DNA of 64,000 nucleotides. It comes from Patescibacteria group bacterium. GTDB taxonomy: Bacteria; Patescibacteriota; Patescibacteriia; Magasanikbacterales; GWA2-37-8. The notes below the pieces were generated by a model. It saw nothing but the letters and a program-made list of their open reading frames with translations, had not been told where the DNA came from and did not search any database. Numbering within the stretch: the first letter of the stretch is position 1; each line of letters opens with the position of its first letter. The position numbers and the translations under genes were made by a program. The DNA lies in the NCBI GenBank assembly GCA_022710645.1, contig JAKLGL010000002.1, positions 14,337 through 78,336 of the forward strand, given 5' to 3'. Shown here piece by piece: positions 1-64,000 of this stretch.

Positions 1-1753
1 TTTGACATTTTGTTTCTCCGGGTTTTAATTCTTCGCTGACTTTTTCTATCGGATCACCGGATGGAATCCAACGCGAGACGATAGGATGAGTGTAAAAACC
101 CTGTCGACCATCCGACTTACCCCAAAGTAAAAATTCCAATTTCTGTTTTTTAAAATCTATTTTTGTTTGCAACAAAAGATAACTGCCGGTGTCATTTTTA
201 AATCTAAAATCTAAAATAGGCTCGTAAAGCGCGGCATCGGTTCCGGGATTTTTATTTACCGGATCGGCATAATAACTGACGACCAAACTGTGGTTATGGC
301 GTTCTGTAATATCCATACCTGAATTCATCGCCATACGAAAAAGAGTTGTTCCGATTTGACACATTCCTCCGCCGATTTCTTTTTCTATTTTATCGCCTTT
401 TATCACTTCTTCCGGCAAATAACCGTTTTCTGCTGTAAAAGGTCCGGCATATTTAACAGCGGAAAATTCTTCATCCGGAGCTATCAGAGTTCCATTGAGA
501 CGCTCCACGGCATGCGCAATATTTTTTATACGATTACTATGACTGTCCAAGAAAGTAGAAATACCCGTACCCAAGAGGTCTTTGATCCCTAGATCGTTTA
601 TCTGGCCCAATTTCAACTCCGATTCTGTTTTTTCCACAATCAAACTTACCGCCGGAGTCGTTGTTCTTTGTTCGCAAGTTCGCTGTTTAAAATTATTTGT
701 TATTTCAGTTATAGATTTTTCTATATCCAAATTCAAACCTTTTTCTCCGCTTTTGAATTCTCGCACTTTTCCGTCAACAATAGAAAATTTCGGATTTTCA
801 ACCGGCACATCCACGATGCTTTTGACGCTTTGCAAATAAGCGACAATTTTTTCACGATTGAGATCAAAATACAAATTACCACCATCGTCTTTGTCGGCTG
901 ATAACCATTTACTTATCTCTCCGACGCGAATAGTAAAATCTTCCTCGTTTCCTTCCAGGTTTTTATAGCTCAGAGTCAAATCACCGCAATTGATCAATTT
1001 TTGTATTTGTTCTTGTCGATTCTGTAAATCTCCGGAAAGAACTTTTGGCAAGAATTGATGACGTTCTATTTTAACGGTTTCCAAATTTAGATTTTTCAAA
1101 TTTTTCGCCGTATCTTCGGTAATTTTGTCATAATCGAAAACTTGACCGATTTTTTCCGAAACAATTTCGTATTTAAGTGGCATCAGTGAAGTTATTTGTA
1201 TATCGGCATTATGAGCTTTATCTTCGCTTTTATCCAAAGATAAGCGTAAATTTTCCTTAAAATTAAAAGTATCAAATTTTAAATCAAATTCTGTTTTTTT
1301 GTTTTTTATCAAAAGCCATAATGGATCGACATATTGTCGCCAACCGGAACTCTCTCTACCGTAAGACATAACTTTATTTACAAATTCTTCGCTGTAAAAA
1401 TTGATAAGCGGCAAGCTATCTTCCCCTCTTATTAACACTGTCTCCACTTTGAAATCGCGACGATCGCCGTTTTCCAAAAGAAAATAATTCAAATCTTCGG
1501 CCATCAAACGATCATTGAGGTTGTCCACGAAATTTTTCAATTCCTCTTTTTTCATACCGCCCAAATCATAAGCGCCCAAAAATATTCCCGGATAAACGCG
1601 ATCAGTATAATATTTTTTATAAACAAAAACACTTGCGATAAAACAAGCGCCTAATACCAAAACAACGGCTAAAATTTTGAGAATTGTTTTTAGTCGTTTT
1701 CGAGGTTGTTCTTGCTGGAGAACTGGGATTTGCACACCCGGAATATTTTCCAT
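1..1753 (-). CDS. VanW-domain protein. N-terminal TM anchor. The start codon is at 1751-1753; the C-terminal end runs off the window start (partial).
   Basis: Minus-strand reading frame open from the ATG at 1751-1753 to position 1. Begins MENIPGVQIPV, followed by a hydrophobic segment. Contains GGGMCQIGTTLFRMAMNSGMDITERHNHS, which matches the VanW-family core. Absent from the ORF track because no stop falls in the window. Confidence 0.7.
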   Translation of the reverse strand, partial: MENIPGVQIPVLQQEQPRKRLKTILKILAVVLVLGACFIASVFVYKKYYTDRVYPGIFLGAYDLGGMKKEELKNFVDNLNDRLMAEDLNYFLLENGDRRDFKVETVLIRGEDSLPLINFYSEEFVNKVMSYGRESSGWRQYVDPLWLLIKNKKTEFDLKFDTFNFKENLRLSLDKSEDKAHNADIQITSLMPLKYEIVSEKIGQVFDYDKITEDTAKNLKNLNLETVKIERHQFLPKVLSGDLQNRQEQIQKLINCGDLTLSYKNLEGNEEDFTIRVGEISKWLSADKDDGGNLYFDLNREKIVAYLQSVKSIVDVPVENPKFSIVDGKVREFKSGEKGLNLDIEKSITEITNNFKQRTCEQRTTTPAVSLIVEKTESELKLGQINDLGIKDLLGTGISTFLDSHSNRIKNIAHAVERLNGTLIAPDEEFSAVKYAGPFTAENGYLPEEVIKGDKIEKEIGGGMCQIGTTLFRMAMNSGMDITERHNHSLVVSYYADPVNKNPGTDAALYEPILDFRFKNDTGSYLLLQTKIDFKKQKLEFLLWGKSDGRQGFYTHPIVSRWIPSGDPIEKVSEELKPGETKCQ

Positions 1754-1754
1754 A

Positions 1755-2192
1755 TTATTCTTCAACTATATATACGGGAATATTCACATCGCTTTTGGCT
1801 TTGGGGATACGAATAGTCAATAATCCGTTTCTATATTCCGCATTGGCATTTTCCACTTTTACATCCGTCGGCATGACTATACTGCGAGAAAATTTACCAA
1901 AATAACACTCTTTGTGATGATAATATGCGCCACTTGGGATATTACTATAGCGCTCTCCTTTGATAGTTAGTAGATCATTATGCAAATGTAATTCCAAATT
2001 TTTGGCCAATGTGCCAGCCATCGGACATAACACAATAATTTCAGTTTCCGTTTCCGCCACATCTGCGCTTAACTGCCCTATTTCATTATTATCTTCCGAT
2101 GTCAGAGGTTTAAAAAAATCCTCGGAAAAATAATTTTCTGGTTGCAAATCCAAATTCAAATTGATTTTAGTAAATTTATCCGACATATTCAT
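1755..2192 (-). CDS. Hsp20/alpha-crystallin small heat-shock protein
   Basis: AEYRNGLLTIRIPK C-terminal signature of the alpha-crystallin domain. Likely start is MNMSDKF (ATG at 2190-2192) rather than the upstream M of the ORF. Confidence 0.85.
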   Translation of the reverse strand: MNMSDKFTKINLNLDLQPENYFSEDFFKPLTSEDNNEIGQLSADVAETETEIIVLCPMAGTLAKNLELHLHNDLLTIKGERYSNIPSGAYYHHKECYFGKFSRSIVMPTDVKVENANAEYRNGLLTIRIPKAKSDVNIPVYIVEE

Positions 2193-2197
2193 ATTTA

Positions 2198-2223
2198 AAA
2201 ACCGCCTGTTTCCAAGCGGTTTT
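2198..2223 (-). terminator. Hairpin AAACCGCCTGTTTCCAAGCGGTTT between the small upstream ORF and the Hsp20 start; terminator or attenuator
   Basis: Near-perfect inverted repeat with a short T-run on the minus strand. Confidence 0.35.
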
Positions 2224-2255
2224 ATTATACAATAAATAAGAAAAAGAGGCAAAAC

Positions 2256-2525
2256 TTAGGCATTGGCAATAGTGCCTTTTTCACGAGCGCTTTTAAACAT
2301 AGATATTTGGTCTTCCACTCTTGTTAATCTGTCTATTTCAGCCGCAGACGGATTTACCTTGCTTAACAAATTACCTCTTTCTCGCAACAAATCTCCCAAG
2401 GCTTCCCTTGCTTCATTGTCAAAATCCGTAGATGATAAATCGATAACCGGAACATCCTCGGACATTCTGGCGTTTTTAAATTTGAAATTTTCCGCTCCGG
2501 TCGGAGCACCGTTAGAATCACGCAT
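2256..2525 (-). CDS. Small acidic hypothetical protein (89 aa ORF; the start may be the internal MSEDVPV)
   Basis: ORF only; no recognisable motif. Confidence 0.35.
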   Translation of the reverse strand: MRDSNGAPTGAENFKFKNARMSEDVPVIDLSSTDFDNEAREALGDLLRERGNLLSKVNPSAAEIDRLTRVEDQISMFKSAREKGTIANA

Positions 2526-2608
2526 AATTTACAATTTTAAATTTTATTTAAAAATAATAACATGTTTTACTTGAATTGACAAAATTTATGTCACAATAAC
2601 CGCTAATT

Positions 2609-4096
2609 TTATAATTTTATTTCTTTGGTTATCCCGATATTTTCCAGAAATTTTTTATCATGCGAAATTACCAACAAAACTCCTTCATAATTATTCAAAG
2701 CGCTTTCCAATTTCTCTATCCCTTCCATATCAAGGTTATTTGTCGGTTCGTCCAAAATCAAAAGTTGTGGAGGTTTATTTCCCGACAACAGACAAGCGAG
2801 AGCTGCGCGAATTCTTTCTCCCCCGCTCAAAATTTCGATTTTTTTATTTACATCAATACCGCGAAAAAGAAACCGCACCAACATTTCTTTGGAAATTCCT
2901 TCGGTCAAACCGGAAAGACGCACCATATTTGTCAATAAAGTTTCTTCTCCTTTTAGTACAGTCGTGTCTTGATCCAAATAAACGACATTTTCTACTCCGA
3001 TTTTAATTTCACCTTTTTGCGGAACCAATTGTCCGATTAATAATTTCGCCAACGTGGTTTTTCCCGAACCGTTTTTCCCGCTCAAACAAAGTCGTTCCGG
3101 TCCGTAAATTTCCAAATTAAAATCATTTAAAATCTTTTTTTCTCCGTAAGCAAAATCAATTCCGATTGCTTTTATTACCATCTTATTCTTCGGCACGTAA
3201 GTTTTTGGCAATTTGATAACAATTTCGTTTTCCGGAGATATTTGTTTTTTGATTTCTTCAACTTTTTTCGCAATTGAAGCCACTGTTTTTTGATGTGTTT
3301 TTGTCAAACGAGAAGCAGTGGCTTGCGCCGTGTCTTTCATCAAATTAAGCATGGACTTCGGCATACCTATTTTTTGTCTATCTGTAATCCCCTTTTTCAT
3401 CCTTTTTTGTTGTTTTTCTTCGGTTTTTTTCGCTTGTTTTTCCGCTTTTTCTTTTTTCTGTTTAGCGGATACGAATTGCCTTTTCAAAGCTTCTTTTTCA
3501 ACTTCTTTTTGATATTGGTAACTTTCGAAATTTCCACCATAAATTTTCAAACCTTGCGGAGTCAATTCCATAATTCTATCCATTAAGTTCAGGAGTTCGC
3601 GATCGTGACTCACTATCAACAAACCTTTTTTCCAATCTTTTATCATTTGATAAATCACTTCTTTAGACTCGGCATCCAAATTATTTGTCGGTTCATCCAA
3701 AATAATAAATTCGGGATTTGAAGATAAAATTTTCACCAAAGCGATTTTCATTTTTTCGCCTCCGCTAAGTTCGGAAATATTGCGATTAAAATCTACGTCT
3801 TCCAATTGAAATTTTTTTAATATTTTAAAATCCGGTTCATCCAAAAATTCACTAACGGTTTTATTCGTATTTAAACTGAAATCCTGAGGTAAATAAGCGA
3901 TATTTTCTCCGATTTTCAAAGAACCGTTACTCAAACTAATTTCTTTGACTAAAATTTTTAACAATGTCGTTTTTCCAACCCCATTTTCACCAACTAAGCC
4001 GGTTCTTTCTTTATCTAAACTAAAAGACAACTCAGAAAATATCCGCGTTGAATCGTCTAAACTATAGCTTAAATTGTTGACATCTATATAACCCAT
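2609..4096 (-). CDS. ABC-F family ATPase: tandem ABC domains with a K/E-rich linker (ribosome-associated translation factor or resistance type)
   Basis: Two Walker A motifs (GENGVGKTT, GKNGSGKTT), two ABC signatures (LSGGEKMKIA, LSGGERIRAA), no TM domain, charged inter-domain linker. Confidence 0.85.
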   Translation of the reverse strand: MGYIDVNNLSYSLDDSTRIFSELSFSLDKERTGLVGENGVGKTTLLKILVKEISLSNGSLKIGENIAYLPQDFSLNTNKTVSEFLDEPDFKILKKFQLEDVDFNRNISELSGGEKMKIALVKILSSNPEFIILDEPTNNLDAESKEVIYQMIKDWKKGLLIVSHDRELLNLMDRIMELTPQGLKIYGGNFESYQYQKEVEKEALKRQFVSAKQKKEKAEKQAKKTEEKQQKRMKKGITDRQKIGMPKSMLNLMKDTAQATASRLTKTHQKTVASIAKKVEEIKKQISPENEIVIKLPKTYVPKNKMVIKAIGIDFAYGEKKILNDFNLEIYGPERLCLSGKNGSGKTTLAKLLIGQLVPQKGEIKIGVENVVYLDQDTTVLKGEETLLTNMVRLSGLTEGISKEMLVRFLFRGIDVNKKIEILSGGERIRAALACLLSGNKPPQLLILDEPTNNLDMEGIEKLESALNNYEGVLLVISHDKKFLENIGITKEIKL

Positions 4097-4140
4097 AAAA
4101 AATCATCAAAAATATCACCTTGAATTATAGAATCTTTTCC

Positions 4141-4169
4141 TTGACTTAGCAAATATTTTTTGCTAAAAT
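4141..4169 (+). promoter_or_regulatory. Sigma70-like promoter upstream of tRNA-Ser: TTGACT, 17 nt spacer, TAAAAT, with a TGc extended -10
   Basis: Hexamers at 4141-4146 and 4164-4169 with 17-nt spacing. The tRNA starts 15 nt downstream. Confidence 0.5.
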
Positions 4170-4183
4170 TTCCCTACGCCTTT

Positions 4184-4276
4184 GGAGAGGTGGCTGAGTT
4201 GGTCGAAAGCGGCACACTGCTAATGTGTTGTCTCGTTCTCAAGACGGGACCCAGGGTTCGAATCCCTGCCTCTCCG
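4184..4276 (+). tRNA. tRNA-Ser (anticodon GCU), long variable arm, no encoded CCA
   Basis: Acceptor GGAGAGG/CCTCTCC, D-arm, anticodon loop CUGCUAA, long variable arm, T-loop GGTTCGAATCC. Confidence 0.9.
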
Positions 4277-4466
4277 CATAAAAAATCACCGTAAGGTGAT
4301 TTTTTTATACGGGGAGGAGAAAGCAAAAAGTTTTTCTTTCGTCGGGGTGAGAACGCCGGAGCGATATTTTATGAGCTTGTGAGCGAATAAAATCGCGAGG
4401 CGGTGGCTAGCCCGAGGAGTTGGAAAACGACGAGAGGCGAAGCCGAATCCCTGCCTGCCTCTCCGC
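4271..4466. repeat. Left copy of a roughly 195 bp imperfect direct repeat. It starts in the last bases of tRNA-Ser, includes a terminator hairpin (ATCACCGTAAGGTGAT plus T-run) and a structured segment, and ends in a second, degenerate copy of the tRNA 3' end (CGAATCCCTGCCTGCCTCTCCGC).
   Basis: Near-identical to 9232-9424 (a few substitutions/indels). Confidence 0.85.
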
Positions 4467-4513
4467 CAGATGTCCAAGTTCGAACCGAAGCAGAATAAGT
4501 GTTTTTGGACAAT

Positions 4514-4548
4514 AAAAAACCAATTTCTTAAAGAAGTTGGTTTTTTTA
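4514..4548. terminator. Bidirectional rho-independent terminator (ACCAATTTCTTAAAGAAGTTGGT flanked by A/T runs)
   Basis: Perfect 10-bp stem with U-runs on both strands; lies just downstream of the minus-strand REase gene. Confidence 0.5.
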
Positions 4549-4556
4549 TTACTATT

Positions 4557-5342
4557 TTATTGTTTCTTATTGAATCGTTTAAAATAATTATCTATCTCAT
4601 CCCTAAGTTCAATTCCTACTCGTTCAAAACAATCTAGTAAATCTTTATATGTACCCTTACCATCAAGAAAATCCCAAAATTCATCGGCTACTTTAAGCTC
4701 ATTATCTAAATCAAGCATTCCTCGCATTGTCCATCGAGTATAAGGTTCTGGTTCGTAGGGATTATATGGAATTGCGATAAATGTGTTTATGTCAGCTTTT
4801 GGATTATTTGCTAAAATCACAGCAACCCACTCAAGTAATGTTCTTTTAAACTCCTTGAATCCTCCGGCGTTAGGTTTTGCAGTTTTAATATCAAATAAAT
4901 AATAACCTCCGTCTTTTGACTCAAACATCAAATCCACTTTGGTAGGCTTTGCTTTTATCATCTCGCCAGATTGGCAAACTTTTCTTATTCGTTCTATTTC
5001 TTCTTTTTTGTTTGGTGATGTTGTCGCTGTCGTTAATCCGTCAATAATTTTCTGTATTTCTGCTTGTGCGCCAGTGCTTATCCGATCTCCGGCAGTAGCC
5101 TGACATGTAGCCATTTTGAAATTCTTTTGTGCTAGAGCCAAGCCAACTGGTTCAAAAATACTTGTTCCAAAATTAGTATTTAGAGAGTGGATAAATGAAT
5201 AAAGTGCAAGTCTATCTTTACCCAAAAGACGAGTATGGAAAGGCATCGAAGCCGGTTCCGGTTTGTAATTTTGGAATTTATTTCTGAGACTTGCTTTTAG
5301 TACATCCTCAACATTTTTAACTTGTTCTTTTGATAGTGCCAT
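4557..5342 (-). CDS. Type II restriction endonuclease, TdeIII-like family
   Basis: 261 aa. The N-terminal region (MPFHTRLLGKDRLALYSFIHSLNTNFGTSIFEPV) resembles the RE_TdeIII family from memory. Immediately downstream of, and co-oriented with, a DNA methyltransferase. Confidence 0.55.
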   Translation of the reverse strand: MALSKEQVKNVEDVLKASLRNKFQNYKPEPASMPFHTRLLGKDRLALYSFIHSLNTNFGTSIFEPVGLALAQKNFKMATCQATAGDRISTGAQAEIQKIIDGLTTATTSPNKKEEIERIRKVCQSGEMIKAKPTKVDLMFESKDGGYYLFDIKTAKPNAGGFKEFKRTLLEWVAVILANNPKADINTFIAIPYNPYEPEPYTRWTMRGMLDLDNELKVADEFWDFLDGKGTYKDLLDCFERVGIELRDEIDNYFKRFNKKQ

Positions 5343-5346
5343 AAAA

Positions 5347-6921
5347 TTATTTTGATTTAAAATGAAAAATTATTTCGGAATATGGATTCCTATCCCGTTC
5401 TGTTCGATTCAAAACAGGTCTTTTAAATTGATTTACAATCTTCATTCCAGATTTTTCAGCAATTTCTGGATAAAGATTATATTTATCGTTTGCAACAAGG
5501 AAAATATCGTAATTTTCCTTTAAATATTTCTTGCAATTATTTAGAACATCAGCTATTCCCTGAGCATATGATCTGCGAGCCTCCTGTCCTTGCCCTTTAT
5601 AAAGCGGACCGATTTCTAGATCATCCTTTCGTTTAAATCCGAGCAAATCGTAAGCATAAGCGTGTTGCTCGTGATAATCTATTTGTCCAACATAAGGAGG
5701 CGAGCAAAATATACCTGAGATTTTTTGTTTTTTAAGAATCTTTGCAAATTCCGGATTCTGCTTTTCAACTTTTTCAAAAATATCCACAGCTCTTGAATCA
5801 CCAGCAATAGCTGAGTAATGGACTGGTTTTCGCAATCTTTCAAATTCTTTTATTCTTGAAACAGTGTCGTAAGCATAGCGATTAAGCATTGTTTTGATTG
5901 AAAACAACGGCTTGCAAATCTTTTTATGCTTGTAGCAATAATATGTAGTTAATTGTGGTTCTTTTAGGGTAGCAAGATCACTATGTGTTGTAGCTCTGCA
6001 TGACCTAATTGTTCGACTTAAAATTAAAGCCAGAATCTTTTTTGTTTTTAAATCTTTCTCTTGTTTTATGGTATTGAAAACATGATCAATTTCTTTTCTC
6101 ACACTATCCATAAACCAAGTATCCAAAAATGACTCTGCTTTATCCTGTTTCAATTTTATTGAATATTTTTTAAGTAATTTTTGATAGGTAGGCAAAAACT
6201 CTTTTTCTTTCTCTGATGAAAACTTTTTTTCATCAAAATTTCCTTGGTTTATTTTGTATTTAAAATCTGAACCGGGAAAATGCTTGTTATTAAACTTTGC
6301 CAATTCTGCCAACAATTCAGTTTCAAACTCCTGGATTTTATTATCATGTTCAAAAGTATCAATAGCCGAAAGCATTTTCTTTATCGCCTTCTGTAAATAT
6401 TCATGATCGTAATTTGTTGCTTTACAACTTGCAATCATGCAATTAAATTCGGACACATCAATACCAACAGAATGAATACCCATTTCCAATGATTGGATAA
6501 TTGTTGTGCCAGAACCAAGAAAAGGGTCGAGAACTATATCACCATTTTTAAAATAAACTTCTTTTTTAAAATCATCTGTATGGGAATCAATAAAATATTC
6601 AACAAGTTGTGGAATATATTTCCCTTTATATGGATGTAATCGATGAACATGCTTTGTTGTATCTTTTTCTCTAAGATTATCGAAAGATAATGCCCAGTTT
6701 AAATCATCACCGAGTTGCTTCTTCCAATCAATCTCTCGTTTACCTTTCCATGATTCGTAATACTTTTTCAAATCATTCAAATCAATAAGGGTTGACCCAT
6801 TTTCTCCAAGTTTCTTAACCTTTCCATACTGAACAAGGTAAGAAATATTTGTTGGTGATACTTCTTTTTCAAGGTAATCCGTCGCCCATTTTGATGCTTC
6901 GTGTATTGTTACTAATGACAT
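5347..6921 (-). CDS. Type II DNA methyltransferase, amino-MTase (N4-cytosine or N6-adenine). Motif I is DPFLGSGTT and motif IV is SPPY.
   Basis: DPFLGSGTT (AdoMet binding) near residue 133 and FCSPPY near residue 400. The SPPY form favours N4C. Four-nt gap to the REase gene. Confidence 0.85.
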   Translation of the reverse strand: MSLVTIHEASKWATDYLEKEVSPTNISYLVQYGKVKKLGENGSTLIDLNDLKKYYESWKGKREIDWKKQLGDDLNWALSFDNLREKDTTKHVHRLHPYKGKYIPQLVEYFIDSHTDDFKKEVYFKNGDIVLDPFLGSGTTIIQSLEMGIHSVGIDVSEFNCMIASCKATNYDHEYLQKAIKKMLSAIDTFEHDNKIQEFETELLAELAKFNNKHFPGSDFKYKINQGNFDEKKFSSEKEKEFLPTYQKLLKKYSIKLKQDKAESFLDTWFMDSVRKEIDHVFNTIKQEKDLKTKKILALILSRTIRSCRATTHSDLATLKEPQLTTYYCYKHKKICKPLFSIKTMLNRYAYDTVSRIKEFERLRKPVHYSAIAGDSRAVDIFEKVEKQNPEFAKILKKQKISGIFCSPPYVGQIDYHEQHAYAYDLLGFKRKDDLEIGPLYKGQGQEARRSYAQGIADVLNNCKKYLKENYDIFLVANDKYNLYPEIAEKSGMKIVNQFKRPVLNRTERDRNPYSEIIFHFKSK

Positions 6922-6930
6922 AAGTTTATT

Positions 6931-7554
6931 TTAAAATTCTTTTCTTAATACTCCTACGACCTTTCCTTGAATGACAACATTTGATTCGTAAAATGGCTTC
7001 ATTGTTTGGTTTGCCGGAACAAGTTTTATCCTATCCTTTTCTCTGTATATTTTTTTGAGTGTTACTTCGTTTCTATCCGGCATATACGCTACCGCCTTTT
7101 CTCCATCATCTACTGATTGCTGATCTCTCACAACGACGATGTCTCCGTCCGATATTCCTTCTTCAATCATACTCAGACCAGAAACTTTGAGTGCGTAGTA
7201 ATCATGTCCCAGGGAAAGCATACTTCGCGGTACTTCTATTGGTTTTGGGTCGCGGATGGCTTCAATTGGACCACCAGCAGAAATAATTCCCATTAGAGGT
7301 ATCATTACTTCTGGAACCCTGTGGTTGTGCAAAGCGTTGATTGATCGTTTTTTTCCTTTATCCACCAAAAGAAGATTTTTACTTCGCAAAGAATAAACAT
7401 GCTGATGAATTGTTGGCACTGAACGCTTAAAAAACTTGGCTATTTCTACCAGTGAAGGTGAGAAACCATTTTCTTGGCGATATTCCCGTGCAAATTGTAG
7501 GATTTCGGCTTCCCGTTTTGTAGGTTTACCTATTCCAATACTTGACTTCTTCAT
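6931..7554 (-). CDS. lexA: LexA-type repressor (N-terminal winged HTH plus S24 peptidase domain)
   Basis: Ala-Gly autocleavage site in IISAGGPIEA, catalytic Ser in GLSM, Lys in VTLKKI, N-terminal HTH. Confidence 0.8.
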   Translation of the reverse strand: MKKSSIGIGKPTKREAEILQFAREYRQENGFSPSLVEIAKFFKRSVPTIHQHVYSLRSKNLLLVDKGKKRSINALHNHRVPEVMIPLMGIISAGGPIEAIRDPKPIEVPRSMLSLGHDYYALKVSGLSMIEEGISDGDIVVVRDQQSVDDGEKAVAYMPDRNEVTLKKIYREKDRIKLVPANQTMKPFYESNVVIQGKVVGVLRKEF

Positions 7555-7578
7555 ATACCTAGAATTATAATACCTAAA

Positions 7579-7604
7579 GATAACCTAAACAAGAGCGGGT
7601 TATC
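7579..7604. promoter_or_regulatory. Candidate operator: perfect 7-bp inverted repeat GATAACC-N12-GGTTATC in the divergent lexA / 7633-gene intergenic region. A TTATCCACA DnaA-box-like 9-mer overlaps its right arm.
   Basis: Inverted repeat seen directly, centred between divergently transcribed genes. Confidence 0.4.
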
Positions 7605-7632
7605 CACACTATTAATAAATTAACAAAACACT

Positions 7633-8202
7633 ATGGAACAAGACAAAGAAATTTCGGCAATGAATGAAATTATTGCCTCATTAAACAATTTGGATGATGG
7701 ACAAAGACAGAGGGTTATGAAATATGTACTTGAACGATTTGGTGCTACAACCAATTCCCTAACAAACCCCTCAACATTTTCTCCGGTGTCTCAACCCGCT
7801 CCTCAATTCGATGAACTTGGAAGCAGTCAAGCCACAAGAGTAATTGACATCAGAGCTTTTAAAGAAGAAAAATCCCCCCGTTCTGCTATTCAAATGGCGG
7901 TTCTGGTCGCGTTCTATCTCCAAGAACTAGCTCCTTCTGATGAAAGAAAAGCAACTGTAGATTCTGGAGATATAGAAAAATATTTTAAGCAAGCAAGCTA
8001 TAAATTGCCTTCTGGTAAAAATGGAGCTGCAGATACTCTCACAAACGCTAAAAAGGCGGGGTATTTAGAGATAGCTGACCGTGGTACATATAAACTAAAC
8101 CCTGTCGGATATAATCTCATCGCCCACAGTTTGCCCAATGGCGATAGCGAGCTAAGAAAAACCAGGACCAAGGTAAAAAAGGTAAAGAAAGCTAAAAAAT
8201 AG
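7633..8202 (+). CDS. Hypothetical protein, 189 aa. Possible winged-helix-like C-terminal region and a basic lysine-rich tail.
   Basis: ORF with a 2-nt gap to the downstream gene (operon). Ends KTRTKVKKVKKAKK. Confidence 0.6.
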   Translation: MEQDKEISAMNEIIASLNNLDDGQRQRVMKYVLERFGATTNSLTNPSTFSPVSQPAPQFDELGSSQATRVIDIRAFKEEKSPRSAIQMAVLVAFYLQELAPSDERKATVDSGDIEKYFKQASYKLPSGKNGAADTLTNAKKAGYLEIADRGTYKLNPVGYNLIAHSLPNGDSELRKTRTKVKKVKKAKK

Positions 8203-8204
8203 TT

Positions 8205-9017
8205 ATGGATTCTGCTAATGACAACCTAGCAGAAAAACTGAAAGCCACCGAAAAGCTACTAAAAAGAGTTAATTCAATAAAATCTAAGCAGCTCGGTTCG
8301 ACTTCGGTTAAAGATGAGATAAAGGCTTTTGTAAAAGCCTATTTTGAAATTTTACAGTCCGATTTAAAGAATCGAAATATTTCAACAGGTGATCTTGATA
8401 TTGCAATGCAAAATTTAATAACTCTTGCAAATACCAAAGCTCTCACCTCGAAGTACAAAACTCTACTCAAGAAAGTTAAAATGGAATTGGTAATAGTAGA
8501 ATCATCGGGAACATACACTAGTCGTAATAGAGACGCGGGAGTACTAAGTAATGGATATGAACAAGCTATATTGAAAATCCTAAATCAAATCGTTCCTGCT
8601 ATTGGTAATTCATATCAACAAGTTTTGAATGATCTGAATTCTCCAAGAATTTCATATAGAGGCACTGTTGCCGAAATAAGAGAGGTTTTAAGAGAAACTC
8701 TTGATTACCTCGCTCCAGATGAGGATGTCAAAAACATGAAAGATTTTAAACTTGAAAAAGATATGACAAAGCCAACAATGAAACAAAAGGTTCGTTATGT
8801 CTTGAGTAACCGAGGAAAGTCAGAAACTGCTACAAAATCTCCCGAGGATGCTGCTCATATTGTTGATGATGGTGTAGAGAGGTTGGTTAGATCAACTTAT
8901 AATCGTGGGTCGTTATCCACCCACACAACTACTTCTGACAGAGCGGAAGCATGCCAAATAAAAATGTATCTTGATACAGTTCTTTGTGAATTATTAGAGA
9001 TACATAGCAAAAACTAA
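8205..9017 (+). CDS. Hypothetical protein, 270 aa. N-terminal helical/coiled region. A C-terminal R-x5-H (RGSLSTH) may be a HEPN-like motif; this is tentative.
   Basis: ORF only; the motif was noted by eye. Confidence 0.6.
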   Translation: MDSANDNLAEKLKATEKLLKRVNSIKSKQLGSTSVKDEIKAFVKAYFEILQSDLKNRNISTGDLDIAMQNLITLANTKALTSKYKTLLKKVKMELVIVESSGTYTSRNRDAGVLSNGYEQAILKILNQIVPAIGNSYQQVLNDLNSPRISYRGTVAEIREVLRETLDYLAPDEDVKNMKDFKLEKDMTKPTMKQKVRYVLSNRGKSETATKSPEDAAHIVDDGVERLVRSTYNRGSLSTHTTTSDRAEACQIKMYLDTVLCELLEIHSKN

Positions 9018-9231
9018 GGAGCCACTCATAGTAGACGGGGTATATGCGTGACGAAAGTAAATTTACATAAAATAATCTATCTCATTCTTTCCCTTTGTTG
9101 ATTTCGGTTGAGGAACTTCAAACCATTCAGGATGTTGTTTAAACATATCTCGTAATTCTTTTATAATTGGATCAAGAGTCCAGATTGTGAACCGTCTAAA
9201 TTGCCGTTTTGGTTCTAATTTCGGGACATCA

Positions 9232-9424
9232 TCTCCGCATATAAAATCACCGTAAGGTGATTTTTTTATACGGGGAGGAGAAAGCAAAAAGTTTTGCTTT
9301 CGTCGGGATGAGAACGCCGGAGCGATATTTTATGAGCTTGTGAGCGAATAAAATCGCGAGGCGGTGGCTAGCCCGAGGAGTTGAAAAACGACGAGAAACG
9401 AAGCCGAATCCCTGCCTCTCCGCA
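9232..9424. repeat. Right copy of the roughly 195 bp direct repeat; ends in an exact copy of the tRNA-Ser 3' end (CGAATCCCTGCCTCTCCGCA)
   Basis: Alignment to 4271-4466. Confidence 0.85.
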
Positions 9425-9513
9425 TAAAAAACCTGCCTATAAAGGCAGATTTTATATTAATCTAAATAAACATTGAAACAGTCTTTTATTTAAAGTATAC
9501 TTAAAAATGCCTT

Positions 9514-10464
9514 ATGCTTTTAAATTACGAAAAAATCTTATCATTTTGGAATTTGGATTTTTCCGCCGTCAACGAAAATATTTCTTTTTATGGCAGTCCG
9601 GAAAGATCAAACTGGCGCGTCGCAATCACGAGTAAGACCGGTCAAATTTATATTTTGGAAAAAATAAACCCCTCTATTGCTCCACGTAAAGAAGAAATTG
9701 CGCAAAATATTCTTTTTCTCCAACAAAAGAACGCTTCTTTACCTCTTGTTGTTTATTTGAAAAATAAAGATGGCTCTTTTGTCAGTGAGATAGAAAACGA
9801 ATACTGGATTTTATCCCCTTTTATTGTCGGCATACCGCTTGATAGAATTTCCTATCTTGAAGATGGTTGGCGTGGTGAAATAATGGCGGATTTTATTTTA
9901 AATTTCAAAAACACGGCCGATAAAATTTTTATTGAACCAAAAAATATTTTTTCTCTACCCGAATATGTTGAAAAAATTTACGCGGATATGGAAAAATTCA
10001 ATCCGAATGAAAAAAAAGATTTGGAGCCGGTAATAAAACATTTACAAAAAAACTTCTTTCAAATTTACGATCAAATTCCGGTCGCTTTTTGTCATGGCGA
10101 TTATCATCCTATAAATATTATTTGGGGTGAAAATCGAATAAACGGCGTGATAGATTGGGAATTTTGCGGTTTCAAACCGGAAATGTACGACGCTGCCAAC
10201 ATGGTCGGATGTCTCGGGATGGAACATCCGGATACCTTGAATAAAAAAATAGTTTTAAATTTCTTACAAAAATTCAAACAAGCAAAATTTTTTTCTCCTT
10301 TGAGCTGGCAATATTTCATCGATACGATTATTGCGTTGCGTTTCGCTTGGTTGGCGGAATGGCTACGTAAAAAAGATATTGAGATGACAGAACTAGAGAT
10401 AGTCTATATTTTATCGCTTTTGGAAAACAAAGAAACCCTGAAAAAAAATTGGAAACTATTTTAA
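9514..10464 (+). CDS. Phosphotransferase family protein (APH/CotS/homoserine-kinase-type kinase fold)
   Basis: HGDYHPINIIW catalytic-loop-like motif followed by VIDWEFCG (Brenner motif and DxE). Confidence 0.7.
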   Translation: MLLNYEKILSFWNLDFSAVNENISFYGSPERSNWRVAITSKTGQIYILEKINPSIAPRKEEIAQNILFLQQKNASLPLVVYLKNKDGSFVSEIENEYWILSPFIVGIPLDRISYLEDGWRGEIMADFILNFKNTADKIFIEPKNIFSLPEYVEKIYADMEKFNPNEKKDLEPVIKHLQKNFFQIYDQIPVAFCHGDYHPINIIWGENRINGVIDWEFCGFKPEMYDAANMVGCLGMEHPDTLNKKIVLNFLQKFKQAKFFSPLSWQYFIDTIIALRFAWLAEWLRKKDIEMTELEIVYILSLLENKETLKKNWKLF

Positions 10465-10499
10465 AAAATACTCGTATCAAACGAGTATTTTTTAGTTCT

Positions 10500-11618
10500 T
10501 TAATTTATTTTGATTTTATCTCTCAGGTTCATTATCGGTTTTTCAAACAACCTATAAATTAAAAACGATAAACAAATTGTCAAAATCCAAAAAATAAAAA
10601 ATTTCAAATAAGCCAAGCCGTCAGTCGCAGATCCGATCAGGGTGTTCGGACCGAAAATCTGCGGCAATAACCATTGCCTGACTATGGTCAAATTCACCAA
10701 ATACATGGAATATGAAATAACACTGATAAAAGTAACAACTTTCACCAACCAACGATATTTGCAAATTTTCCATTCCGACAAAAAAGGTAAGAAAAGCAAG
10801 ACGGTCAAAGATTCAAAACCGTATTGCCAGACGGCGTTAAAACCAACAGAAGTAAACACGTGCGAATAAACGGATAAAACAACAAGAGAAATCGAGCCTA
10901 CTGTTAAACAAGTCTTTTTGTATTTATTCCACAATTCATTATAAAAAAAATACAGATAGGCTCCGATAACTCCGTACATCAAACCATCCAACCGATAAAC
11001 TACCACTTTACGATAATTGGCATCCCAATCCTCCGCCCCTATTCCCAGACTGAAACTGGCCCATCTCATCAATAAAGGTCCTATCAAAAAAACCAAAGCC
11101 GAATAAAGAACGGCTGTTTTTTTATCTTTGACCAATTTAAAAATAACAAAACATAAAACCGGGAATAACAAATAAAACCATTCTTCCACACACAAACTCC
11201 AGGCCTCGGGAAAAAAGATCGGATGAGGGCTCACCCAGTTTTGCAAGAAAAAAAGATACTGTCCAAATTTTTCCGGAAAACTTTCATTGACTGAATGGTG
11301 CTTTATTGCCAGAAAGAAAAGCACGAGAAAATAATTCGGCAAAGTGCGAAACCATCTCCTGATCCAAAAATTAAATAAATTTTTAAAATTCCATTCCTGA
11401 CGAACTATCAATTTCAAAAGAATACCGCCAATAAGGAAACCGCTCAAAACAAAAAAAATAGAAACACCATCAACCCCCGGCCAATTGGAAGAAAAAAACG
11501 TAAAAACTTTTCGCGGTAAAAGTATGATACCGTGGCTCAACACCACCAAAATTATCGCCACGGCGCGCATAATATCCAAACCAAAAACTCTTTGATTTTT
11601 TTCTTGATTATTTTCCAT
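10500..11618 (-). CDS. Acyltransferase family 3 (OafA-like) polytopic membrane protein
   Basis: VFGLDIMRAVAIILVVLSHG start of the acyltransferase_3 signature; about 10 TM segments. Start taken at MENNQEK. Confidence 0.8.
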   Translation of the reverse strand: MENNQEKNQRVFGLDIMRAVAIILVVLSHGIILLPRKVFTFFSSNWPGVDGVSIFFVLSGFLIGGILLKLIVRQEWNFKNLFNFWIRRWFRTLPNYFLVLFFLAIKHHSVNESFPEKFGQYLFFLQNWVSPHPIFFPEAWSLCVEEWFYLLFPVLCFVIFKLVKDKKTAVLYSALVFLIGPLLMRWASFSLGIGAEDWDANYRKVVVYRLDGLMYGVIGAYLYFFYNELWNKYKKTCLTVGSISLVVLSVYSHVFTSVGFNAVWQYGFESLTVLLFLPFLSEWKICKYRWLVKVVTFISVISYSMYLVNLTIVRQWLLPQIFGPNTLIGSATDGLAYLKFFIFWILTICLSFLIYRLFEKPIMNLRDKIKIN

Positions 11619-11716
11619 AAAAAATGACGAGTTTAGTATACCACAATATTTCCAATTTCCGCCAAAAAATTTGATTGTCAAATACATATTTCCCTATACT
11701 AAGCCAAATAAAACCA

Positions 11717-11745
11717 TTGACAAAATCAAGAAAATGTGCTATACT
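11717..11745 (+). promoter_or_regulatory. Consensus sigma70 promoter: TTGACA, 17 nt spacer, TATACT, with a TGc extended -10
   Basis: Hexamers at 11717-11722 and 11740-11745. A GGAG RBS and an ATG at 11795 lie downstream. Confidence 0.55.
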
Positions 11746-11794
11746 ACTCTGTTGTTTTAGTACCTTAAAATCTTTGGAAAATAGGAGAAAAACC

Positions 11795-12187
11795 ATGAAC
11801 AAAAAAGTCATCGTTGCTTTTGGCCTCTTTATCACCGTATTACTGCTTACCTACATCATCGGGGGATTTTACTGCGGCCACAAAACCGTTTACCGCGATC
11901 ACAACCTGATGGTGGCAAAAAACCAGCTTGAGAACATCAACTGGAAAAACTACTGTGAATTGAGAGAAAAAGACATCAAAGGAATAACCTCTTACAGTTT
12001 CGACTGTGGAGGTAAATTCGATGTCGAATCGGAAAAGTTCAAAACGGCGGTTGAAGACTTTGCCGCCAGAACTCACGGAATAGTTATTCTGAAACTCTAT
12101 ACCAGGTTATCCAACCAGGTATGGAACGAGGCCAGGATGGAGCCTATTTCCATCTGGGCGTTTGACGCCCTATGGCTGTTTCAGTAA
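11795..12187 (+). CDS. Hypothetical membrane-anchored protein, about 130 aa, start MNKKVIVAFGLF
   Basis: GGAG RBS 8 nt upstream of the ATG; N-terminal TM segment; terminator downstream. Confidence 0.55.
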   Translation: MNKKVIVAFGLFITVLLLTYIIGGFYCGHKTVYRDHNLMVAKNQLENINWKNYCELREKDIKGITSYSFDCGGKFDVESEKFKTAVEDFAARTHGIVILKLYTRLSNQVWNEARMEPISIWAFDALWLFQ

Positions 12188-12206
12188 CCTTTTCTCCATT
12201 CTTTAT

Positions 12207-12240
12207 AAGCCGCGCGTTTTGTCGCGGCTTTTTTTATTTT
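12207..12240 (+). terminator. Rho-independent terminator (GCCGCGCGTTTTGTCGCGGC plus T-run)
   Basis: GC-rich stem followed by 7 Ts. Confidence 0.6.
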
Positions 12241-12243
12241 TAA

Positions 12244-12274
12244 TTACAAAAAACCGGCAAGCACTGCTTGCCGG
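12244..12274 (-). terminator. Rho-independent terminator for the minus-strand gene (CCGGCAAGCACTGCTTGCCGG)
   Basis: Stem plus a T-run on the minus strand. Confidence 0.55.
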
Positions 12275-12293
12275 ATGAAGACAAAAAAAAGTC

Positions 12294-12731
12294 TCAAAAC
12301 TCAAAGGTTTTAGCTTCTCCGTTTTTGATAAGTTCTTCTTTTATCTTATCAATCATGGAGAAATCCAAAACTTTCAAAGTCTTGGTTTTTTCTTTTTTAA
12401 CCCCTACATAGGGATAGAAAATGATACTCGGCTTGAGAAATTCTTTAATCAGAATTCCCCAAATCCATTTGAGAAGCTTTTCTGTAAATTCAGCAGCCTC
12501 TACCTCTGTTTCAAAAGCGGCCAGATAAGAAAACAAAGTTTCATACTTACCAGTAGGTCCATAGGAAATGATTAATGAGAATCTCGAACTATCCCCTCTG
12601 CAGATACGAAACTCCAGGTTTTTAGGGGATGTAAAGATTGCGATCATCTGAACCAGGGAAATATCCCAGGATCTTTTCGGAGATTTTTTCATTTTTTCCT
12701 CCCAAAATGAAATGGTAAAAAGAACTAACAC
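12294..12731 (-). CDS. Hypothetical protein (start probably the internal MKKSPKRS)
   Basis: ORF only. Confidence 0.45.
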   Translation of the reverse strand: MLVLFTISFWEEKMKKSPKRSWDISLVQMIAIFTSPKNLEFRICRGDSSRFSLIISYGPTGKYETLFSYLAAFETEVEAAEFTEKLLKWIWGILIKEFLKPSIIFYPYVGVKKEKTKTLKVLDFSMIDKIKEELIKNGEAKTFEF

Positions 12732-12818
12732 GGGATTATAGCATACTTTTTTATTTTTGACAAGGGTGTTGAAAGATAACCTATTTTCGGTTATACTGGA
12801 AATACAAAAAAGAAAAAT

Positions 12819-14420
12819 ATGACTAAATTTATCAAAATTTTTCTCTTGATTTATAATATAATTTTTATCTTATTTTTTGTTTCCAACATCTTTGATTTTG
12901 ATTTTGGTTGGCATTTGCGATTCGGTAAAGAATGGTTGGAAAACGGATTTTTTCCTTATACTGACGGTTATACTTACCCTCATTTGGGTCAAATTTGGGT
13001 TAATCACGAATGGGGCGGAGACCTGCTGTATTGGATAATTTATAAAAACATCGGTTATTATCCGTTGGTTTTGGTAATTCCTCTTTTGGTTTTAGCCGCT
13101 TTTTGGATAGCTCAAAAAACTTACGGCAAATACGGTTTGGAAGCGACACTGGTAACGACTTTTCTGGTTTGGGCGGATTATCATATTTTTGCTCCTCGCT
13201 TAGCGATGTTTTCTCTGATTTTTTTCGCTATTTTTCTTTATACTTTGCAAAACATAGAAAAAACCAAACTTTATCGCTTTTGGCCGCTTCTTTTTTGGTT
13301 GTGGTCTTTTTTGCACGGAAGTTTCACGCTCGGTTTCATAGTTATCGGAATTTATTTCACCGGAAATTTATTAAATTGTTTCTTCCAAAAATATTATCCA
13401 AGATTGGTATTGGGACAATCTTGGAAAAAAGAAACTTTTTATAAAGTTTCGCTTTGGGGGTTGATTTCTTTGGTAGCTATTTTCATAAACCCTTACGGTT
13501 GGCTTTTGCCGAAAGAAACCGTTTCTTATTTTTTCTATGATTTTTACAAAACTCACGTGACTGAGTGGTTGGCGAGTAATACTTTTCCTATTTTTTGGAA
13601 GACCGGCTTGTTCATCGCGCCGGCTTTGGTGGCTGTGTTTTGGCAAGTGAAGAAAAAAGTTTTTTCCTGGGCGGAATTATTGCTTTTTTTGGGACTGCTT
13701 TACATATCTTTCAAATATAAACGTCAAGTGATTTATCTGGCTTTATTTTGTCAGCCACTTTTCAGTTCTTTTTTGGCGCAAATCAAAGAATCTTTCTTGG
13801 CAATTCCGAAATGGAAACTATTTTTGGAAAATAAAAACACAAAAATCACCGCTTTTGTCATCGGAATATTTCTAATACTTTATTCCTGTCAGCTCTATTT
13901 CCCTTATATCAAAATATACAAAGATGTCTGGCCCCATATAAAAGAAATCGGCCAATATATGCCCGTGGATGCCGTAGAATTTCTAAATCGGGAAATAAAT
14001 TCCGAATATAAAGTCAAAATCTTTAACGAATTCGGCTGGGGAGCCTATATGAATTGGACATTGCCGCAAGGTTTGGTTTTTCTAGACGGGAGAGGAACCG
14101 CCACTTGGAAAATACCAGGTTCAGATATCACAACTTTGGAGACTTACTATAACTGGCGTTATTATCAAAACAACGGTTTGAAAGAAATTGAAAAACAAAA
14201 CATCCAATATGTGATTTTGGAAAATATGAACTCCTTCACTCCACGAGTCAATCGCGTCAACAAATGGCTTTTCACTTCCGCAGCTTTGAAACACGCCACG
14301 ACTTTGGCCGATGACAAATTGGAAAAAGATTTGAAGATAAGCGAAGATTGGAAATTGATTTATACCGACGATCGCGCCAATATTTGGAAATATCAACCTA
14401 TTCAGCCCGAAACAAAGTAA
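12819..14420 (+). CDS. Large polytopic membrane protein, possibly a GT-C-type glycosyltransferase (ArnT/PMT-like)
   Basis: 533 aa, more than 12 predicted TM helices, a large C-terminal extracytoplasmic domain. The family assignment is weak. Confidence 0.6.
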   Translation: MTKFIKIFLLIYNIIFILFFVSNIFDFDFGWHLRFGKEWLENGFFPYTDGYTYPHLGQIWVNHEWGGDLLYWIIYKNIGYYPLVLVIPLLVLAAFWIAQKTYGKYGLEATLVTTFLVWADYHIFAPRLAMFSLIFFAIFLYTLQNIEKTKLYRFWPLLFWLWSFLHGSFTLGFIVIGIYFTGNLLNCFFQKYYPRLVLGQSWKKETFYKVSLWGLISLVAIFINPYGWLLPKETVSYFFYDFYKTHVTEWLASNTFPIFWKTGLFIAPALVAVFWQVKKKVFSWAELLLFLGLLYISFKYKRQVIYLALFCQPLFSSFLAQIKESFLAIPKWKLFLENKNTKITAFVIGIFLILYSCQLYFPYIKIYKDVWPHIKEIGQYMPVDAVEFLNREINSEYKVKIFNEFGWGAYMNWTLPQGLVFLDGRGTATWKIPGSDITTLETYYNWRYYQNNGLKEIEKQNIQYVILENMNSFTPRVNRVNKWLFTSAALKHATTLADDKLEKDLKISEDWKLIYTDDRANIWKYQPIQPETK

Positions 14421-15135
14421 GCGCCCACACTTCTATCGCACCGGCTTCCTTGCAAACTCTGGCCGCTTCTTGCAAAGTGGCACCGGTAGTAAAAACATCA
14501 TCAATCAAGACCACTCGTTTTTGCGGGAGGTTTTTTATTTTGAAAGCGTTTTTTATATTCTCCATTCTCTCCTCTCTTTTCAACTTGGCTTGTTGTTTGG
14601 TTTTTTTAACCCTTTCCAATAAATCCGTAACAACAAAATCTCGTTCGGGATAATATTCCCGGGCTTTAGCCAAAAATATTTCCGTCAATTCTTTCGCCTG
14701 ATTAAAACCGCGCCAGCGTTCGCGAACGGAAAATAAAGGAATAAAAGAAAAAGTCGTATTTTCCTCAAGCCAAAAATCATTTCGCCTAAAAACTTTATTT
14801 TTAGAAATCATTTCATACCACAAATTTTCCAAATCTTTCATAAAACCATATTTATAATCATGCAGTAGATCGGAAAGCGGAGAAGGTTCATAAAAAGGAA
14901 AGAACGAAATTACTCCATCAAGAAAAGACTCTTTTTGGCAACAACTACAAACAGAACCTTTTTTATTTTCTATTTTACAAATCGGACAACGCCAAATCCC
15001 TTCATTATCCAAAAAATGACGATGCTCAAGGCACCACCATTGCCCTTCCGCCCCGCAATCCACACATTTTTTGGGAAACAAAAAATCTTTTACCATTGGT
15101 AATTTTTCCAAAATAAATTTTATCATATTAAACAA
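14398..15135 (-). CDS. comF: ComF-family protein (phosphoribosyltransferase-type competence protein with an N-terminal Zn finger)
   Basis: CxxC pairs at the N-terminus; PRTase motif VVLIDDVFTTGATL. Confidence 0.8.
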   Translation of the reverse strand: MFNMIKFILEKLPMVKDFLFPKKCVDCGAEGQWWCLEHRHFLDNEGIWRCPICKIENKKGSVCSCCQKESFLDGVISFFPFYEPSPLSDLLHDYKYGFMKDLENLWYEMISKNKVFRRNDFWLEENTTFSFIPLFSVRERWRGFNQAKELTEIFLAKAREYYPERDFVVTDLLERVKKTKQQAKLKREERMENIKNAFKIKNLPQKRVVLIDDVFTTGATLQEAARVCKEAGAIEVWALTLFRAE

Positions 15136-15179
15136 AAATCCGTCCCGATTTTATATCGAGGCGGATTTTTTAAAAAATA

Positions 15180-15782
15180 TTATTTCCATTTTACATTATC
15201 CACCAACCAGCCTTCGCCGTTTCTAACCAAAGAAATCTCAGCTTCTTGATTGTAATTTTTTACAACTCCGCCATTATTTTCCTCGCGAGAAGTAATGGCG
15301 CGAATAGTCGCTTTTTCCGCCGTAATTTCTGTCACAGTAACACTGAAAGCCTCGGTTGTAACTCCGATAAACTCCTTGCCGGTATTCATACCTTCTATTC
15401 TTTTTGCAAAAACATTCCAAAGATCTTTCGTACTCAAAGACTCTAACTCTTTCAAATTTTGTCCGGGGTTATCCGTAGAATAAGATCCGTATCTTTCAAT
15501 AAAAATTTTAGCGATACTTTGCGCAGCCGATTTGATTTTTTCTTCTTCACTTAAAGGAGATACGGCAGGATTGATTCCTATTGCCGTCGGTACCGTACCA
15601 TTGGCAACAATGGCGGTATCGGTTTGACCGCCGACAGTTTGTTCTTGGTTATTCTGTGTATTCTCCCCGCTATCTGTATTTCTTTGTTTGGAAAAAACTA
15701 TCAAACCGACACTTATCGCCAAAATCAACAGAACCACTATGCTAATGATAATAAAAATTCTCGCTCTTAAAGTCAAATTCAT
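15180..15782 (-). CDS. Hypothetical TM-anchored secreted protein, candidate VirB8-like component
   Basis: N-terminal TM, roughly 170 aa extracytoplasmic domain, adjacent to VirB4. The VirB8 call is speculative. Confidence 0.5.
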   Translation of the reverse strand: MNLTLRARIFIIISIVVLLILAISVGLIVFSKQRNTDSGENTQNNQEQTVGGQTDTAIVANGTVPTAIGINPAVSPLSEEEKIKSAAQSIAKIFIERYGSYSTDNPGQNLKELESLSTKDLWNVFAKRIEGMNTGKEFIGVTTEAFSVTVTEITAEKATIRAITSREENNGGVVKNYNQEAEISLVRNGEGWLVDNVKWK

Positions 15783-15786
15783 ATTT

Positions 15787-17667
15787 TTATTCTTTATTTA
15801 ATAATTGTTCTTCAAATTCCTTTTTGGCTTTTTCAATGGCTAGTAATTGTTCCGGATTGGTGGTAACTATCTGATCTTCGAAATTAGAAGCCAAAACTTG
15901 AATACCGGCATGTTTACTCCCAGCAAAGAAAATACCTTGACCGACGGAAGAATTTAATAAAAACATCCTCTCACTATCGGTTAAAGCAAAAGACTTTTGC
16001 ACTAAATCTATGGCTGTCGGAGACTGTTTGAGCAATAATTGCAAAGCGGAATTGGTAACAATCGGCTGTCCGTATTGAGAACGTAAAAAGTCGTTAACAT
16101 CTTGAGTAATAGTGGTTATACCGAGATAATATTTACGACAACGTTTCACTAAAGCGAAGATAAAACTCGCGCTATCCTCTTGTTGCATCAACCACCAGGC
16201 TTCGTCTATCACCAAAATCCTTTTCTTGCGTTCCGAGCGAACTATATTCCAAATAAAATTAACAATAGTATAAATGGCCATTGGACGAAGTTCGGCTTCC
16301 AAATCACGAACACCAAAAACCATCAATTGATTATTCAAATCAACATTGGTCGGAGAGTTGAAAAGCCCGCTAAATGTGCCTTCGGTAAATTTATTTAATT
16401 TCAAAACCAGCTCTTCGGAATTGGTCATCCCCTCCAAAACTTCCTGTAAATCTTGCATGATAGGAGCTTGTACAGTATTCAAATCCGCATCTCGAGTAAT
16501 ATCTTTTTTGGCGTAAGTTTCCAAAAGAGCTTTATCAATAACGGAATCTTGTTGAGTGGTTAAACCGCCAAGCATAATTTTCAATAAACCTTTCACGGTA
16601 ATAATGGCGCTACGTATAACATCTTCAGTGCTCATTTCCAAATTTCCCGTTTGTTTTGGTAGATCAAACGGATTAATTTTCGCTTCCGAAGACAAAGAAA
16701 TATTCACGTAAGTTCCGCCGACAGCGTCACACAGATGTTTGTATTCCATTTCCGGATCTATAACTATAATATCTACCCCCATCATGAGCGAGCGTAATAT
16801 TTCCAATTTTATCGCATAACTTTTACCCGCGCCCGAACTGGCAAAAACCACCATATTGGCGTTTTGCAAAGAAAATCTGTCAAAAACTATCAAGCTGTTA
16901 TTGTGTAAATTGATACCGTAAAAAATCCCATTGTCGGAAGTAAGTTCGGCGGAAACAAACGGAAAAGATGCGGCTATAGGCGAAGAATTCAAGTTAAAAG
17001 GAATATACAACTCATCGTTACAAATCGGTAAAGTGGAATTAAAACCTTGCTCAGCTTGATAAAAAACCTTATGAGTGATGATGAGTTTTGAACCAAAAAT
17101 ACCTTCCACATCTTCTGAAAGTTGATCTAATTCTTTTTTATCTTTGGCATAGAGAGTAACATAAAAACAAAATTGAAAAAAATGTTCGGTACCTTGCGTC
17201 AGATTGTCGCGTAATTGTTCAATATCCCTCAAAGCGGTCTCGCGTAATGGGTCGCGCGGAGCGCCTTTTTCTCTATCAGCGCTCAATTGAGCTTCCAAAG
17301 CTCCAACTTTATTTTTCAACTGTTTCAAAATAACCGCTGATTTAACCGGATAAAAAAACATACCGATATCCATGGTTGAAGCCAGATTAATAACCGGCGA
17401 ACTCCAACCGATACTGATATAACGAGGATAAGCGGAAATAAAAATCGTTCGGCAATAAATGTCTCCCAATTGCAAAAAACTACTTTCAACTCTGAAAGCT
17501 GCCGGAGATATCAAATCACGAATGGAAACTTCGCTTTCCCGATAAACTCTTTCTTCCTGCAAAGTCAACAATTCCTCCTCTACTTTTTTCTTGAGTTGAC
17601 CCTGCTCTCTTTCGTAAATGGTAGTTTGATTTTTTTCTATTTTTCCGCTTATTGGTTTGAAAGCCAT
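15787..17667 (-). CDS. virB4: VirB4/TraE-family type IV secretion ATPase (Gram-positive PrgJ/TcpF-like)
   Basis: Walker A SSGAGKS, Walker B ILVIDEAWW, N-terminal LQLGDIYCRTIFISAYPRYISIGW motif typical of VirB4/TraE. Confidence 0.85.
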   Translation of the reverse strand: MAFKPISGKIEKNQTTIYEREQGQLKKKVEEELLTLQEERVYRESEVSIRDLISPAAFRVESSFLQLGDIYCRTIFISAYPRYISIGWSSPVINLASTMDIGMFFYPVKSAVILKQLKNKVGALEAQLSADREKGAPRDPLRETALRDIEQLRDNLTQGTEHFFQFCFYVTLYAKDKKELDQLSEDVEGIFGSKLIITHKVFYQAEQGFNSTLPICNDELYIPFNLNSSPIAASFPFVSAELTSDNGIFYGINLHNNSLIVFDRFSLQNANMVVFASSGAGKSYAIKLEILRSLMMGVDIIVIDPEMEYKHLCDAVGGTYVNISLSSEAKINPFDLPKQTGNLEMSTEDVIRSAIITVKGLLKIMLGGLTTQQDSVIDKALLETYAKKDITRDADLNTVQAPIMQDLQEVLEGMTNSEELVLKLNKFTEGTFSGLFNSPTNVDLNNQLMVFGVRDLEAELRPMAIYTIVNFIWNIVRSERKKRILVIDEAWWLMQQEDSASFIFALVKRCRKYYLGITTITQDVNDFLRSQYGQPIVTNSALQLLLKQSPTAIDLVQKSFALTDSERMFLLNSSVGQGIFFAGSKHAGIQVLASNFEDQIVTTNPEQLLAIEKAKKEFEEQLLNKE

Positions 17668-17676
17668 ATTTTTTGA

Positions 17677-18360
17677 TTAAGATTCAACCCTCATATAATC
17701 CACTGGCGCCAAAGGCTGATTTTGCGCAATATCCGGATTATAAGTAGAATAATATAATTCAATCAATGCTTGAGTATCCAAGCGTATAACATCAAGATTC
17801 ATCCCGGACAAACCGGCTTCTATCAATCTAACTCTGGCATCCAATTCTCCTTTTCTTTTTTTGAAAGTTTCTTCTTTCAAACGAATCAAATTTATCGGAT
17901 TCAAAGCATCGCCCAAACGAGACCAAAAACTTTTTTTCTTGTTAGTCATAGGATCGTAAGGCACCACAACATAAAATTGTTTTGAAGTGATATTACGCAA
18001 AGTCACCGTCTCATTGATAAAAGATATATAATCGGATATCTGGGCTTTCAGCAATTCGTTTTCTATCTGCTCCCGACGAGCTTGCAATGTCTCCATATAG
18101 GGCCTGATATTGAGTTGTCGAGATTGAATACAAATCTGCAAAGGGTGATCCAGAGAATTCAAAAACGAAACATAGGAAGAAATTATAGCCTGCTGTTCTT
18201 CTTCGTTGAGCAAACCGAAATTAACGCTACTAACCATCAATACCGCTCTTAAAGTACCGTCTTTCATCACCACAGTGTCATTCTTGACTTCCGAAATCGG
18301 CACATGAGCCTGAGAATTCGGTATACTTTTTTTCTTTTTTATCGATTGTTCGTTTTTCAT
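17677..18360 (-). CDS. Hypothetical T4SS-associated protein (227 aa)
   Basis: ORF between the PrgI-like and VirB4 genes with tight spacing. Confidence 0.55.
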   Translation of the reverse strand: MKNEQSIKKKKSIPNSQAHVPISEVKNDTVVMKDGTLRAVLMVSSVNFGLLNEEEQQAIISSYVSFLNSLDHPLQICIQSRQLNIRPYMETLQARREQIENELLKAQISDYISFINETVTLRNITSKQFYVVVPYDPMTNKKKSFWSRLGDALNPINLIRLKEETFKKRKGELDARVRLIEAGLSGMNLDVIRLDTQALIELYYSTYNPDIAQNQPLAPVDYMRVES

Positions 18361-18365
18361 AATTT

Positions 18366-18803
18366 TTAAATATTTTTTTCCTCCGGACCGTAATAACCTC
18401 CGGTATTAACTGCCAAAGATAGTTGCCTGATTCTGCTTCGGCTTATTTGAGGCGCGATTTGTTTTTTGGCCATAACCGGCAATTTGTGCAACTCTTGAAT
18501 AGATTTCAATTCCGCATCAGTATAACGTCTATCCCAAATACGTAAACTCGGCCGACGTAAAGTTTGAAAAATATTCAACAAAAAATAATGAAATGGCTGC
18601 CCGTTTATTTTCACAAATGCCAAAATTAAAGCCGAACCGCCAATAAGACAAAGTAAAAAAATAAACAAAGCCGTATCGGCCAATTTGTAAGCCACAAAAA
18701 TAACCAGAGAAGCGGTCAATAAAATCACAAACTGTCTGGTGGTAACCGGACCGATAATTTTATCTTCTACATCTATAAATTGCGGCACGACAAATTGATC
18801 CAT
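18366..18803 (-). CDS. PrgI/VirB3-like small membrane protein
   Basis: N-terminal VPQFIDVEDKIIGPVTTRQF followed by two TM helices, a pattern typical of PrgI-family proteins adjacent to VirB4. Confidence 0.6.
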   Translation of the reverse strand: MDQFVVPQFIDVEDKIIGPVTTRQFVILLTASLVIFVAYKLADTALFIFLLCLIGGSALILAFVKINGQPFHYFLLNIFQTLRRPSLRIWDRRYTDAELKSIQELHKLPVMAKKQIAPQISRSRIRQLSLAVNTGGYYGPEEKNI

Positions 18804-18807
18804 ATTT

Positions 18808-19836
18808 TTATATTTCCTTTTCCATTTTTATCAAAGATTTTATTTCTTGAAAACTTAGGTTGTCTTCTTTCTTGGGTAAACCGGACAACGGGATGCCTTT
18901 ATTCAAACTTTCGCAAACCGCTTCCAGATATTTTTTGTAAAGCGGACTTTGTTGCCAAGCTTCCAGTGCTTCCAAATACAAAAGAAAAGATTCTTCTTTG
19001 AGATTGATAAATTTTTGTTGCAAACGAGATGTCGCTTGTTCCAAATCCGAGGATAATCTTCGAAAGTCAATAACGGTAAAATTCTTTATTTCTTCTATTG
19101 GTCCGAAAGTGACATTTTTCGGAGGTAAAATATCCCCTATCGGAGAAGAACTGTTTATCTTATTCGCTTTTATCAATTGATTGATATTTTCCATTTTCGG
19201 CTCAGCTTTTTCTATCAAGTCGTCAAGCGATTTAATTTCTTTTATTTCTTTGTTGAACTTCGGTTTATGCACAAAAGAATTAAACGGCGAAGAGGAGCTT
19301 GGCAATATTTCTCCTTCAGGCATCGGCAACTGATTTTTCTTACCCGGAATTTTTTTTAAAGGTCCGTAAAATTCTTGTTTTTCTGAAGAAATACTCAAAA
19401 TTTTATCTTGAGCAATTTTGATAACTTCTTTTATTTGATTATTGTTTAAATCCGCCCCTCCCAAATAAACCGGCTGGCGCAAAACGTCGCTTAACTGCTC
19501 GGAATTTTTGATGTCTTTCAAAAATAAAATTATATTATTTTTCAAATTTGAAGCGGCCTGATCCGTCAATTTGAAAGAAAGTTTTTCCATCACCTCTTTG
19601 GCCTCTTCTTCTCTTTTATTGAAAGAACCGTGTTTTAAATTTTTTATTTCTTCATCTTCCAAAGGACTTTTTATATCTTCTTTTGTCCAAACATTTTGCG
19701 AAGAAACAACTTTTTCTTTTTCAACTTTAACAGTCGGCGAAACGGGTCGTTCATCGTTTTTTTTCAAATCGGAAATTTTCATCCTCGCGAATGTTCCGTC
19801 TTTCTTTTTAACCAAAATTGTTTTATCTTGATTCAT
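18808..19836 (-). CDS. Hypothetical charged protein (342 aa), in the same operon as the T4SS genes
   Basis: ORF with a 4-nt gap to the downstream gene. Confidence 0.55.
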   Translation of the reverse strand: MNQDKTILVKKKDGTFARMKISDLKKNDERPVSPTVKVEKEKVVSSQNVWTKEDIKSPLEDEEIKNLKHGSFNKREEEAKEVMEKLSFKLTDQAASNLKNNIILFLKDIKNSEQLSDVLRQPVYLGGADLNNNQIKEVIKIAQDKILSISSEKQEFYGPLKKIPGKKNQLPMPEGEILPSSSSPFNSFVHKPKFNKEIKEIKSLDDLIEKAEPKMENINQLIKANKINSSSPIGDILPPKNVTFGPIEEIKNFTVIDFRRLSSDLEQATSRLQQKFINLKEESFLLYLEALEAWQQSPLYKKYLEAVCESLNKGIPLSGLPKKEDNLSFQEIKSLIKMEKEI

Positions 19837-19842
19837 AATTTC

Positions 19843-20622
19843 TTATTGCGAAAAATCAAACATTTGTTCGGCAACTTTTTTCACTTCTTCGTCACTCAAT
19901 TTCTCTAAAGCTGTTTTTTCTATATATCCGGTATTCAATAACATTTCTCTCAACAAGGTCGGATTGGCAAATAATTCTTCTTTACTCATAGTAGTGCTTG
20001 TTCCCTGTCCAGATCCGGATAATTGCGTATTAAGCGCATTTTTAAATTCTACAGAATTAAAGACTTCCTGTCCGATCTGTTTCAATTCTTCGTCGGTTAC
20101 ACCAACCAATAAATCCTCGCTAATACCCGAAGAAATAAGAATCTTTTTAATTTGTACCGGATCGTTAAAATAATCGGCGGGATTTAGTATATAACCTTCG
20201 GACTGAGAATCTTTGATCCATGATTCCAAAATTTGTTCGGTTTTGGTTTCTCCGCTTTCTTGATTACAAGAAGATCCTTCGGCGCAAATAGGATTTTTCC
20301 CTTGCAATATTTCTTCTTTATCTTTTATACCGTCGCTGTCGGTATCTTCCAGATAGGCGCTGGTATCATATATATAAATCTCTTCAAAATCGTTCAAACC
20401 GTCTTTATCCGTATCTCGATAATGCAACGCTTCGGTCGGATCGCTAAATTTTTCTTTTATCAACGTACTCGGAACAGCATTACTCAAAGCATAAGGACGA
20501 TATAGATTATTTCTCAATTGAAAAAAACTCAAAACCAAAAATAGTACGGCAAAAATAAGCAAAAATACAAAACCGAACTTTTGCTCCAAAGTTAAGCCAG
20601 TTTTTTCCTGGTTTTCAGCCAT
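19843..20622 (-). CDS. TM-anchored protein with calcium-binding DxDxDG (thrombospondin-type-3/dockerin-like) repeats
   Basis: N-terminal TM; DTDKDGLNDFEE and DTDSDGIKDKEE motifs. Confidence 0.6.
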   Translation of the reverse strand: MAENQEKTGLTLEQKFGFVFLLIFAVLFLVLSFFQLRNNLYRPYALSNAVPSTLIKEKFSDPTEALHYRDTDKDGLNDFEEIYIYDTSAYLEDTDSDGIKDKEEILQGKNPICAEGSSCNQESGETKTEQILESWIKDSQSEGYILNPADYFNDPVQIKKILISSGISEDLLVGVTDEELKQIGQEVFNSVEFKNALNTQLSGSGQGTSTTMSKEELFANPTLLREMLLNTGYIEKTALEKLSDEEVKKVAEQMFDFSQ

Positions 20623-20720
20623 AATTAGATAAATTTTTTCACTTTTATATTATACCATTTTCTCATTTTTTGAGATAGTGGATAACTGAAACAAGGTAGC
20701 TAAAACAAAAACTCGCCAGA

Positions 20721-21590
20721 TTATGGCGAGTTTATTATTGAAAAAAGTCGCAACCATTCCTCTAGACTTAATTCTTGGGCGCGGATATTTTCGGGAAACT
20801 CCATTTTTGCAAAAGCTTCATCTACCGTTTTTTTGTTTTTATCGCCTAAATAATTTTTTAAATTTTTTATCAATAATTTACGTTTATTGATAAATCCGGC
20901 CCTAACAAAAGCAAAAAACTCTTTTTCATCTATTTTTGGCAATTTTTTTTTCAAAACTATTTTGATAACTGCTGAGTCAACTTTGGGCGCAGGATAAAAA
21001 TCATTCCTAGAAACAAATGCGATAATCTCTGGTTCGCCAAAATATTGAACAGAAATGCCCAAAACTGATAAATCTCCAGGTTTAGCACATATTCTCTCCC
21101 CTACTTCTTTTTGAACCATCACCACCATACTTTCCGGCTTATTTTCTTGTTCCAAAAAAAATCGAATTATTTGTGAAGTTATTTGATAAGGCAAATTCGC
21201 CACAACTTTATACTTTCCCATTTCTTCCGGTGACCTTAAGGACTTTGCAGATTTTATGGATTTTTGACTATTTAACACATTCCCCCAAATAATTTCCAAA
21301 TTTTTATACTCTTTTTGTTTTTCTTCCCAATAAGGTTGAATCTTTTTTTCTATTTCATAAGCCATTACTTTTCCCGCCTTTTCACAAAGCGAAAATGTCA
21401 AAACTCCGAACCCCGGACCAACTTCTATCACTTCGTCTTTTTTACTTACATCTCCGGCTTCAACCATTTTTTGCACTACTTCTTCGTTTAATAAAAAATT
21501 CTGCCCATACTGTTTGCTCGGACGAAGACCATATTTTTGACAGAGATGTTGAAGATAGTCGGGATTAAACAGTTTTTCCATACTTAACAT
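20721..21590 (-). CDS. rsmA: 16S rRNA (adenine1518/1519-N6)-dimethyltransferase
   Basis: YGQNFL motif plus the AdoMet motif VIEVGPGFGVLT. Confidence 0.9.
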   Translation of the reverse strand: MLSMEKLFNPDYLQHLCQKYGLRPSKQYGQNFLLNEEVVQKMVEAGDVSKKDEVIEVGPGFGVLTFSLCEKAGKVMAYEIEKKIQPYWEEKQKEYKNLEIIWGNVLNSQKSIKSAKSLRSPEEMGKYKVVANLPYQITSQIIRFFLEQENKPESMVVMVQKEVGERICAKPGDLSVLGISVQYFGEPEIIAFVSRNDFYPAPKVDSAVIKIVLKKKLPKIDEKEFFAFVRAGFINKRKLLIKNLKNYLGDKNKKTVDEAFAKMEFPENIRAQELSLEEWLRLFSIINSP

Positions 21591-22077
21591 AATAATTGAG
21601 ATAACGACAATCCCAAGTAATCAAATTGATTTTTTCATATTCTATCATACGCGACTTTTTCCAATATTTTCCTTCGGCATCTATATGATTTACTTCTACT
21701 CCCTTGTCAAAAATATTTTTTAACGTACCTAAAATGAAAATATCTTTTCTTTCATTCTCAATAATAACGGCACCGTAATACTTTTTAATCTGTTTAAATA
21801 TTTCCCACATGGTGTCGCCAAGCTTGATTTTATTTTTTATTTTCTTTAGTTGTCCTTCTTTTTTCATCATTTTCAAAACAAAATCCCGGCTTTTACTGGC
21901 ATAAACTCTTTTGACGAACTTTTTATTTATCACGGTATATCCGTCTATTTGCATTTCTCTTTCATTGGCTATTAATAAAAAATTTTTATTTTCTGCCAAT
22001 AAAATACCATCAGTATTATAATTACCGCAGCCACTTTCTCTTTGAACTCTGATCAATTTGTTCAAATATTTTTTCAT
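21565..22077 (-). CDS. Hypothetical protein (170 aa)
   Basis: ORF overlapping the rsmA start by 26 nt. Confidence 0.5.
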   Translation of the reverse strand: MKKYLNKLIRVQRESGCGNYNTDGILLAENKNFLLIANEREMQIDGYTVINKKFVKRVYASKSRDFVLKMMKKEGQLKKIKNKIKLGDTMWEIFKQIKKYYGAVIIENERKDIFILGTLKNIFDKGVEVNHIDAEGKYWKKSRMIEYEKINLITWDCRYLNYYVKYGKTV

Positions 22078-22090
22078 ATTGGATGATTAT

Positions 22091-23830
22091 TTATTTTAAT
22101 CCGGCATCGGTATACCTGTTACTCGCATTCCACATCAACCAACCGGCGTTTGCGTATTTTTCCACTACTTCTATTTGCGCGCGAATTTTTTCCGCATCAT
22201 AAACAGCTCCCATATCAAAAGCCTGGATCCACGGTCGAACTTGCGCTCTTTTACCTTCAAATTTAGGCGCTCCGATTTTCATTCCGTTTTCAAACACAAG
22301 ACCTGGATTTGCCGCAGGATTTATCAAACCCAAATGACCGGATGGGTAATGAGATGGATACATCATAGGACAAACATAGTCCACATTATCAACCGTATCC
22401 GCAATTCTCTGCCCGATAGACATATCATCAACCCCGTTTTTTTCCATTGTAAAACCAAATAAATCCAGAGAAATCCAAACAGGGTCATTTTTAAAATTAT
22501 TGTTTAAAAATCTATAAAACTCTCCCATCACTTCATATTTCTTTTTACTTTCTTCATCATAAAGCGTATCGGCCATATTACCATCAGACGGGAACCTCAC
22601 ATAATCAAAATTTATTTCATCAAAACCGAACTGTATTGCTTCTTTGGCAATCGCCAAATTATATTTCCACACTTCTTTTTTGGTCGGATCAACCCAGCTC
22701 AGACCTTTCTTGTCGCGCCACAATCCTCCACGTTGACTTTTAATAGCCCACTCCGGTTTTTTCTCGGCCAAAACCGGATCTTGAAAAACGGTTTGTCTGG
22801 CAATAACATAAATTTTTTCCGCGTGCAATTTTTCAATCAATTTTTTAACATCACCTAAACGATTATCTTTATTTTTTAACGACACCACCAAAGGAACCTG
22901 GCTATCATACAAAACCAAACCGCTGTAATCTTTGATATCAATCACTACGGCATTGAGCTCGGTTTTTTTGATTAAACTTATCATTTGCTCCATTTTTTTG
23001 GAACTCCCGGCCGAATAAGCGGTTAGATATATTCCTTTTACTTTTATCAAAGGATTTTTTACTCCCGCAAAATGGCGATTTTTTACATTTACCATCAGCA
23101 TGGCGTTATTCATACCTTCAATATACGAAACAGTAGAAGAAGACCAGACTAAAATAAAAAATCCGGAAAAAAAAGAAGCTATCGCCAGCAAACAAAAGTA
23201 AAAATAATCTTTTTTGTTTTCGGAAAGTTTTATCATGGTTTCACCTTGTCTTAATAATTGTATTTTATCAACTTCCACATTAACCAACGTAGTCGGTTTT
23301 CGCAAAGGTAAATCTTGTCCATCAACTAAAATATCGGGTTGTTTTTCTTGGTCGATAAAAGTGTTTGTGATATCTTCAAATTTATAAATTTCACTTTGCC
23401 CTGAAAGATTGGCTGAAGTCGCCACCAAAGGTCCACCGAGTTTAGCTGTAATTTCTCTTAAAAAACCGTTTGCGCTTACTCGCACAGCCAATTTACCCGA
23501 AGAAGAAACCACTCCGTATGGAAAGGCTTGCGGATTTTTACAATATCCTATGATAGTTAAAGGACCGGGCCAATATTTTTTCGCCAAATCGTTTAAATTT
23601 TTATTCCAAACCAAATATTTTTTCGCTTCTTCAATACTATCAACTATCACCAATAACGGCTTACTATAATCTCTTTTTTTTATTTGAAAAATTTTTTCCA
23701 CCGCCTCTTTATTTTTTGCGTCACAACCCAAACCATAGGAAGTTTCGGTCGGAAACACAACCGTTCGCCCAGCTTTTAACTCAACAATAATTTCATCGGT
23801 TTGATTTTTATTAAAAATTTTCACATTCAA
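22091..23830 (-). CDS. Fusion protein: N-terminal YrdC/Sua5 (TsaC) threonylcarbamoyl-AMP synthase domain, a TM helix, and a C-terminal glycoside-hydrolase-like TIM-barrel domain (GHL10/DUF4015-like)
   Basis: TsaC signature VFPTETSYGLGCDA...KPLLVIV at the N-terminus. A hydrophobic segment near residues 205-228. C-terminal FGFDEINFDYVRFP region. Confidence 0.75.
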   Translation of the reverse strand: MNVKIFNKNQTDEIIVELKAGRTVVFPTETSYGLGCDAKNKEAVEKIFQIKKRDYSKPLLVIVDSIEEAKKYLVWNKNLNDLAKKYWPGPLTIIGYCKNPQAFPYGVVSSSGKLAVRVSANGFLREITAKLGGPLVATSANLSGQSEIYKFEDITNTFIDQEKQPDILVDGQDLPLRKPTTLVNVEVDKIQLLRQGETMIKLSENKKDYFYFCLLAIASFFSGFFILVWSSSTVSYIEGMNNAMLMVNVKNRHFAGVKNPLIKVKGIYLTAYSAGSSKKMEQMISLIKKTELNAVVIDIKDYSGLVLYDSQVPLVVSLKNKDNRLGDVKKLIEKLHAEKIYVIARQTVFQDPVLAEKKPEWAIKSQRGGLWRDKKGLSWVDPTKKEVWKYNLAIAKEAIQFGFDEINFDYVRFPSDGNMADTLYDEESKKKYEVMGEFYRFLNNNFKNDPVWISLDLFGFTMEKNGVDDMSIGQRIADTVDNVDYVCPMMYPSHYPSGHLGLINPAANPGLVFENGMKIGAPKFEGKRAQVRPWIQAFDMGAVYDAEKIRAQIEVVEKYANAGWLMWNASNRYTDAGLK

Positions 23831-23873
23831 CTAACTTTATAACCCTGTCTACCGGCAGGCAGGTTTCAACTTT

Positions 23874-24941
23874 TTACTTTTTTATCCACTCCAAATATGC
23901 CCGTGAAAACGGCAACAACTCACCCTCGAGCAAACTTTCCGGGTCGGAAGTTTCAAAATCAGTTCGATGGTCTTTGGCCATATGATATGGATGCAATACA
24001 TAAGAACGTATTTGATTTCCCCACTCAGCACTTTTGTATTCTCCGCGCAATTCGTTTCTTTCTTTGGCCAAACGTTCTTCCTCCAACCGATGTAATTTGG
24101 CTTTGAGAATTTTCATCGCTGTTTCTTTGTTTTGTTGTTGCGAGCGTTCATTTTGACAAGACACGGAAATATTAGTTGGAATATGAACTATTCTAACAGC
24201 GCTATAGGTCGTATTCACACTTTGCCCGCCTTTGCCTCCACTCATAAAAGTATCTATGCGCAAATCTTTAGGGTCTAACTCTATTTTAACTTCTTCATCT
24301 AATTCCGGCATAATTTCTATTAATGCAAAAGAGGTGTGACGCATTTTTTCCGCATCAAAAGGAGAAATACGAACTAACCTATGAACACCGTGCTCGGATT
24401 TCAGATAGCCGTAAGCATAACGGCCTTTGATTTCCAAAGTTACGGATTTATAGCCGGCTTCTTGCCCGCGAGATTCGTCTAAAATCCTAGTTTTCCAACC
24501 CATTTTTTCACTAAAACGCAAAACCATTCGAAGCAACATTTCCGTCCAATCTTGAGCTTCTGTCCCTCCGCTACCGGCGTGCAAAGACACTATGGCGTTA
24601 TTTTTATCATAAGGACCGTTAAGCAATAAATATAGTTCGTATTCGGAAAACTCTTTTTCCAATTCTTCCGTTTGTTTTTCTATCTCTTCTTTCAAAACAG
24701 GGTCATTGGCTTGCGATAAATCCAATAAACCGTTTACTCGATCGGACAAATTTTCCCATTTATCAACTTCCTTTTTAATATCTTGATAATCTTGTGAAAT
24801 AGTTTGAGCGTTTTCAGGATTAGACCAAAAATCCGAAGCGGCCATTTCTTGCGATAATCGCTCCAGTTTATTTTTAAGTTCTTCAATCTTCAACAATTTT
24901 TTTCCTTCTTCAATTTTATTTTTTAATTCTTCTAAATTCAT
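23874..24941 (-). CDS. prfB: Peptide chain release factor 2 (contiguous ORF, no programmed frameshift)
   Basis: GGQ motif, SPF tripeptide (RF2-specific), N-terminal coiled region. Confidence 0.9.
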   Translation of the reverse strand: MNLEELKNKIEEGKKLLKIEELKNKLERLSQEMAASDFWSNPENAQTISQDYQDIKKEVDKWENLSDRVNGLLDLSQANDPVLKEEIEKQTEELEKEFSEYELYLLLNGPYDKNNAIVSLHAGSGGTEAQDWTEMLLRMVLRFSEKMGWKTRILDESRGQEAGYKSVTLEIKGRYAYGYLKSEHGVHRLVRISPFDAEKMRHTSFALIEIMPELDEEVKIELDPKDLRIDTFMSGGKGGQSVNTTYSAVRIVHIPTNISVSCQNERSQQQNKETAMKILKAKLHRLEEERLAKERNELRGEYKSAEWGNQIRSYVLHPYHMAKDHRTDFETSDPESLLEGELLPFSRAYLEWIKK

Positions 24942-24945
24942 AAAA

Positions 24946-25437
24946 TTAAAATATTTTATCCGCGCCAACCGTCACCAAAAGCGTCAAAATACCGGCAATA
25001 ACGATACCGGACAGCACATAAGGCCAAGATTTTTTGAAAGGTATGCCAAATACAAACGCCGCCAAAGCGCCAGTATAAGCTCCGGTTCCCAGGATCGGAA
25101 TTCCTATAAAAATCATCAAGCCTATCAGACCGTATTTTTGGTAATCATGAGCGAATTTTTCCTGAGCACGGTTCAAAGTGTTTACCCATTTGGAAGCCAA
25201 AAAACCTGATTTCTTGGAAATCCAAGCATGAAATTTGTCAGCCAATATTAAGATCAAAAGCACCGGTATAAAATTACCAATAATAGAAATCAACAACACT
25301 TCTACAGGGCGTAAATGATAAGCAAAAACTCCAACCGGTATGGATAAACGTAATTCTCCAAACGGTATCATGGACATAAAAAATGTCGCGATTTCCGGAG
25401 GAAATGAAGCAAAAAAATGAATGAGTTCTTTAAACAT
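24946..25437 (-). CDS. Small polytopic membrane protein (COG2426/small-multidrug-export-like)
   Basis: Four TM helices; weak family resemblance. Confidence 0.55.
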   Translation of the reverse strand: MFKELIHFFASFPPEIATFFMSMIPFGELRLSIPVGVFAYHLRPVEVLLISIIGNFIPVLLILILADKFHAWISKKSGFLASKWVNTLNRAQEKFAHDYQKYGLIGLMIFIGIPILGTGAYTGALAAFVFGIPFKKSWPYVLSGIVIAGILTLLVTVGADKIF

Positions 25438-25495
25438 AATTTAATTATTTTTTTATTTATTCTATCACAAAAATACAAAAAACAAAAATTGTTCT

Positions 25496-26770
25496 TTATA
25501 CCTCTTTTTTAATCAAAGAAGCGGAAGTTAAAAAAGCTAAGATAATCATTCCGCTGTAAGTGGTATAAAAATAATGATCAAAGAAGAAAGCTGTTAAAAC
25601 TATAATCCAAAGCGGTAAAATTGCTTTATTGTTTTTGAACACTTCACGAAAGAAATAAAAAGCCAAGCATAAAATCACTAACGCACCAATAATCCCCCAC
25701 TCCGCCAAAAACAAAAGATAAACATTATGCACTGGCTGATAAATCCAGGGAGTCAAAATAAGTTTCTGGCTGAAAAGCGCATAAACATAATTTCCCGGAC
25801 CAACACCCAATATAGGATGAGCTAAAAATATTTCTGAGAAATCTTTATATTGATCAAAACGTTCACTGATAGCCCTGGTTTCCAATCTGTTTTCCGCCAA
25901 AATCCTGGACTGCCAAAGAGGAAGACAGATTGTAGATAAAATTAAAATTAAAATTAACGGCGGGATTAAAATTTTCCAGTTTTTAGCTTTTTCCATTAAC
26001 AACCAAATAATCAAACCTGATAAAAGGGCGATAAAAGACGCTCGGGAAAAACTAAAAAACAAACCGGTAATAATAAGCAACTGTCCGACGGAAATAAACA
26101 TTTTTTCTTTGATCTTCGGAAAATAACCATAAAGAAACAAACCAACAATAAACGCAAGACTCAAATAAAATCCCAAATCATTGGGCCAGCCAAAACTGCC
26201 ATAAGCCCGCAGCCACCTGCCACCATCAGTTGCTTGCAAAACCGCCGCACCCAAGTCGCTTGGGTAATGCTCTGCTAACCCCAGCCATTTATTCTCCCAA
26301 GTGCGTTGGAAAACAAACTGTTCAATAGCCAAAAAACTTTGAACTATTCCCCCGCCCCAAAGTACCATCAATATCTGCCAAAAAGGAATTTTGTTTATCA
26401 ATAATGTCAAAGAAAAACAAGCAACACCAAGCAATAAAAATATTTTATATTCCGCCAACTCCCGATTTAGCGGAGCAACGAACAAATATAAAACCAAAAA
26501 AAATAAAAATAGCGCGGGACGAATTATTTTCATAATCCTTTCTTTTTTATCGCGCGCTTGATTGATATCTAACCAAAAAGTTTTATTTGAAATCAAACGG
26601 AAAAAAGTGATAATCACTATCAACCAAATCAAAATTTCTATCCCCGACAAACTTTGACTAAACCATTCAAAATAATATCCGCCTAAATATGCGGGTTTGT
26701 AAATCAGCCGAGTTTGAAAAGGAAAAAGAAAAATAACCAAAAAAGATAAAAATTTTACAAATTTATTCAT
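25496..26770 (-). CDS. O-antigen ligase/polymerase (Wzy_C) family membrane protein
   Basis: About 12 TM helices; FSFSRASFIALLSGLIIWLL motif region typical of the Wzy_C domain. Confidence 0.65.
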   Translation of the reverse strand: MNKFVKFLSFLVIFLFPFQTRLIYKPAYLGGYYFEWFSQSLSGIEILIWLIVIITFFRLISNKTFWLDINQARDKKERIMKIIRPALFLFFLVLYLFVAPLNRELAEYKIFLLLGVACFSLTLLINKIPFWQILMVLWGGGIVQSFLAIEQFVFQRTWENKWLGLAEHYPSDLGAAVLQATDGGRWLRAYGSFGWPNDLGFYLSLAFIVGLFLYGYFPKIKEKMFISVGQLLIITGLFFSFSRASFIALLSGLIIWLLMEKAKNWKILIPPLILILILSTICLPLWQSRILAENRLETRAISERFDQYKDFSEIFLAHPILGVGPGNYVYALFSQKLILTPWIYQPVHNVYLLFLAEWGIIGALVILCLAFYFFREVFKNNKAILPLWIIVLTAFFFDHYFYTTYSGMIILAFLTSASLIKKEV

Positions 26771-26806
26771 ACTAACTTTATTAACCTGCCTGTCGGTAGG
26801 CAAGCT

Positions 26807-27727
26807 TTATAAACTTTCAACTCGTTGTCGCCACTTTTCATAATATTCTTTTCTCTTGTCATTTTCATGAAACTTCAACATATTATCGTTTATAACTACA
26901 CCGGGAAAATTGAAATTTTTATCGCGGGTAGACATTTTTATTCTAGCCAATTGAGCTTCTTTGGCTTGTTTTTCCATCAAATCTCCATAAACGCCTTGCC
27001 ACATTTTTTCTAAAACATTTTTTATAAATAATTTAAATCGTCCGTTCTTTATTTCTTTGGCATAGATAGATAGTTCAGAAGAAAATTGAGGTAAATAATC
27101 AAACAGCCAGTCGTTATCGGCGATTATTTTCCGACGATAATCTTCAGGGTCGTAAATCGGAATCAACACAGCTAACCAATAAATCAAATAAACGTCTTCT
27201 TGAATAATTTTTATATTTTGTAAATTTAGAGAATCTTTGGAGATAAAGAACGACAAACAAACTCCGTTTTTGTTTTTATTAACTCTTTGACCAAACAACA
27301 ACAGAATAAGATTGGAAAAAAATCTTGCCAACCACAATCTTTTCGGATCGGTTATGATAAAAAAATCAATGTCGCTTTTTTGAGTTGCCGTGCCAAACGC
27401 CAAAGAATTACAGATAAATACAGTTTTAATAAAAGGTAGCCAACTTATTTTTTTACAAGCTCTTGCCGCTTTTTTTAACTTATTTTCATTTTCCAGAAGT
27501 CTCTGTCTACGAAATTCAACATTGTTTGACTTGTTCGGCAAAAAAAAGTACCCGTCTTGAAGAAAAATTTTTTGTTCTTTGAGTAAACCCTCTATAGTTA
27601 CTTCAAAATCGCACCGGGTCGTTTTTTGTTTCCATAAAAATTCAAACAACTCTTCTCTGGTCAAAGGATAAGAAAAAAGTTCGAAGAAAGACAATGTTTT
27701 TAAGATGGCATTTTTTATTTCATCCAT
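26807..27727 (-). CDS. Hypothetical protein with a minimal nucleotidyltransferase-like motif
   Basis: GTATQKSDIDFFI resembles the Pol-beta NTase GS...D.D core. Confidence 0.5.
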   Translation of the reverse strand: MDEIKNAILKTLSFFELFSYPLTREELFEFLWKQKTTRCDFEVTIEGLLKEQKIFLQDGYFFLPNKSNNVEFRRQRLLENENKLKKAARACKKISWLPFIKTVFICNSLAFGTATQKSDIDFFIITDPKRLWLARFFSNLILLLFGQRVNKNKNGVCLSFFISKDSLNLQNIKIIQEDVYLIYWLAVLIPIYDPEDYRRKIIADNDWLFDYLPQFSSELSIYAKEIKNGRFKLFIKNVLEKMWQGVYGDLMEKQAKEAQLARIKMSTRDKNFNFPGVVINDNMLKFHENDKRKEYYEKWRQRVESL

Positions 27728-27831
27728 AGTTATATTATATAATAATACATTCTGAAAGAAAATGAAAATATTAAAATATTTGAGTATTAATAATTTTAAA
27801 AACCCTCCGACGAGGCGGAAGGTTTTTAAAA

Positions 27832-28557
27832 TTATTTCTTATTTTGTTTTTTATATATCAGCACCTGTTGTCCCCATGTCAAAAGCGTGGAAAATAACCA
27901 ATAAAGAGTCAGTCCTGCCGGAAGTGTCGCACCGATAAATACAGTCATTGCCGGCATAAAATAAAGCATTTGTTTGTTCATCATAGCCATCATCTGTTCG
28001 TCTTTAGCCCCCTCATTTATATTCTTTGGTGGCTGTTTAACTAACATGGCTTTGGTTTGAAAAAATTGAGCCGCCCCCGCCAAAACCGCCAAAACTATAT
28101 TGGATTTAGCCATGTCAAAAATCCAAAAAGAAATATTATTTAATTTCCCCGGATTATACATGAAAGCATAAATGTCTTTACCCAAATTATCGGCTATTAA
28201 TCCGTCACGCATCACCATATACAATGCTATCAAAACCGGCAATTGAATAAGTAAAGGCAAACAAGAGGCAAAAGGGTTTACCTTATTTTCTTTATAGAGT
28301 TGCATCGTGGCCGCAGCTTGCTTTTGTTGATCGTTTTTATATTGCTGTTTAATTTCGGCAATTTTCGGCTGTAAATCTTGAACGGCTTTTTGCGATTTAA
28401 TAGAAGAAGACATCAAAGGATATACCGCTGCTCGAACTAAAACGGTTATCAACAAAATAACCACACCGATATCATGACCGGGAATAATATTGTAAAGCAA
28501 AACAAAAATATTCAAAATCGGCTGATACAAAATAACGTGAAAAAGATAAGAAAACAT
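27832..28557 (-). CDS. yidC: Membrane protein insertase YidC (short Gram-positive/Oxa1 type)
   Basis: 241 aa, 5 TM helices, conserved YidC core, C-terminal basic tail. Confidence 0.85.
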   Translation of the reverse strand: MFSYLFHVILYQPILNIFVLLYNIIPGHDIGVVILLITVLVRAAVYPLMSSSIKSQKAVQDLQPKIAEIKQQYKNDQQKQAAATMQLYKENKVNPFASCLPLLIQLPVLIALYMVMRDGLIADNLGKDIYAFMYNPGKLNNISFWIFDMAKSNIVLAVLAGAAQFFQTKAMLVKQPPKNINEGAKDEQMMAMMNKQMLYFMPAMTVFIGATLPAGLTLYWLFSTLLTWGQQVLIYKKQNKK

Positions 28558-28568
28558 ATGTTTGTTTT

Positions 28569-29768
28569 TTATTCTTCAACTTCTTCGGTTTCTTCAACTA
28601 TCGCTTCTTCATCGTTGATTTGTTGGTTACCGCCTTCATCTTTGACATTTATAGTCCAACCTGTCAAACGTGAAGCCAAGCGAACATTTTGTCCATTCTT
28701 TCCAATAGCCAAAGAAAATTGATCTGAAGGCACTGAAACTTCGGCGGTTTTTTCTTCTTCGTTCAAACTAACGGAATTTATTTTGGCCGGAGCCATAGCA
28801 TTCATAATATATACGGTAGCATCATCATTGTATTTGATAACATCTATTTTTTCTCCGTTTAGTTCTTCGATGATGGTATTGATACGTCCACCGCGTTGAC
28901 CGATACAAGAACCTATCGGGTCAATAGAACTATCATCGGTAGACACCGCGACTTTACTGCGATAACCGGCATCGCGAGCCAAACCTCTGATTTCTACCGA
29001 ACCGTCGGCGATTTCCGGGATTTCTTGACGAAATATTTCACGAACTAAATTTTCATGACTGCGAGAAAGTATTATCTCCGGACCGCGAACATTCATAGCT
29101 ACCGAAACGACATAAAATTTCATTTTGGCTCCCGGACGATAATGTTCATTGCGTACTTGTTCTTCAAGTAATAAAACACCGGTCACTTTTCCCAAATCCA
29201 CCAAAACCTTTCTGGATTCCGCGCGTTGAATCGTGCCAATAATAATCTTGCCTTCTTGATCTTTAAAATCTCCGAAAACCATATTCCTCTCGGCTTCGCG
29301 AATTTTCTGAATGATAACTTGTTTAGCTGTTTGAGCCGCCATACGACCAAATTCATGAGGAATTTCCAACGGAATTTCCAAAACATCGCCAAGTTTGGCT
29401 TTTTTATCATGTTCTTTCGCTTCTTTCAGCATTATTTCGGTTTTAGGATTAAATCGAGGCAAATCCGCAATTTCTTCTTCGGTAAGCTCTCGTCCTTCTT
29501 CACGAGCTTTTTCACGTCGAGCAAAAAGCTCTTCTTGAGCCTTTTCCAAAATTTCTTCTTCAATATCTTCCACTACGGTTTTAACATCCCACATTTCCAC
29601 ACCGGCGGTTTCCGGATCAAATTTTACTTTGATATTTTGTTGTTTATTGCCAAAATCTTTACGATAAGCGGCAGCCAAAGCAGCTTCTATTGTTTCCATA
29701 ACTACTTCAAAGGAAAGGTTTTTTTCCTCACAAAGAGCTTGGATGGCTTTTACGATTTCAGATGACAT
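28569..29768 (-). CDS. nusA: Transcription termination/antitermination factor NusA
   Basis: N-terminal domain, S1 and two KH domains; acidic C-terminus. Confidence 0.9.
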   Translation of the reverse strand: MSSEIVKAIQALCEEKNLSFEVVMETIEAALAAAYRKDFGNKQQNIKVKFDPETAGVEMWDVKTVVEDIEEEILEKAQEELFARREKAREEGRELTEEEIADLPRFNPKTEIMLKEAKEHDKKAKLGDVLEIPLEIPHEFGRMAAQTAKQVIIQKIREAERNMVFGDFKDQEGKIIIGTIQRAESRKVLVDLGKVTGVLLLEEQVRNEHYRPGAKMKFYVVSVAMNVRGPEIILSRSHENLVREIFRQEIPEIADGSVEIRGLARDAGYRSKVAVSTDDSSIDPIGSCIGQRGGRINTIIEELNGEKIDVIKYNDDATVYIMNAMAPAKINSVSLNEEEKTAEVSVPSDQFSLAIGKNGQNVRLASRLTGWTINVKDEGGNQQINDEEAIVEETEEVEE

Positions 29769-29887
29769 AAGATAAATAAATTAAAAAAATTAAAAATTGA
29801 AAGATTTTAAAATTTAGTATAAAAAAAGCAACTTTTTATCAAAGTGCTTATGTTTATATATTATCATAATTTAGCCATACTGTCAAA

Positions 29888-30502
29888 TTACGGCTTATTT
29901 CCGGCCAAAATCACTTTACCTTTGGGTGTATTACCTGAAATAACTACCCTGTCGCCAACGGATAAAAATTTGTAAATTTTCTCTGCGTTTTCATAAGCAA
30001 TATTTACACAACCGTGACTCATCGGTTTAATGCCAAATTGATTATGCCAATAAGCACCATGTAAATAAAAACTTTTTTTAAATTCCAAATTCCACTTGGT
30101 ATTGGGATAATTATAAGTACGCCCTTGATAATTAACTGTCGGTCTTTTGCGTAAAATTTTAAATTCTCCGTTAGGCGTATCCATGCCGACAACACCGGTT
30201 GAAACCGGAGCTTTACCGACTTGTACATTGTTCAAAAACCATTTTAACTGTTGGGTATTTTTATCAACCTCAACATGACGAGGCAAACTCTTATCCGCTT
30301 CGCCTTTGAGCGGGTTATAACCGTTTTCCACCTCCAAACCATCATCATATCCATCATTGTCTGAATCTTTATTTTGAATATCCGTGCCAAGTTGCAATTC
30401 CAATTCATCAGACAGACCATCCATATCAGTATCCAAAACATCCGCCGCAAACAAAGGTAACGGAAATAAAAATAACAAAGAAATAATTAATATACGAAAC
30501 AT
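29888..30502 (-). CDS. L,D-transpeptidase (YkuD domain) with signal peptide and Ca-binding DxDxDG repeats
   Basis: YkuD catalytic motif HGCVNIAYENAEKIY; signal peptide. Confidence 0.8.
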   Translation of the reverse strand: MFRILIISLLFLFPLPLFAADVLDTDMDGLSDELELQLGTDIQNKDSDNDGYDDGLEVENGYNPLKGEADKSLPRHVEVDKNTQQLKWFLNNVQVGKAPVSTGVVGMDTPNGEFKILRKRPTVNYQGRTYNYPNTKWNLEFKKSFYLHGAYWHNQFGIKPMSHGCVNIAYENAEKIYKFLSVGDRVVISGNTPKGKVILAGNKP

Positions 30503-30522
30503 AGTAATCTAAAATCATCAAT

Positions 30523-31356
30523 TCATTCCACTATTATATCACCTTTTTGATCTGTCCTCAAAACTTCCATACCCGCTCTTTGTAACCTTTTGAGAACTCG
30601 CTGGCTGGGATGGCCGTAACTATTTTTTCCAACGGAAATAATCGCTTTTTCCGCATCGACAGCTTTTAAAAAATTTTCCCCACTACTACTGTCACTGCCA
30701 TGATGTCCCACTTTAAGATAATCACTTTCAAAAGCCGAACAAACTTTGGTGGACGTCGGGCAATATTTCAAAAGCAGTTGGTTTTCCAAGTTATTTTCCA
30801 TATCCGCGGCAAAAAATACGGTGGTAGTATTATAAGTAAATTTGAAAACCAATGATGCATCATTATCCCCTTTCACCGGCAACGCGGGGTCGGGATTGAA
30901 AAATTCCAATTCAGCCCCATCCAAAACATATTTTGCATTGTTTTTTATTGTGAATATTTCCGCCCCCTCGGACAATAAAAGTCCTTTCCAAGACAAAAAC
31001 AAAGGTTCGTTTTCTTTTTCCAAAGTATTAACAAAAATATTTTTGACTTCATAACGTTTCAAAACATCCAAACATCCTCCGTAATGATCTTTATCCGGAT
31101 GGGTAACCAAAAGATAATCTATCTGTCTGTCAAAAAAATCAAACCTTTCCCCCAATTTACGTAAGATTTTTTGATCAGGTCCGCAATCAATCAAAATTTT
31201 GGCTCCGCTTTCTAAAAAAATCAAAGAAGCATCGCCTTGTCCGACATTCAAAAAAACCACCTGGAAACTAGGTGGTGGTAAAAATCTGAGGTAAATCAAC
31301 AAACCAACACAACAAAGTATAACCGCTAAAAATAAAATTTTTGATTTGAAAGACAC
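30523..31356 (-). CDS. Metallo-beta-lactamase-fold protein, ComEC C-terminal-domain-like, with N-terminal TM
   Basis: VVFLNVGQGDASLIFL...VTHPDKDHYGG (HxHxDH-like MBL motifs). Confidence 0.75.
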   Translation of the reverse strand: MSFKSKILFLAVILCCVGLLIYLRFLPPPSFQVVFLNVGQGDASLIFLESGAKILIDCGPDQKILRKLGERFDFFDRQIDYLLVTHPDKDHYGGCLDVLKRYEVKNIFVNTLEKENEPLFLSWKGLLLSEGAEIFTIKNNAKYVLDGAELEFFNPDPALPVKGDNDASLVFKFTYNTTTVFFAADMENNLENQLLLKYCPTSTKVCSAFESDYLKVGHHGSDSSSGENFLKAVDAEKAIISVGKNSYGHPSQRVLKRLQRAGMEVLRTDQKGDIIVE

Positions 31357-31367
31357 AGATTAAAAAT

Positions 31368-31979
31368 TTATTTCTTCGCCAATATAATTTGGTTTACCCA
31401 AACTTCGTTTTCATAAATCATTTCCTCTTTTTCAATAACAAAAGCCAATTGCGACAAAATTTCGCGGATTTTATCCGGACGATGGTAATAAGATTTTATC
31501 TGGATATCCCCGACTCCGGTTTTTACCACTGGTGGTTCTTTTTGATTTATATTGGTTACCAAAAATAATCCTCCGGGTTTGAGCACGCGATAAACTTCGT
31601 CAAAAAACCTGGTTGGATCTTTCAAGTGCACCACCAAAAAAGCCGCCGTAACAATATCAAAAATATTTTTTTCAAACGGCAAAGCCTCGGCATCCCCGAC
31701 AACGGTTTTGATTTTAGAATTTTTCTTTTTCAAAACTTCCAAAATTTTTTCCGAAACATCCAATGCCGTTACTTGTCCGCCGGCAAAAAACAAAGGCAAA
31801 CTTACCCTGCCCGTTCCCGCGCCGACATCCAGAATAACCTTGCCTTTCAAATTTTCCGATAAAAGCGACAAAAATTTACCTTTTTCAAAACTATCCAAAT
31901 ATTTTTCTTTTTTATCATAACCCTGCGCGGCCAAGTCATAACCCTCTTTAGAAAACAATACTTTTATTTTTTTAGACAT
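31368..31979 (-). CDS. Class I SAM-dependent methyltransferase
   Basis: VILDVGAGTGRVS motif I. Confidence 0.8.
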   Translation of the reverse strand: MSKKIKVLFSKEGYDLAAQGYDKKEKYLDSFEKGKFLSLLSENLKGKVILDVGAGTGRVSLPLFFAGGQVTALDVSEKILEVLKKKNSKIKTVVGDAEALPFEKNIFDIVTAAFLVVHLKDPTRFFDEVYRVLKPGGLFLVTNINQKEPPVVKTGVGDIQIKSYYHRPDKIREILSQLAFVIEKEEMIYENEVWVNQIILAKK

Positions 31980-32061
31980 AAAAATAAATTTCTAAACCCT
32001 AAGTCCTAAATTCTAAACAATATTCAATATTTGAATTTCTAGATTGTTTAGAACTTAGAAA

Positions 32062-33582
32062 TTAGAGCTTAGAGCTTTTTGTAATTATTAAAAATAATAA
32101 CATATAACACCCCAAACAAACCAAAAGCGGTATTCGCCAATTTATTACTGAAAAACCCAGACCTCCTATTTTCTCCCCAACCATTATAACATAGCTTAGA
32201 CCCAAATTGGTAATCCAAGCCGCGACTTGACCCAACGGATAAAAAACCACTGCCAAAAAAATAGATATAAAACTGAAAAACATTAAAAAAGGAATCAACC
32301 AAATTACCAAAACATTGGCCAAAACGGAAAACAAAGACAAATAGCCAAAGCTGTAAGAAATCAAAGGAAAAGTAAAGATTGTCGCGGCCACGGTCGGTAA
32401 CATAAATTCTTTGATGATAAAATCGAATTTTTTGTGAAATTTTTTGTATTTTATTTTTTCTTCCAAAAGAGGAGTAAAATATATCAAACCTATCGTTGCC
32501 AAAAAAGATAATTGGAATCCGACATCCCAAACCAAAATAAGAGGATTGACTAGAGCTAAAAGCGTCGCCGCATAAACCAAAAGCCGAAAAACATCGCTTT
32601 TACGCCCCATTTGCTGAGCTAACAATAAAAGTCCGCCCATCAAGCCAGCGCGCACGGCCGAAGCGGAAGCTCCGGTAAAAACCACAAACAAAAAAATCAA
32701 AACCAAACAAATCCAGAAAGCTTGTTGGCGGTAAAAACCAGCATAAATCAAAACCCCCATCAAAATCCAAACAATAATGGTGATATTATAACCGGACACT
32801 GCGACAATATGAGTGATACCGGCCCGACTCAGATTATCTTTGAGCTCAGTATCAAATCCACTCCGTTCTCCGTATAAAATACCGGCAGCCAAAGTGCTTT
32901 GCGGTTCAACCCATAACCGTTGCGTCAAACCGTTTAGCTGTTTTTTGAAAGATAAAATAGCTGACATAATTCTATTGCCCCTATTTTTTTCGAGCAAATC
33001 TATTTTTTGTGGATAACACACGGAATAAATATTGCGCAAGGCCAAAAATTTTTGGTAATTGAAATTATCTTTATTTTTGGGAGATTGCAAAACACACTCA
33101 ATCTGCAATTTATCTCCATATTCATACTCCGGATAAGATTGGCCTTTAAACAAAATCTTGCCGTAAGTTTTTTTATTTATTCCTTGTTTATCAATCAATA
33201 AATCGTCAGTTATCTCATATTCACGATAACCGACTTTTTTGTTCGGCTCATCGCTAATTATACCGACTATACCGTATTTATCACCATTGTAATAAGAAAT
33301 AAAATTTTCATTTATCTCCGGCAAATGGTAAAGAACCCGACAAATTCCTAAAATAAAAAACACCCCAATCAACAAAAACAACCTGATTATCTTTTTCTCA
33401 AAAAAAATCACGACAAAGAATAATAAAACAAAAATTGAAACGTAAAAATAAAATAGTGTCGTCCGTGGAATCTCTATGATGGAAAAAAGACCTGTTGCAA
33501 AAACAAAACAAAAACAAAACGCCAATAGCGTCTTGTTTTTTGATTTAATAATAGAAGACAAAAAATCTTTAACCCCTCCCAT
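32062..33582 (-). CDS. comEC: ComEC/Rec2 DNA-internalisation competence protein, lacking the C-terminal MBL domain
   Basis: Competence-domain motif GITHIVAVSGYNITII; about 10 TM helices; N-terminal DUF4131-like region. Confidence 0.8.
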   Translation of the reverse strand: MGGVKDFLSSIIKSKNKTLLAFCFCFVFATGLFSIIEIPRTTLFYFYVSIFVLLFFVVIFFEKKIIRLFLLIGVFFILGICRVLYHLPEINENFISYYNGDKYGIVGIISDEPNKKVGYREYEITDDLLIDKQGINKKTYGKILFKGQSYPEYEYGDKLQIECVLQSPKNKDNFNYQKFLALRNIYSVCYPQKIDLLEKNRGNRIMSAILSFKKQLNGLTQRLWVEPQSTLAAGILYGERSGFDTELKDNLSRAGITHIVAVSGYNITIIVWILMGVLIYAGFYRQQAFWICLVLIFLFVVFTGASASAVRAGLMGGLLLLAQQMGRKSDVFRLLVYAATLLALVNPLILVWDVGFQLSFLATIGLIYFTPLLEEKIKYKKFHKKFDFIIKEFMLPTVAATIFTFPLISYSFGYLSLFSVLANVLVIWLIPFLMFFSFISIFLAVVFYPLGQVAAWITNLGLSYVIMVGEKIGGLGFSVINWRIPLLVCLGCYMLLFLIITKSSKL

Positions 33583-33584
33583 AT

Positions 33585-33682
33585 GACTTTATAGACTTTA
33601 TGGACTTTATGGACTTTATGGACTTTATGGACTTTATGGACTTTATGGACTTTATGGACTTTATAGACTTTATGGACTTATA
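33585..33682. repeat. Tandem repeat of the 9-bp unit GGACTTTAT (about 11 copies). It fills the entire gap between the leuS stop and the comEC start.
   Basis: Directly visible: gactttata gactttatg gactttatg ... The array abuts the comEC ATG (33580-33582) and the leuS stop (33678-33680). Confidence 0.9.
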
Positions 33683-36179
33683 TAACTATATTCACCAACT
33701 TCCCTGGTACATAAATAACTTTCTTCGGCTCTTTTCCGTCTAACCATTTGATAATCTTGAAACTGCTTAAGGCCGCATTTTTTGCGTCTTCCTCCGTTAT
33801 TTCAGCGGTGGAAAAATCTATAGTATCACGAACTTTTCCATTAACCTGAATCACTAAACTTAAATTGTTTTCTTTGGACAATTCTTCATCATATTTCGGC
33901 CAAGCGCATTCCGCTAAAATATTTTTACCGCCGATATTATTCCATATTTCTTCGCACATATGGGGCGCAAAAGGAGAAAGCATCTTCAATAAAATTTCGT
34001 ATGCGTCTTTACAAATTTGGAGTTTTTTATTCATTTCATTGACAAGCTCCATCATTTTGGCGATAGCGGTGTTAAAACGCATATTATCAATATCATCTCC
34101 GACTTTTTTGAGAGTTTGATGAACGGTTTTAGACAAATCGTCTTTAAGCTTCTGATCTTTGGTAAGCGGAGGAATTATTTTTTCTTGTAAATTCCAAACG
34201 CGTTCCAAAAATCTTTTTACCCCTACCAAACCGTTGGTATCCCATACAGCGGCTTGATCAAAAGGACCCATAAACATAATGTAAGTACGGAAAGTATCAG
34301 CACCGTATTCCTTCACTACATCATCGGGATTGATAACATTTCCTTTACTCTTGCTCATTTTTTGTCCGTCAGAAGCCAAGATCATACCGTGGGCCGTGCG
34401 TTTTTTGTAAGGTTCACTGACCGGTACCAATCCCAAATCGTGTAAAAAGATATTCCAAAAACGAGAATACAACAGATGTAACACCACATGTTCCATCCCC
34501 CCATTATACCAATCAACCGGCATCCAATATTTCAATTTATCAGGAGAGGCAAATTGTTTATCGTTTTTAGGATCAATATAACGCAAAAAATACCAGGAAC
34601 TACCGGCCCAGTTAGGCATCGTGTCGGTTTCGCGTCGCGCCTTACTTCCGCAACGGGGACATTTCACTTCCACAAATTTCTTGACTTCGGACAGAGGCGA
34701 TTCTCCGTTGTCGGTCGGCTTGTAGTCTTTGACTTTCGGCAATTCAAGCGGTAATTCTTTCTCGGAAATAGCAATCCAACCAGGATTTAATTTTTCACCT
34801 TCATTGGTAAAATTTTTGGCATTAGCGCAAGCCTGACAATAAACCAACGGAATTGGTTCACCCCAATATCTTTGACGGGAAAAAACCCAATCGCGTAATT
34901 TATAATTTATTTTTTTACCACCGGCTTGAACTTCCGGACCGGACAACCATTCACAAATTTTTTCTTGCGCTTCTTTTGTTTTTAATCCATCCAAAAAATC
35001 GGAATTAATATTTTTCCCTTCTCCCGTAAAACACTCTTTTTCTTCTTCGGTTAAATTTTTATCATCCAAAGGTTCTAAAACTTTTTTTATCGGCAAACTG
35101 TATTTTTTAGCAAACTCAAAATCGCGTTCATCGTGCGCGGGTACGGCCATTACTATCCCGGTGCCGTAATTATTCAAAACATAATCGGCTACATATACCG
35201 GAATTGATTCGCCATTTACGGGATTTACCGCTTCCAACCCAGAAAGTTTGACACCAGTCTTATCTTTGTTTAGTTCGGTGCGTTCCAAGTCGGATTTTTT
35301 CTTACTATCATTGATATATTTTTCAATCTCATTCCAATTTTTGATATATTTTTTCCATGATTGTAATTTATCGTGTTCAGGTGCGATAGAAACATAGGTC
35401 ACACCAAACAAAGTATCGGCTCTGGTGGTAAACACTTCTATTTTTTCTGTAAGTATTCCTTCCTCTTCCGTTTCCACACCAAATAAAATACTAGCTCCAA
35501 TGCTTTTGCCTATCCAATTTTCCTGTTGAGTTTTTATTTGTGGTAAATAATCCACATCTTTGAGACCATCGAGTAATTTATCGGCATATTTGGTAATAGC
35601 CAACATCCATTGTTCTTTATTACGTTTTTCTACATCTCCACCACAACGTTCACATTTACCATTTACAACTTCTTCATTGGCCAAACCAATTTTACAACTT
35701 AAACACCAATTAATAGGCATATTGGTTTTGTAAGCCAAGCCGTGTTCAAAAAATTTCAAAAACAACCACTGAGTCCAACGATAATATTCCGGAGAAGATG
35801 TATCAACTACTCTATCCCAATCAAAAGAAAAACCAATCATCTTGAGTTGTTTGACGAAATTGGCAATATTTTCTTTTGTTACTTCTGCGGGTGGTCGTCC
35901 GGTTTTGATGGCATAATTTTCCGTCGGTAAACCAAAACTATCAAAGCCTATGGGAAATAAAACATTACAGCCGTCCATGCGTTTTTTACGCGACACTACA
36001 TCAAGCGCGGTATATGGTCGCGGATGACCGACATGCAAACCAGCACCGGATGGATATGGAAATTCCACCAAAGCATAATATTTGGGCTTCTCAGAAGTAT
36101 CGGGAGCATGAAAAACACTCTTTTCTTCCCAAACTTTCTGCCATTTTTTCTCAATTTTAGCAAAATTATATGATTTCAT
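33678..36179 (-). CDS. leuS: Leucyl-tRNA synthetase
   Basis: HVGH (HIGH) and KMSKS motifs; 833 aa. Confidence 0.95.
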   Translation of the reverse strand: MKSYNFAKIEKKWQKVWEEKSVFHAPDTSEKPKYYALVEFPYPSGAGLHVGHPRPYTALDVVSRKKRMDGCNVLFPIGFDSFGLPTENYAIKTGRPPAEVTKENIANFVKQLKMIGFSFDWDRVVDTSSPEYYRWTQWLFLKFFEHGLAYKTNMPINWCLSCKIGLANEEVVNGKCERCGGDVEKRNKEQWMLAITKYADKLLDGLKDVDYLPQIKTQQENWIGKSIGASILFGVETEEEGILTEKIEVFTTRADTLFGVTYVSIAPEHDKLQSWKKYIKNWNEIEKYINDSKKKSDLERTELNKDKTGVKLSGLEAVNPVNGESIPVYVADYVLNNYGTGIVMAVPAHDERDFEFAKKYSLPIKKVLEPLDDKNLTEEEKECFTGEGKNINSDFLDGLKTKEAQEKICEWLSGPEVQAGGKKINYKLRDWVFSRQRYWGEPIPLVYCQACANAKNFTNEGEKLNPGWIAISEKELPLELPKVKDYKPTDNGESPLSEVKKFVEVKCPRCGSKARRETDTMPNWAGSSWYFLRYIDPKNDKQFASPDKLKYWMPVDWYNGGMEHVVLHLLYSRFWNIFLHDLGLVPVSEPYKKRTAHGMILASDGQKMSKSKGNVINPDDVVKEYGADTFRTYIMFMGPFDQAAVWDTNGLVGVKRFLERVWNLQEKIIPPLTKDQKLKDDLSKTVHQTLKKVGDDIDNMRFNTAIAKMMELVNEMNKKLQICKDAYEILLKMLSPFAPHMCEEIWNNIGGKNILAECAWPKYDEELSKENNLSLVIQVNGKVRDTIDFSTAEITEEDAKNAALSSFKIIKWLDGKEPKKVIYVPGKLVNIVI

Positions 36180-36265
36180 AGAATAATTATGATTTTTGTT
36201 TACTATTTGATATTTTGCCTTAATTTTAAGAAAAAAGCAAGGTATGGCTAATTTTGGCTAAATTA

Positions 36266-36294
36266 TTGACAAAATCGCTAAAATATGCTATATT
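36266..36294 (+). promoter_or_regulatory. Consensus sigma70 promoter: TTGACA, 17 nt spacer, TATATT, with a TGc extended -10
   Basis: Hexamers at 36266-36271 and 36289-36294. A GGAGG RBS at 36422 precedes the ATG at 36433. Confidence 0.5.
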
Positions 36295-36432
36295 ATATTG
36301 TTATATTCCTTACTTGGGATATAATATAAATAGATAAAATTTGTTCTTTAACAATTGAAAGTTAGAAAATATAAGGAAAATTTATATATAGGGATATACA
36401 GCATTACAAACTTCTCATAATGGAGGAACATC

Positions 36433-38283
36433 ATGAGAAACTTTTTCGCCTTTGTGATCGCAGTTGCGATCACCCTTGCCTTCGTTGCTTGCGACAATGG
36501 TATCAGTCCGGTTGATAACACTAACATCACGGACAATGACAACGCCGTAAACGACGATACTACTGATGATGTCACGGACAATGACACTGTTACCTTGAAA
36601 CCGTTCACTATTAAGGGTGCGGTTGCCAAAGGCCCGCTCGTAAAAGGTTCGGCTCTGTATTTCACGATTCTTTCTGAAATTGGTGAACAGGAAGGGCTTA
36701 TCCTGAATGCTACCACCGATGATGACCTCGGCCGGTTTTCTTACAAAGTGACCGCTGATGTTTCCCCCAAAGTGGTTGGGAAAGTTTGCAAAATCAGTGC
36801 CACCGGTTATTTTTACGATGAGATCGGTGACAGATTGAGCAATGCGCCCGTCACTTTGGAAGCCCTGTTCCGGATTACGGACACAGAAGTGCAGGATGCC
36901 AGAATAAATCTTCTCACTCATATGACAGTCAAGCGTACGCTTGCGTTGATGAGTGATGGGACAATGCTTTTTGAGGATGCTCAGGCGCAAGCCGAAAGTG
37001 AACTCATCGCGGAAATGGGAGTTTTCTATGCTCCCTCGGATGAGGATCCTAAGAAAAAAGCCATTGAGATGGATCTGACCAAAGATCCCTATCCGTTGGC
37101 CATCGCTTGCATCTTCGGACAGAGTGCCTATAACATCGCCAAAGACAGTGCTGAATTTTATGGGAAGTATCAACAGCTTCTCAATGATACTGCTGCTGAT
37201 CTTTCTGATGGCGTGCTGACCGATAAGACAAAAGAAATCATCGTTGCTGGTGAACAGGCCCTAGATGCTGACGCATGCGCCGCTAACCTCAAGAATTATC
37301 TTGAGGAAAAAACCGGTGAAACTCAGACTCTACCCAACCCCAACGAATCCGTTGACACCAACAAAGATGGCGTTCCCAATGTCTCTGATCCGGATGTTGA
37401 TGGAGACGGGGTGCCAAACGAAGATGATTGTGTGATGGGAAAAACGGATTATAAGTTAGTTTTTGTAGCCAAAAGTGTTTTTTGCATATCAAAAAAAGAC
37501 AATACTTGGTCTTGTTACACTCTCTCACTTGGAAATGCTTATGGATGGGGAAATGAAACATGGAAAAATGATTTTTCCATGGTTGCTAGTGGCTCTTCAC
37601 ACTTTTGTGGTATAGATACGGAAAATATTTTATGGTGTTGGGGGCACATTGATGAATCAAGCCCTAATTACCAATCTACACCGATTGAAAATACTGGTAT
37701 ATGGAAAAACTTATGGGCCGGTCAAAATCGTTTATGTTCTATTTCGGATATGGATACTCTCTATTGTTGGCAGGGCTTAATGATTGGAGAAGGTATAAAA
37801 GCTAATGATGACACAAACTGGTCAAATTTATCACTCGGAAATGACAAATTCTATGCCATTAAAAGCGATGGGACACTCTGGGGTTGGAACTTCGAAGAAA
37901 TTCCTGTCCAAATCGGTACAGATCTCTGGAAATTCTTTTCGAACACTTCCCTTTATGCCGTCAAGACAGACGGCACACTCTGGTATGTCTCAGATTTTCT
38001 TTCTCCTGTTCAAGTCGGCACTGACACGGACTGGGAGTCTGTTTACGGCACTTGTGCTGTTAAGACAGATAATTCACTTTGGTGCTGGAATGAATCTGAT
38101 ATGACCCCGGCAACCAAAATTGATTCAATCGGTTGGTCCTGTGGACAATGGCAATTTATCTCTCACTACAAGAAGGTTGATGTAGAAACACAAGAACTTC
38201 TTTGTGGTCTCAAAACAGATGGTTCGCTTTGGTGTCTGAAGGACGGAGATCTTATCTACATTGAAAACCTCCCGCTAGAATAA
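36433..38283 (+). CDS. Lipoprotein with thrombospondin-type Ca-binding repeats and C-terminal RCC1-like beta-propeller repeats
   Basis: Signal peptide plus LAFVAC lipobox. DPDVDGDGVPNEDD motif. Four repeats of the form xAxKTDGTLWxW. Confidence 0.8.
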   Translation: MRNFFAFVIAVAITLAFVACDNGISPVDNTNITDNDNAVNDDTTDDVTDNDTVTLKPFTIKGAVAKGPLVKGSALYFTILSEIGEQEGLILNATTDDDLGRFSYKVTADVSPKVVGKVCKISATGYFYDEIGDRLSNAPVTLEALFRITDTEVQDARINLLTHMTVKRTLALMSDGTMLFEDAQAQAESELIAEMGVFYAPSDEDPKKKAIEMDLTKDPYPLAIACIFGQSAYNIAKDSAEFYGKYQQLLNDTAADLSDGVLTDKTKEIIVAGEQALDADACAANLKNYLEEKTGETQTLPNPNESVDTNKDGVPNVSDPDVDGDGVPNEDDCVMGKTDYKLVFVAKSVFCISKKDNTWSCYTLSLGNAYGWGNETWKNDFSMVASGSSHFCGIDTENILWCWGHIDESSPNYQSTPIENTGIWKNLWAGQNRLCSISDMDTLYCWQGLMIGEGIKANDDTNWSNLSLGNDKFYAIKSDGTLWGWNFEEIPVQIGTDLWKFFSNTSLYAVKTDGTLWYVSDFLSPVQVGTDTDWESVYGTCAVKTDNSLWCWNESDMTPATKIDSIGWSCGQWQFISHYKKVDVETQELLCGLKTDGSLWCLKDGDLIYIENLPLE

Positions 38284-38302
38284 TCTAACTTTCAATTCTC
38301 TC

Positions 38303-38332
38303 GCCCGTTCACTTCTGTGGACGGGCTTTTTT
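38303..38332 (+). terminator. Rho-independent terminator (GCCCGTTCACTTCTGTGGACGGGC plus TTTTTT)
   Basis: Stem-loop and U-run directly after the stop at 38283. Confidence 0.65.
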
Positions 38333-38398
38333 GTAAACATTAATCTTTTGCACGAATATACACAAATGAACTTTGAATATTGAATATTAGCTATTAAA

Positions 38399-38428
38399 AC
38401 ATCCCGATTTTATATCGGGATGTTTTTT
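38399..38428. terminator. Hairpin terminator ATCCCGATTTTATATCGGGAT plus T-run. It shares the 16-mer TCCCGATTTTATATCG with the hairpin at 15148.
   Basis: Perfect 8-bp stem; sits between convergent genes. Confidence 0.5.
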
Positions 38429-38488
38429 GATTTATTTATCTCTTTGTATTTTTATCACTTTATCAACATATAATCTTATCTCTTTCTC

Positions 38489-41400
38489 TTATGGGGTTGG
38501 TTCTTCAGCTGGTGGAGTCTCTTCTTCAGCTGGTGGTGTTGGTTCTTCAACTGGTGGTGTTGGTTCTTCAACTGGTGGGGTTGTGGTGACTATTTCTTCA
38601 GTAGTAGATGGTGTCTCAACCATCCCTTCTTCCCCTCCTTGTAAAGGAGGGGTCATCACCTCACCCTCGCCTCCTTCTTGAGGAGGGGCTGGGGGTGGTG
38701 TTACTACAAACTTTCTCTTTGCAATTACCATCCAATCAAAAGTAGAAGAAGATATACCACCATTTAATTCTTTAACCACAAAACCTGTGGCTAATTTTTC
38801 TTTGACATATATGCCACCACATTCACCTGTCAGAGTAATATTAACTTTGAGCGGCTGAGTTTCGTCAATGAGTTCGCAAGTATCAGTATCAAAATTGATA
38901 ATTGCTTCGCCATTTATGAGTTCTGATGAACTAGAAAATACAAATTCCGAATATGGTGATTGCATAGCAAACATTTCTTTGGTGTTACCATCGCTGGTTT
39001 GGATCCTGGTGATAAATTGACCATTTTCATCAATCGCCCATTTATTATCAACACCTGTAATATTTTTTACATTTAACAGTGCATAATTTTGTAAATCTAG
39101 ATCTCCGCCAGAATAAGTTAGACTTCCACCAGATTGTTGAACACTTAAAGTTGTAGAAACCGCTTCGCGTAAAGCCTCAATTTCCGCTTGTTGAACCTTG
39201 GCTACTTCTATTAAAAATGCCGTTAATTTTGGATAATCAACTGATTTATAGGTAGTACTTACATCAGTATAAACAAGTTCAGGTAAAACTAATTCTAATT
39301 CTTGAGCCACAACACCAATCTGTCTTCTATCATCATTTGTAGGATAAGTAGAAGTGTTCCAATAATAATATATTCCCCTTAAATTAGTTAAAGCTTCTAA
39401 AACATTTTTTTCAGCATTGATAGAAATAATTTCTTTTTTAAAACGAACATCTGATTGTGTACACGACCCAAAACTACTATATAATATGCCTGAATTATCA
39501 ACACAAACTTCATGAGTTCCGTTTCCACTTAAGTTAGTTATTTGAGCTGAGCCATTTATATAAACACCTAATTGACCAGACGCACCCGCATCGACAACTA
39601 ATCTCCAATTGGAAACATTTACAGCTCCGATACCTACTCTGGTAGCTGAGGTACCCGAACCACGGACATGCAAAGCCGGATTACTTGTTTGTCCAGAACC
39701 ACTAAAACCTATTCCTAAACTACTACTTATACTATTTGTATAATATTGACCCAAAGAAAATCCATAATTTATATTATTACTAACTTTTGCATTGTCGCCA
39801 ATTGCATAAGAAGATGTATTGTTCATTCCGATTGTTGCACCAGCTCCAAGAGCATAAGAAAAAACAGATCCTTCATCTACTATAGATTGCCAACCCAAGG
39901 CATAACTTGAACCACCTCTGCTCTTTGCTCCTTTTCCTATAGCAACTGCATGATTAACAAAATTGGGAAAACCTAACACAGTATAATAACCAGCCCAAGC
40001 CTCTTCACCAAAAGCAAATGAAGTAACACCCCCAGCTATTGCTTTATAACCAAAAGCGAAAGAATTATTACTTACTACATTACCAAATAAACCTCCACTT
40101 AAAATCTGGCTTTCTTCACCGCCGGCAAAAGAATAATATGCTAAATTTGTAGTTGTAACATTTTTACCAAAAGCTATTGAGTAGGCTCCACCAGCGTAAC
40201 TTCCTGTGCCAAGAGCAAAAGAACTTGTACCCATAGCAGTATTATTATTACCTATAGAAAAACTGCCTTGTTTTCCAAGAGCCGCAGAACCATAACCCAT
40301 TGCTATACTGCCATCATTATTAATACTAAAAACATTTATACCAGTTGAAGAAGCAAAACTAACTATAGATGAATTTCCATTTTCTGTATCTCCTACCACT
40401 CTAAAAGTTGAATTTAGACTATTCTGGCTACCCACAGCAAAAGAACCTCTTATATAAGAATTATTTGTACCTGGATGACCGACCAAAGAAACTCCAATAT
40501 TGTTTGTCGTGTCATATAGTTCTAACACACCCCACCATTTATTTCCAATATCTTGATTCATAACAAGAGCACCGCCAACACTAGATGTATTGCCAGTTAA
40601 AAGAATGCCGTCATAACTATTCATAGTATGGACATGTAATTTGGTCCAGGCAGTTGTCGTCCCAATCCCCACATTTCCATTATTATCAATTGTCATTTTT
40701 TCCGTTAAACTCCCTTCATTATTAGTATAAAAAGCTAAACGACCGGTGGAAGAGCTGGAACCATTCAAAAGACCGGCAATACTAGCAACTGTACTAGAAC
40801 TATTAGAACTAATATTTCCATAAGGATCGACACTAGAATTTATTATGGAAATAAAATCAATACCTGGTCCCATACCATCGGCAGAGCTGACGTTTCTTCT
40901 AGCCGAAACTTTAAGAGCCGTATATTTAGAATTACCGCTTGCACTTCTTTCAAAAATCGGAGCTTTATCATAAGACGTGGCTACAGTATGCAAAATTCCA
41001 CTTGGACTAGTTGTGCCAATACCAATATTTCCACCATCTTCAATGAATAAACGTGTAACTCCGTGTGTTCTAAAACCAATAGGTAAATAGCTACCCAATA
41101 CAGCATCGTTTGCAATATAATGAGCAAAACCTGTATAACCACTTGAAGATACGTTAGAAGAAATTGATAAAACTCCCGTACTACTAACAATGTCAATTGA
41201 ACCGCCTTCAACGTGTAATTTTGCCAAAGGTGTAGAAGTTCCGATACCCACCCTTCCGTTTTCTAATATATTTAAATTATTTGATCCTTCTCCGTTCGCT
41301 TGAGTATAAAAACCCAATCTTGTTCCGTTTTGTTTTATAGACCAAGTACTTGTGCCGATATTTAAATTATCCACCCAAAGAGCATTCCATCTAGTCGTAG

Positions 41401-42925
41401 AAGCGCCGAGATTATAAACACTCATATTTCCTGTTCCTCCAGTCATATCCGGAATAACGTTGCGTAAAGTAGAAGTGCCGGCTACAGATAATAAAGTTAA
41501 AGGACTAACTGTCCCAATCCCAACATTACCACCCATAATTGCCATTGTGTTTGAATTTGTAATTGTATTATAAGCATCACTTAAAGAAATACCGAAAGAA
41601 TCATTGCCGCTAATTGTCATTCTTCTTCCAAAAATCGTAGAATAATTACCAGAAATTGAACTATCTTCAGCACTTCCAATAAAGGAAAAACCGCCTGAAA
41701 TATTATTTGATCCACCATTTGCAATAAAAGATTTTGAACCAGATACTGTGTTATAAGTTCCACCCCCTATAGAAGAAGCTTCTGATCCAGATTCAATTTT
41801 ATTTTGATAACCACCAGCAATAAATGAAAATGTACCTGTGGTGCTATTTCCATTTCCAAATGCAGCGCTCCAATTACCAGCAACCACATTAGCATTCATC
41901 GCAATACCATATTTATTTGTTATAATTTTAAAAATACTACTCGTCACCCAATTTTCTCCTCCATTATTTACCAAAAGCTGTCCAATATCACCACTGGGCA
42001 ATCCCCCGCCCAAATCACTCCAAGCCGTTCCGTTGTAATATCTAAACTTGTGGGATGTTGTATTGTAATAAAGATGACCGTCTATATTATTAACACTATC
42101 CAATTCCATATTTGAGCCCAATCTCGGGATCAAAATACCACGTTGCGTTGAAGAAACTTCAAACGCCACGGATGTTGTGGAAACATTTATGTTATGGCCG
42201 ATTGCAACCTGTCCGGAATTGAAGACGACGAAAGAAGAAGTGGCTACGCCGTTTTTATTAAAATGTATAAGATCACCAGTACCTAATTGTATTCCTCTCA
42301 ACAATGCACTCGAAGTAAGATAAGTTGAAGTTATGCCAGTAATAAAATTGGAAACATTCGGAACACAAAAACCTACAGAACCGTTACACCCACTATAAGT
42401 TCCCGGTAAACCCTCATCAGTTGTACATGAAGCGCCGTCGTGAATTTCACAGGTCAAACCGTCGGCATTACAATCATAATATCCGGTTTTACAAACACTG
42501 CAATTTGTCGCTCCTGGTTGAGAAGCCCACTTACCGGCCACACATTCGGTTACACGATTCAAGGTATTGCAAGATGATGAAGGACTACACCAAAAACTTC
42601 CGCTATTATCACAATACGGAGCTGCCGCATCCAAATAATCACAATCCACAACATAACCACCATAAGTTCCACCTCCGTTATTATTTGTAGAATTTACCCC
42701 AGGAACCAAACCAAATAACGTTGAAGAATTATACCACTGAGCCACACTGCCACTTAAACCGCACATTACTTCGCCTGGTCCAGCCAATTGACCACTATAC
42801 GTAGTAGGGCATTGTTTAGGATCAGCTTTCCAATTTGCCGCTTTGGAAATATCAACAAAAAATACAAAAGCACCTAACACAAACAAAACAATCATTATTG
42901 TTTTTATCAAAAAGTCTATTCTCAT
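38489..42925 (-). CDS. Giant secreted fibre/adhesin-like protein (about 1480 aa): signal anchor, Cys-rich N-terminal module, GIGT-repeat region, peptidase S74 intramolecular-chaperone autoprocessing domain, Pro/Glu-rich C-terminal tail
   Basis: S74 chaperone signature SDVRFKKEIISINAEKNVLEALTNLRGIYYYWN...QIGVVAQELELVLPELV. Repeated (N/R)VGIGT motifs. C-terminal PPVEEPTPP repeats. Start chosen at MRIDFLIKTIMIV (ATG 42923-42925), which is paralogous to the N-terminus of the neighbouring gene. Confidence 0.8.
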   Translation of the reverse strand: MRIDFLIKTIMIVLFVLGAFVFFVDISKAANWKADPKQCPTTYSGQLAGPGEVMCGLSGSVAQWYNSSTLFGLVPGVNSTNNNGGGTYGGYVVDCDYLDAAAPYCDNSGSFWCSPSSSCNTLNRVTECVAGKWASQPGATNCSVCKTGYYDCNADGLTCEIHDGASCTTDEGLPGTYSGCNGSVGFCVPNVSNFITGITSTYLTSSALLRGIQLGTGDLIHFNKNGVATSSFVVFNSGQVAIGHNINVSTTSVAFEVSSTQRGILIPRLGSNMELDSVNNIDGHLYYNTTSHKFRYYNGTAWSDLGGGLPSGDIGQLLVNNGGENWVTSSIFKIITNKYGIAMNANVVAGNWSAAFGNGNSTTGTFSFIAGGYQNKIESGSEASSIGGGTYNTVSGSKSFIANGGSNNISGGFSFIGSAEDSSISGNYSTIFGRRMTISGNDSFGISLSDAYNTITNSNTMAIMGGNVGIGTVSPLTLLSVAGTSTLRNVIPDMTGGTGNMSVYNLGASTTRWNALWVDNLNIGTSTWSIKQNGTRLGFYTQANGEGSNNLNILENGRVGIGTSTPLAKLHVEGGSIDIVSSTGVLSISSNVSSSGYTGFAHYIANDAVLGSYLPIGFRTHGVTRLFIEDGGNIGIGTTSPSGILHTVATSYDKAPIFERSASGNSKYTALKVSARRNVSSADGMGPGIDFISIINSSVDPYGNISSNSSSTVASIAGLLNGSSSSTGRLAFYTNNEGSLTEKMTIDNNGNVGIGTTTAWTKLHVHTMNSYDGILLTGNTSSVGGALVMNQDIGNKWWGVLELYDTTNNIGVSLVGHPGTNNSYIRGSFAVGSQNSLNSTFRVVGDTENGNSSIVSFASSTGINVFSINNDGSIAMGYGSAALGKQGSFSIGNNNTAMGTSSFALGTGSYAGGAYSIAFGKNVTTTNLAYYSFAGGEESQILSGGLFGNVVSNNSFAFGYKAIAGGVTSFAFGEEAWAGYYTVLGFPNFVNHAVAIGKGAKSRGGSSYALGWQSIVDEGSVFSYALGAGATIGMNNTSSYAIGDNAKVSNNINYGFSLGQYYTNSISSSLGIGFSGSGQTSNPALHVRGSGTSATRVGIGAVNVSNWRLVVDAGASGQLGVYINGSAQITNLSGNGTHEVCVDNSGILYSSFGSCTQSDVRFKKEIISINAEKNVLEALTNLRGIYYYWNTSTYPTNDDRRQIGVVAQELELVLPELVYTDVSTTYKSVDYPKLTAFLIEVAKVQQAEIEALREAVSTTLSVQQSGGSLTYSGGDLDLQNYALLNVKNITGVDNKWAIDENGQFITRIQTSDGNTKEMFAMQSPYSEFVFSSSSELINGEAIINFDTDTCELIDETQPLKVNITLTGECGGIYVKEKLATGFVVKELNGGISSSTFDWMVIAKRKFVVTPPPAPPQEGGEGEVMTPPLQGGEEGMVETPSTTEEIVTTTPPVEEPTPPVEEPTPPAEEETPPAEEPTP

Positions 42926-42954
42926 GGTTGTTTTGGATCGTATTCTCATATATT

Positions 42955-45594
42955 TTATTTGCAACAACTTATAGCTTTGGAGCTCACACATGTGGAAAGC
43001 CAGCCTTGTCCTCCACCGACAGTGCCCGTATATTCCCAAAAAGCTCCTAGATAATTTAAAGATGAAGTGGTATATCCCCCGCAATCATTGGCATAAGCTG
43101 TATAACCAGGCGGGCCTTCGGCAATCCAAGCTTGAGGTAATCCGGAAAATTTACTAAAATTATTTACGCGAATGAAAGAAATTATTTCTCCACTAAAACA
43201 GAAATGATAACCTGGGTAATAATAATTACAAATAGCATTGGCTGCTTGGTATCCTTTTAAAATTCCAGAACTAAAATCTCCATTAGTGGTTATAGGCGTT
43301 GTAGTAACATCGGTTATCGGGACAACCCAACCCAAAGTCGGATCAAAACAATTTGTTCCATTAACATCACAATATAGATTCGATCTTATTCCTGAATTAT
43401 GAGTCGAAGTTGCTTGAAAAGCGACTTGGGCCGTGAATGTAGCGTTGGTCACATTCAAATTTGTAATTGTAGAAGATGTGATTGTAGCATTGGCAATTGT
43501 CGAAGTTCCGATATTTGCAGTAATGATAGTGGAGCTAACGATGGTCGCTTCGTCGGCAAATAGATTTTTAAACCATCCAGTCAACCAACGTAATAATGAA
43601 TTACCCAAACTATACGTTTCCGTAATTTCCGGCATAACATTGTGCATGGTCGATGTTTGAGTTATTAACATCTGACCGTCAACAGTCAAGGTCGCGCCAG
43701 GCGTGGTAGTACCTATACCAACATTTCCATCAAACGAAACTATTTTATTTTGATACCACCTAATAGTAGTACTATTATATGCATAACCTAAGTAGCCATA
43801 ATTGAAAGTATTATCATTTCCACGAGCTCCTATCTGATAAATAGTAGTGGAATCATCTTCTTGAAAATTTAACATAGCCCTAGCCCAACTTCCGATAGAT
43901 GGTGAATCATCTTTTCTAACAATGACACTTCCATTATTTAATAAAACACTGGTAAAATTACCATCAACTTCCAAAGAAGCTCTGGGGTTAACTGTGTTTA
44001 TACCAACATATCCACTAGTAGATGAAACAAAAATCGCCGACGTAGCTGTAAGAACATTTCCGTTTGAAGCATAATAGAGAATTTGTCCTCTCGTGCCGGA
44101 AGGAATCATTCCAAGTGATGAAGTGTTAGTCCATTCCGGATAGCCAGAGGAACTAACCATGAGAATTTGCCTTTGAACTCCGGCATTTCCGTTAAATCTC
44201 AAAACGCCGTTTTCAATATGCATCCCTCCTTCAACCATTAACATCGAATCCCAGCCGTCATCGCCGGTAGTTGAACCGATAGCTAAAGTACTGCTAGCAA
44301 AAAAAGAATGACCACTGGCTGCAAGCATAGTGTGCGGTTGAGAAGGATCAAAATTTTCATAATAAAGACCTACAGCCCCGTTGGACGTAACTCCGGTAAA
44401 ATCCATATTTCCAAAACCGCCTAATAGATTTCCATTGGATCCATAAATTCCAAAACCGCCATAAGTACCAACATCCATTTGCACATTAAGCGCATAATTT
44501 AAAGTCGTGGTATTAATACCCACTTTCCCATCCGCACCCCAAACTCCCAACGGAAAAGTTGTTGTCATATTAAACGTGTGTTGACCAGACCAAGAAAAAT
44601 CTTGCGTTGTACTGACAGTAAATTCATATCCACTCAAATTCAATCCGCTTCCGGCAGTGTACACTCCCCCGCCAGTATTTAATTTCGTCTCACCCCAATA
44701 AAGATCACCGTTGTAATTATAAAATTGATTAGGCGCGGACGAAGTGGCAGAGGTTGAAGTCATAAATACTGTGCCGTCATTTTTCACTATAAAAATATTT
44801 GACGAAGTCGCATTGCCAAAATTTATCAAATCGCCTTCACCATATTGTCTGCCCCAAAGCAGAGGTGAGGTGGTGGCAAATATAGCTTCAATACCAGTCA
44901 CAAAAGTTGAAGTGGCAATAATACACTGACAAGAGCCGTTATAAACACCTTGCAAACCTCCAGCTCCGGTACAAGTTGTCACTCCCACATTAACTTCGCA
45001 ACCATCACCGGCTCCAGGACCGGAGGCATTACAATCAACATAATTCGTATCGCATTGGCAAGTACAAGAAGCACCGATATTATTATTGGCTCCGACAGAA
45101 CAATTGGTAGAATTGGTTTGCACTTCGCAAACACTCGGCGTCGCATCACAATCTTGATAACCGGAAATACAATTATTTCCGCAAGCCGAAGTTCCCCAAA
45201 CATTTTCCGTACACACGGTTTCTTTGTGATTTGTTCCATAACAAGTTTCGTTTCGATCGCACCAAAAGTTTCCGTTATTATCGCAACGCGCTCCAGCTCC
45301 GTCGTCAGTAGCAAAACAATTTATCAAATAACCTCCGGAAAACGAACTTGAATAATTAACGTTGGAAGTAGAAGAAACCGATGGTGGAATCAAGCCGGCA
45401 GTGGTAAAACATTGAGCCGTACCGGACAAATCACCGCAAATATTTTGCGGTGTGCAGTTTTGTCCTGGAAATGACGGACTGGTAGCCGGACATAAAGCGG
45501 GATTAGTAACCCATAATTCCGCAGCTTTGGTAACATCAACAAAAAATATAAACAAACCAAACACAAACAACACGATCATTATCGTTTTCATCAT
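42955..45594 (-). CDS. Secreted Cys-rich fibre/adhesin-like protein (about 880 aa), paralog of the giant protein at the N-terminus and of the 411-aa protein at the C-terminus
   Basis: N-terminal MMKTIMIVLFVFGLFIFFVDVTKA signal anchor. Shared motif TGWFKNLFADEATIVSSTIITANIGTSTI. C-terminal domain ending ...GAFWE...CCK. Confidence 0.8.
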   Translation of the reverse strand: MMKTIMIVLFVFGLFIFFVDVTKAAELWVTNPALCPATSPSFPGQNCTPQNICGDLSGTAQCFTTAGLIPPSVSSTSNVNYSSSFSGGYLINCFATDDGAGARCDNNGNFWCDRNETCYGTNHKETVCTENVWGTSACGNNCISGYQDCDATPSVCEVQTNSTNCSVGANNNIGASCTCQCDTNYVDCNASGPGAGDGCEVNVGVTTCTGAGGLQGVYNGSCQCIIATSTFVTGIEAIFATTSPLLWGRQYGEGDLINFGNATSSNIFIVKNDGTVFMTSTSATSSAPNQFYNYNGDLYWGETKLNTGGGVYTAGSGLNLSGYEFTVSTTQDFSWSGQHTFNMTTTFPLGVWGADGKVGINTTTLNYALNVQMDVGTYGGFGIYGSNGNLLGGFGNMDFTGVTSNGAVGLYYENFDPSQPHTMLAASGHSFFASSTLAIGSTTGDDGWDSMLMVEGGMHIENGVLRFNGNAGVQRQILMVSSSGYPEWTNTSSLGMIPSGTRGQILYYASNGNVLTATSAIFVSSTSGYVGINTVNPRASLEVDGNFTSVLLNNGSVIVRKDDSPSIGSWARAMLNFQEDDSTTIYQIGARGNDNTFNYGYLGYAYNSTTIRWYQNKIVSFDGNVGIGTTTPGATLTVDGQMLITQTSTMHNVMPEITETYSLGNSLLRWLTGWFKNLFADEATIVSSTIITANIGTSTIANATITSSTITNLNVTNATFTAQVAFQATSTHNSGIRSNLYCDVNGTNCFDPTLGWVVPITDVTTTPITTNGDFSSGILKGYQAANAICNYYYPGYHFCFSGEIISFIRVNNFSKFSGLPQAWIAEGPPGYTAYANDCGGYTTSSLNYLGAFWEYTGTVGGGQGWLSTCVSSKAISCCK

Positions 45595-45686
45595 CAAATC
45601 AAATTGTGTTGCTGTCCTACTATACATATTTTCTTTTTTGTAGCTTTACAAACTTTATAACTTTATGAACTTTATAAACTTATTTT

Positions 45687-46922
45687 TTATTTACAACAAG
45701 CTATAGGTTTGGTAACACTACAATTTACTAACCAACCGGCGCCGCCGGTAGTATTTTCAAATTCCCAAAACGCGCCCAAAGCCGACGGACTGCTGGTAGT
45801 CCAACCGATACAATCATTGGCATTTGCCGTATATCCGGGCGGACCGTTGGCAATCCAAGCCGTTCCTGCAAAATTGGAAATATCGTTGTCATCATAAATC
45901 ATTTTGATAATATCCTCGGCAGTGCAAAAATGATATCCAATATATTGACTGCGACAAATATTATCAGCGGCTCTGTAACCGCGAAGTGTCCCGGTGGAAA
46001 AATAACCGTTGGTTACCCCGGTGGTCGTACTCATTTGTAAAGCGGTAGAACCCCAACCACTAACACTGGGATCAAAACAATTATTTCCATCTTTATCACA
46101 AATCTGTCCGGCCATGATAGTGTTTGAAACCGTCAAATTTTCCGTATAAAAATTGGAGGACGTGGCGTTAACGGCGTTTAAATACGTTATTGTCGAACTG
46201 GTAATTGTGGCGTTTTCAATAGTCGAGGTTCCGATATTAGCATTGATCAAAGTAGAACTCACAATAGTCGCTTCGTCGGCAAACAAATTTACAAACCACC
46301 CTGTTAACCATTTAAAAATTGAACTTCCTAAACTAAACAAACCATTGGTTTGAGGAATAATATTTTGAACCGTAGAAGTTTGAGTCACATTTAAATTACC
46401 ATTCACATTCATATCACCAGTGGTAGTTACACTATTAAAACTGATATTTCCCTCATTGTCCGTTACCGGAATATAAGCGGTCGTTGTCGGTGTAGAAGTG
46501 GCTTCCAAACCGTTTAAATATCTAGCATTAAAAGCATATGGCACTGTTGCGATATGTTTACGCGGAGACAAAACTTGTCCTTCAACCGTAACTTGCAAAT
46601 AAATTACATCGTTATTCTTAAATATTTCCGAATCAAGCGGAGTAGTGCCTGGATCTCCGAGTAATATACTAAACAAACCACTACTTGGAGTAACAGCATT
46701 GGTTGTCGCATAAAGCGCACTTCCGCCGGTTGAGGTATTAAACAATTCAAAGGTCATTGTCAAAGAAGTACTGGCGGAAATTCCGTTTTCCAAAATTTTA
46801 CCTTGATAACTGATAATTGAAGGTGGATTGGCAGCATCAGATTTAAGAGACAGTAAAACAAAAACTGTCACTACTGTCAGCAGTCCTATGACTAGTTTAA
46901 GTTTTGTACTGTAATTACCCAT
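45687..46922 (-). CDS. Secreted protein (411 aa), shorter paralog sharing the NLFADEATIVSST motif and the C-terminal Cys-rich ...CCK domain
   Basis: Signal anchor. C-terminal alignment to the 890-aa protein (GPPGYTA.ANDC.G.TTSS...LGAFWE...CCK). Confidence 0.75.
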   Translation of the reverse strand: MGNYSTKLKLVIGLLTVVTVFVLLSLKSDAANPPSIISYQGKILENGISASTSLTMTFELFNTSTGGSALYATTNAVTPSSGLFSILLGDPGTTPLDSEIFKNNDVIYLQVTVEGQVLSPRKHIATVPYAFNARYLNGLEATSTPTTTAYIPVTDNEGNISFNSVTTTGDMNVNGNLNVTQTSTVQNIIPQTNGLFSLGSSIFKWLTGWFVNLFADEATIVSSTLINANIGTSTIENATITSSTITYLNAVNATSSNFYTENLTVSNTIMAGQICDKDGNNCFDPSVSGWGSTALQMSTTTGVTNGYFSTGTLRGYRAADNICRSQYIGYHFCTAEDIIKMIYDDNDISNFAGTAWIANGPPGYTANANDCIGWTTSSPSALGAFWEFENTTGGAGWLVNCSVTKPIACCK

Positions 46923-47046
46923 ATTTAAATTGCAAGATTACAAGATTGCAATATTTAAAGATTAATAGCTTTTGCCGATTATTACTGTTCCCTCCTTGGA
47001 TGCATTTGGAACATCCAAAAGTAATAATCGCTAATAAACTATCAAC

Positions 47047-47259
47047 TTATTGTAAAAGACGATCAATACTCCCCTGAGTCAAAATATGAGCCAGCGATGT
47101 AAGTGTTTGTAATGTCGGATTAACATTAAAACCACCTTCCAATTTTGCCAAATTGGAAAGCCTCAAATCCGCACTGCGCGCCAACATTTCTTGAGATATC
47201 CCCTTGCTCAAACGTAAACGCTTGAGATTGGCGCTAAATTTTTTTGTATCTACTTTCAC
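47047..47259 (-). CDS. XRE-family (Cro/CI-type) HTH transcriptional regulator, 70 aa
   Basis: LKRLRLSKGISQEMLA helix-turn-helix. Located directly upstream of, and co-oriented with, the adhesin-like gene array. Confidence 0.7.
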   Translation of the reverse strand: MKVDTKKFSANLKRLRLSKGISQEMLARSADLRLSNLAKLEGGFNVNPTLQTLTSLAHILTQGSIDRLLQ

Positions 47260-47848
47260 ACGAATAACTTATATATCAATATAATGATAGTTATTAATAG
47301 AAAGCTATTTTTAGATATCAATTAATAAATAGCATTTTATAACTATCAATATATAGAATTATAATATCATAAAAATCGATTTTTCTGAAAATAAGAGGTG
47401 TGGATAACTATAAGTTTATAAAGTTTACCCCGTTAAATCCCCGTAGGGGTCTGCCTTTGGCAGAATTTAACAGGGGTAAATAAAGTCTATAAAGTCCGTA
47501 AAGTCCCAAAAATATCAACTAAACGACCGAAATGATCGGTAGAATTTTCAATTTTTAATTTTACAATTTTTAATGAATTTTCAATTTACATTAATTTGTC
47601 ATTCCCGCCTACGAGCGGGAATCCAGTGGTTTTTTTTATATTTCCTGGATCCCTGCTGCAGTTTATCCGCCTATGGCTGGCAGGGATGACACTGCAATCC
47701 CCCATCGGGGATCCCTCTTTTTTTACTATGATTATATTGATATCAATATAAAGATATATACCAAACAACAAAAAATCCCGTTTTCACGGGACTTTATGGA
47801 CCTTATAAACTTTATGGACCTGCCTACCGGCAGGCAGGCTTTACAGAC
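47260..47848. other. Complex structured intergenic region. It contains AT-rich ATCAATAT-type palindromes, one DnaA-box 9-mer (TGTGGATAA), inverted arrays of the 9-bp ACTTTATRG repeat (47481-47507 and 47789-47819) bracketing a roughly 280 bp segment with AATTTTCAATTT iterons, two strong hairpin terminators, and a copy of the CCTGCCTACCGGCAGGCAGG palindrome at 47827-47846.
   Basis: All elements read directly from the sequence. Confidence 0.6.
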
Positions 47849-48169
47849 TTAAATATTTTTATCAATCATTCCTTGTAATTTTTCTTTTTGCACTCCTCCG
47901 GTAACGGTTTCTACCGGTTGGCCGCCTTTAAAAACAATAAAAGTCGGAATACTCATGACATTATATTGACTGGCCACATCACTGTTTTCATCAACATTAC
48001 ATTTAACTATTTTGATATCCTTATCTTTGTTATCTTCTATCAATTCTCCCAAAACTCCGAGCATCATTTGGCAGGGTCCGCACCACGGAGCCCAAAAATC
48101 CACTAATACAGGAATATTTGAGTCTAAAACTTCCTCCTTAAAATTAGTTGAGCTTACATTATTTTCCAT
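47849..48169 (-). CDS. trxA: Thioredoxin
   Basis: WAPWCGPCQ active site. Confidence 0.9.
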   Translation of the reverse strand: MENNVSSTNFKEEVLDSNIPVLVDFWAPWCGPCQMMLGVLGELIEDNKDKDIKIVKCNVDENSDVASQYNVMSIPTFIVFKGGQPVETVTGGVQKEKLQGMIDKNI

Positions 48170-48176
48170 AAACAAA

Positions 48177-50189
48177 TTAATTAAATTCTAATTTTTTCTT
48201 TTTACTTTCTTCTTTATAAACTTCAAATACATCGCCTTCTTCAACTTTGAGTTTACCTTCATATTGCGCTCCGCATTCATTACCTTCCATTATCTCGCTT
48301 ACGCTCTGACGACCCATCTGTATTTGAGGTAATTTACCGATACCAATATGTTCACCTTTTCTTTTAATTCTAACTTTGGCATCTTTGATAATTTTTCCTT
48401 TTTCCACTCGACCGCCCAAAATTTGTTGATTTTTATCAGAACGAAAAATCTGCATTACTTTGAAAATACCAAGTTCGACAATCGTAACTTCGGGATTTAA
48501 CATTTTTTCAAGTTCTTCTTCGATATAATTGAGCATGTCATAAATAACCTTGTATTCTTTGAATTCTATACCTGTATTTCTGATCATTTCAGCAGCAAGT
48601 GGCATAGGAGTAACATGAAAAGCAAAAAGTTTAGCATTGGCAGTCTGTGCCAAAGTAACATCATCGGCTGTAATATTTCCCAAACCTTTTCCAACCACTC
48701 TGACAGACACTTCTTCGTTTTTCATTTTTTCAAAAGCGCCAATAATAGCTTCAAGCGACCCGAGCATGTCGGCTTTGATAACTACGTTAAAATATTTTTT
48801 ACCTTCTTCTTCGTTGGCGGAGTCATTGGAAATTTTCACTTTTTCCGCACCGGATTGTTGTACTCTTTTGGCTTTGACATCAATCAACTGGGCTTCATTT
48901 ACCGAACCGACATCCAAAACATCTCCGACTTGCGGCGCAACTTTAAAACCCAAAATTCTCACCGGTGTACTAGGACCGGCTTGCAAAATATTTTCTCCGC
49001 GATAATTTTTCATCGCGCGAACTTTGCCATATATTTCTCCGTTTACCACTAGAGGATCGTTGTTGATAAGCATTCCTGTTTGAACCAAAATCGTAGCTAC
49101 CGGACCCTCGCCTTTGTCAACATGAGCCTCAATAACCGTTCCGGCGGCAGACCTGTGCGGATTAGCGCGAATTTGTCCTTCATTAATATCAGCTAAAAGT
49201 AATAGGGTATCCAACAATTTATCTATATTCAAATTTTGTTTGGCGGAAATTTCCACCATTGGCACTTCACCGCCCCATTCTTCCGGAATAATACTGTATT
49301 GAGATAAGTCGGTACGCACTCGTTGAGGGTCGGCTCCTTCTTTATCTATTTTGTTTATCGCTACGATAAAAGGAAGTTTAGCGGCTTTGATAATATTTAT
49401 AGCTTCCACAGTTTGCGGTTTTACACCATCATCGGCTGCAACCACCAAAATGGCGATGTCGGCAACTTTTGCACCTCGGGATCTCATCACAGTAAAAGCT
49501 TCATGACCCGGGGTATCAATAAAAGTAATCGGGCGTTTTTCTTTGGATTTAGGATCGGTCCAAACTACTTGATAAGCACCAATATGTTGAGTAATACCGC
49601 CGGATTCGGTATCAATCACATTGGTATGACGAACCGCATCCAATAATTTGGTCTTTCCATGATCTACATGACCCATCACCACAATAACGGGAGCGCGAGG
49701 AGTTGTGGCTTCTTGCGTCAAAATATTTTCCAATTTGGTCACATGATGGCTATCTTTTTCTTCGTCTTTATTTTCAGCTCTATCAACTTTGAAACCCAAA
49801 TCTTCGGCAATTATCACAGCCGTATCATAATCCAAATTTTCATTTTGCGAAACCAAAATACCATTTTTCATCAATTCCACAATGAGTTTATTCAAAGGCA
49901 AATCCAAAAGTACGGACAATTCTTTAACTGTAATTTTATCCGGAATTTTTACCACCAAATCGCTTTGCTGACGCATTTCTTTTTCCAATTCTTTTTGTTT
50001 TTCTTTTTCTTTTTTTTCTCTTTCTTCCAAAACAAATTTTATGCGACGCCATTCTTTTTGAATTTGGTTGGCGACTCTGTCATCAACTTTTACCGCTCGT
50101 GCACCAATATCAAAACCAAACTCTGGCAAAACTTGCAAAAGCTTCTGAGGATGAATTTTGAGTTGTCTGGCTAAATCGGTTACATTCAT
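48177..50189 (-). CDS. infB: Translation initiation factor IF-2
   Basis: G domain motifs GHVDHGKT, DTPGH, NKID; start at MNVTDLARQ. Confidence 0.9.
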   Translation of the reverse strand: MNVTDLARQLKIHPQKLLQVLPEFGFDIGARAVKVDDRVANQIQKEWRRIKFVLEEREKKEKEKQKELEKEMRQQSDLVVKIPDKITVKELSVLLDLPLNKLIVELMKNGILVSQNENLDYDTAVIIAEDLGFKVDRAENKDEEKDSHHVTKLENILTQEATTPRAPVIVVMGHVDHGKTKLLDAVRHTNVIDTESGGITQHIGAYQVVWTDPKSKEKRPITFIDTPGHEAFTVMRSRGAKVADIAILVVAADDGVKPQTVEAINIIKAAKLPFIVAINKIDKEGADPQRVRTDLSQYSIIPEEWGGEVPMVEISAKQNLNIDKLLDTLLLLADINEGQIRANPHRSAAGTVIEAHVDKGEGPVATILVQTGMLINNDPLVVNGEIYGKVRAMKNYRGENILQAGPSTPVRILGFKVAPQVGDVLDVGSVNEAQLIDVKAKRVQQSGAEKVKISNDSANEEEGKKYFNVVIKADMLGSLEAIIGAFEKMKNEEVSVRVVGKGLGNITADDVTLAQTANAKLFAFHVTPMPLAAEMIRNTGIEFKEYKVIYDMLNYIEEELEKMLNPEVTIVELGIFKVMQIFRSDKNQQILGGRVEKGKIIKDAKVRIKRKGEHIGIGKLPQIQMGRQSVSEIMEGNECGAQYEGKLKVEEGDVFEVYKEESKKKKLEFN

Positions 50190-50289
50190 ATAATAAGGTA
50201 ATGAAATTATAAAGGTAATCATTAGAAAAGTCAAATATTTGGGCTGGCTTTAGAAAAAATCAAACAAAGCGATTATTTTGGCCAAGTTA

Positions 50290-50318
50290 TTGACAAATTT
50301 GCAAAAATATACTAATAT
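50290..50318 (+). promoter_or_regulatory. Consensus sigma70 promoter: TTGACA, 17 nt spacer, TAATAT
   Basis: Hexamers at 50290-50295 and 50313-50318. An AAGGTGA RBS precedes the ATG at 50376. Confidence 0.5.
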
Positions 50319-50375
50319 ATACCGGTTCCAATCGGAACAACGTGTTTTTTAACAACTTCACAAAAAAGGTGAAAC

Positions 50376-50720
50376 ATGGAAGAGATGTTGCTGAACCTTC
50401 AAAAACAGGGTTTTTGCCCTATTACAAGGAAAAAACTTACAGACACAGAAGTTATCCGCTTCGTTGGCAAAGAAAAAACTATTTTTCTCGCAAAAGAAGC
50501 GGTGGAAATGGCGGCGAAAGAACTTCGTCTTGACAGTCCTCCTTATCAAATAACTTCTGTTATGGAACGGAACGCCGGTATTGTCGGCGTGATAAGTTAT
50601 AAGACGGTTAAGAGGAATCTGGCTGCTCAGCTCTATGTAAACACAAAATTGACAGTTCGCGAACTGATTGACAAACCCGATGACATGCGGCCGAGCCGCG
50701 GTGGCTACAACAGGCCATAA
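50376..50720 (+). CDS. Hypothetical protein (114 aa)
   Basis: RBS plus ORF plus downstream terminator. Confidence 0.55.
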   Translation: MEEMLLNLQKQGFCPITRKKLTDTEVIRFVGKEKTIFLAKEAVEMAAKELRLDSPPYQITSVMERNAGIVGVISYKTVKRNLAAQLYVNTKLTVRELIDKPDDMRPSRGGYNRP

Positions 50721-50748
50721 TAAACACAAATAAACACAGTTCTTTATC

Positions 50749-50777
50749 GAGCCCCCAATTTATGGGGGCTTTTTTAT
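50749..50777 (+). terminator. Rho-independent terminator (AGCCCCCAATTTATGGGGGCT plus T-run)
   Basis: Stem-loop and U-run. Confidence 0.65.
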
Positions 50778-50825
50778 TTAAAATGCTATTTACTTATTTT
50801 TTACTCCCGTTTATAGTATTGTCAT

Positions 50826-51593
50826 ATGAAAATAATCACTAAAAATAATTTTGAACTCAAACCAAATACTTTTGTGTTGGTTGATAAGCCGGTAAACTGG
50901 ACTAGTTTTGATGTGGTTGGTTATTTACGAAAACTATTTCGCCAACAATATCCGGATTTAAAAAAAGTCAAAGTTGGTCATGCGGGCACACTTGATCCTT
51001 TTGCTACCGGACTTTTGATTGTTGCTTTGGGACGCGAAGCTACGCGAGAAATTGAAAATTTCAAAAACTTAAATAAAACTTACGAAGCGACTATCAAACT
51101 TGGGGAAATATCTAACACGGGAGATAATACAGGTAATATTCAACCTTACAAATTAAGTGGCTTAAACAAAATAATCTTCAATCTAAAAACCTGCCTGCCG
51201 GCAGGCAGATCTAAAATCTTAAATAAAACTGGACAGACACCCGCCAAAACTGAAGTAGAAAAAGTACTTGCTAAATTTATTGGCCCTCAAAAACAAACTC
51301 CTCCAATGTTTTCCGCCAAAAAAGTCAATGGTCAGAGACTTTACGATTTAGCACGCAAAGGTAAAGAAATAAAAAGAAAAGCAAACAAAATTGAAATTTT
51401 TCATATAAACATTTTAGACTATCAATATCCATTTCTAACAATCAAAGTTATCTGCTCCCCCGGCACCTATATCCGCACCTTAGCCGAAGATATCGGAAAA
51501 AAACTCAAAATCGGAGCATACTGCCAAGAACTGAAACGTACCGACATAGGACATTACAAATTGAATGATGCCATAGAATTACCTTTGAAATAA
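50826..51593 (+). CDS. truB: tRNA pseudouridine(55) synthase TruB, with a roughly 25 aa insertion relative to the canonical TruB spacing that coincides with an embedded palindromic repeat
   Basis: GHAGTLDP catalytic-Asp motif; the length and order of motifs match TruB. Confidence 0.9.
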   Translation: MKIITKNNFELKPNTFVLVDKPVNWTSFDVVGYLRKLFRQQYPDLKKVKVGHAGTLDPFATGLLIVALGREATREIENFKNLNKTYEATIKLGEISNTGDNTGNIQPYKLSGLNKIIFNLKTCLPAGRSKILNKTGQTPAKTEVEKVLAKFIGPQKQTPPMFSAKKVNGQRLYDLARKGKEIKRKANKIEIFHINILDYQYPFLTIKVICSPGTYIRTLAEDIGKKLKIGAYCQELKRTDIGHYKLNDAIELPLK

Positions 51594-51599
51594 ACAAAA

Positions 51600-51628
51600 T
51601 TGACAAAGTAACCTGTTTATGATAAGAT
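51600..51628 (+). promoter_or_regulatory. Sigma70-like promoter: TTGACA, 17 nt spacer, TAAGAT, at the start of a roughly 270 nt leader upstream of rny
   Basis: Hexamer spacing only. Confidence 0.35.
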
Positions 51629-51908
51629 AAGTATACAAAATTAATTCATTAACAATCCAGATTCCGGAGGTTGAAGACCCATATCGCTGTTTATGAATTT
51701 ATCCTTTTGTAACAGAAATCCGATTGATTATGTTAAATTTAAATCTTAATAACAAAACTTCGAATTCAGCTCTGTTGAGCCAAAAAATATTTTTGGCAGT
51801 TTTGTAATTCTTAAGATAAAAGGATAAAAAGCAGCTTTATTTGGCCAATAATAAGCCAATTATTTCTTTAACTTCCCAAAATTTTGGGATTTTTTTATTT
51901 AATCACAT

Positions 51909-53435
51909 ATGAATACTTTATACGCCGTTGGCGGATCTATTTTGTGCCTTATCGCCGGTACCATTATCGGTTATTATTGGCGCAAAAAAACCGCTTTAAA
52001 AGCCGCTAATTCGGCTGAGGCTCGTGCGGAAAAAATGCTTGAAGAAGCAAAAAGCAAACACCAATCTTTAGTTTTGGAGGCCAAAGAAAAAGCTGTCCAA
52101 ATCATCGACGAAGCCAAAAAAGAAGAAAAACAAATAAGACAAGAGCTCTCTGCCACTCAACAACGTTTGGAAAAAAGAGAAAACATGTTTGATCAAAAAC
52201 TTTTAGAGCTTCAAGATAAACAACAAAAAATTCAAGAGAAAGTTGATTTAGTAAATAAAGTAAAAGAAGATATAGAAAAAATCAAAGTTCAACAAGAACA
52301 AAAATTGCAACAAATCGCCAATTTGACTCCGGAACAAGCCAAGGAAGAACTATTTCGCAAAATAGAATCCGACTCTCAAACCGATTTAATGGGTCGGGTA
52401 ATGAAAGTAGAAAAAGAAAGCAGTGAAGTTTACGAAGATAAAGCTCGTGAAATCATAGTCGGGGCTATTCAACGTTGCGCTTCATCCCACGCCGCGGAAA
52501 CAACTTCAACAGCCGTAACTTTACCAAGTGAAGAAATGAAAGGACGTATTATCGGTAAAGAGGGTCGCAATATCAAAGCTATCGAAAAACTCACAGGTTG
52601 TGAATTGATTATTGACGATACTCCCGAAACTATAACCGTATCCGGTTTTTCTCCTATACGCCGTCAGGTAGCCAAACTTGCTTTGGAAAAATTAATGGAA
52701 GATGGACGTATTCAACCTGCACGCATTGAAGAATTTGTAGAAAAGGCAAAACAAGATTTAGCTCTCGATATCAAAAAAGCCGGAGAAGAAGCCCTTTACA
52801 AACTGGGCATAACCGGTTTAGATCCAAAAATGGTAAGTATTGTCGGACGTCTTAAATATCGTACTTCTTACGGTCAAAATATATTAAATCATTCCATGGA
52901 AGTAGCCTACCTTTCAGCTCTTATCGCCGGAGAATTAAAATTAGACGAAGCTAAAGCAAAGAAATGCGGTTTCTTTCACGATATCGGAAAATCAGTTGAT
53001 CAAGAAACTCAAGGTTCTCATCCGGAAATAGGTTATGCCTTACTTAAAAAATTCAATATTGATGAAGAAATCGCACAAGCAGCTTTAACTCATCACATGG
53101 ATAAAACTTATAACATCTTTTCCACCATAGTAAAAGCTGCGGATGCTATCTCTTCTTCACGCGTAGGAGCTCGCAAAGACAGTTATGAACAATTTGTCGC
53201 TCGTTTGGAGGAACTGGAAAAAGTGGCAAGCGGTTTTCCGGGTATTGAAAAAGTTTACGCTATTCAAGCCGGACGCGAAGTTAGAATTTTTGTAAAACCA
53301 AATGAAATTGACGATTATGCTGCTTATCAATTGGCCAAAGATGTTTGTCGTAAAATTGAACAAGAACTACAATATCCTGGAGAAATACGCGTTACTATAA
53401 TTCGTGAAACTCGCGTTGTAGAATACGCTAAGTAA
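51909..53435 (+). CDS. rny: Ribonuclease Y
   Basis: N-terminal TM, coiled coil, KH domain, HD domain (HSMEV...FFHDIGK). Confidence 0.9.
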   Translation: MNTLYAVGGSILCLIAGTIIGYYWRKKTALKAANSAEARAEKMLEEAKSKHQSLVLEAKEKAVQIIDEAKKEEKQIRQELSATQQRLEKRENMFDQKLLELQDKQQKIQEKVDLVNKVKEDIEKIKVQQEQKLQQIANLTPEQAKEELFRKIESDSQTDLMGRVMKVEKESSEVYEDKAREIIVGAIQRCASSHAAETTSTAVTLPSEEMKGRIIGKEGRNIKAIEKLTGCELIIDDTPETITVSGFSPIRRQVAKLALEKLMEDGRIQPARIEEFVEKAKQDLALDIKKAGEEALYKLGITGLDPKMVSIVGRLKYRTSYGQNILNHSMEVAYLSALIAGELKLDEAKAKKCGFFHDIGKSVDQETQGSHPEIGYALLKKFNIDEEIAQAALTHHMDKTYNIFSTIVKAADAISSSRVGARKDSYEQFVARLEELEKVASGFPGIEKVYAIQAGREVRIFVKPNEIDDYAAYQLAKDVCRKIEQELQYPGEIRVTIIRETRVVEYAK

Positions 53436-53589
53436 AGCCATTTTTTGACTGTCTCACAGACTCATAATTTTGACTTTTTAAATCAAAACATAGGCCTGTG
53501 GATAATATTTTGCCTTTCTATAGCCAAAATATTTAATCTGTGATATCATAATAATAGAAATTTAAGTATTTAATTTAATTTATTTTTCT

Positions 53590-53871
53590 ATGAACAAAGC
53601 AGAATTAGCTCAAGTTCTATCTGAAAAATTGAACATTTCCAAGAAGGAGGCCGAGGATTTTGTTAATACAACCGTAGACACCATTATAGACACCATGAAA
53701 AAAGGTGAAGAAGTGGTCTTAACAGGTTTTGGTGCTTTCAGTGTGAAAGTTCGCGCTGGTCGCACTGGTGTTAATCCGCAAAATCCGACTGAAAAAATTC
53801 AAATTCCGGCTGTAAAAGTTCCGAAATTTAAAGCCGGTAAAGCTCTCAAAGACGCTTTGAAAGCTTCATAA
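53590..53871 (+). CDS. hup: DNA-binding protein HU
   Basis: MNKAELAQVL..., GFGAFSV, RAGRTGVNPQN HU signature. Confidence 0.9.
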   Translation: MNKAELAQVLSEKLNISKKEAEDFVNTTVDTIIDTMKKGEEVVLTGFGAFSVKVRAGRTGVNPQNPTEKIQIPAVKVPKFKAGKALKDALKAS

Positions 53872-53884
53872 TCAATTCAAAATA

Positions 53885-53919
53885 AAAAATATCCCGACTT
53901 TTAGTCGGGATATTTTTTA
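53885..53919 (+). terminator. Rho-independent terminator (ATATCCCGACTTTTAGTCGGGATAT plus TTTTTT)
   Basis: Stem-loop and U-run. Confidence 0.65.
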
Positions 53920-53971
53920 TTAAAATCTTGACATTTAATAAAAGACTTGTTATAATAATCTTCGTTAATTT

Positions 53972-54043
53972 GGCCTCATCGTCTAATGGTTAGGACACCA
54001 CGCTTTCAATGTGGTAATAGGGGTTCGATTCCCCTTGGGGCTA
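53972..54043 (+). tRNA. tRNA-Glu (anticodon UUC), no encoded CCA
   Basis: Cloverleaf: acceptor GGCCTCA/TGGGGCT (two G.U pairs), D-arm GTCT..AGGAC, anticodon loop CTTTCAA, T-loop GGGGTTCGATTCCCC. Confidence 0.8.
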
Positions 54044-54194
54044 CGGGCAAAATAAAGAACCAGCGTTTTAGCTGGTTTTTTGTTTTGTCCGTATTTGTCC
54101 GGGGAATCGAAGGGTGCGAATGAGCAAGGAGCGATAGCGACATAGCGAGATGACGAAAATATATCAGTGACATATTTTCGGGCACCCCGGACGC

Positions 54195-54211
54195 GATTCC
54201 CCTTGGGGCTA
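54195..54211 (+). repeat. Exact 17-nt copy of the tRNA-Glu 3' end (GATTCCCCTTGGGGCTA), 168 nt downstream of the original. The intervening 54044-54194 is a GC-richer hairpin-rich segment.
   Basis: Exact match between 54027-54043 and 54195-54211. Confidence 0.85.
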
Positions 54212-54293
54212 CAAATAATAAAAAGATTTGATTTCAAACCAAGTCTTTTTATTATATTAACAAATACTTTATTCTAGAGTATTATATCCCCAT

Positions 54294-54878
54294 ATGATAG
54301 AATCCAACCAGGAATACGAAAAACAAACATTTACCGGCTTGAATTTATCCTCAGCTAAAATAAATTCCAGTATTTTTACCGCCTGTATTTTTAAAAAATG
54401 CAATTTCTTTCAATCCAATTTATCTAATAATTCTTTTATTGATTGTTCTTTTGTCGATTGCGATATTAGTATGACGACACTCAAAGAAACACATTTTAAT
54501 AACACTACTTTTAAAAACTGTAAACTGATGGGAAATAATTTTGAATTTTGCAGGATTGATTTCAGTTTCTCGGCAAATTTTCTTAGTTGTGTTTTGGAAT
54601 TAACAAATTTTGGCGGAGTAAAAATGCATGGAGTTAGTTTCAAAGGTTCAAATTTAAAAAAAGCCGGTTTTATCAGAGCTAAACTGACAAAATGCGATTT
54701 TAGCGAATGTGATTTTGAAGAAGCGGTTTTTGATGTCGCCGATCTTACCGAATCCGATTTTAGACAAGCATTTAATTACGCTATCGACCCGAACAAAAAT
54801 ATTTTGAAAAAAGCGATTTTCTCCATGCCGGACGTCGTCGGTTTACTGAGATATCTAGATATTAAAATCGAAAATTAA
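54294..54878 (+). CDS. Pentapeptide-repeat protein (Qnr/MfpA/McbG-like fold)
   Basis: Tandem A(D/N)LxX-type pentapeptides throughout (CDFSECDFEEAVFDVADLTESDF and similar). Confidence 0.75.
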   Translation: MIESNQEYEKQTFTGLNLSSAKINSSIFTACIFKKCNFFQSNLSNNSFIDCSFVDCDISMTTLKETHFNNTTFKNCKLMGNNFEFCRIDFSFSANFLSCVLELTNFGGVKMHGVSFKGSNLKKAGFIRAKLTKCDFSECDFEEAVFDVADLTESDFRQAFNYAIDPNKNILKKAIFSMPDVVGLLRYLDIKIEN

Positions 54879-54906
54879 AAAACCGCCAATTAATTTTGAC
54901 GGTTTT

Positions 54907-56676
54907 TTATTTCTCCAATTCCGCGCTGACCTCCAACCATTCTTCTTCTCCTTCTTCCAAAAGCTTTACTATCTCCCCCATCCGCTCATAATCTATCAAA
55001 AGAAATTTCTGAGAATTACAGATTTGTCTTTTTAATAATTTTTCTTGTTCTTTTCGAAGTTCTTGTAAATTTTCTTCTATCCTTTTCAGCTTTCTTTTCA
55101 AAATTTTATTTTCCTCAAATTTTTGTCTTTTGTCGTTTTCATTTTGACCGTTCTCTTCTTTTGAATTTGGTTTTACTTCCGCTTCTTCTTTATCTACTTC
55201 TTGCTCCAAACGATAAACATATTCTTCGAAATTATATGGCAAGCGAAGAACTTTGCCGTCTTTTACTTCCACTATCAAAGTAGCGACAGAATTGATAAAC
55301 GTGCGGTTGTGGGAAATAAAAATAACCGAACCGACAAAATCCTGTAATGCTCTGCCCAGCGCTTCCACGGTTTCAAAATCCAAATGGTTGGTAGGTTCGT
55401 CAAGCAACAATACATTGCTTTTGGTCAATAATAAACCGGCCAGACAAAGTCGAGCTTTTTCTCCACCGGATAATACGCCGATTTCTTTTTCCAAATCATC
55501 TTCGTGAAAGAGAAAATTACCGGCCATTTTCAAAACTTCTTCATCGGGAATATCGCCCGAAGCGTTGGATCGTAAATAATGCCAAACTTTTTCTTTAAAA
55601 TTAAGTCCGGCCGGCACGTGCTGAGCGTAATAAGCCATTTTCATACCGTAGGACCATTTGACCGTACCGCCAAGCAGTTTCAATTCCCCTGCCAATGTTT
55701 TGAGCAAAGTTGTCTTACCTTGTCCGTTATCTCCGACAATCGCCACTTTTTCACCTTTATCAATATCCAAATTTATATTTTCCGCTACAATTTTATCTTT
55801 GTAACCGATAGACAAATTTTCCGTTCTCACTAAACTTCCTTTTTTATATTCCACTCCCGGAATCAAAATTCTGACACGTTCAAGTTTGTCATCAATTTCC
55901 ACTTTTTCCAATCTTTCTATCGCTTTTATTTTACTTTGCGCTTGTTTGGCTTTGGAAGCTTTGTAACGAAAACGATCTACAAAAGCCTGGAGATGTTTTT
56001 GTTCGCGATCTATTTTTTTATTATACAATTTTGCAAAAGCCAAACGTTCATCTTTGTATTCCAAAAACTCATCTATCGGTCGCGGATAAAAAAATATTTT
56101 TCCGCGTTCCACTTCCAAAGTTTGTTCGCAGGTTCTCTTCAAAAACTCGCGATCATGCGATACAACCATGTAAGCGCCTTTGTAATTTATCAAAAATCTC
56201 TCCAATAAAAGTTGTGTATGCACATCCAAAAAGTTTGTCGGTTCATCAAGCAAAAAAATATTCGGCTCAGTTAGTAACATCACAGTCAATTTCAAGCGCA
56301 TCAAATAACCGCCGGATAAAGCGGATATCTTTTTATCTAAATATTCTTTGGTCAAACCAAATTTAAAAGCGATTTTTGCGCAACGCCAAGTTTCTTTTTG
56401 TGAACTATTTTCCAAATATTCCAAAACCGTTTGATCGCCATCGATAACTTCGTGTTGTTGTAGATATCCCAAGTGTGCAATAGAATGCAAAAAAATACCA
56501 CCACTATCAGGTTGTTCTTCACCCACGATGATTTTGAACAAAGTAGATTTCCCCGCCCCGTTCCGACCGATTACACCGATTTTTTGTTTTTCATTCACCG
56601 TCAAATCCGTAGCCTCAAAAACAACCTGTCGGCCGTAAGCTTTGGATAATTTTTCAATTGTCAGAAATGTGGACAT
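54907..56676 (-). CDS. ABC-F family ATPase (tandem ABC domains plus C-terminal coiled-coil extension)
   Basis: Walker A GRNGAGKST and GDNGQGKTT; signatures LSGGYLMRL and LSGGEKARL; no TM. Confidence 0.85.
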   Translation of the reverse strand: MSTFLTIEKLSKAYGRQVVFEATDLTVNEKQKIGVIGRNGAGKSTLFKIIVGEEQPDSGGIFLHSIAHLGYLQQHEVIDGDQTVLEYLENSSQKETWRCAKIAFKFGLTKEYLDKKISALSGGYLMRLKLTVMLLTEPNIFLLDEPTNFLDVHTQLLLERFLINYKGAYMVVSHDREFLKRTCEQTLEVERGKIFFYPRPIDEFLEYKDERLAFAKLYNKKIDREQKHLQAFVDRFRYKASKAKQAQSKIKAIERLEKVEIDDKLERVRILIPGVEYKKGSLVRTENLSIGYKDKIVAENINLDIDKGEKVAIVGDNGQGKTTLLKTLAGELKLLGGTVKWSYGMKMAYYAQHVPAGLNFKEKVWHYLRSNASGDIPDEEVLKMAGNFLFHEDDLEKEIGVLSGGEKARLCLAGLLLTKSNVLLLDEPTNHLDFETVEALGRALQDFVGSVIFISHNRTFINSVATLIVEVKDGKVLRLPYNFEEYVYRLEQEVDKEEAEVKPNSKEENGQNENDKRQKFEENKILKRKLKRIEENLQELRKEQEKLLKRQICNSQKFLLIDYERMGEIVKLLEEGEEEWLEVSAELEK

Positions 56677-56791
56677 ATATGTGAAAGAATATCAAATCCG
56701 AAGTTTTATGTAAAGAAAAAACCCTCGTATATCATTTGCTAAAAGCATTTGAAATACGAAGGTGTGAAATTAAGAAACCAAAGATGATTTC

Positions 56792-57196
56792 TTATGACTT
56801 GTTTTTTAAAAATATATTAGCAGTAATTGCCGCACGTAGCTCCTTGGAATTCTTATCCTTTTGACTATATGATGCATCAAATTTATCTTTACTATTTTTG
56901 ATTCCTTCGAGTAATTTTTGCACATCTTCTACCGACCACCCATCAAAACTTTTATTTAGTGTTTCGAGCATACTAGGATTGTCGTAATTAAATTTGTCTT
57001 TATATATTTTGTTAAATTCAGCTTGTTTATCTGTATTTTTAGATGTTAGGGTTGCAATATAAGTTTCTAGTTCTCCTACAAGTTCTTCATATTTATAACT
57101 ATTATCGTAGTAAGGATTATTAACATAAAAATCAACTCTGTCGTCAATTTTACTTCCCTCTTCTTCTTTAATTGAAATTTCTTCTTGTTTAGACAT
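56792..57196 (-). CDS. Hypothetical Lys/Asp/Tyr-rich protein (134 aa)
   Basis: ORF only. Confidence 0.45.
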   Translation of the reverse strand: MSKQEEISIKEEEGSKIDDRVDFYVNNPYYDNSYKYEELVGELETYIATLTSKNTDKQAEFNKIYKDKFNYDNPSMLETLNKSFDGWSVEDVQKLLEGIKNSKDKFDASYSQKDKNSKELRAAITANIFLKNKS

Positions 57197-57316
57197 ATAG
57201 TTATCTTTTAATTAAAAATTAACTTTCTTTATTCATAGTATATACTTTTGTATTACCTTAGTCAACAAATAATGTATTCATGCCACTAATAATTTTATAA
57301 AATAATTTCACAAATT

Positions 57317-58162
57317 CTATGACTTAGCCAATTTTTCTTTAATCACAGCTAACTCTTCACCCGCTTTAAACGGGGAATACATATTGTGTTTGATCTTTTT
57401 TATCCCATTTTCTAAACTTACTTTCAAAACAGAAAGACAATATTGTTTCAAGGCCTGTTTGATTTTTTCCAGATCTTTTTCATTAAACACATCTTCTTTT
57501 AACCCCAAAAAATTATTTTTATAATTTATATAATCAATAACCATTTTCTTTTTCAAATCTTTGTCTATTAGTTGGTAAACTATTTTTGCCAACATATCAT
57601 CTTCCATAGCATCTTTGTACAAACTCGGCAAATTCTTGTTTCCGTGAAAAATAAAATCTTTGGAAGCGGAAAAATTGGGATTGAGTATGAGATTGTAAGC
57701 AAAAAGAAAATAATCTAAAGCATACAACTGCATCTGATTTTCCAAAAGATTCAAATCGTATTTTTTAACCTCATCTTTTCCGTGTTTCTTCAAAAATAAA
57801 TCAGAATTGTTATTGGAAGCCCAAAAAGGGGTTTTTTGGGAAATCAACAAATCTATTTCTTTTATTATATTAAAGGAATCATCTATTTTATTACCAAGAG
57901 AAACTGAAATAACTTTTTTTAATTCTACCAAAAATTCATACTCTTTAAATTTTTCCTTTTCTAATATTTTAATCATTTTTTTAACATCTTTTCCTAATTT
58001 AGTATCGGAAAGTTTTTGTGCATCAAGTGCCTTAAGCATGTCAGAAAAAAGATTAAAAAGTGAATTTTTAAAATCTTTTTGCAAAGTTTCTTCTAATACA
58101 AAAAATGGGCAATTTTTGATTACTTGGAGCTTTTCTATTATCATTTCTAAAGGATTTTCCAT
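57317..58162 (-). CDS. Hypothetical protein (281 aa)
   Basis: ORF only; divergent from the ECF sigma gene. Confidence 0.5.
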   Translation of the reverse strand: MENPLEMIIEKLQVIKNCPFFVLEETLQKDFKNSLFNLFSDMLKALDAQKLSDTKLGKDVKKMIKILEKEKFKEYEFLVELKKVISVSLGNKIDDSFNIIKEIDLLISQKTPFWASNNNSDLFLKKHGKDEVKKYDLNLLENQMQLYALDYFLFAYNLILNPNFSASKDFIFHGNKNLPSLYKDAMEDDMLAKIVYQLIDKDLKKKMVIDYINYKNNFLGLKEDVFNEKDLEKIKQALKQYCLSVLKVSLENGIKKIKHNMYSPFKAGEELAVIKEKLAKS

Positions 58163-58292
58163 AAATAAACGTTATATATAATAAAACTATTATATCAACA
58201 ATATACTACAAAGACAACTTTTTCTTGTAACATTCCCCCTCTCTGCTGTATTATACCTTTGTAGTAAAAAGTAAATTAACCCCTACTAATTT

Positions 58293-58820
58293 ATGACTAT
58301 ACAAGAAGAACTGTCTTTGGTGGAAAACGCCAAAGCCGGCAGTAAAAACGCCGTATCCCTGCTTTGGGACGATATCACCCCGAAGCTTTACGGTTATTTA
58401 ATGAACACTCTGCACGATAAAACTTTGGCCGACGACATTTTGCAAGAGACTTGGCTCAAAGCTATTTCCTCTTTGAATAAATTCCAACCAAAGGGTGTGA
58501 AATTCAGCTCGTGGCTTTTCGCCATCGCTCGCAACGAATGCCGACAATATTGGCGTAAAAACGGAAAAACTGTAATTTTGGAAGAAGATAACAGTATGGA
58601 AAAAACTCCGGATACTTTTATCGTCAAAGAAAATTTAAACGACAAAATATTAGTAGATGAAATTTTGAAAAAACTTCCGGAAATAGATCAAGAAATTTTA
58701 CGTTTACATTATATTTCCGAATTTTCTTTTAAAGAAATCGCGCAAATATTGAACATTTCTCCGCTTAACGCTCGTTTACGTTCTTTTCGCGCTTTATCCA
58801 AAGCCCGCGCAATTCTTTAA
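58293..58820 (+). CDS. ECF-type RNA polymerase sigma-70 family factor
   Basis: Region 2 (DILQETWLKAISSLNKFQ...FSSWLFAIARN) and region 4 HTH (ILRLHYISEFSFKEIAQILNISPLNARLRSFRA). Confidence 0.85.
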   Translation: MTIQEELSLVENAKAGSKNAVSLLWDDITPKLYGYLMNTLHDKTLADDILQETWLKAISSLNKFQPKGVKFSSWLFAIARNECRQYWRKNGKTVILEEDNSMEKTPDTFIVKENLNDKILVDEILKKLPEIDQEILRLHYISEFSFKEIAQILNISPLNARLRSFRALSKARAIL

Positions 58821-58848
58821 TTTAAAAACAAAATAATTTTAAAACCAT

Positions 58849-60093
58849 ATGTTTAATAAAAAAATATCCGCTAACTTCACACGTTGGGGAGAAAAAACAA
58901 AAAAACTTCCCGATAATAACGAAGCGTTAAAACAAAAAATACTAGACTCTTTACAACCTGTTCATGAAATAGCCAAAAAGAAAAAACCTTTCGCTTTCCG
59001 TTGGTTATTCTTAACCGCTGTGCCGGCCTTAGCGCTGTTTTTAACAATTAGTGTTTGGCAAAATTCCAGAATAGAATCTCTTTCATCTGTGGAATCTGTT
59101 GATTTTTATGAAGGAGAACAAGCAGGTCAAACCGCTTCCTATGATGCAAATCTCGGTTTAAGTAAGTCTATACAAGCAACCGGGCTCGCTCAAGAAGAAT
59201 CTTTTGTGGAAAGAATCGCTGACAAAATCAGTATGCCTGAACCCGAGCCGATGATCGGACAACCTTCTATCTATTATTATAACGAAAGTTCGGATATCAC
59301 TGACACGCGCGAATATCTCAAAACAACTTTTGGTTTAAATATCAAAACTCGCAATGTGGAAAAAATGCACACTCGCCTCAAAACTATTATCCGCGGTTAT
59401 GACGGTCGCATAGACAACGCTAATCTGAATGAAAAATATGCCAGCATCGGTTTTGTTTTACCGAAATCCGCTTATGAATCTTTTGTTGAGGAAGTTACTG
59501 AAATGTTTCCGGAAAAATTCATTACCGTTTACAAAAACAGCACCAATTTATTGGGGCAAAAACAAAATATTGAAAAACAAACGGAATATACCAGCTCTAC
59601 TTTGGAAAATTTAAAAACCGAACGGGCCGATAATATCAAAAAATATGATGAAAAAATCGCTTCTTTGAATAAAGAAATTTCTCGTTTGGACAATTCCATG
59701 TATGCTTTGGTAGCTCAAAGAAAAACCGTTTCTTCAACCGATACGGAAACTCTCAAAAAAATAAACGACCAAATAAATTATTTGAGTCGCGTACGTACCG
59801 AACGCACTTCCGAATTAATGAGAGCCATGACTCAGCATGAAAAAGATTTGGATTATTTTGACAACCAGATAAAAAATACGGAAAATAATTTGATTGAACT
59901 TGGCAAACAAGATACAAAATTGATAAATAATGTAGAAACAGTCAACGGAACAATCACAATAAGATGGATAAGTTTGTTTCAAATTGTAAATTTGTATATA
60001 CCGATTTACAAAACATTGATCACTGTTTGTATTTTAATAATAATCGGTTATATTTTCCTTGGACGTAAAACAAAAGAAATAGAATTGCCTTAA
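58849..60093 (+). CDS. Putative anti-sigma factor / DUF4349-like membrane protein with coiled coil
   Basis: Immediately downstream of the ECF sigma gene; N-terminal TM, coiled-coil middle, C-terminal TM. Confidence 0.55.
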   Translation: MFNKKISANFTRWGEKTKKLPDNNEALKQKILDSLQPVHEIAKKKKPFAFRWLFLTAVPALALFLTISVWQNSRIESLSSVESVDFYEGEQAGQTASYDANLGLSKSIQATGLAQEESFVERIADKISMPEPEPMIGQPSIYYYNESSDITDTREYLKTTFGLNIKTRNVEKMHTRLKTIIRGYDGRIDNANLNEKYASIGFVLPKSAYESFVEEVTEMFPEKFITVYKNSTNLLGQKQNIEKQTEYTSSTLENLKTERADNIKKYDEKIASLNKEISRLDNSMYALVAQRKTVSSTDTETLKKINDQINYLSRVRTERTSELMRAMTQHEKDLDYFDNQIKNTENNLIELGKQDTKLINNVETVNGTITIRWISLFQIVNLYIPIYKTLITVCILIIIGYIFLGRKTKEIELP

Positions 60094-60104
60094 ATAAAAT
60101 CAGA

Positions 60105-60137
60105 TAAAAAAATACCCGTCAAAAGCGGGTATTTTTG
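60105..60137 (+). terminator. Rho-independent terminator (AATACCCGTCAAAAGCGGGTATT plus T-run)
   Basis: Stem-loop and U-run. Confidence 0.65.
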
Positions 60138-60206
60138 TTACTTATCCCCAAGCATGATTTTTGCTAAAATGAGACAAAAAAACGCCAAAAATACGTTTTA
60201 AAATCA

Positions 60207-60235
60207 TTTAAAAATAGACAAAAATATGCTATAAT
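60207..60235 (+). promoter_or_regulatory. Promoter with a strong extended -10 (TGcTATAAT) and a weak -35 (TTTAAA)
   Basis: TATAAT at 60230-60235 preceded by TGC; 17-nt spacing to TTTAAA. Confidence 0.45.
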
Positions 60236-60239
60236 ACTT

Positions 60240-60848
60240 CATAGCTAACAAAAGCTTAGAGTCTGATTTTGCCTGGGGGCACTGTCGGACCCACTCGTTC
60301 TTTAACCCCCGAAAAAATGTATCGTTAGTATAAGGTAGAATTGTCTTTTCGTCTTACCAAATCTTTTAATATATTTTCTCTTTCCGGTTTTTTTCTTTTG
60401 TTTTTTGTAACTTTTAATCGATTATCGGATATCGGACAAGTTCCGAAAAACAATTCTTCTTTTTTTCTTTATGTTGAGAACTAACTAAAAAGTTCTCGAC
60501 TGAAGCTCGTCAGGTTTTGGTTGTAAACTAATCAGAAGTTTACGCCCTAAACCCGTAAGGTTTTCAGTTGGTATCGCTGTGGCGATTCCCGATTGAAACT
60601 CGCGAGTTTTCGGGTTATTCCGTAAAGATACAGTTGTATTTCTGCAAAAAATACCGACACCTCAATTGTCGAAAAATTGAGGGTTTGCACCAAGAGCGCG
60701 GTTTGATTGATTTGATTCTTGCGTCTATTTTGACTGCAATGAATCTTTTCTTTTAACCGCCACTCCCAAGTCCAAACCTTAAAGTGTTTTTTCTTTCTTT
60801 ATCATCGATACTTTTTTACCCGGCGCTTTCGCCGGTTTTTTGTTTTTT
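60240..60848 (+). ncRNA. Candidate roughly 600 nt structured non-coding RNA of unknown class
   Basis: No ORF longer than 10 codons on the + strand. Upstream promoter; terminal intrinsic terminator at 60820-60848 (CCGGCGCTTTCGCCGG plus U-run). Multiple strong internal hairpins, including AAACTCGCGAGTTT and CCTCAATTgtcgaaaAATTGAGG. Confidence 0.3.
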
Positions 60849-60852
60849 AAAT

Positions 60853-60892
60853 ATAATAAAAAATCCCGTCTCTTCAGAGAGAAGGACGGGAA
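60853..60892 (-). terminator. Rho-independent terminator for the minus-strand gene 60910-61527 (TCCCGTCTCTTCAGAGAGAAGGACGGGA)
   Basis: Stem-loop with a U-run on the minus strand. Confidence 0.55.
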
Positions 60893-60909
60893 ATTTAAAA
60901 AATAATTAA

Positions 60910-61527
60910 TTAAGGTTTTACTTCGATTTGCGCCGCTCCCCCACCATCACAAGTAATATAACTTTTTCCCAATTTATCGGCAGTGACTATGGTATAACTG
61001 TAAGCTCCTATGTTATACAACCTGCTCATAAAAACTATTTTTCTTGTTTTATTATCTCTATTATCAAGCATAATTTTTGCACCTTTCTTTACCACCAAAG
61101 AACCGGGACTACCATGACAATTTAAAAATTGAAAATAATAACCAGAAGTTTGATAGGAATTTCTGGCTTTCAAATAATCACTAGTGGCCGATAAAGAAGT
61201 AGAGGAAGTTTTAACAGTAGAGGCTTTTTTAATAACAGTCGTCTTTTTAATCGCCGTACCAGTAGTAGTGGTTACACTGTCTATTGTACTGGTAACAACA
61301 TCATCAACAACCTGAGTTGAACTGCTATTATTCCAAAAATCATAAGGGGTATCTTCTATTACTTTATTTTCACTTTTAAAAGTATGGAGGAGCCAATAAA
61401 CCAAAGAAATTGCTACCAAAATAAAAACCAAAACTATGGTAAAATAAGGTCTTTTATCGGGATTTTTAGAGTCGTTTTCCGGATTCGAATTGGAGCCCGA
61501 CAGATTGTTTAAATTGTTTAATTCCAT
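60910..61527 (-). CDS. Hypothetical TM-anchored Ser/Thr-rich secreted protein (205 aa)
   Basis: N-terminal TM; S/T-rich linker. Confidence 0.55.
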   Translation of the reverse strand: MELNNLNNLSGSNSNPENDSKNPDKRPYFTIVLVFILVAISLVYWLLHTFKSENKVIEDTPYDFWNNSSSTQVVDDVVTSTIDSVTTTTGTAIKKTTVIKKASTVKTSSTSLSATSDYLKARNSYQTSGYYFQFLNCHGSPGSLVVKKGAKIMLDNRDNKTRKIVFMSRLYNIGAYSYTIVTADKLGKSYITCDGGGAAQIEVKP

Positions 61528-61638
61528 ATTTTTTGATTAATTATTACTTTTATTTAAATTAGCATAGATATTCGGAAAGGTCAATTGCTTTAACCATCTT
61601 GACTTTTGGGGAAAATAATATATAATATTTACACCTAC

Positions 61639-61712
61639 GTCAGGGTAGCTCAGTTGGTGAGAGCGAAGGATTCATAACCCTTAGGTCGGGAGTTCGACTC
61701 TCCCCCCTGACA
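61639..61712 (+). tRNA. tRNA with anticodon CAU (elongator Met or lysidine-Ile2), no encoded CCA
   Basis: Acceptor GTCAGGG/CCCTGAC, D-arm TAGCTCAGTTGGTGAGAGC, anticodon loop TTCATAA, T-loop GGGAGTTCGACTCTCCC. G1-C72 is paired, so it is not an initiator. Confidence 0.8.
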
Positions 61713-61835
61713 CTTCTGTCCACCCCGTCGCCCCGGTCTCGGACACCTGCGGTTTCCGACGGTCGCTAGCGCTCCCTGCCTTCCACCATCGGGGTGTCCA
61801 GCCGTCCGCCTACGGCGTCCGTATTTTGTAAACTG
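61713..61835 (+). other. GC-rich (about 65-70%) highly self-complementary element between tRNA-CAU and the tsaD start, in an otherwise roughly 35% GC locus
   Basis: Base composition and complementary segments (GGACACC/GGTGTCC, CCCCG/CGGGG, CCGACGG/CCGTC) read directly. Confidence 0.5.
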
Positions 61836-61839
61836 TTTT

Positions 61840-62838
61840 ATGAAAATTTTAGCTATTGAAAGTTCATGTGATGACACTTCAGTCGCCCTGGTAGATTGCT
61901 CTGCAAAGGGTTTTTTTGTAATTGAAGAAAAAACCGCTTCGCAAATAAATCTCCATAAAAAATACGGCGGGGTTATCCCGGAAATCGCCGGCAGACTTCA
62001 TGCGGAAAAAATAGTTCCGTTGATAGAAGAAGTTTTGAAAAAAGGCAAACCCGATGTCATAGCCGTAGCTTCCGGTCCCGGTCTTATCACCGGTCTTATC
62101 GTGGGCGTTGAAACAGCTCGCAATCTTTCTTATTTTTTCAAAAAACCCCTTGTATCTGTGAATCATCTTGAAGGACATATTCATTCTGTTGAAATTAAAT
62201 CTAAAATAGTTTACCCGGCATTAGCTCTTATAGTAAGTGGTGGACACACCGAACTGATTTTGATAAAAAAACCCGGAACTTATAAATTAATCGGAGCTAC
62301 TCTTGATGACGCGGCCGGAGAATGTTTTGACAAGGTCGCCAAAATGTTAAATCTCACTTATCCCGGCGGACCGAAAATTTCCGCTTTCGCGCAAAAAGGA
62401 AATCGCCAAGCTATTGACCTGCCTCGCCCGATGTTAAATCAAAATAATTTTAATTTCAGTTTTTCCGGACTCAAAACCGCGGCTCTTTACCACTTACAAA
62501 AAAATCCGATTAAAAACGAAAAAGAATTAAACGATTTTTGTGCTTCGCTTGAAGAATCTATTATTGAGGTGTTAACCGAAAAAACCATTCGCGCCGGTTT
62601 AAAATACAAAACAAAAAGCATTATTCTTTCCGGCGGTGTTTCCGCAAACAAATATTTGCGTGAAACTTTGAGCAGAAAAACAAAAGAAAAATTGGGATTA
62701 AATTTATTAGTTCCGGAATTTCAATATTGTATGGATAACGCGGTAATGTCGGCTATCGCCGGGTATTACAAAGCCAAAAAAAAGAAATTTACTGATTGGA
62801 AAAAAATCAAAGCCGATCCAACTTGGGAAATAGGTTAG
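61840..62838 (+). CDS. tsaD: tRNA N6-adenosine threonylcarbamoyltransferase TsaD (Kae1/Gcp)
   Basis: MKILAIESSCDDTSVALVD start, HxxGH metal site (HLEGHIHS), overall length. Confidence 0.9.
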   Translation: MKILAIESSCDDTSVALVDCSAKGFFVIEEKTASQINLHKKYGGVIPEIAGRLHAEKIVPLIEEVLKKGKPDVIAVASGPGLITGLIVGVETARNLSYFFKKPLVSVNHLEGHIHSVEIKSKIVYPALALIVSGGHTELILIKKPGTYKLIGATLDDAAGECFDKVAKMLNLTYPGGPKISAFAQKGNRQAIDLPRPMLNQNNFNFSFSGLKTAALYHLQKNPIKNEKELNDFCASLEESIIEVLTEKTIRAGLKYKTKSIILSGGVSANKYLRETLSRKTKEKLGLNLLVPEFQYCMDNAVMSAIAGYYKAKKKKFTDWKKIKADPTWEIG

Positions 62839-62886
62839 ATCTAATTAAAACAAACTCAAAAATAAAAGTCCTGCTACACAGGACTT

Positions 62887-63702
62887 TTATTTTTGACATT
62901 TAGGACAATAAACTGTTCCCCTACCACCCAATCTACTTTCCAATAAAATGCTTTTGCATTTCAAACAAGGCAATCCTTTTCGTCCATAGACTTTCAATTT
63001 ATCAACGTAACTACCTTTTTTGCCGTAACAATCCAGATAATCATCGGCTGTAGTTCCCCCACACTTTATCGAAGTTTGTAAAATCGTACGTAGTCCTTTA
63101 TAAAGTTTTTTGACTTCTTCTTTTTTTAAAGTCTCCATCTTTCTATCCGGTAAAATACCCGCATAAAAGCAAGCTTCTTGCGCATAAATATTACCAATTC
63201 CGGCAATAAATTTTTGATCAAGCAATATTTGTTTAATTTTACTTTTTGGTTTAGACAATAGTAAATTTTCAAATTTTTTCAAAGTAAAATTTTTGTCAAG
63301 CGGTTCCGGACCATAATCTTTTCCCAACAATTTTGACAATTCTTCTGCTTTTATTAATTTTAAATAGCCAAATTTACGAACGTCTTTGAAATTTAATTGG
63401 TTTTCACCACTCAATTTTAAAATCAAGTGAGTGTGTTTATCTTTAGGAATATTCCAAAGATATTTACCAGTCATTTTCAGATGAGTTAACAAAACATAAT
63501 CGTTGTTTAATTCCAAAATCAATAATTTAGCGCGACGATTAACTCGATTTATTTTTGCGCCTGTTAATATTTTCAAAAACTTATTTTTCGGTAAATTTAT
63601 CATTTTCTGCGGACCAAAAAATTCAGCAAAAATAATCTTTTTTCCTGCAACTAATTTATTTAACTGAGATTTAATTGTTTCTACTTCTGGTAATTCCGGC
63701 AT
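62887..63702 (-). CDS. mutM: Formamidopyrimidine-DNA glycosylase (Fpg/Nei family)
   Basis: N-terminal MPELPEVE, C-terminal zinc finger CLKC...CPKC. Start taken at MPELPEVE, not the upstream M. Confidence 0.85.
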   Translation of the reverse strand: MPELPEVETIKSQLNKLVAGKKIIFAEFFGPQKMINLPKNKFLKILTGAKINRVNRRAKLLILELNNDYVLLTHLKMTGKYLWNIPKDKHTHLILKLSGENQLNFKDVRKFGYLKLIKAEELSKLLGKDYGPEPLDKNFTLKKFENLLLSKPKSKIKQILLDQKFIAGIGNIYAQEACFYAGILPDRKMETLKKEEVKKLYKGLRTILQTSIKCGGTTADDYLDCYGKKGSYVDKLKVYGRKGLPCLKCKSILLESRLGGRGTVYCPKCQK

Positions 63703-63722
63703 AACAAATAAAATTTTCAATT

Positions 63723-63998
63723 TTATAACATTATCTTCCCTTCTCCAACTATTTCTTCCAATTCTTTCTGAAGTTCATCTCCAAATTTAATTTTATATTG
63801 TGTCTTAATCGTATTGCTTCCCACTCGCAAATATACTTGGGATTCCCCCGGATATTTAGCTAAAATATTTTTAATAATATCGGACTTTTCTTTTACTTCC
63901 GCCAAAGTTAAATTCAAAGTAATACTGTCTTCGTTTTCCGTTTTTTCTTCATATTCTTCGTATTCTTCACGGTTGCGAGATGACAAAACTTGACCCAT
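63723..63998 (-). CDS. Hypothetical acidic protein (91 aa ORF ending 2 nt from the window end; may be the C-terminal part of a longer gene)
   Basis: ORF only; the N-terminus cannot be resolved. Confidence 0.35.
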   Translation of the reverse strand: MGQVLSSRNREEYEEYEEKTENEDSITLNLTLAEVKEKSDIIKNILAKYPGESQVYLRVGSNTIKTQYKIKFGDELQKELEEIVGEGKIML

Positions 63999-64000
63999 GG

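Follow-up and report, generated by a model that had tools for sequence, protein, structure and literature searches.

RtT-like candidate trailer modules behind tRNA-Glu and tRNA-Ser genes in a Patescibacteria genome

The tyrT locus of Escherichia coli contains 178-bp repeats, each of which holds the last 19 nucleotides of tRNA-Tyr. These repeats (RtT) became known in E. coli in the years 1978-1991 and, to our knowledge, no mechanism has been put forward for them; Rfam treats RtT as a gammaproteobacterial curiosity. Another E. coli RNA, 3'ETS-leuZ, is a functional tRNA trailer/spacer RNA that tRNA processing enzymes cut out of a precursor, and it is not known to contain the tRNA 3' end in both sense and antisense orientation. 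The rtT RNA has been described as being released from the tyrT transcript (PMC3318445; bioRxiv 10.1101/2024.07.17.603846), and Northern signals have been reported for RtT RNAs encoded beside tRNA-Asn and tRNA-Lys genes in Actinobacillus (PMC4986893).

In the E. coli tyrT/tyrV loci, four RtT units are recognized by the Rfam model RF00391 with scores of 133-138 bits. Each starts with a box, GGGGAAGGAT, that is the reverse complement of ATCCTTCCCC in tRNA-Tyr, continues with an interior and a linker containing GGAGCGAAGCGACG, and ends with a copy of the tRNA end, ATCCTTCCCCCACCACCA. The closing helix of the RF00391 consensus consists exactly of the box paired with the copy; the acceptor 3' strand remains outside it and forms a tail. 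In E. coli, the annotated rttR RNA begins 8 nt beyond tyrV, and its 3' boundary coincides exactly with the CCA of the tRNA copy, which fits processing by the tRNA 3'-end machinery.

The stretch of DNA analyzed here, referred to as the window, is 64 kb long and comes from a Patescibacteria group bacterium; HU homologues put it near Magasanikbacteria within the Patescibacteria. Behind its tRNA-Glu and tRNA-Ser genes lie elements composed of an antisense 5' box, variable GC-rich hairpins, a purine-rich linker, and a sense copy of the tRNA 3' end. Like the E. coli units, the Glu and Ser elements of the window, and all nine matches to a search pattern described below, are located directly 3' of a tRNA gene and on the same strand. 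In both systems the final ~19 nt of the neighboring tRNA are repeated at the end of the unit, the 5' box is complementary to the T-loop/T-stem part of the copy so as to give a closing helix, a purine-rich linker with GGAGCGAAGCGACG or GACGAG stands right before the copy, the length is 110-160 nt, and tandem arrays are formed. They differ in that the tRNA hosts are Glu and Ser here and Tyr in E. coli, in being found in Patescibacteria, Clostridia, and other groups as opposed to Gammaproteobacteria, in having an intrinsic terminator between tRNA and module in most cases outside E. coli, and in their interiors, which are unrelated; the tpr-like open reading frame is missing from the modules, and the Rfam model is blind to them. 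Our preferred reading, to which we assign a probability of about 0.6, is that the Glu and Ser elements are RtT-like tRNA-trailer RNA modules, and RtT itself seems to be part of a class that is spread across bacterial phyla. One of two suggestions made in a first-pass annotation of this DNA, a native class of tRNA-trailing structured RNAs, thus comes close to the evidence, the design accompanying tRNA-Glu in several phyla and tRNA-Tyr in E. coli.

Anatomy of the tRNA-Glu and tRNA-Ser loci

Three tRNA genes, Ser(GCT), Glu(TTC), and Met, are present in the 64-kb window, and Rfam at its gathering thresholds yields only these. The plus strand of the Glu locus carries, in order, a promoter, the tRNA, a terminator hairpin (T1), a GC-rich segment, a copy of the tRNA end, and a second, A/T-rich hairpin. 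The promoter (53928-53956) is of the form TTGACA-17-TATAAT with a TG extension and matches the consensus at 12 of 12 positions; no other promoter-like site was seen upstream of the module, and none that would serve the module separately. The gene for tRNA-Glu(TTC), at 53972-54044 (ARAGORN; Rfam tRNA score, 63 bits), is followed by T1, a terminator made up of a long hairpin and a T run, which occupies 54044-54091 between the tRNA and the module. The 5' box of the module, GGGGAATCGAA (54101-54111), is the reverse complement of the T loop and the 3' strand of the T stem (TTCGATTCCCC) and can form 9 bp with the 3' copy or 11 bp with the tRNA itself. The interior, designated type A (54112-54193), comprises a GGGTGC/GCACCC helix, the motif GGAGCGATAGCGAC (54128-54141), a CGAAAATAT/ATATTTTCG hairpin (54154-54180), and the linker CGGACG. 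The 3' copy (54194-54212) extends from T-loop position 56 to 1 base beyond the discriminator, and behind it an imperfect A/T-rich hairpin with a T run (54213-54255) was judged by eye to be a second terminator, although the terminator scan did not call it.

The first-pass annotation had correctly noted that the end of tRNA-Glu recurs at a spacing of 168 nt, but the exact repeat is 19 nt rather than 17 nt in length: CGATTCCCCTTGGGGCTAC is found at 54026-54044, the 3' end of the tRNA, and at 54194-54212, and nowhere else in the window even when three mismatches are allowed. With 0.01 matches expected by chance, the repeat is far beyond coincidence, as had been supposed. The segment between the copies is indeed richer in GC (46-47%) than the window (36%). 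Of the two hairpins that had been proposed within it, that of CGAAAATAT with ATATTTTCG stands, being kept in two relatives (L005 and L006) with one compensatory change of T-A to C-G and one repair of A.C to G-C, whereas for the other, GTCCGGGG (54097-54104) is complementary to CCCCGGAC (54185-54192), but the helix that is conserved in the family is formed by GGGGAATCG (54101-54109) with CGATTCCCC (54194-54202).

A gene for a 194-residue pentapeptide-repeat-like protein (54294-54878) lies between the Glu module and an ABC-F gene. It is missing in L003 and L004, and L030 has a DUF5652 gene in its place, indicating that the content directly behind the Glu module varies.

The Ser locus has the same layout, as the first-pass annotation had stated, and its features are also on the plus strand. 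The tRNA-Ser(GCT) gene (4184-4277; ARAGORN and Rfam) is followed by its T1, ATCACC gtaa GGTGAT with a T run (4278-4309; judged by eye), and by a module (4310-4466) consisting of a box, a hairpin, an inverted T box, interior hairpins, a linker, and the 3' copy. Here the inverted copy of the tRNA is in two parts, CGGGGAGG and GGGATGAGAAC: the 5' box CGGGGAGG, which pairs with CCTCTCCG, is followed by the hairpin and then by the inverted T box, GGGGTGAGAAC. The linker is ACGACGAG, and the 3' copy (4444-4466) is 23 nt long, including a 4-nt duplication of GCCT, and ends in CCGCCA. A second block at 9232-9425 on the same strand, composed of TCTCCGCAT, T1, the Ser module, and an intact 3' copy (9405-9423; the match to the tRNA end is 19-27 nt), is 97% identical to the first. 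No further copy of tRNA-Ser was found in the window. The second Ser block had been overlooked previously, as had the inverted T-loop/T-stem copy at the 5' end of every trailer and an element beside tRNA-Met that is considered at the end of this article.

The two Ser blocks are separated by a 4.75-kb island (4467-9231) that begins at the 3' copy of the first module. Its genes encode a TdeIII endonuclease, an N4/N6 methylase, a LexA-like S24 protein, a 189-residue protein, and a 270-residue protein resembling pPIWI-associated nucleases, and its ends are marked by an inverted repeat, GATGTCC (4469-4475) and GGACATC (9224-9230), adjoining a shared TCTCCGC. No integrase or recombinase domain was detected among the island proteins or within ~20 kb of tRNA-Ser, and no integrase was found among the neighbors of tRNA-Glu. 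In the simplest history of the Ser locus, the 23-nt repeats underwent unequal crossover, which duplicated T1 and module in tandem, and the island then entered the middle copy. Exact-protein look-ups from this locus returned only near-identical strains, all of which bear the island. Type IV secretion-like genes (VirB4/TraG-like P-loop, TraC-like, and PrgI-like) are present at 15787-18803, 6-9 kb downstream of the Ser locus; these Pfam labels are taken from the gene table of L011.

The units, of 170-190 bp, enclose no open reading frame. Small open reading frames were considered as candidate genes and rejected, since none is conserved and those on the minus strand overlap the tRNA. The two minus-strand frames at 53983-54237 (84 residues) and 4286-4477 (63 residues) run over both tRNA and module and are spurious; equivalents have been called as genes in public contigs, for example as an 86-residue gene in L003 and L004. 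The repeats are of practical concern: they break metagenome assemblies, give rise to spurious frames such as these, and mimic island att sites in island-finding software.

Design and distribution of the family, and its relationship to RtT

Genomes and contigs were searched with the pattern GGGGAATCGAA-N75-105-ATTCCCCTTGGGGCTA, which makes no demand that a tRNA be present. Four matches were obtained in species-representative genomes (a Kerfeldbacteria member, a Clostridia MAG, a member of the Christensenellaceae, and a MAG labeled Gammaproteobacteria) and five in metagenome contigs. All nine lie 21-51 nt behind an intact tRNA-Glu. Their interiors are entirely different, and what they have in common is the architecture and the purine-rich linker. 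There were no matches to the Glu pattern in viral contigs, and an origin of the modules from phage was rejected on this basis.

From these and the other loci, the family can be described as follows. The module is about 110-160 nt in size and is encoded just 3' of the tRNA on the same strand. The box is antisense to the T loop, the 3' strand of the T stem, and the start of the acceptor 3' strand; it differs according to the tRNA (Glu, Ser, or Tyr), and because it changes along with the tRNA, the pairing is kept. The linker is rich in purines and has the form GGAG..GACG (GGAGCG..GCGACG), and the sense copy starts at T-loop position 56-58 and reaches the discriminator or slightly beyond, continuing through CCA where this is encoded in the gene. 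Among 12 independent module types, 8 have GACG within the 28 nt that precede the copy, as compared with 1.8 expected. Constraint therefore falls on the ends and the linker and not on the interior. Local alignments of modules gave z-scores of 5.7 for the type A module of the window with module F of L029, 12.6 for module C of L022 with L029 F, and 8.2 for L029 F with module D2 of L028; in each case, none of 500 shuffles reached the score.

The relationship to RtT is seen in the same regions. The linker of E. coli RtT1, ending in GGGTGAGGAGCGAAGCGACGAATA, matches that of L029 module F, ending in GGGCAAGGAGCGAAGCGACGCGGA, at the same position, and AGGAGCGAAGCGACG is common to the two (local alignment z of 6.1, none of 500 shuffles reaching the score). 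The Ser module and RtT have GG(G/A)TGAGAAC in common. RF00391 (gathering threshold, 45 bits), when applied at E ≤ 10, gave no match to the modules of the window, to 13 related loci, or to the most similar module, and the case for homology therefore rests on the design and on short motifs. With the design found next to tRNAs other than tRNA-Tyr in Patescibacteria, Clostridia, and further lineages, an oddity of one species becomes a rule that is open to searching.

Several other identities were considered. Permissive scans of the three trailers and the 13 related loci with Rfam revealed no credible family. ARAGORN finds no tmRNA or tRNA-like gene, and a G3.U70-like pair in the closing helix of the Ser module is not conserved in L050. 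A hammerhead-like reading of GAUGAGAA...GAAAC was also set aside, as no ribozyme model matched. Derivation of the interior from the tRNA is borne out for E. coli RtT1 alone (z about 3) and fails for the modules of Patescibacteria. As a separate observation, the ylbH leader (RF00516) gives weak full-length matches, of 19-24 bits against a threshold of 50, to type B modules in L003 (2582-2708), L005 (2909-3034), and L033 (1985-2110).

In L027 (1011-1262), the module follows a tRNA-Glu(CTC) that has a C49-G65 pair, whereas its copy has T65, and the same module and downstream DNA follow tRNA-Glu(TTC) in L025. A copy need not, therefore, be a local duplicate; either the module has moved between tRNA genes or the assembly has joined two contexts.

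Polymorphism of the modules among relatives

Comparison of related strains shows that the modules are polymorphic. Among contigs encoding an identical HU protein, tRNA-Glu is followed by type A alone (the window and L001), by type B alone (L002-L004), or by A and then B in tandem (L005 and L006), where type B differs strongly from type A. In contigs in which HU is 88-91% identical, a third type, F, is present (L030-L035), and type B is found behind the same terminator in L033; in L036 and L039 there is no Glu module behind tRNA-Glu. The upstream side of tRNA-Glu is also subject to rearrangement, as indicated by L002, a strain with identical HU, in which genes for a response regulator and a PAS histidine kinase (3341-5466) are situated between HU and tRNA-Glu. 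T1 is orthologous across the relatives while the module behind it differs, so that the variable unit extends from box to copy and does not begin with T1. At tRNA-Ser, two contigs that encode the same ABC protein differ similarly, L050 having T1 and a module and L049 having neither; the two diverge exactly from the 3' end of tRNA-Ser, and both sides of the unit differ.

These observations bear on the second suggestion of the first-pass annotation, that the layout represents att-site scars. According to this interpretation, the units are remnants of small integrative elements, each of which entered the 3' end of a tRNA gene by site-specific recombination, bringing a replacement end and leaving the displaced one behind, and the loci do resemble the displaced tRNA 3' fragments found at the ends of genomic islands (Islander, PMC4383910) in having a direct repeat downstream of an intact gene and in forming tandem arrays; one copy here is, in addition, the junction of the 4.75-kb island, whose inverted 7-bp arms surround the shared TCTCCGC. 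Foreign-looking DNA flanked by direct repeats of the tRNA 3' end, arrays of different units in L005 and L006, the break in synteny between L049 and L050 at the very end of tRNA-Ser, the T65 of the L027 copy where the adjacent tRNA requires G65, and the resemblance of L003 and L005 to empty and occupied sites (L003 looking like L005 minus T1, type A, and copy) can be cited in favor of such remnants. However, there is no integrase in or near any unit, the pattern is without matches in viral contigs, and differing trailers stand behind a conserved T1. Moreover, conservation of the size of 110-160 nt, the inverted 5' box, and the linker motif reaches from Patescibacteria to E. coli, which would not be the case for random deletion remnants, and a conserved internal design with an inverted copy of the target, common to E. 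coli RtT, distinguishes the units from island ends. We therefore regard scars as a distinctly improbable origin of the units, but the part of the suggestion that sees the copy of the tRNA end as a recombination site is upheld. That the duplicated end also serves as a substrate for recombination is clear from the arrays, the losses, and the island junction. At the DNA level, direct repeats of 19-27 nt would permit unequal crossover and hence the formation of tandem arrays and the loss and swapping of modules, and they would offer a second copy of a favored integration target, at which the 4.75-kb island may have landed.

The first-pass annotation had also envisaged, as a case against its own proposal, a relative that keeps the trailer and has lost the duplicated 3' end, and such cases exist. 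In L030, L033, and L034 the 3' copy is truncated or decayed though the trailer is kept, and the copy is thus not strictly maintained everywhere.

The polymorphism is also relevant to the idea that the modules are a selfish DNA hairpin element of the REP or MITE type, noncoding, palindromic, and without RNA function of its own, that is mobile or spread by recombination, homes to the 3' ends of tRNA genes, and has terminal inverted repeats matching the tRNA. Inverted repeats of up to 16 nt form the ends, which are conserved while the interior is highly variable; relatives have type A, B, or F at one and the same site, following an orthologous terminator; and presence or absence of the module differs among strains with identical neighboring proteins. 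Divergence between L030 and L034 is ~7% in the module and in the flanking noncoding DNA alike, near the neutral rate. Hairpins with a GAGGAGCGAAGCGACG loop and covarying stems are, in addition, found in unrelated viral contigs with no tRNA near, and rtT has been likened to BIME-type repeats (PMC2965389). Against this, the only target-site duplication to be seen is the tRNA copy itself, a transposase is lacking in the vicinity, the modules occur within the 64 kb only at tRNA genes, G.U pairs are conserved and the fold of the sense strand is the more stable one (see below), and the members of the family in E. coli and Pasteurellaceae are stable RNAs with defined ends (PMC4986893). A selfish element is, in our assessment, an unlikely explanation, though better placed than scars, and we proceed from the interpretation of the modules as RtT-like trailer RNAs.

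Predicted folding and transcription of the modules

The closing helix is present in the minimum-free-energy folds of 14 of 15 modules and also in alignment folds. The sense strand folds better than its complement in 13 of the 15, with a mean advantage of 4.8 kcal/mol, and two G.U pairs are invariant on the sense strand in six copies of type B. The hairpins of the modules keep their pairing through compensatory changes.

A strand-specific fold could also be of significance in DNA. In the attC sites of integrons and the attP hairpin of CTX phage, a folded single strand serves for attachment, and the modules share with these an imperfect palindromic structure with conserved ends or base, a variable center, a stem resembling the target (here, the duplex of T arm and acceptor), a length in the attC range, and arrays behind one anchor site. 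A recombinase would, on this hypothesis, use the stem to place cassettes behind the tRNA; the wobble pairs are strand-specific, and one "cassette" that carries genes lies between two modules. There is, however, no integron-type or other recombinase nearby, nearly all units are gene-free, and the E. coli relative, RtT, is documented as an RNA product. A role as a folded attachment site is consequently very improbable.

As an RtT-like RNA, the module would be transcribed by read-through of the first terminator from the strong tRNA promoter, giving a transcript that includes it. Pairing of the box with the copy would close the module and leave a single-stranded tail identical to the acceptor 3' strand of the tRNA. 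Maturation of tRNA 3' ends may then also set the 3' end of the module and produce a discrete RNA, as for E. coli rtT; such an RNA, which we infer here from the anatomy of the loci, would be freed from a tRNA precursor by tRNA processing in the same way as 3'ETS-leuZ. Since the Patescibacteria loci have a strong T1 and show no separate promoter for the module, the levels of the RNA may be low. The RNA reading is also weakened by the divergence of L030 and L034, about equal in module and flanks, by the truncated or decayed copies of some lineages, and by the relatives that have no module (L036 and L039 for Glu, L049 for Ser).

In Glu modules located directly behind the tRNA, the box is complementary to the tRNA over 11-16 nt and to its own copy over only 5-12 nt. 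Precursors consisting of tRNA, spacer, and module were folded for eight loci from Patescibacteria, Clostridia, other MAGs, and E. coli, and in every case the predicted free energy is 8-19 kcal/mol below the sum for the parts folded separately. The lowest-energy fold of each of the six precursors inspected is "swapped," with the box paired to the T loop and 3' strand of the tRNA and the copy paired to the 5' acceptor strand; this is a thermodynamic prediction that ignores co-transcriptional folding and the tertiary structure of tRNA. The box may thus capture the T loop and 3' strand of the tRNA in read-through transcripts while the copy pairs with the 5' acceptor strand, an arrangement that would explain why both sense and antisense copies are kept. 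Two ideas are opened by these models, that tRNA processing may define the 3' end of the module and that the box may swap between tRNA and copy. A more far-reaching proposal, which we consider doubtful, is that the modules might constitute a pan-bacterial device, a second and switchable tRNA 3' end that could act as a cis-regulator or in quality control of tRNA maturation.

Two further elements have features in common with the modules. Abutting tRNA-Met (61639-61713) is a GC-rich (72%) element at 61714-61830, the minus strand of which shares GGTG.GAA.G.GCA.GGAGCG.TAGCGAC with Glu module A (29 columns, z of 5.2) and folds well (z of -3.0). Neither of its ends is derived from tRNA-Met, and its sequence suggests a relative of the modules that is orphaned or inverted, in opposite orientation.

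The hairpins in the viral contigs L053-L060 (for example, at 6770-6815 of L054), which have no tRNA near them, are small and of the form ATTSN-GAGGAGCGAAGCGACG-NSAAT-CC with covarying stems. A literature search for the linker sequence found nothing annotated, and the same was true of a plasmid BLAST search with a related small hairpin. The GAGGAGCGAAGCGACG 16-mer of the viral hairpins is also the 16-mer in the linkers of E. coli RtT1 and L029 module F, and these hairpins may represent a widespread repeat with a core common to RtT.

Follow-up and report, generated by a model that had tools for sequence, protein, structure and literature searches.

The window analysed here, a stretch of 64 kb, comes from a host annotated as Candidatus Magasanikbacteria (CPR/Patescibacteria). 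The region of interest lies next to genes for an ECF-type sigma factor (sigma-70 r2/r4), a DUF4349-like protein and a 205-aa hypothetical protein without Pfam family, and the wider flanks contain the housekeeping genes tsaD, mutM and dnaE. A tRNA-Met gene follows downstream at a distance of approximately 800 nt in the window (ARAGORN) and of 146 nt in the related locus L018. The tRNA-flanking spots in these loci are hot-spots for small insertions.

The upstream 414-aa DUF4349-like gene is followed by an intrinsic terminator (60108..60136, plus strand), which was found by terminator scan and stands between that gene and the promoter described below. In the alignment, all relatives have a hairpin at the equivalent place with an altered stem sequence. 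Between this terminator and the promoter lies the box TTATCCCC (60142..60149, plus strand), which is DnaA-box-like, corresponds to the invariant alignment columns T49-C56 and reads TTATCCAC in two relatives. The putative promoter (60207..60235, plus strand) consists of a weak -35-like TTTAAA (60207-60212) and, after a 17-nt spacer, the extended -10 element TGcTATAAT (TGCTATAAT, 60227-60235). The pattern TGnTATAAT is unchanged in seven of the seven aligned relatives; the -35 hexamer is not conserved. A non-coding RNA of about 600 nt (60242..60845, plus strand) is predicted to start here, with its 5' end deduced from the -10 element (±3 nt) and its 3' end from the U-run of an intrinsic terminator, CCGGCG-CUUU-CGCCGG plus UUUUUU (60820..60841, plus strand), found by terminator scan. 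In the DNA, the stem CCGGCG-CTTT-CGCCGG occupies 60820-60835 and is followed by TTTTTTGTTTTTT. The nine sequences share the stem and the U-run without change, except that the top pair is exchanged on both sides from G-C to A-U, and 98% of the cells of this helix are paired in the projected structure model. The hairpin CCCGTC..GACGGG (60865-60890) with an A-run on the plus strand is not part of the RNA; it belongs to the terminator (60856..60890, minus strand) of the 205-aa gene, which is convergent with the RNA and ends at 60910. The relatives have a hairpin at the equivalent place with an altered stem (alignment columns about 925-960).

The extended -10 promoter, the intrinsic terminator and the separate minus-strand terminator of the neighbouring gene had all been proposed in an earlier reading of the sequence only, and all three are present; the first is invariant in the relatives and the second is conserved. 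Taken by themselves, promoter-like and terminator-like matches are no rarity in AT-rich DNA such as this: the scan found 11 of the former where 6.4 were expected, and 3 of the latter where 1.4 were expected. The arrangement of the signals points to an RNA that forms its own transcription unit, with its own promoter and its own terminator, apart from the neighbouring genes.

The element is present over its full length in every syntenic relative retrieved, always in the same place, in an ORF-free gap of 756-858 bp. The homologue set comprises nine distinct sequences of 527-617 nt from about three sub-clades. All originate from digester, sludge and groundwater metagenomes, and all belong to one narrow Candidatus Magasanikbacteria clade. 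Identity to the window is 59.6-86.3% for the RNA and 62-84% for the flanking genes at the DNA level. The RNA is kept in L018 despite the loss of the neighbouring 205-aa gene. Motif scans of GTDB species genomes and of JGI/ENA metagenomes returned only the Magasanikbacteria clade and two chance matches. The RNA is absent beside the more distant DUF4349-like homologues (47% and 34% identity, the next sigma/DUF4349 pairs) and near distant homologues of the 205-aa protein, which stand in a different gene context. No paralogues were found in the window or in any of the loci using blastn and an nhmmer family profile; the locus is chromosomal and single-copy with fixed synteny. A phage or plasmid origin was rejected: blastn gave no matches in INPHARED or PLSDB, and the conserved 5' motif had no match in the viral contigs of IMG/VR. 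The RNA family is confined to a narrow Candidatus Magasanikbacteria clade.

The predicted structure begins with hairpin P1 (60261..60290, plus strand; GUCUGAU..UG / CA..GUCGGAC), which carries the invariant loop CC(U/A)GGGGG. It forms in nine of nine per-sequence folds from differing stems (GUUCUGCUAUG/CAUAGCUAGAAC, AUUCGACU/AGUUGGAU and GAGUU.UCU/AGA.AACUC). Downstream follows the block GUUCUUUAACCCCCGAAAAAA (60297..60317, plus strand), unchanged in nine of nine sequences. Its CCCCC (60306-60310) can pair with the GGGGG of the P1 loop (60275-60279) to give a predicted pseudoknot, PK1. The five pairs of PK1 are G-C in nine of nine sequences and never vary, so that covariation neither supports nor refutes it. 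The 5' strand of a long-range closing helix, H2 (60312..60324, plus strand), finds its partner at 60806-60817, just before the terminator; this pairing was found with RNAduplex in all nine sequences, and its distal part reads GUAUCG/CGAUAC, GAAUAAG/CUUAUUC, UGAUCA/UGAUCA or GAUCAG/CUGAUC depending on the lineage.

Within the closing helix, the H4 arm (60337..60457, plus strand) is formed by AGAAUUGU.UUUU (60337-60349) and AAAA.ACAAUUCU (60446-60457). All nine sequences retain the duplex, with changes from A-U to G-C. It bears a U/C-rich, G-poor loop of 97 nt (60350-60445, plus strand) containing the small hairpin H5 (60433-60445); across the homologues this loop is variable in sequence, with a length of 79-108 nt, 66-88% pyrimidine and 4-13% G. 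The central hairpins H6-H13 (60473..60644, plus strand) were derived from per-sequence folds and compensatory pairs: H6 (60473-60500), H7 (60501-60512), H8 (60522-60544), H9 (60550-60562), H10 (60565-60595), H11 (60596-60609), H12 (60611-60622) and H13 (60631-60644). They recur at equivalent anchored positions in other lineages with changed stem sequences, and H6-H9 are deleted in locus L014.

A second H-type pseudoknot with an A-rich linker, PK2 (60655..60681, plus strand), is composed of S1 (CGACA/UGUCG, 60655-59 : 60667-71) and S2 (CUCAAU/AUUGAG, 60661-66 : 60676-81). Both-side changes occur in S1 at pairs 22:37 (GC 7, AU 2) and 26:36 (CG 6, UG 2, UA 1), and in S2 at pairs 32:49 (AU 5, GC 4) and 33:48 (AU 8, GC 1). 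PK2 thus appears as two interleaved stems, each supported by covariation from few events. The molecule continues into a long irregular 3' arm (60682..60778, plus strand; covariation and per-sequence folds) made of H15 (GGUUUG/CAAACC), H15c (GCGGUU/AACCGC) and H16 (GAUUC-UUGC-GUC / GAC-GCAA-GAAUC), with the conserved sequence CUUGCGUC..UGACUGCAAG. In H15, three of five pairs show both-side changes and 97.8% of the cells are paired. The three internal hairpins named by the sequence-only reading are found in the region: GAGAACT/AGTTCTC at 60476-60497, AAACTCG/CGAGTTT at 60596-60609 and CCTCAATT/AATTGAGG at 60660-60683.

Two mimicry ideas were rejected. An anti-Shine-Dalgarno mimic or sponge was dropped because CCUCC-like words occur in some homologues and not in the window, and the 3' pyrimidine-rich stretches are the 3' strands of long stems. 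For tRNA mimicry by the 5' domain, the UAGCU word occurs in one sub-clade only.

The minimum free energy z-score against shuffled sequences is -6.6 to -7.1 for the window sequence and -4.3 to -8.4 for the nine homologues, compared with an average of -1.3 ± 2.5 for control windows from the same 64 kb. Good folding is seen for the minus strand as well (z -3.0 to -7.4), so that the strand assignment rests on the promoter, the terminator and a modest G-U excess (88 G-U cells against 56 A-C cells on the plus strand). RNAalifold finds compensatory changes in 25 of 65 pairs, and in 11 of 26 pairs in each of two sub-domains. A comparative alignment for covariation, as suggested at the outset, was evaluated with a model of 131 pairs derived from the window and projected on the unadjusted MAFFT alignment. 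In this model 80% of the cells are paired and 47 of the 131 pairs are changed on both sides, against 25.4 ± 3.1 in shuffled alignments (0/500) and 13-20 with slid partners. The 3' domain including PK2 is 95% paired, with both-side changes in 10 of 23 pairs against 3.4 ± 1.3 when shuffled (0/500) and 0-2 with slid partners. The covariation is built on few independent events, the comparison being limited to nine sequences from about three sub-clades. The hairpins and the closing helix are recovered when each sequence is folded individually. P1, H2b, H10, H13 and H15c score poorly on the sequence-only alignment, and their support comes mainly from per-sequence folding. A covariance model of the 5' domain left a one-column register shift of P1 between sub-clades uncorrected, so P1 is documented by per-sequence folds only. 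A hand-fitted, helix-only alignment was kept out of the pair counting, as its use would be circular. Taken over nine sequences from about three sub-clades, the changes suggest that the secondary structure is maintained by compensatory substitutions.

The most conserved part of the RNA is the 5' block CC(A/U)GGGGGCA ... GUUCYUUAWCCCCCGAAAAAA, which is invariant in nine of nine sequences. The invariant hairpin/pseudoknot and the A-rich tail could be read as an aptamer that steers the remaining 500 nt, the whole being a regulated, trans-acting sensor RNA. The preQ1-II and SAM-II aptamers have a layout of an H-type pseudoknot and an A-rich strand, and the 5' block shares this layout with several small riboswitch aptamers. 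Moreover, the invariant GUUC of the 5'-domain consensus is an alternative pairing partner for the 3' strand of P1, and the C5 strand is 1 nt from the closing helix H2. However, no ORF or expression platform follows downstream, the terminator that comes 500 nt later looks constitutive, the riboswitch models of Rfam were unmatched, and invariance deprives either conformer of a covariation test. A sensor RNA is therefore considered unlikely, although it is the strongest of the alternatives.

Comparison with Rfam 15 at the gathering score over the whole window gave no family match in the region. The same result was obtained at E ≤ 1 in five loci and, with lax filters, at E ≤ 10 in slices of about 700-1000 nt from the window, L008 and L011; the permissive searches returned only terminator-like sRNA noise, and an alpha_tmRNA match of 8.4 bits lies on the wrong strand. 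The models of OLE, ROOL, GOLLD, HEARO and raiA, for which a scan had been proposed, and those of RNase P, tmRNA, SRP and 6S were unmatched at E ≤ 10 in three diverged homologues. For HEARO / IscB omega RNA there is in addition no adjacent IscB/HNH ORF. ARAGORN reported no tRNA or tmRNA in the region, which together with the Rfam result agrees with the earlier reading, in which no tmRNA, RNase P or SRP signatures were seen. The literature searched on ncRNAs of CPR and Magasanikbacteria contained nothing relevant except diverged RNase P RNAs.

The latter deserve consideration, since the element might be a highly diverged known housekeeping or large RNA, most plausibly an RNase P RNA whose helices carry large insertions. 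At the Rfam gathering score, RNase P, tmRNA, SRP and 6S RNAs are all unfound within the 64-kb window. The universal RNase P blocks GGAAAGUCC, AGGGUGAAA and ACAGAAnCCGGCUUA are, judged by eye, not among the invariant columns of the RNA, and inspection of the same columns revealed no CR-I or CR-V sequences. Among 35 complete CPR genomes, 10 yielded their RNase P RNA only below the noise cut-off of the model, many of these low-scoring RNAs have extended or missing helices, and they were detected with lowered thresholds (PMC8172020). The present RNA resembles them in coming from the same organism group and in being structured, with long helix extensions, and so missable at standard thresholds (PMC8172020). 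However, CPR RNase P RNAs surface when thresholds are lowered, whereas the present RNA remained unmatched at E ≤ 10 in three homologues. It is also much longer (600 nt), AU-rich (35% GC) and without recognisable RNase P blocks, and one small clade is the wrong distribution for an essential universal RNA. This origin is regarded as very improbable.

Equally improbable is a non-autonomous leftover, such as a decayed gene, the remains of a mobile element, or a long 3' UTR or spacer belonging to the neighbouring genes, without function of its own. The family is young and narrow, and hot-spots for small insertions flank the tRNA nearby in the same loci. Against this, CPR genomes are compact and a useless 800-bp gap would hardly persist in all nine lineages; the identity of the RNA equals that of the coding genes, and compensatory changes are present. 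The element is single-copy with fixed synteny, has no repeats or paralogues and possesses its own conserved promoter, while the upstream gene has its own terminator.

The region had been described as free, on both strands, of ORFs exceeding a few codons. This was not borne out, since TTG- or GTG-initiated ORFs of 47 and 62 codons on the plus strand and of 42 and 48 codons on the minus strand are present. The ORF listing contains no ORF with an ATG start in the region; the TTG/GTG ORFs range from 41 to 62 codons and stop-free frames reach 83 codons. The occurrence of such ORFs on both strands would be compatible with one or more small proteins with non-ATG starts, conserved at the codon level, as would a stop-free frame from CTTGCGTC..TGACTGCAAG to the terminator that recurs in several relatives. 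However, the homologues disagree in frame, position and length of the ORFs, and the nine share no ORF conserved in frame or position, including small genes with non-ATG starts. The recurrent frame is broken in the window, has no start codon and crosses the terminator hairpin. Indels in the alignments are numerous and not multiples of three, and the substitutions are paired across helices rather than periodic. Neither the standard code nor three stop-codon reassignments yielded a conserved long frame, and the protein-coding reading was rejected; a set of small proteins has only a very slight chance of being correct. The weakest alternative is an element acting at the DNA level, a replication origin or a protein-binding region, which would suit the AT-rich gap and the conserved DnaA-box-like TTATCC(C/A)C at its 5' edge and is hardly credible, as helix-preserving double substitutions, promoter and terminator are signatures of RNA and an origin was rejected on the single DnaA-like box of the gap and the absence of a turn in cumulative GC skew.

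The element is very probably a real, structured ncRNA of a new family, independently transcribed as the signals predict. Conservation, transcription signals, the absence of a conserved ORF, compensatory changes and the lack of an Rfam match all favour the novel structured ncRNA that was suspected from the sequence. The best explanation as a whole, a stand-alone ncRNA gene of about 600 nt from an undescribed family whose product acts in trans as a protein scaffold, is held to be probable, with a good part of the doubt attached to the role.

According to the proposed mechanism, the RNA would be transcribed from its own extended -10 promoter and stopped at its own intrinsic terminator. The invariant G5 loop of the 5' hairpin could pair with the invariant C5 block to form PK1, which would adjoin the long-range helix that closes the remaining molecule. 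Enclosed by this helix would be the arm with the U/C-rich, G-poor single-stranded loop, about eight short hairpins, the second H-type pseudoknot and the long irregular 3' arm. The RNA may then be a stable, trans-acting scaffold or decoy that proteins bind specifically at its invariant loops and junctions, and its pyrimidine-rich loop would offer single-strand RNA-binding proteins (S1-, Rho-, Csp- or KH-type) a platform to land on. This scaffold mechanism would be analogous to that of other orphan large bacterial ribonucleoprotein RNAs; it is the likeliest function considered, yet is held with low confidence. The RNA has no linked partner gene, and the 205-aa gene, a possible partner, is dispensable, as its loss in L018 indicates.

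Among described RNAs, OLE RNA (RF01071) is similar in its length of about 600 nt, its ornate multi-helix fold and its highly conserved unpaired nucleotides, and both are stand-alone genes from anaerobe-rich habitats with an unknown biochemical function. OLE is described as working as a ribonucleoprotein (PMC12054373, PMC9723947). In contrast to OLE, which is hosted by Bacillota and did not match by model at E ≤ 10, the present RNA belongs to a CPR host, has no neighbour resembling the membrane protein gene oapA and is much narrower in distribution. ROOL (about 580 nt) and GOLLD (about 800 nt) are likewise large orphan structured RNAs with pseudoknots; they are often located near tRNA genes, and the present RNA has a tRNA-Met gene nearby downstream. 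For these RNAs, homo-oligomeric cage formation has been described (PMC12286853). The present RNA differs from them in having no model match and no phage context, and in its chromosomal, single-copy locus of fixed synteny. The raiA motif RNA, likewise a structured ncRNA from a stand-alone gene that has a promoter and a terminator of its own, is abundant and of unknown function (PMC12968392, PMC10861870). It measures about 200 nt and occurs in over 2700 Bacillota and Actinomycetota species, whereas the present RNA is three times longer, is limited to one clade and does not match the model. RNAs of the 6S and CsrB type are comparable by pure analogy in the proposed mode only, a stable trans-acting RNA that titrates proteins; the present RNA has neither the rod-and-bubble of 6S nor repeated GGA motifs, and its candidate binding platform is the long pyrimidine-rich loop.

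To our knowledge, few bacterial ncRNAs exceed about 500 nt and have complex conserved folds, and each large one that we know of so far (rRNAs, RNase P, group I/II introns, OLE, GOLLD, ROOL) proved to be a ribozyme, a ribonucleoprotein or an RNA assembly that had not been expected. We know of no report of a large ncRNA specific to the Candidate Phyla Radiation, and none was found in the literature searched. It is conceivable, if somewhat short of an even chance, that the present family represents a class of large ornate RNA peculiar to CPR/Patescibacteria, the first of its kind, and a new ribonucleoprotein or ribozyme-like RNA in which the two pseudoknots and the invariant junctions would form the active or binding core and the pyrimidine loop would recruit single-strand RNA-binding factors. 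The narrow distribution limits how general the finding is and how strong the comparative evidence can be. Being compact, clearly bounded and equipped with two testable pseudoknots, the element lends itself to chemical probing, cryo-EM and pull-down. In CPR cells the genomes are tiny, the ribosomes unusual and the RNase P RNAs diverged. An RNA of 600 nt is expensive in a genome of about 1 Mb, which argues for an important lineage-specific function. If the ornate-RNA interpretation is true, these minimal-genome episymbionts would use RNA for a job that elsewhere is done by proteins or not at all.

The predicted structured RNA (60242..60845, plus strand) lies in an 816-bp gap (60094-60909) flanked by two protein genes. 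Upstream, preceded by an ECF-type sigma factor gene, is a plus-strand gene for a 414-aa DUF4349-like protein; downstream is a convergent gene for a 205-aa hypothetical protein. Sequence reading and a consensus scan placed in this gap the terminator of the upstream gene (60108-60136), a -35-like TTTAAA (60207-12) and, after a 17-nt spacer, an extended -10 (TGCTATAAT, 60227-35), the terminator of the RNA (CCGGCG-CTTT-CGCCGG, 60820-35) with a T-run behind it, and a second hairpin (60865-90), the minus-strand terminator of the convergent gene. The promoter and both terminators described in the sequence-only reading were thereby recovered, as were the three internal hairpins it had quoted. Directly after the upstream terminator stands an invariant box, TTATCCCC (60142-60149), with the variant TTATCCAC in the related loci L011 and L014; about 80 nt separate it from the downstream -10 of the RNA in the window, but only about 30 nt in those two loci. 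It is possibly a DnaA box or another regulator site for the RNA promoter.

Loci of relatives were reached by looking up exact matches to proteins homologous to the 205-aa neighbor. They share the order dnaE, mutM, tsaD, tRNA-Met, 205-aa gene, gap, DUF4349-like gene and sigma factor gene, and in every such locus a gap of 756-858 bp without ORFs occupies this position. In four lineages the gaps align over their full length, with 65-84% identity; for two lineages at greater distance, blastn finds the 5' part only, but multiple alignment reaches the terminator. The most conserved motif, GGGGGC ... GTTCNTTANCCCCCGAA, was used for a wider scan, which matched five of 185,579 species genomes, six true loci plus two chance matches in a metagenome collection, and none of 2.9 million viral contigs; phage and plasmid collections contained no relative of the RNA. 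The distance from the -10 to the U-run is 600-617 nt in eight of the nine distinct homologous sequences and 527 nt in the other, and the element is single-copy in the window and in the relatives' loci. DNA identity to the window is 59.6-86.3% for the RNA, comparable to the 62-84% of the flanking protein-coding genes, which is not the behavior of an unconstrained spacer. The 205-aa gene is dispensable: in locus L018 (6441-7264) it is gone and the RNA is kept, with a tRNA on the same strand 146 nt downstream and tsaD beyond it. L017, L018 and L019 (GenBank CAYUIA01, CAYRYH01 and CAYWMO01) carry the Magasanikbacteria-type locus in MAGs titled "uncultured Gammaproteobacteria bacterium", probably a mislabel.

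In the RNA model, hairpin P1 (60261-60290) presents the invariant loop CC(U/A)GGGGG, and the invariant block GUUCUUUAACCCCCGAAAAAA (60297-60317) carries a CCCCC run that could pair with the five G residues of this loop. The pairing of this candidate pseudoknot, PK1, never varies. The closing helix H2 (60312-24 with 60806-17) starts one nucleotide past the CCCCC run and stops two nucleotides short of the terminator stem. Further elements are the H4 arm (60337-49 with 60446-57), hairpins H6-H13 (60473-60644), a second pseudoknot, PK2 (60655-60681), both stems of which covary, and a long, irregular 3' arm, H15-H16 (60682-60778), in which the 3' strand, rich in pyrimidines, is base-paired rather than free. 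Across the nine homologues the H4 loop measures 79-108 nt, with 66-88% pyrimidine and 4-13% G; its sequence is variable and its character constant, only composition and length being conserved. The motif YCGNYUGAAR is present in two copies, each after a hairpin of the H6-H13 region. H6-H9 are missing in L014, so at least one lineage can do without these hairpins.

The folding z is -6.6 for the plus strand of the window and -4.3 to -8.4 for the nine homologues, versus -1.3 ± 2.5 for 25 equal-length control windows; the minus strand likewise folds well (-3.0 to -7.4). The plus strand shows 88 G-U cells versus 56 A-C cells, an excess which agrees with the orientation given by promoter and terminator. 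RNAalifold returned both-side changes in 25 of 65 pairs for the full alignment and in 11 of 26 pairs for each of the central and 3' domains. A 131-pair model, made from the window sequence alone and projected on the unadjusted MAFFT alignment, had 47 such pairs (shuffles 25.4 ± 3.1, with 0 of 500 reaching 47; slid partners 13-20; 80.1% of cells paired), and the 3' domain with the second pseudoknot had 10 of 23 (shuffles 3.4 ± 1.3, 0 of 500; slid partners 0-2; 95.2% of cells paired). Comparative alignment, which had been proposed as a check on the element, thus finds helices kept by both-side changes above shuffles, as counted in nine sequences from about three sub-clades. For P1, H2b, H10 and H13 the sequence-only alignment was out of register; when each sequence was folded singly between conserved anchors, these helices returned in every lineage, with differing sequences. 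The closing helix reads GUAUCG/CGAUAC in the window, GAAUAAG/CUUAUUC in L008, UGAUCA/UGAUCA in L010 and GAUCAG/CUGAUC in L014.

Some other stretches also fold strongly or bear repeats. The control window 36001-36604, where opposite-strand ORFs overlap (33678-36179, minus; 36433-38283, plus), has an unusually low z of -5.1. The most extreme z of the contig, -14.9, belongs to a 604-nt window around 54026-54212, where the last 19 nt of tRNA-Glu (GATTCCCCTTGGGGCTAC, 54026-54044) recur at 54194-54212; between the repeats stand a hairpin of terminator type and a GC-rich one, GTCCGGGG..CACCCCGGAC. This att-like duplication suggests a small element, either integrated or decayed. Between tRNA-Met (61639-61713) and tsaD lies a strongly foldable 125-nt stretch (61714-61838), unmatched in Rfam at E ≤ 10, with a GC content of about 60% against 35% for the genome. 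L006 and L010 share it at 91-93% identity, the remainder of those loci being only about 64-86% identical; it is missing in L008, L013 and L014, where an 89-aa GIY-YIG ORF occupies the spot. It resembles a small structured element that is mobile or was recently transferred. In L008, a REP-like palindrome (GGGACGCTTAGCGTCCC and variants, 5564-5703) is present three to four times upstream of the GIY-YIG ORF, and L011 has five tandem TTTATAGAC units at the tRNA-Met/tsaD spot (5272-5370). The site is a hot-spot for insertions and repeats, different in every lineage.

The RNA region was unmatched in Rfam 15 at gathering thresholds over the whole window, at E ≤ 10 in slices of about 700-1000 nt of the window, L008 and L011, and at E ≤ 1 in five loci, the output being limited to terminator-like sRNA noise. 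No match to OLE, ROOL, GOLLD, HEARO, raiA, RNase P, tmRNA, SRP or 6S RNA was obtained in these searches, and ARAGORN found no tmRNA in the region, in line with the earlier remark that tmRNA, RNase P and SRP signatures could not be found. RNase P was weighed seriously, because diverged RNase P RNAs that score under the model cut-offs, yet are recovered at lowered thresholds, are documented for CPR bacteria (PMC8172020); it was rejected on the lack of a match even at E ≤ 10, the absence of the core blocks, the 600-nt length, the AU-richness and the restriction to one clade. A protein-coding reading draws on TTG/GTG ORFs of 41-62 codons on both strands and stop-free frames of up to 83 codons, which correct the initial statement that no ORF exceeds a few codons. 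It was rejected because the longest frames change strand, phase and position from homologue to homologue, the common indels are not multiples of three in length, and reassignment of any one stop codon yields no conserved long frame; the sole recurrent frame is without a start, crosses the terminator hairpin and is interrupted in the window. A replication origin was dismissed: the gap contains a single DnaA-like box, and the skew shows no turn. Over the whole window, TTATCCACA-like words (up to one mismatch) number 36 versus 19 ± 4 expected; the densest cluster (38140-39503) falls mostly within a 1531-aa ORF (38489-43084, minus strand) with 21-bp tandem repeats and is thus probably a coding-repeat effect, not an origin.

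The interpretation as a structured ncRNA gene is supported. The RNA would be stable and act in trans; the combination of invariant unpaired blocks, a closed core of several helices and two predicted pseudoknots that include A-rich strands would be typical of partner-binding RNAs with defined tertiary structure. Long G-poor pyrimidine sequences are of the type bound by OB-fold/KH single-strand RNA-binding proteins (S1, Rho, cold-shock proteins), and because the H4 loop resembles such targets, a protein-binding scaffold or decoy is our best, though tentative, guess; no partner gene linked to the RNA was found among its neighbors. The main alternative, that the modeled 5' pseudoknot senses a ligand or signal, appears rather improbable. 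Catalysis or self-assembly is conceivable by analogy with ROOL, GOLLD and OLE, which the RNA resembles in size, ornateness and orphan status but from which it differs in model match, host, neighboring genes and phage context.

Sequence comparison reveals a conserved predicted transcription unit whose multi-domain fold is likewise conserved and which has neither coding capacity nor a known family, and a literature search returned no description of such an RNA. In the next relatives further out, the sigma/DUF4349 pair lacks the RNA beside it, and the homologues of the RNA form a single-clade set, which indicates a family that is real but narrow. On these predictions it is a new family among the large orphan structured bacterial ncRNAs, without detectable relatives, and to our knowledge the first such family in CPR bacteria.
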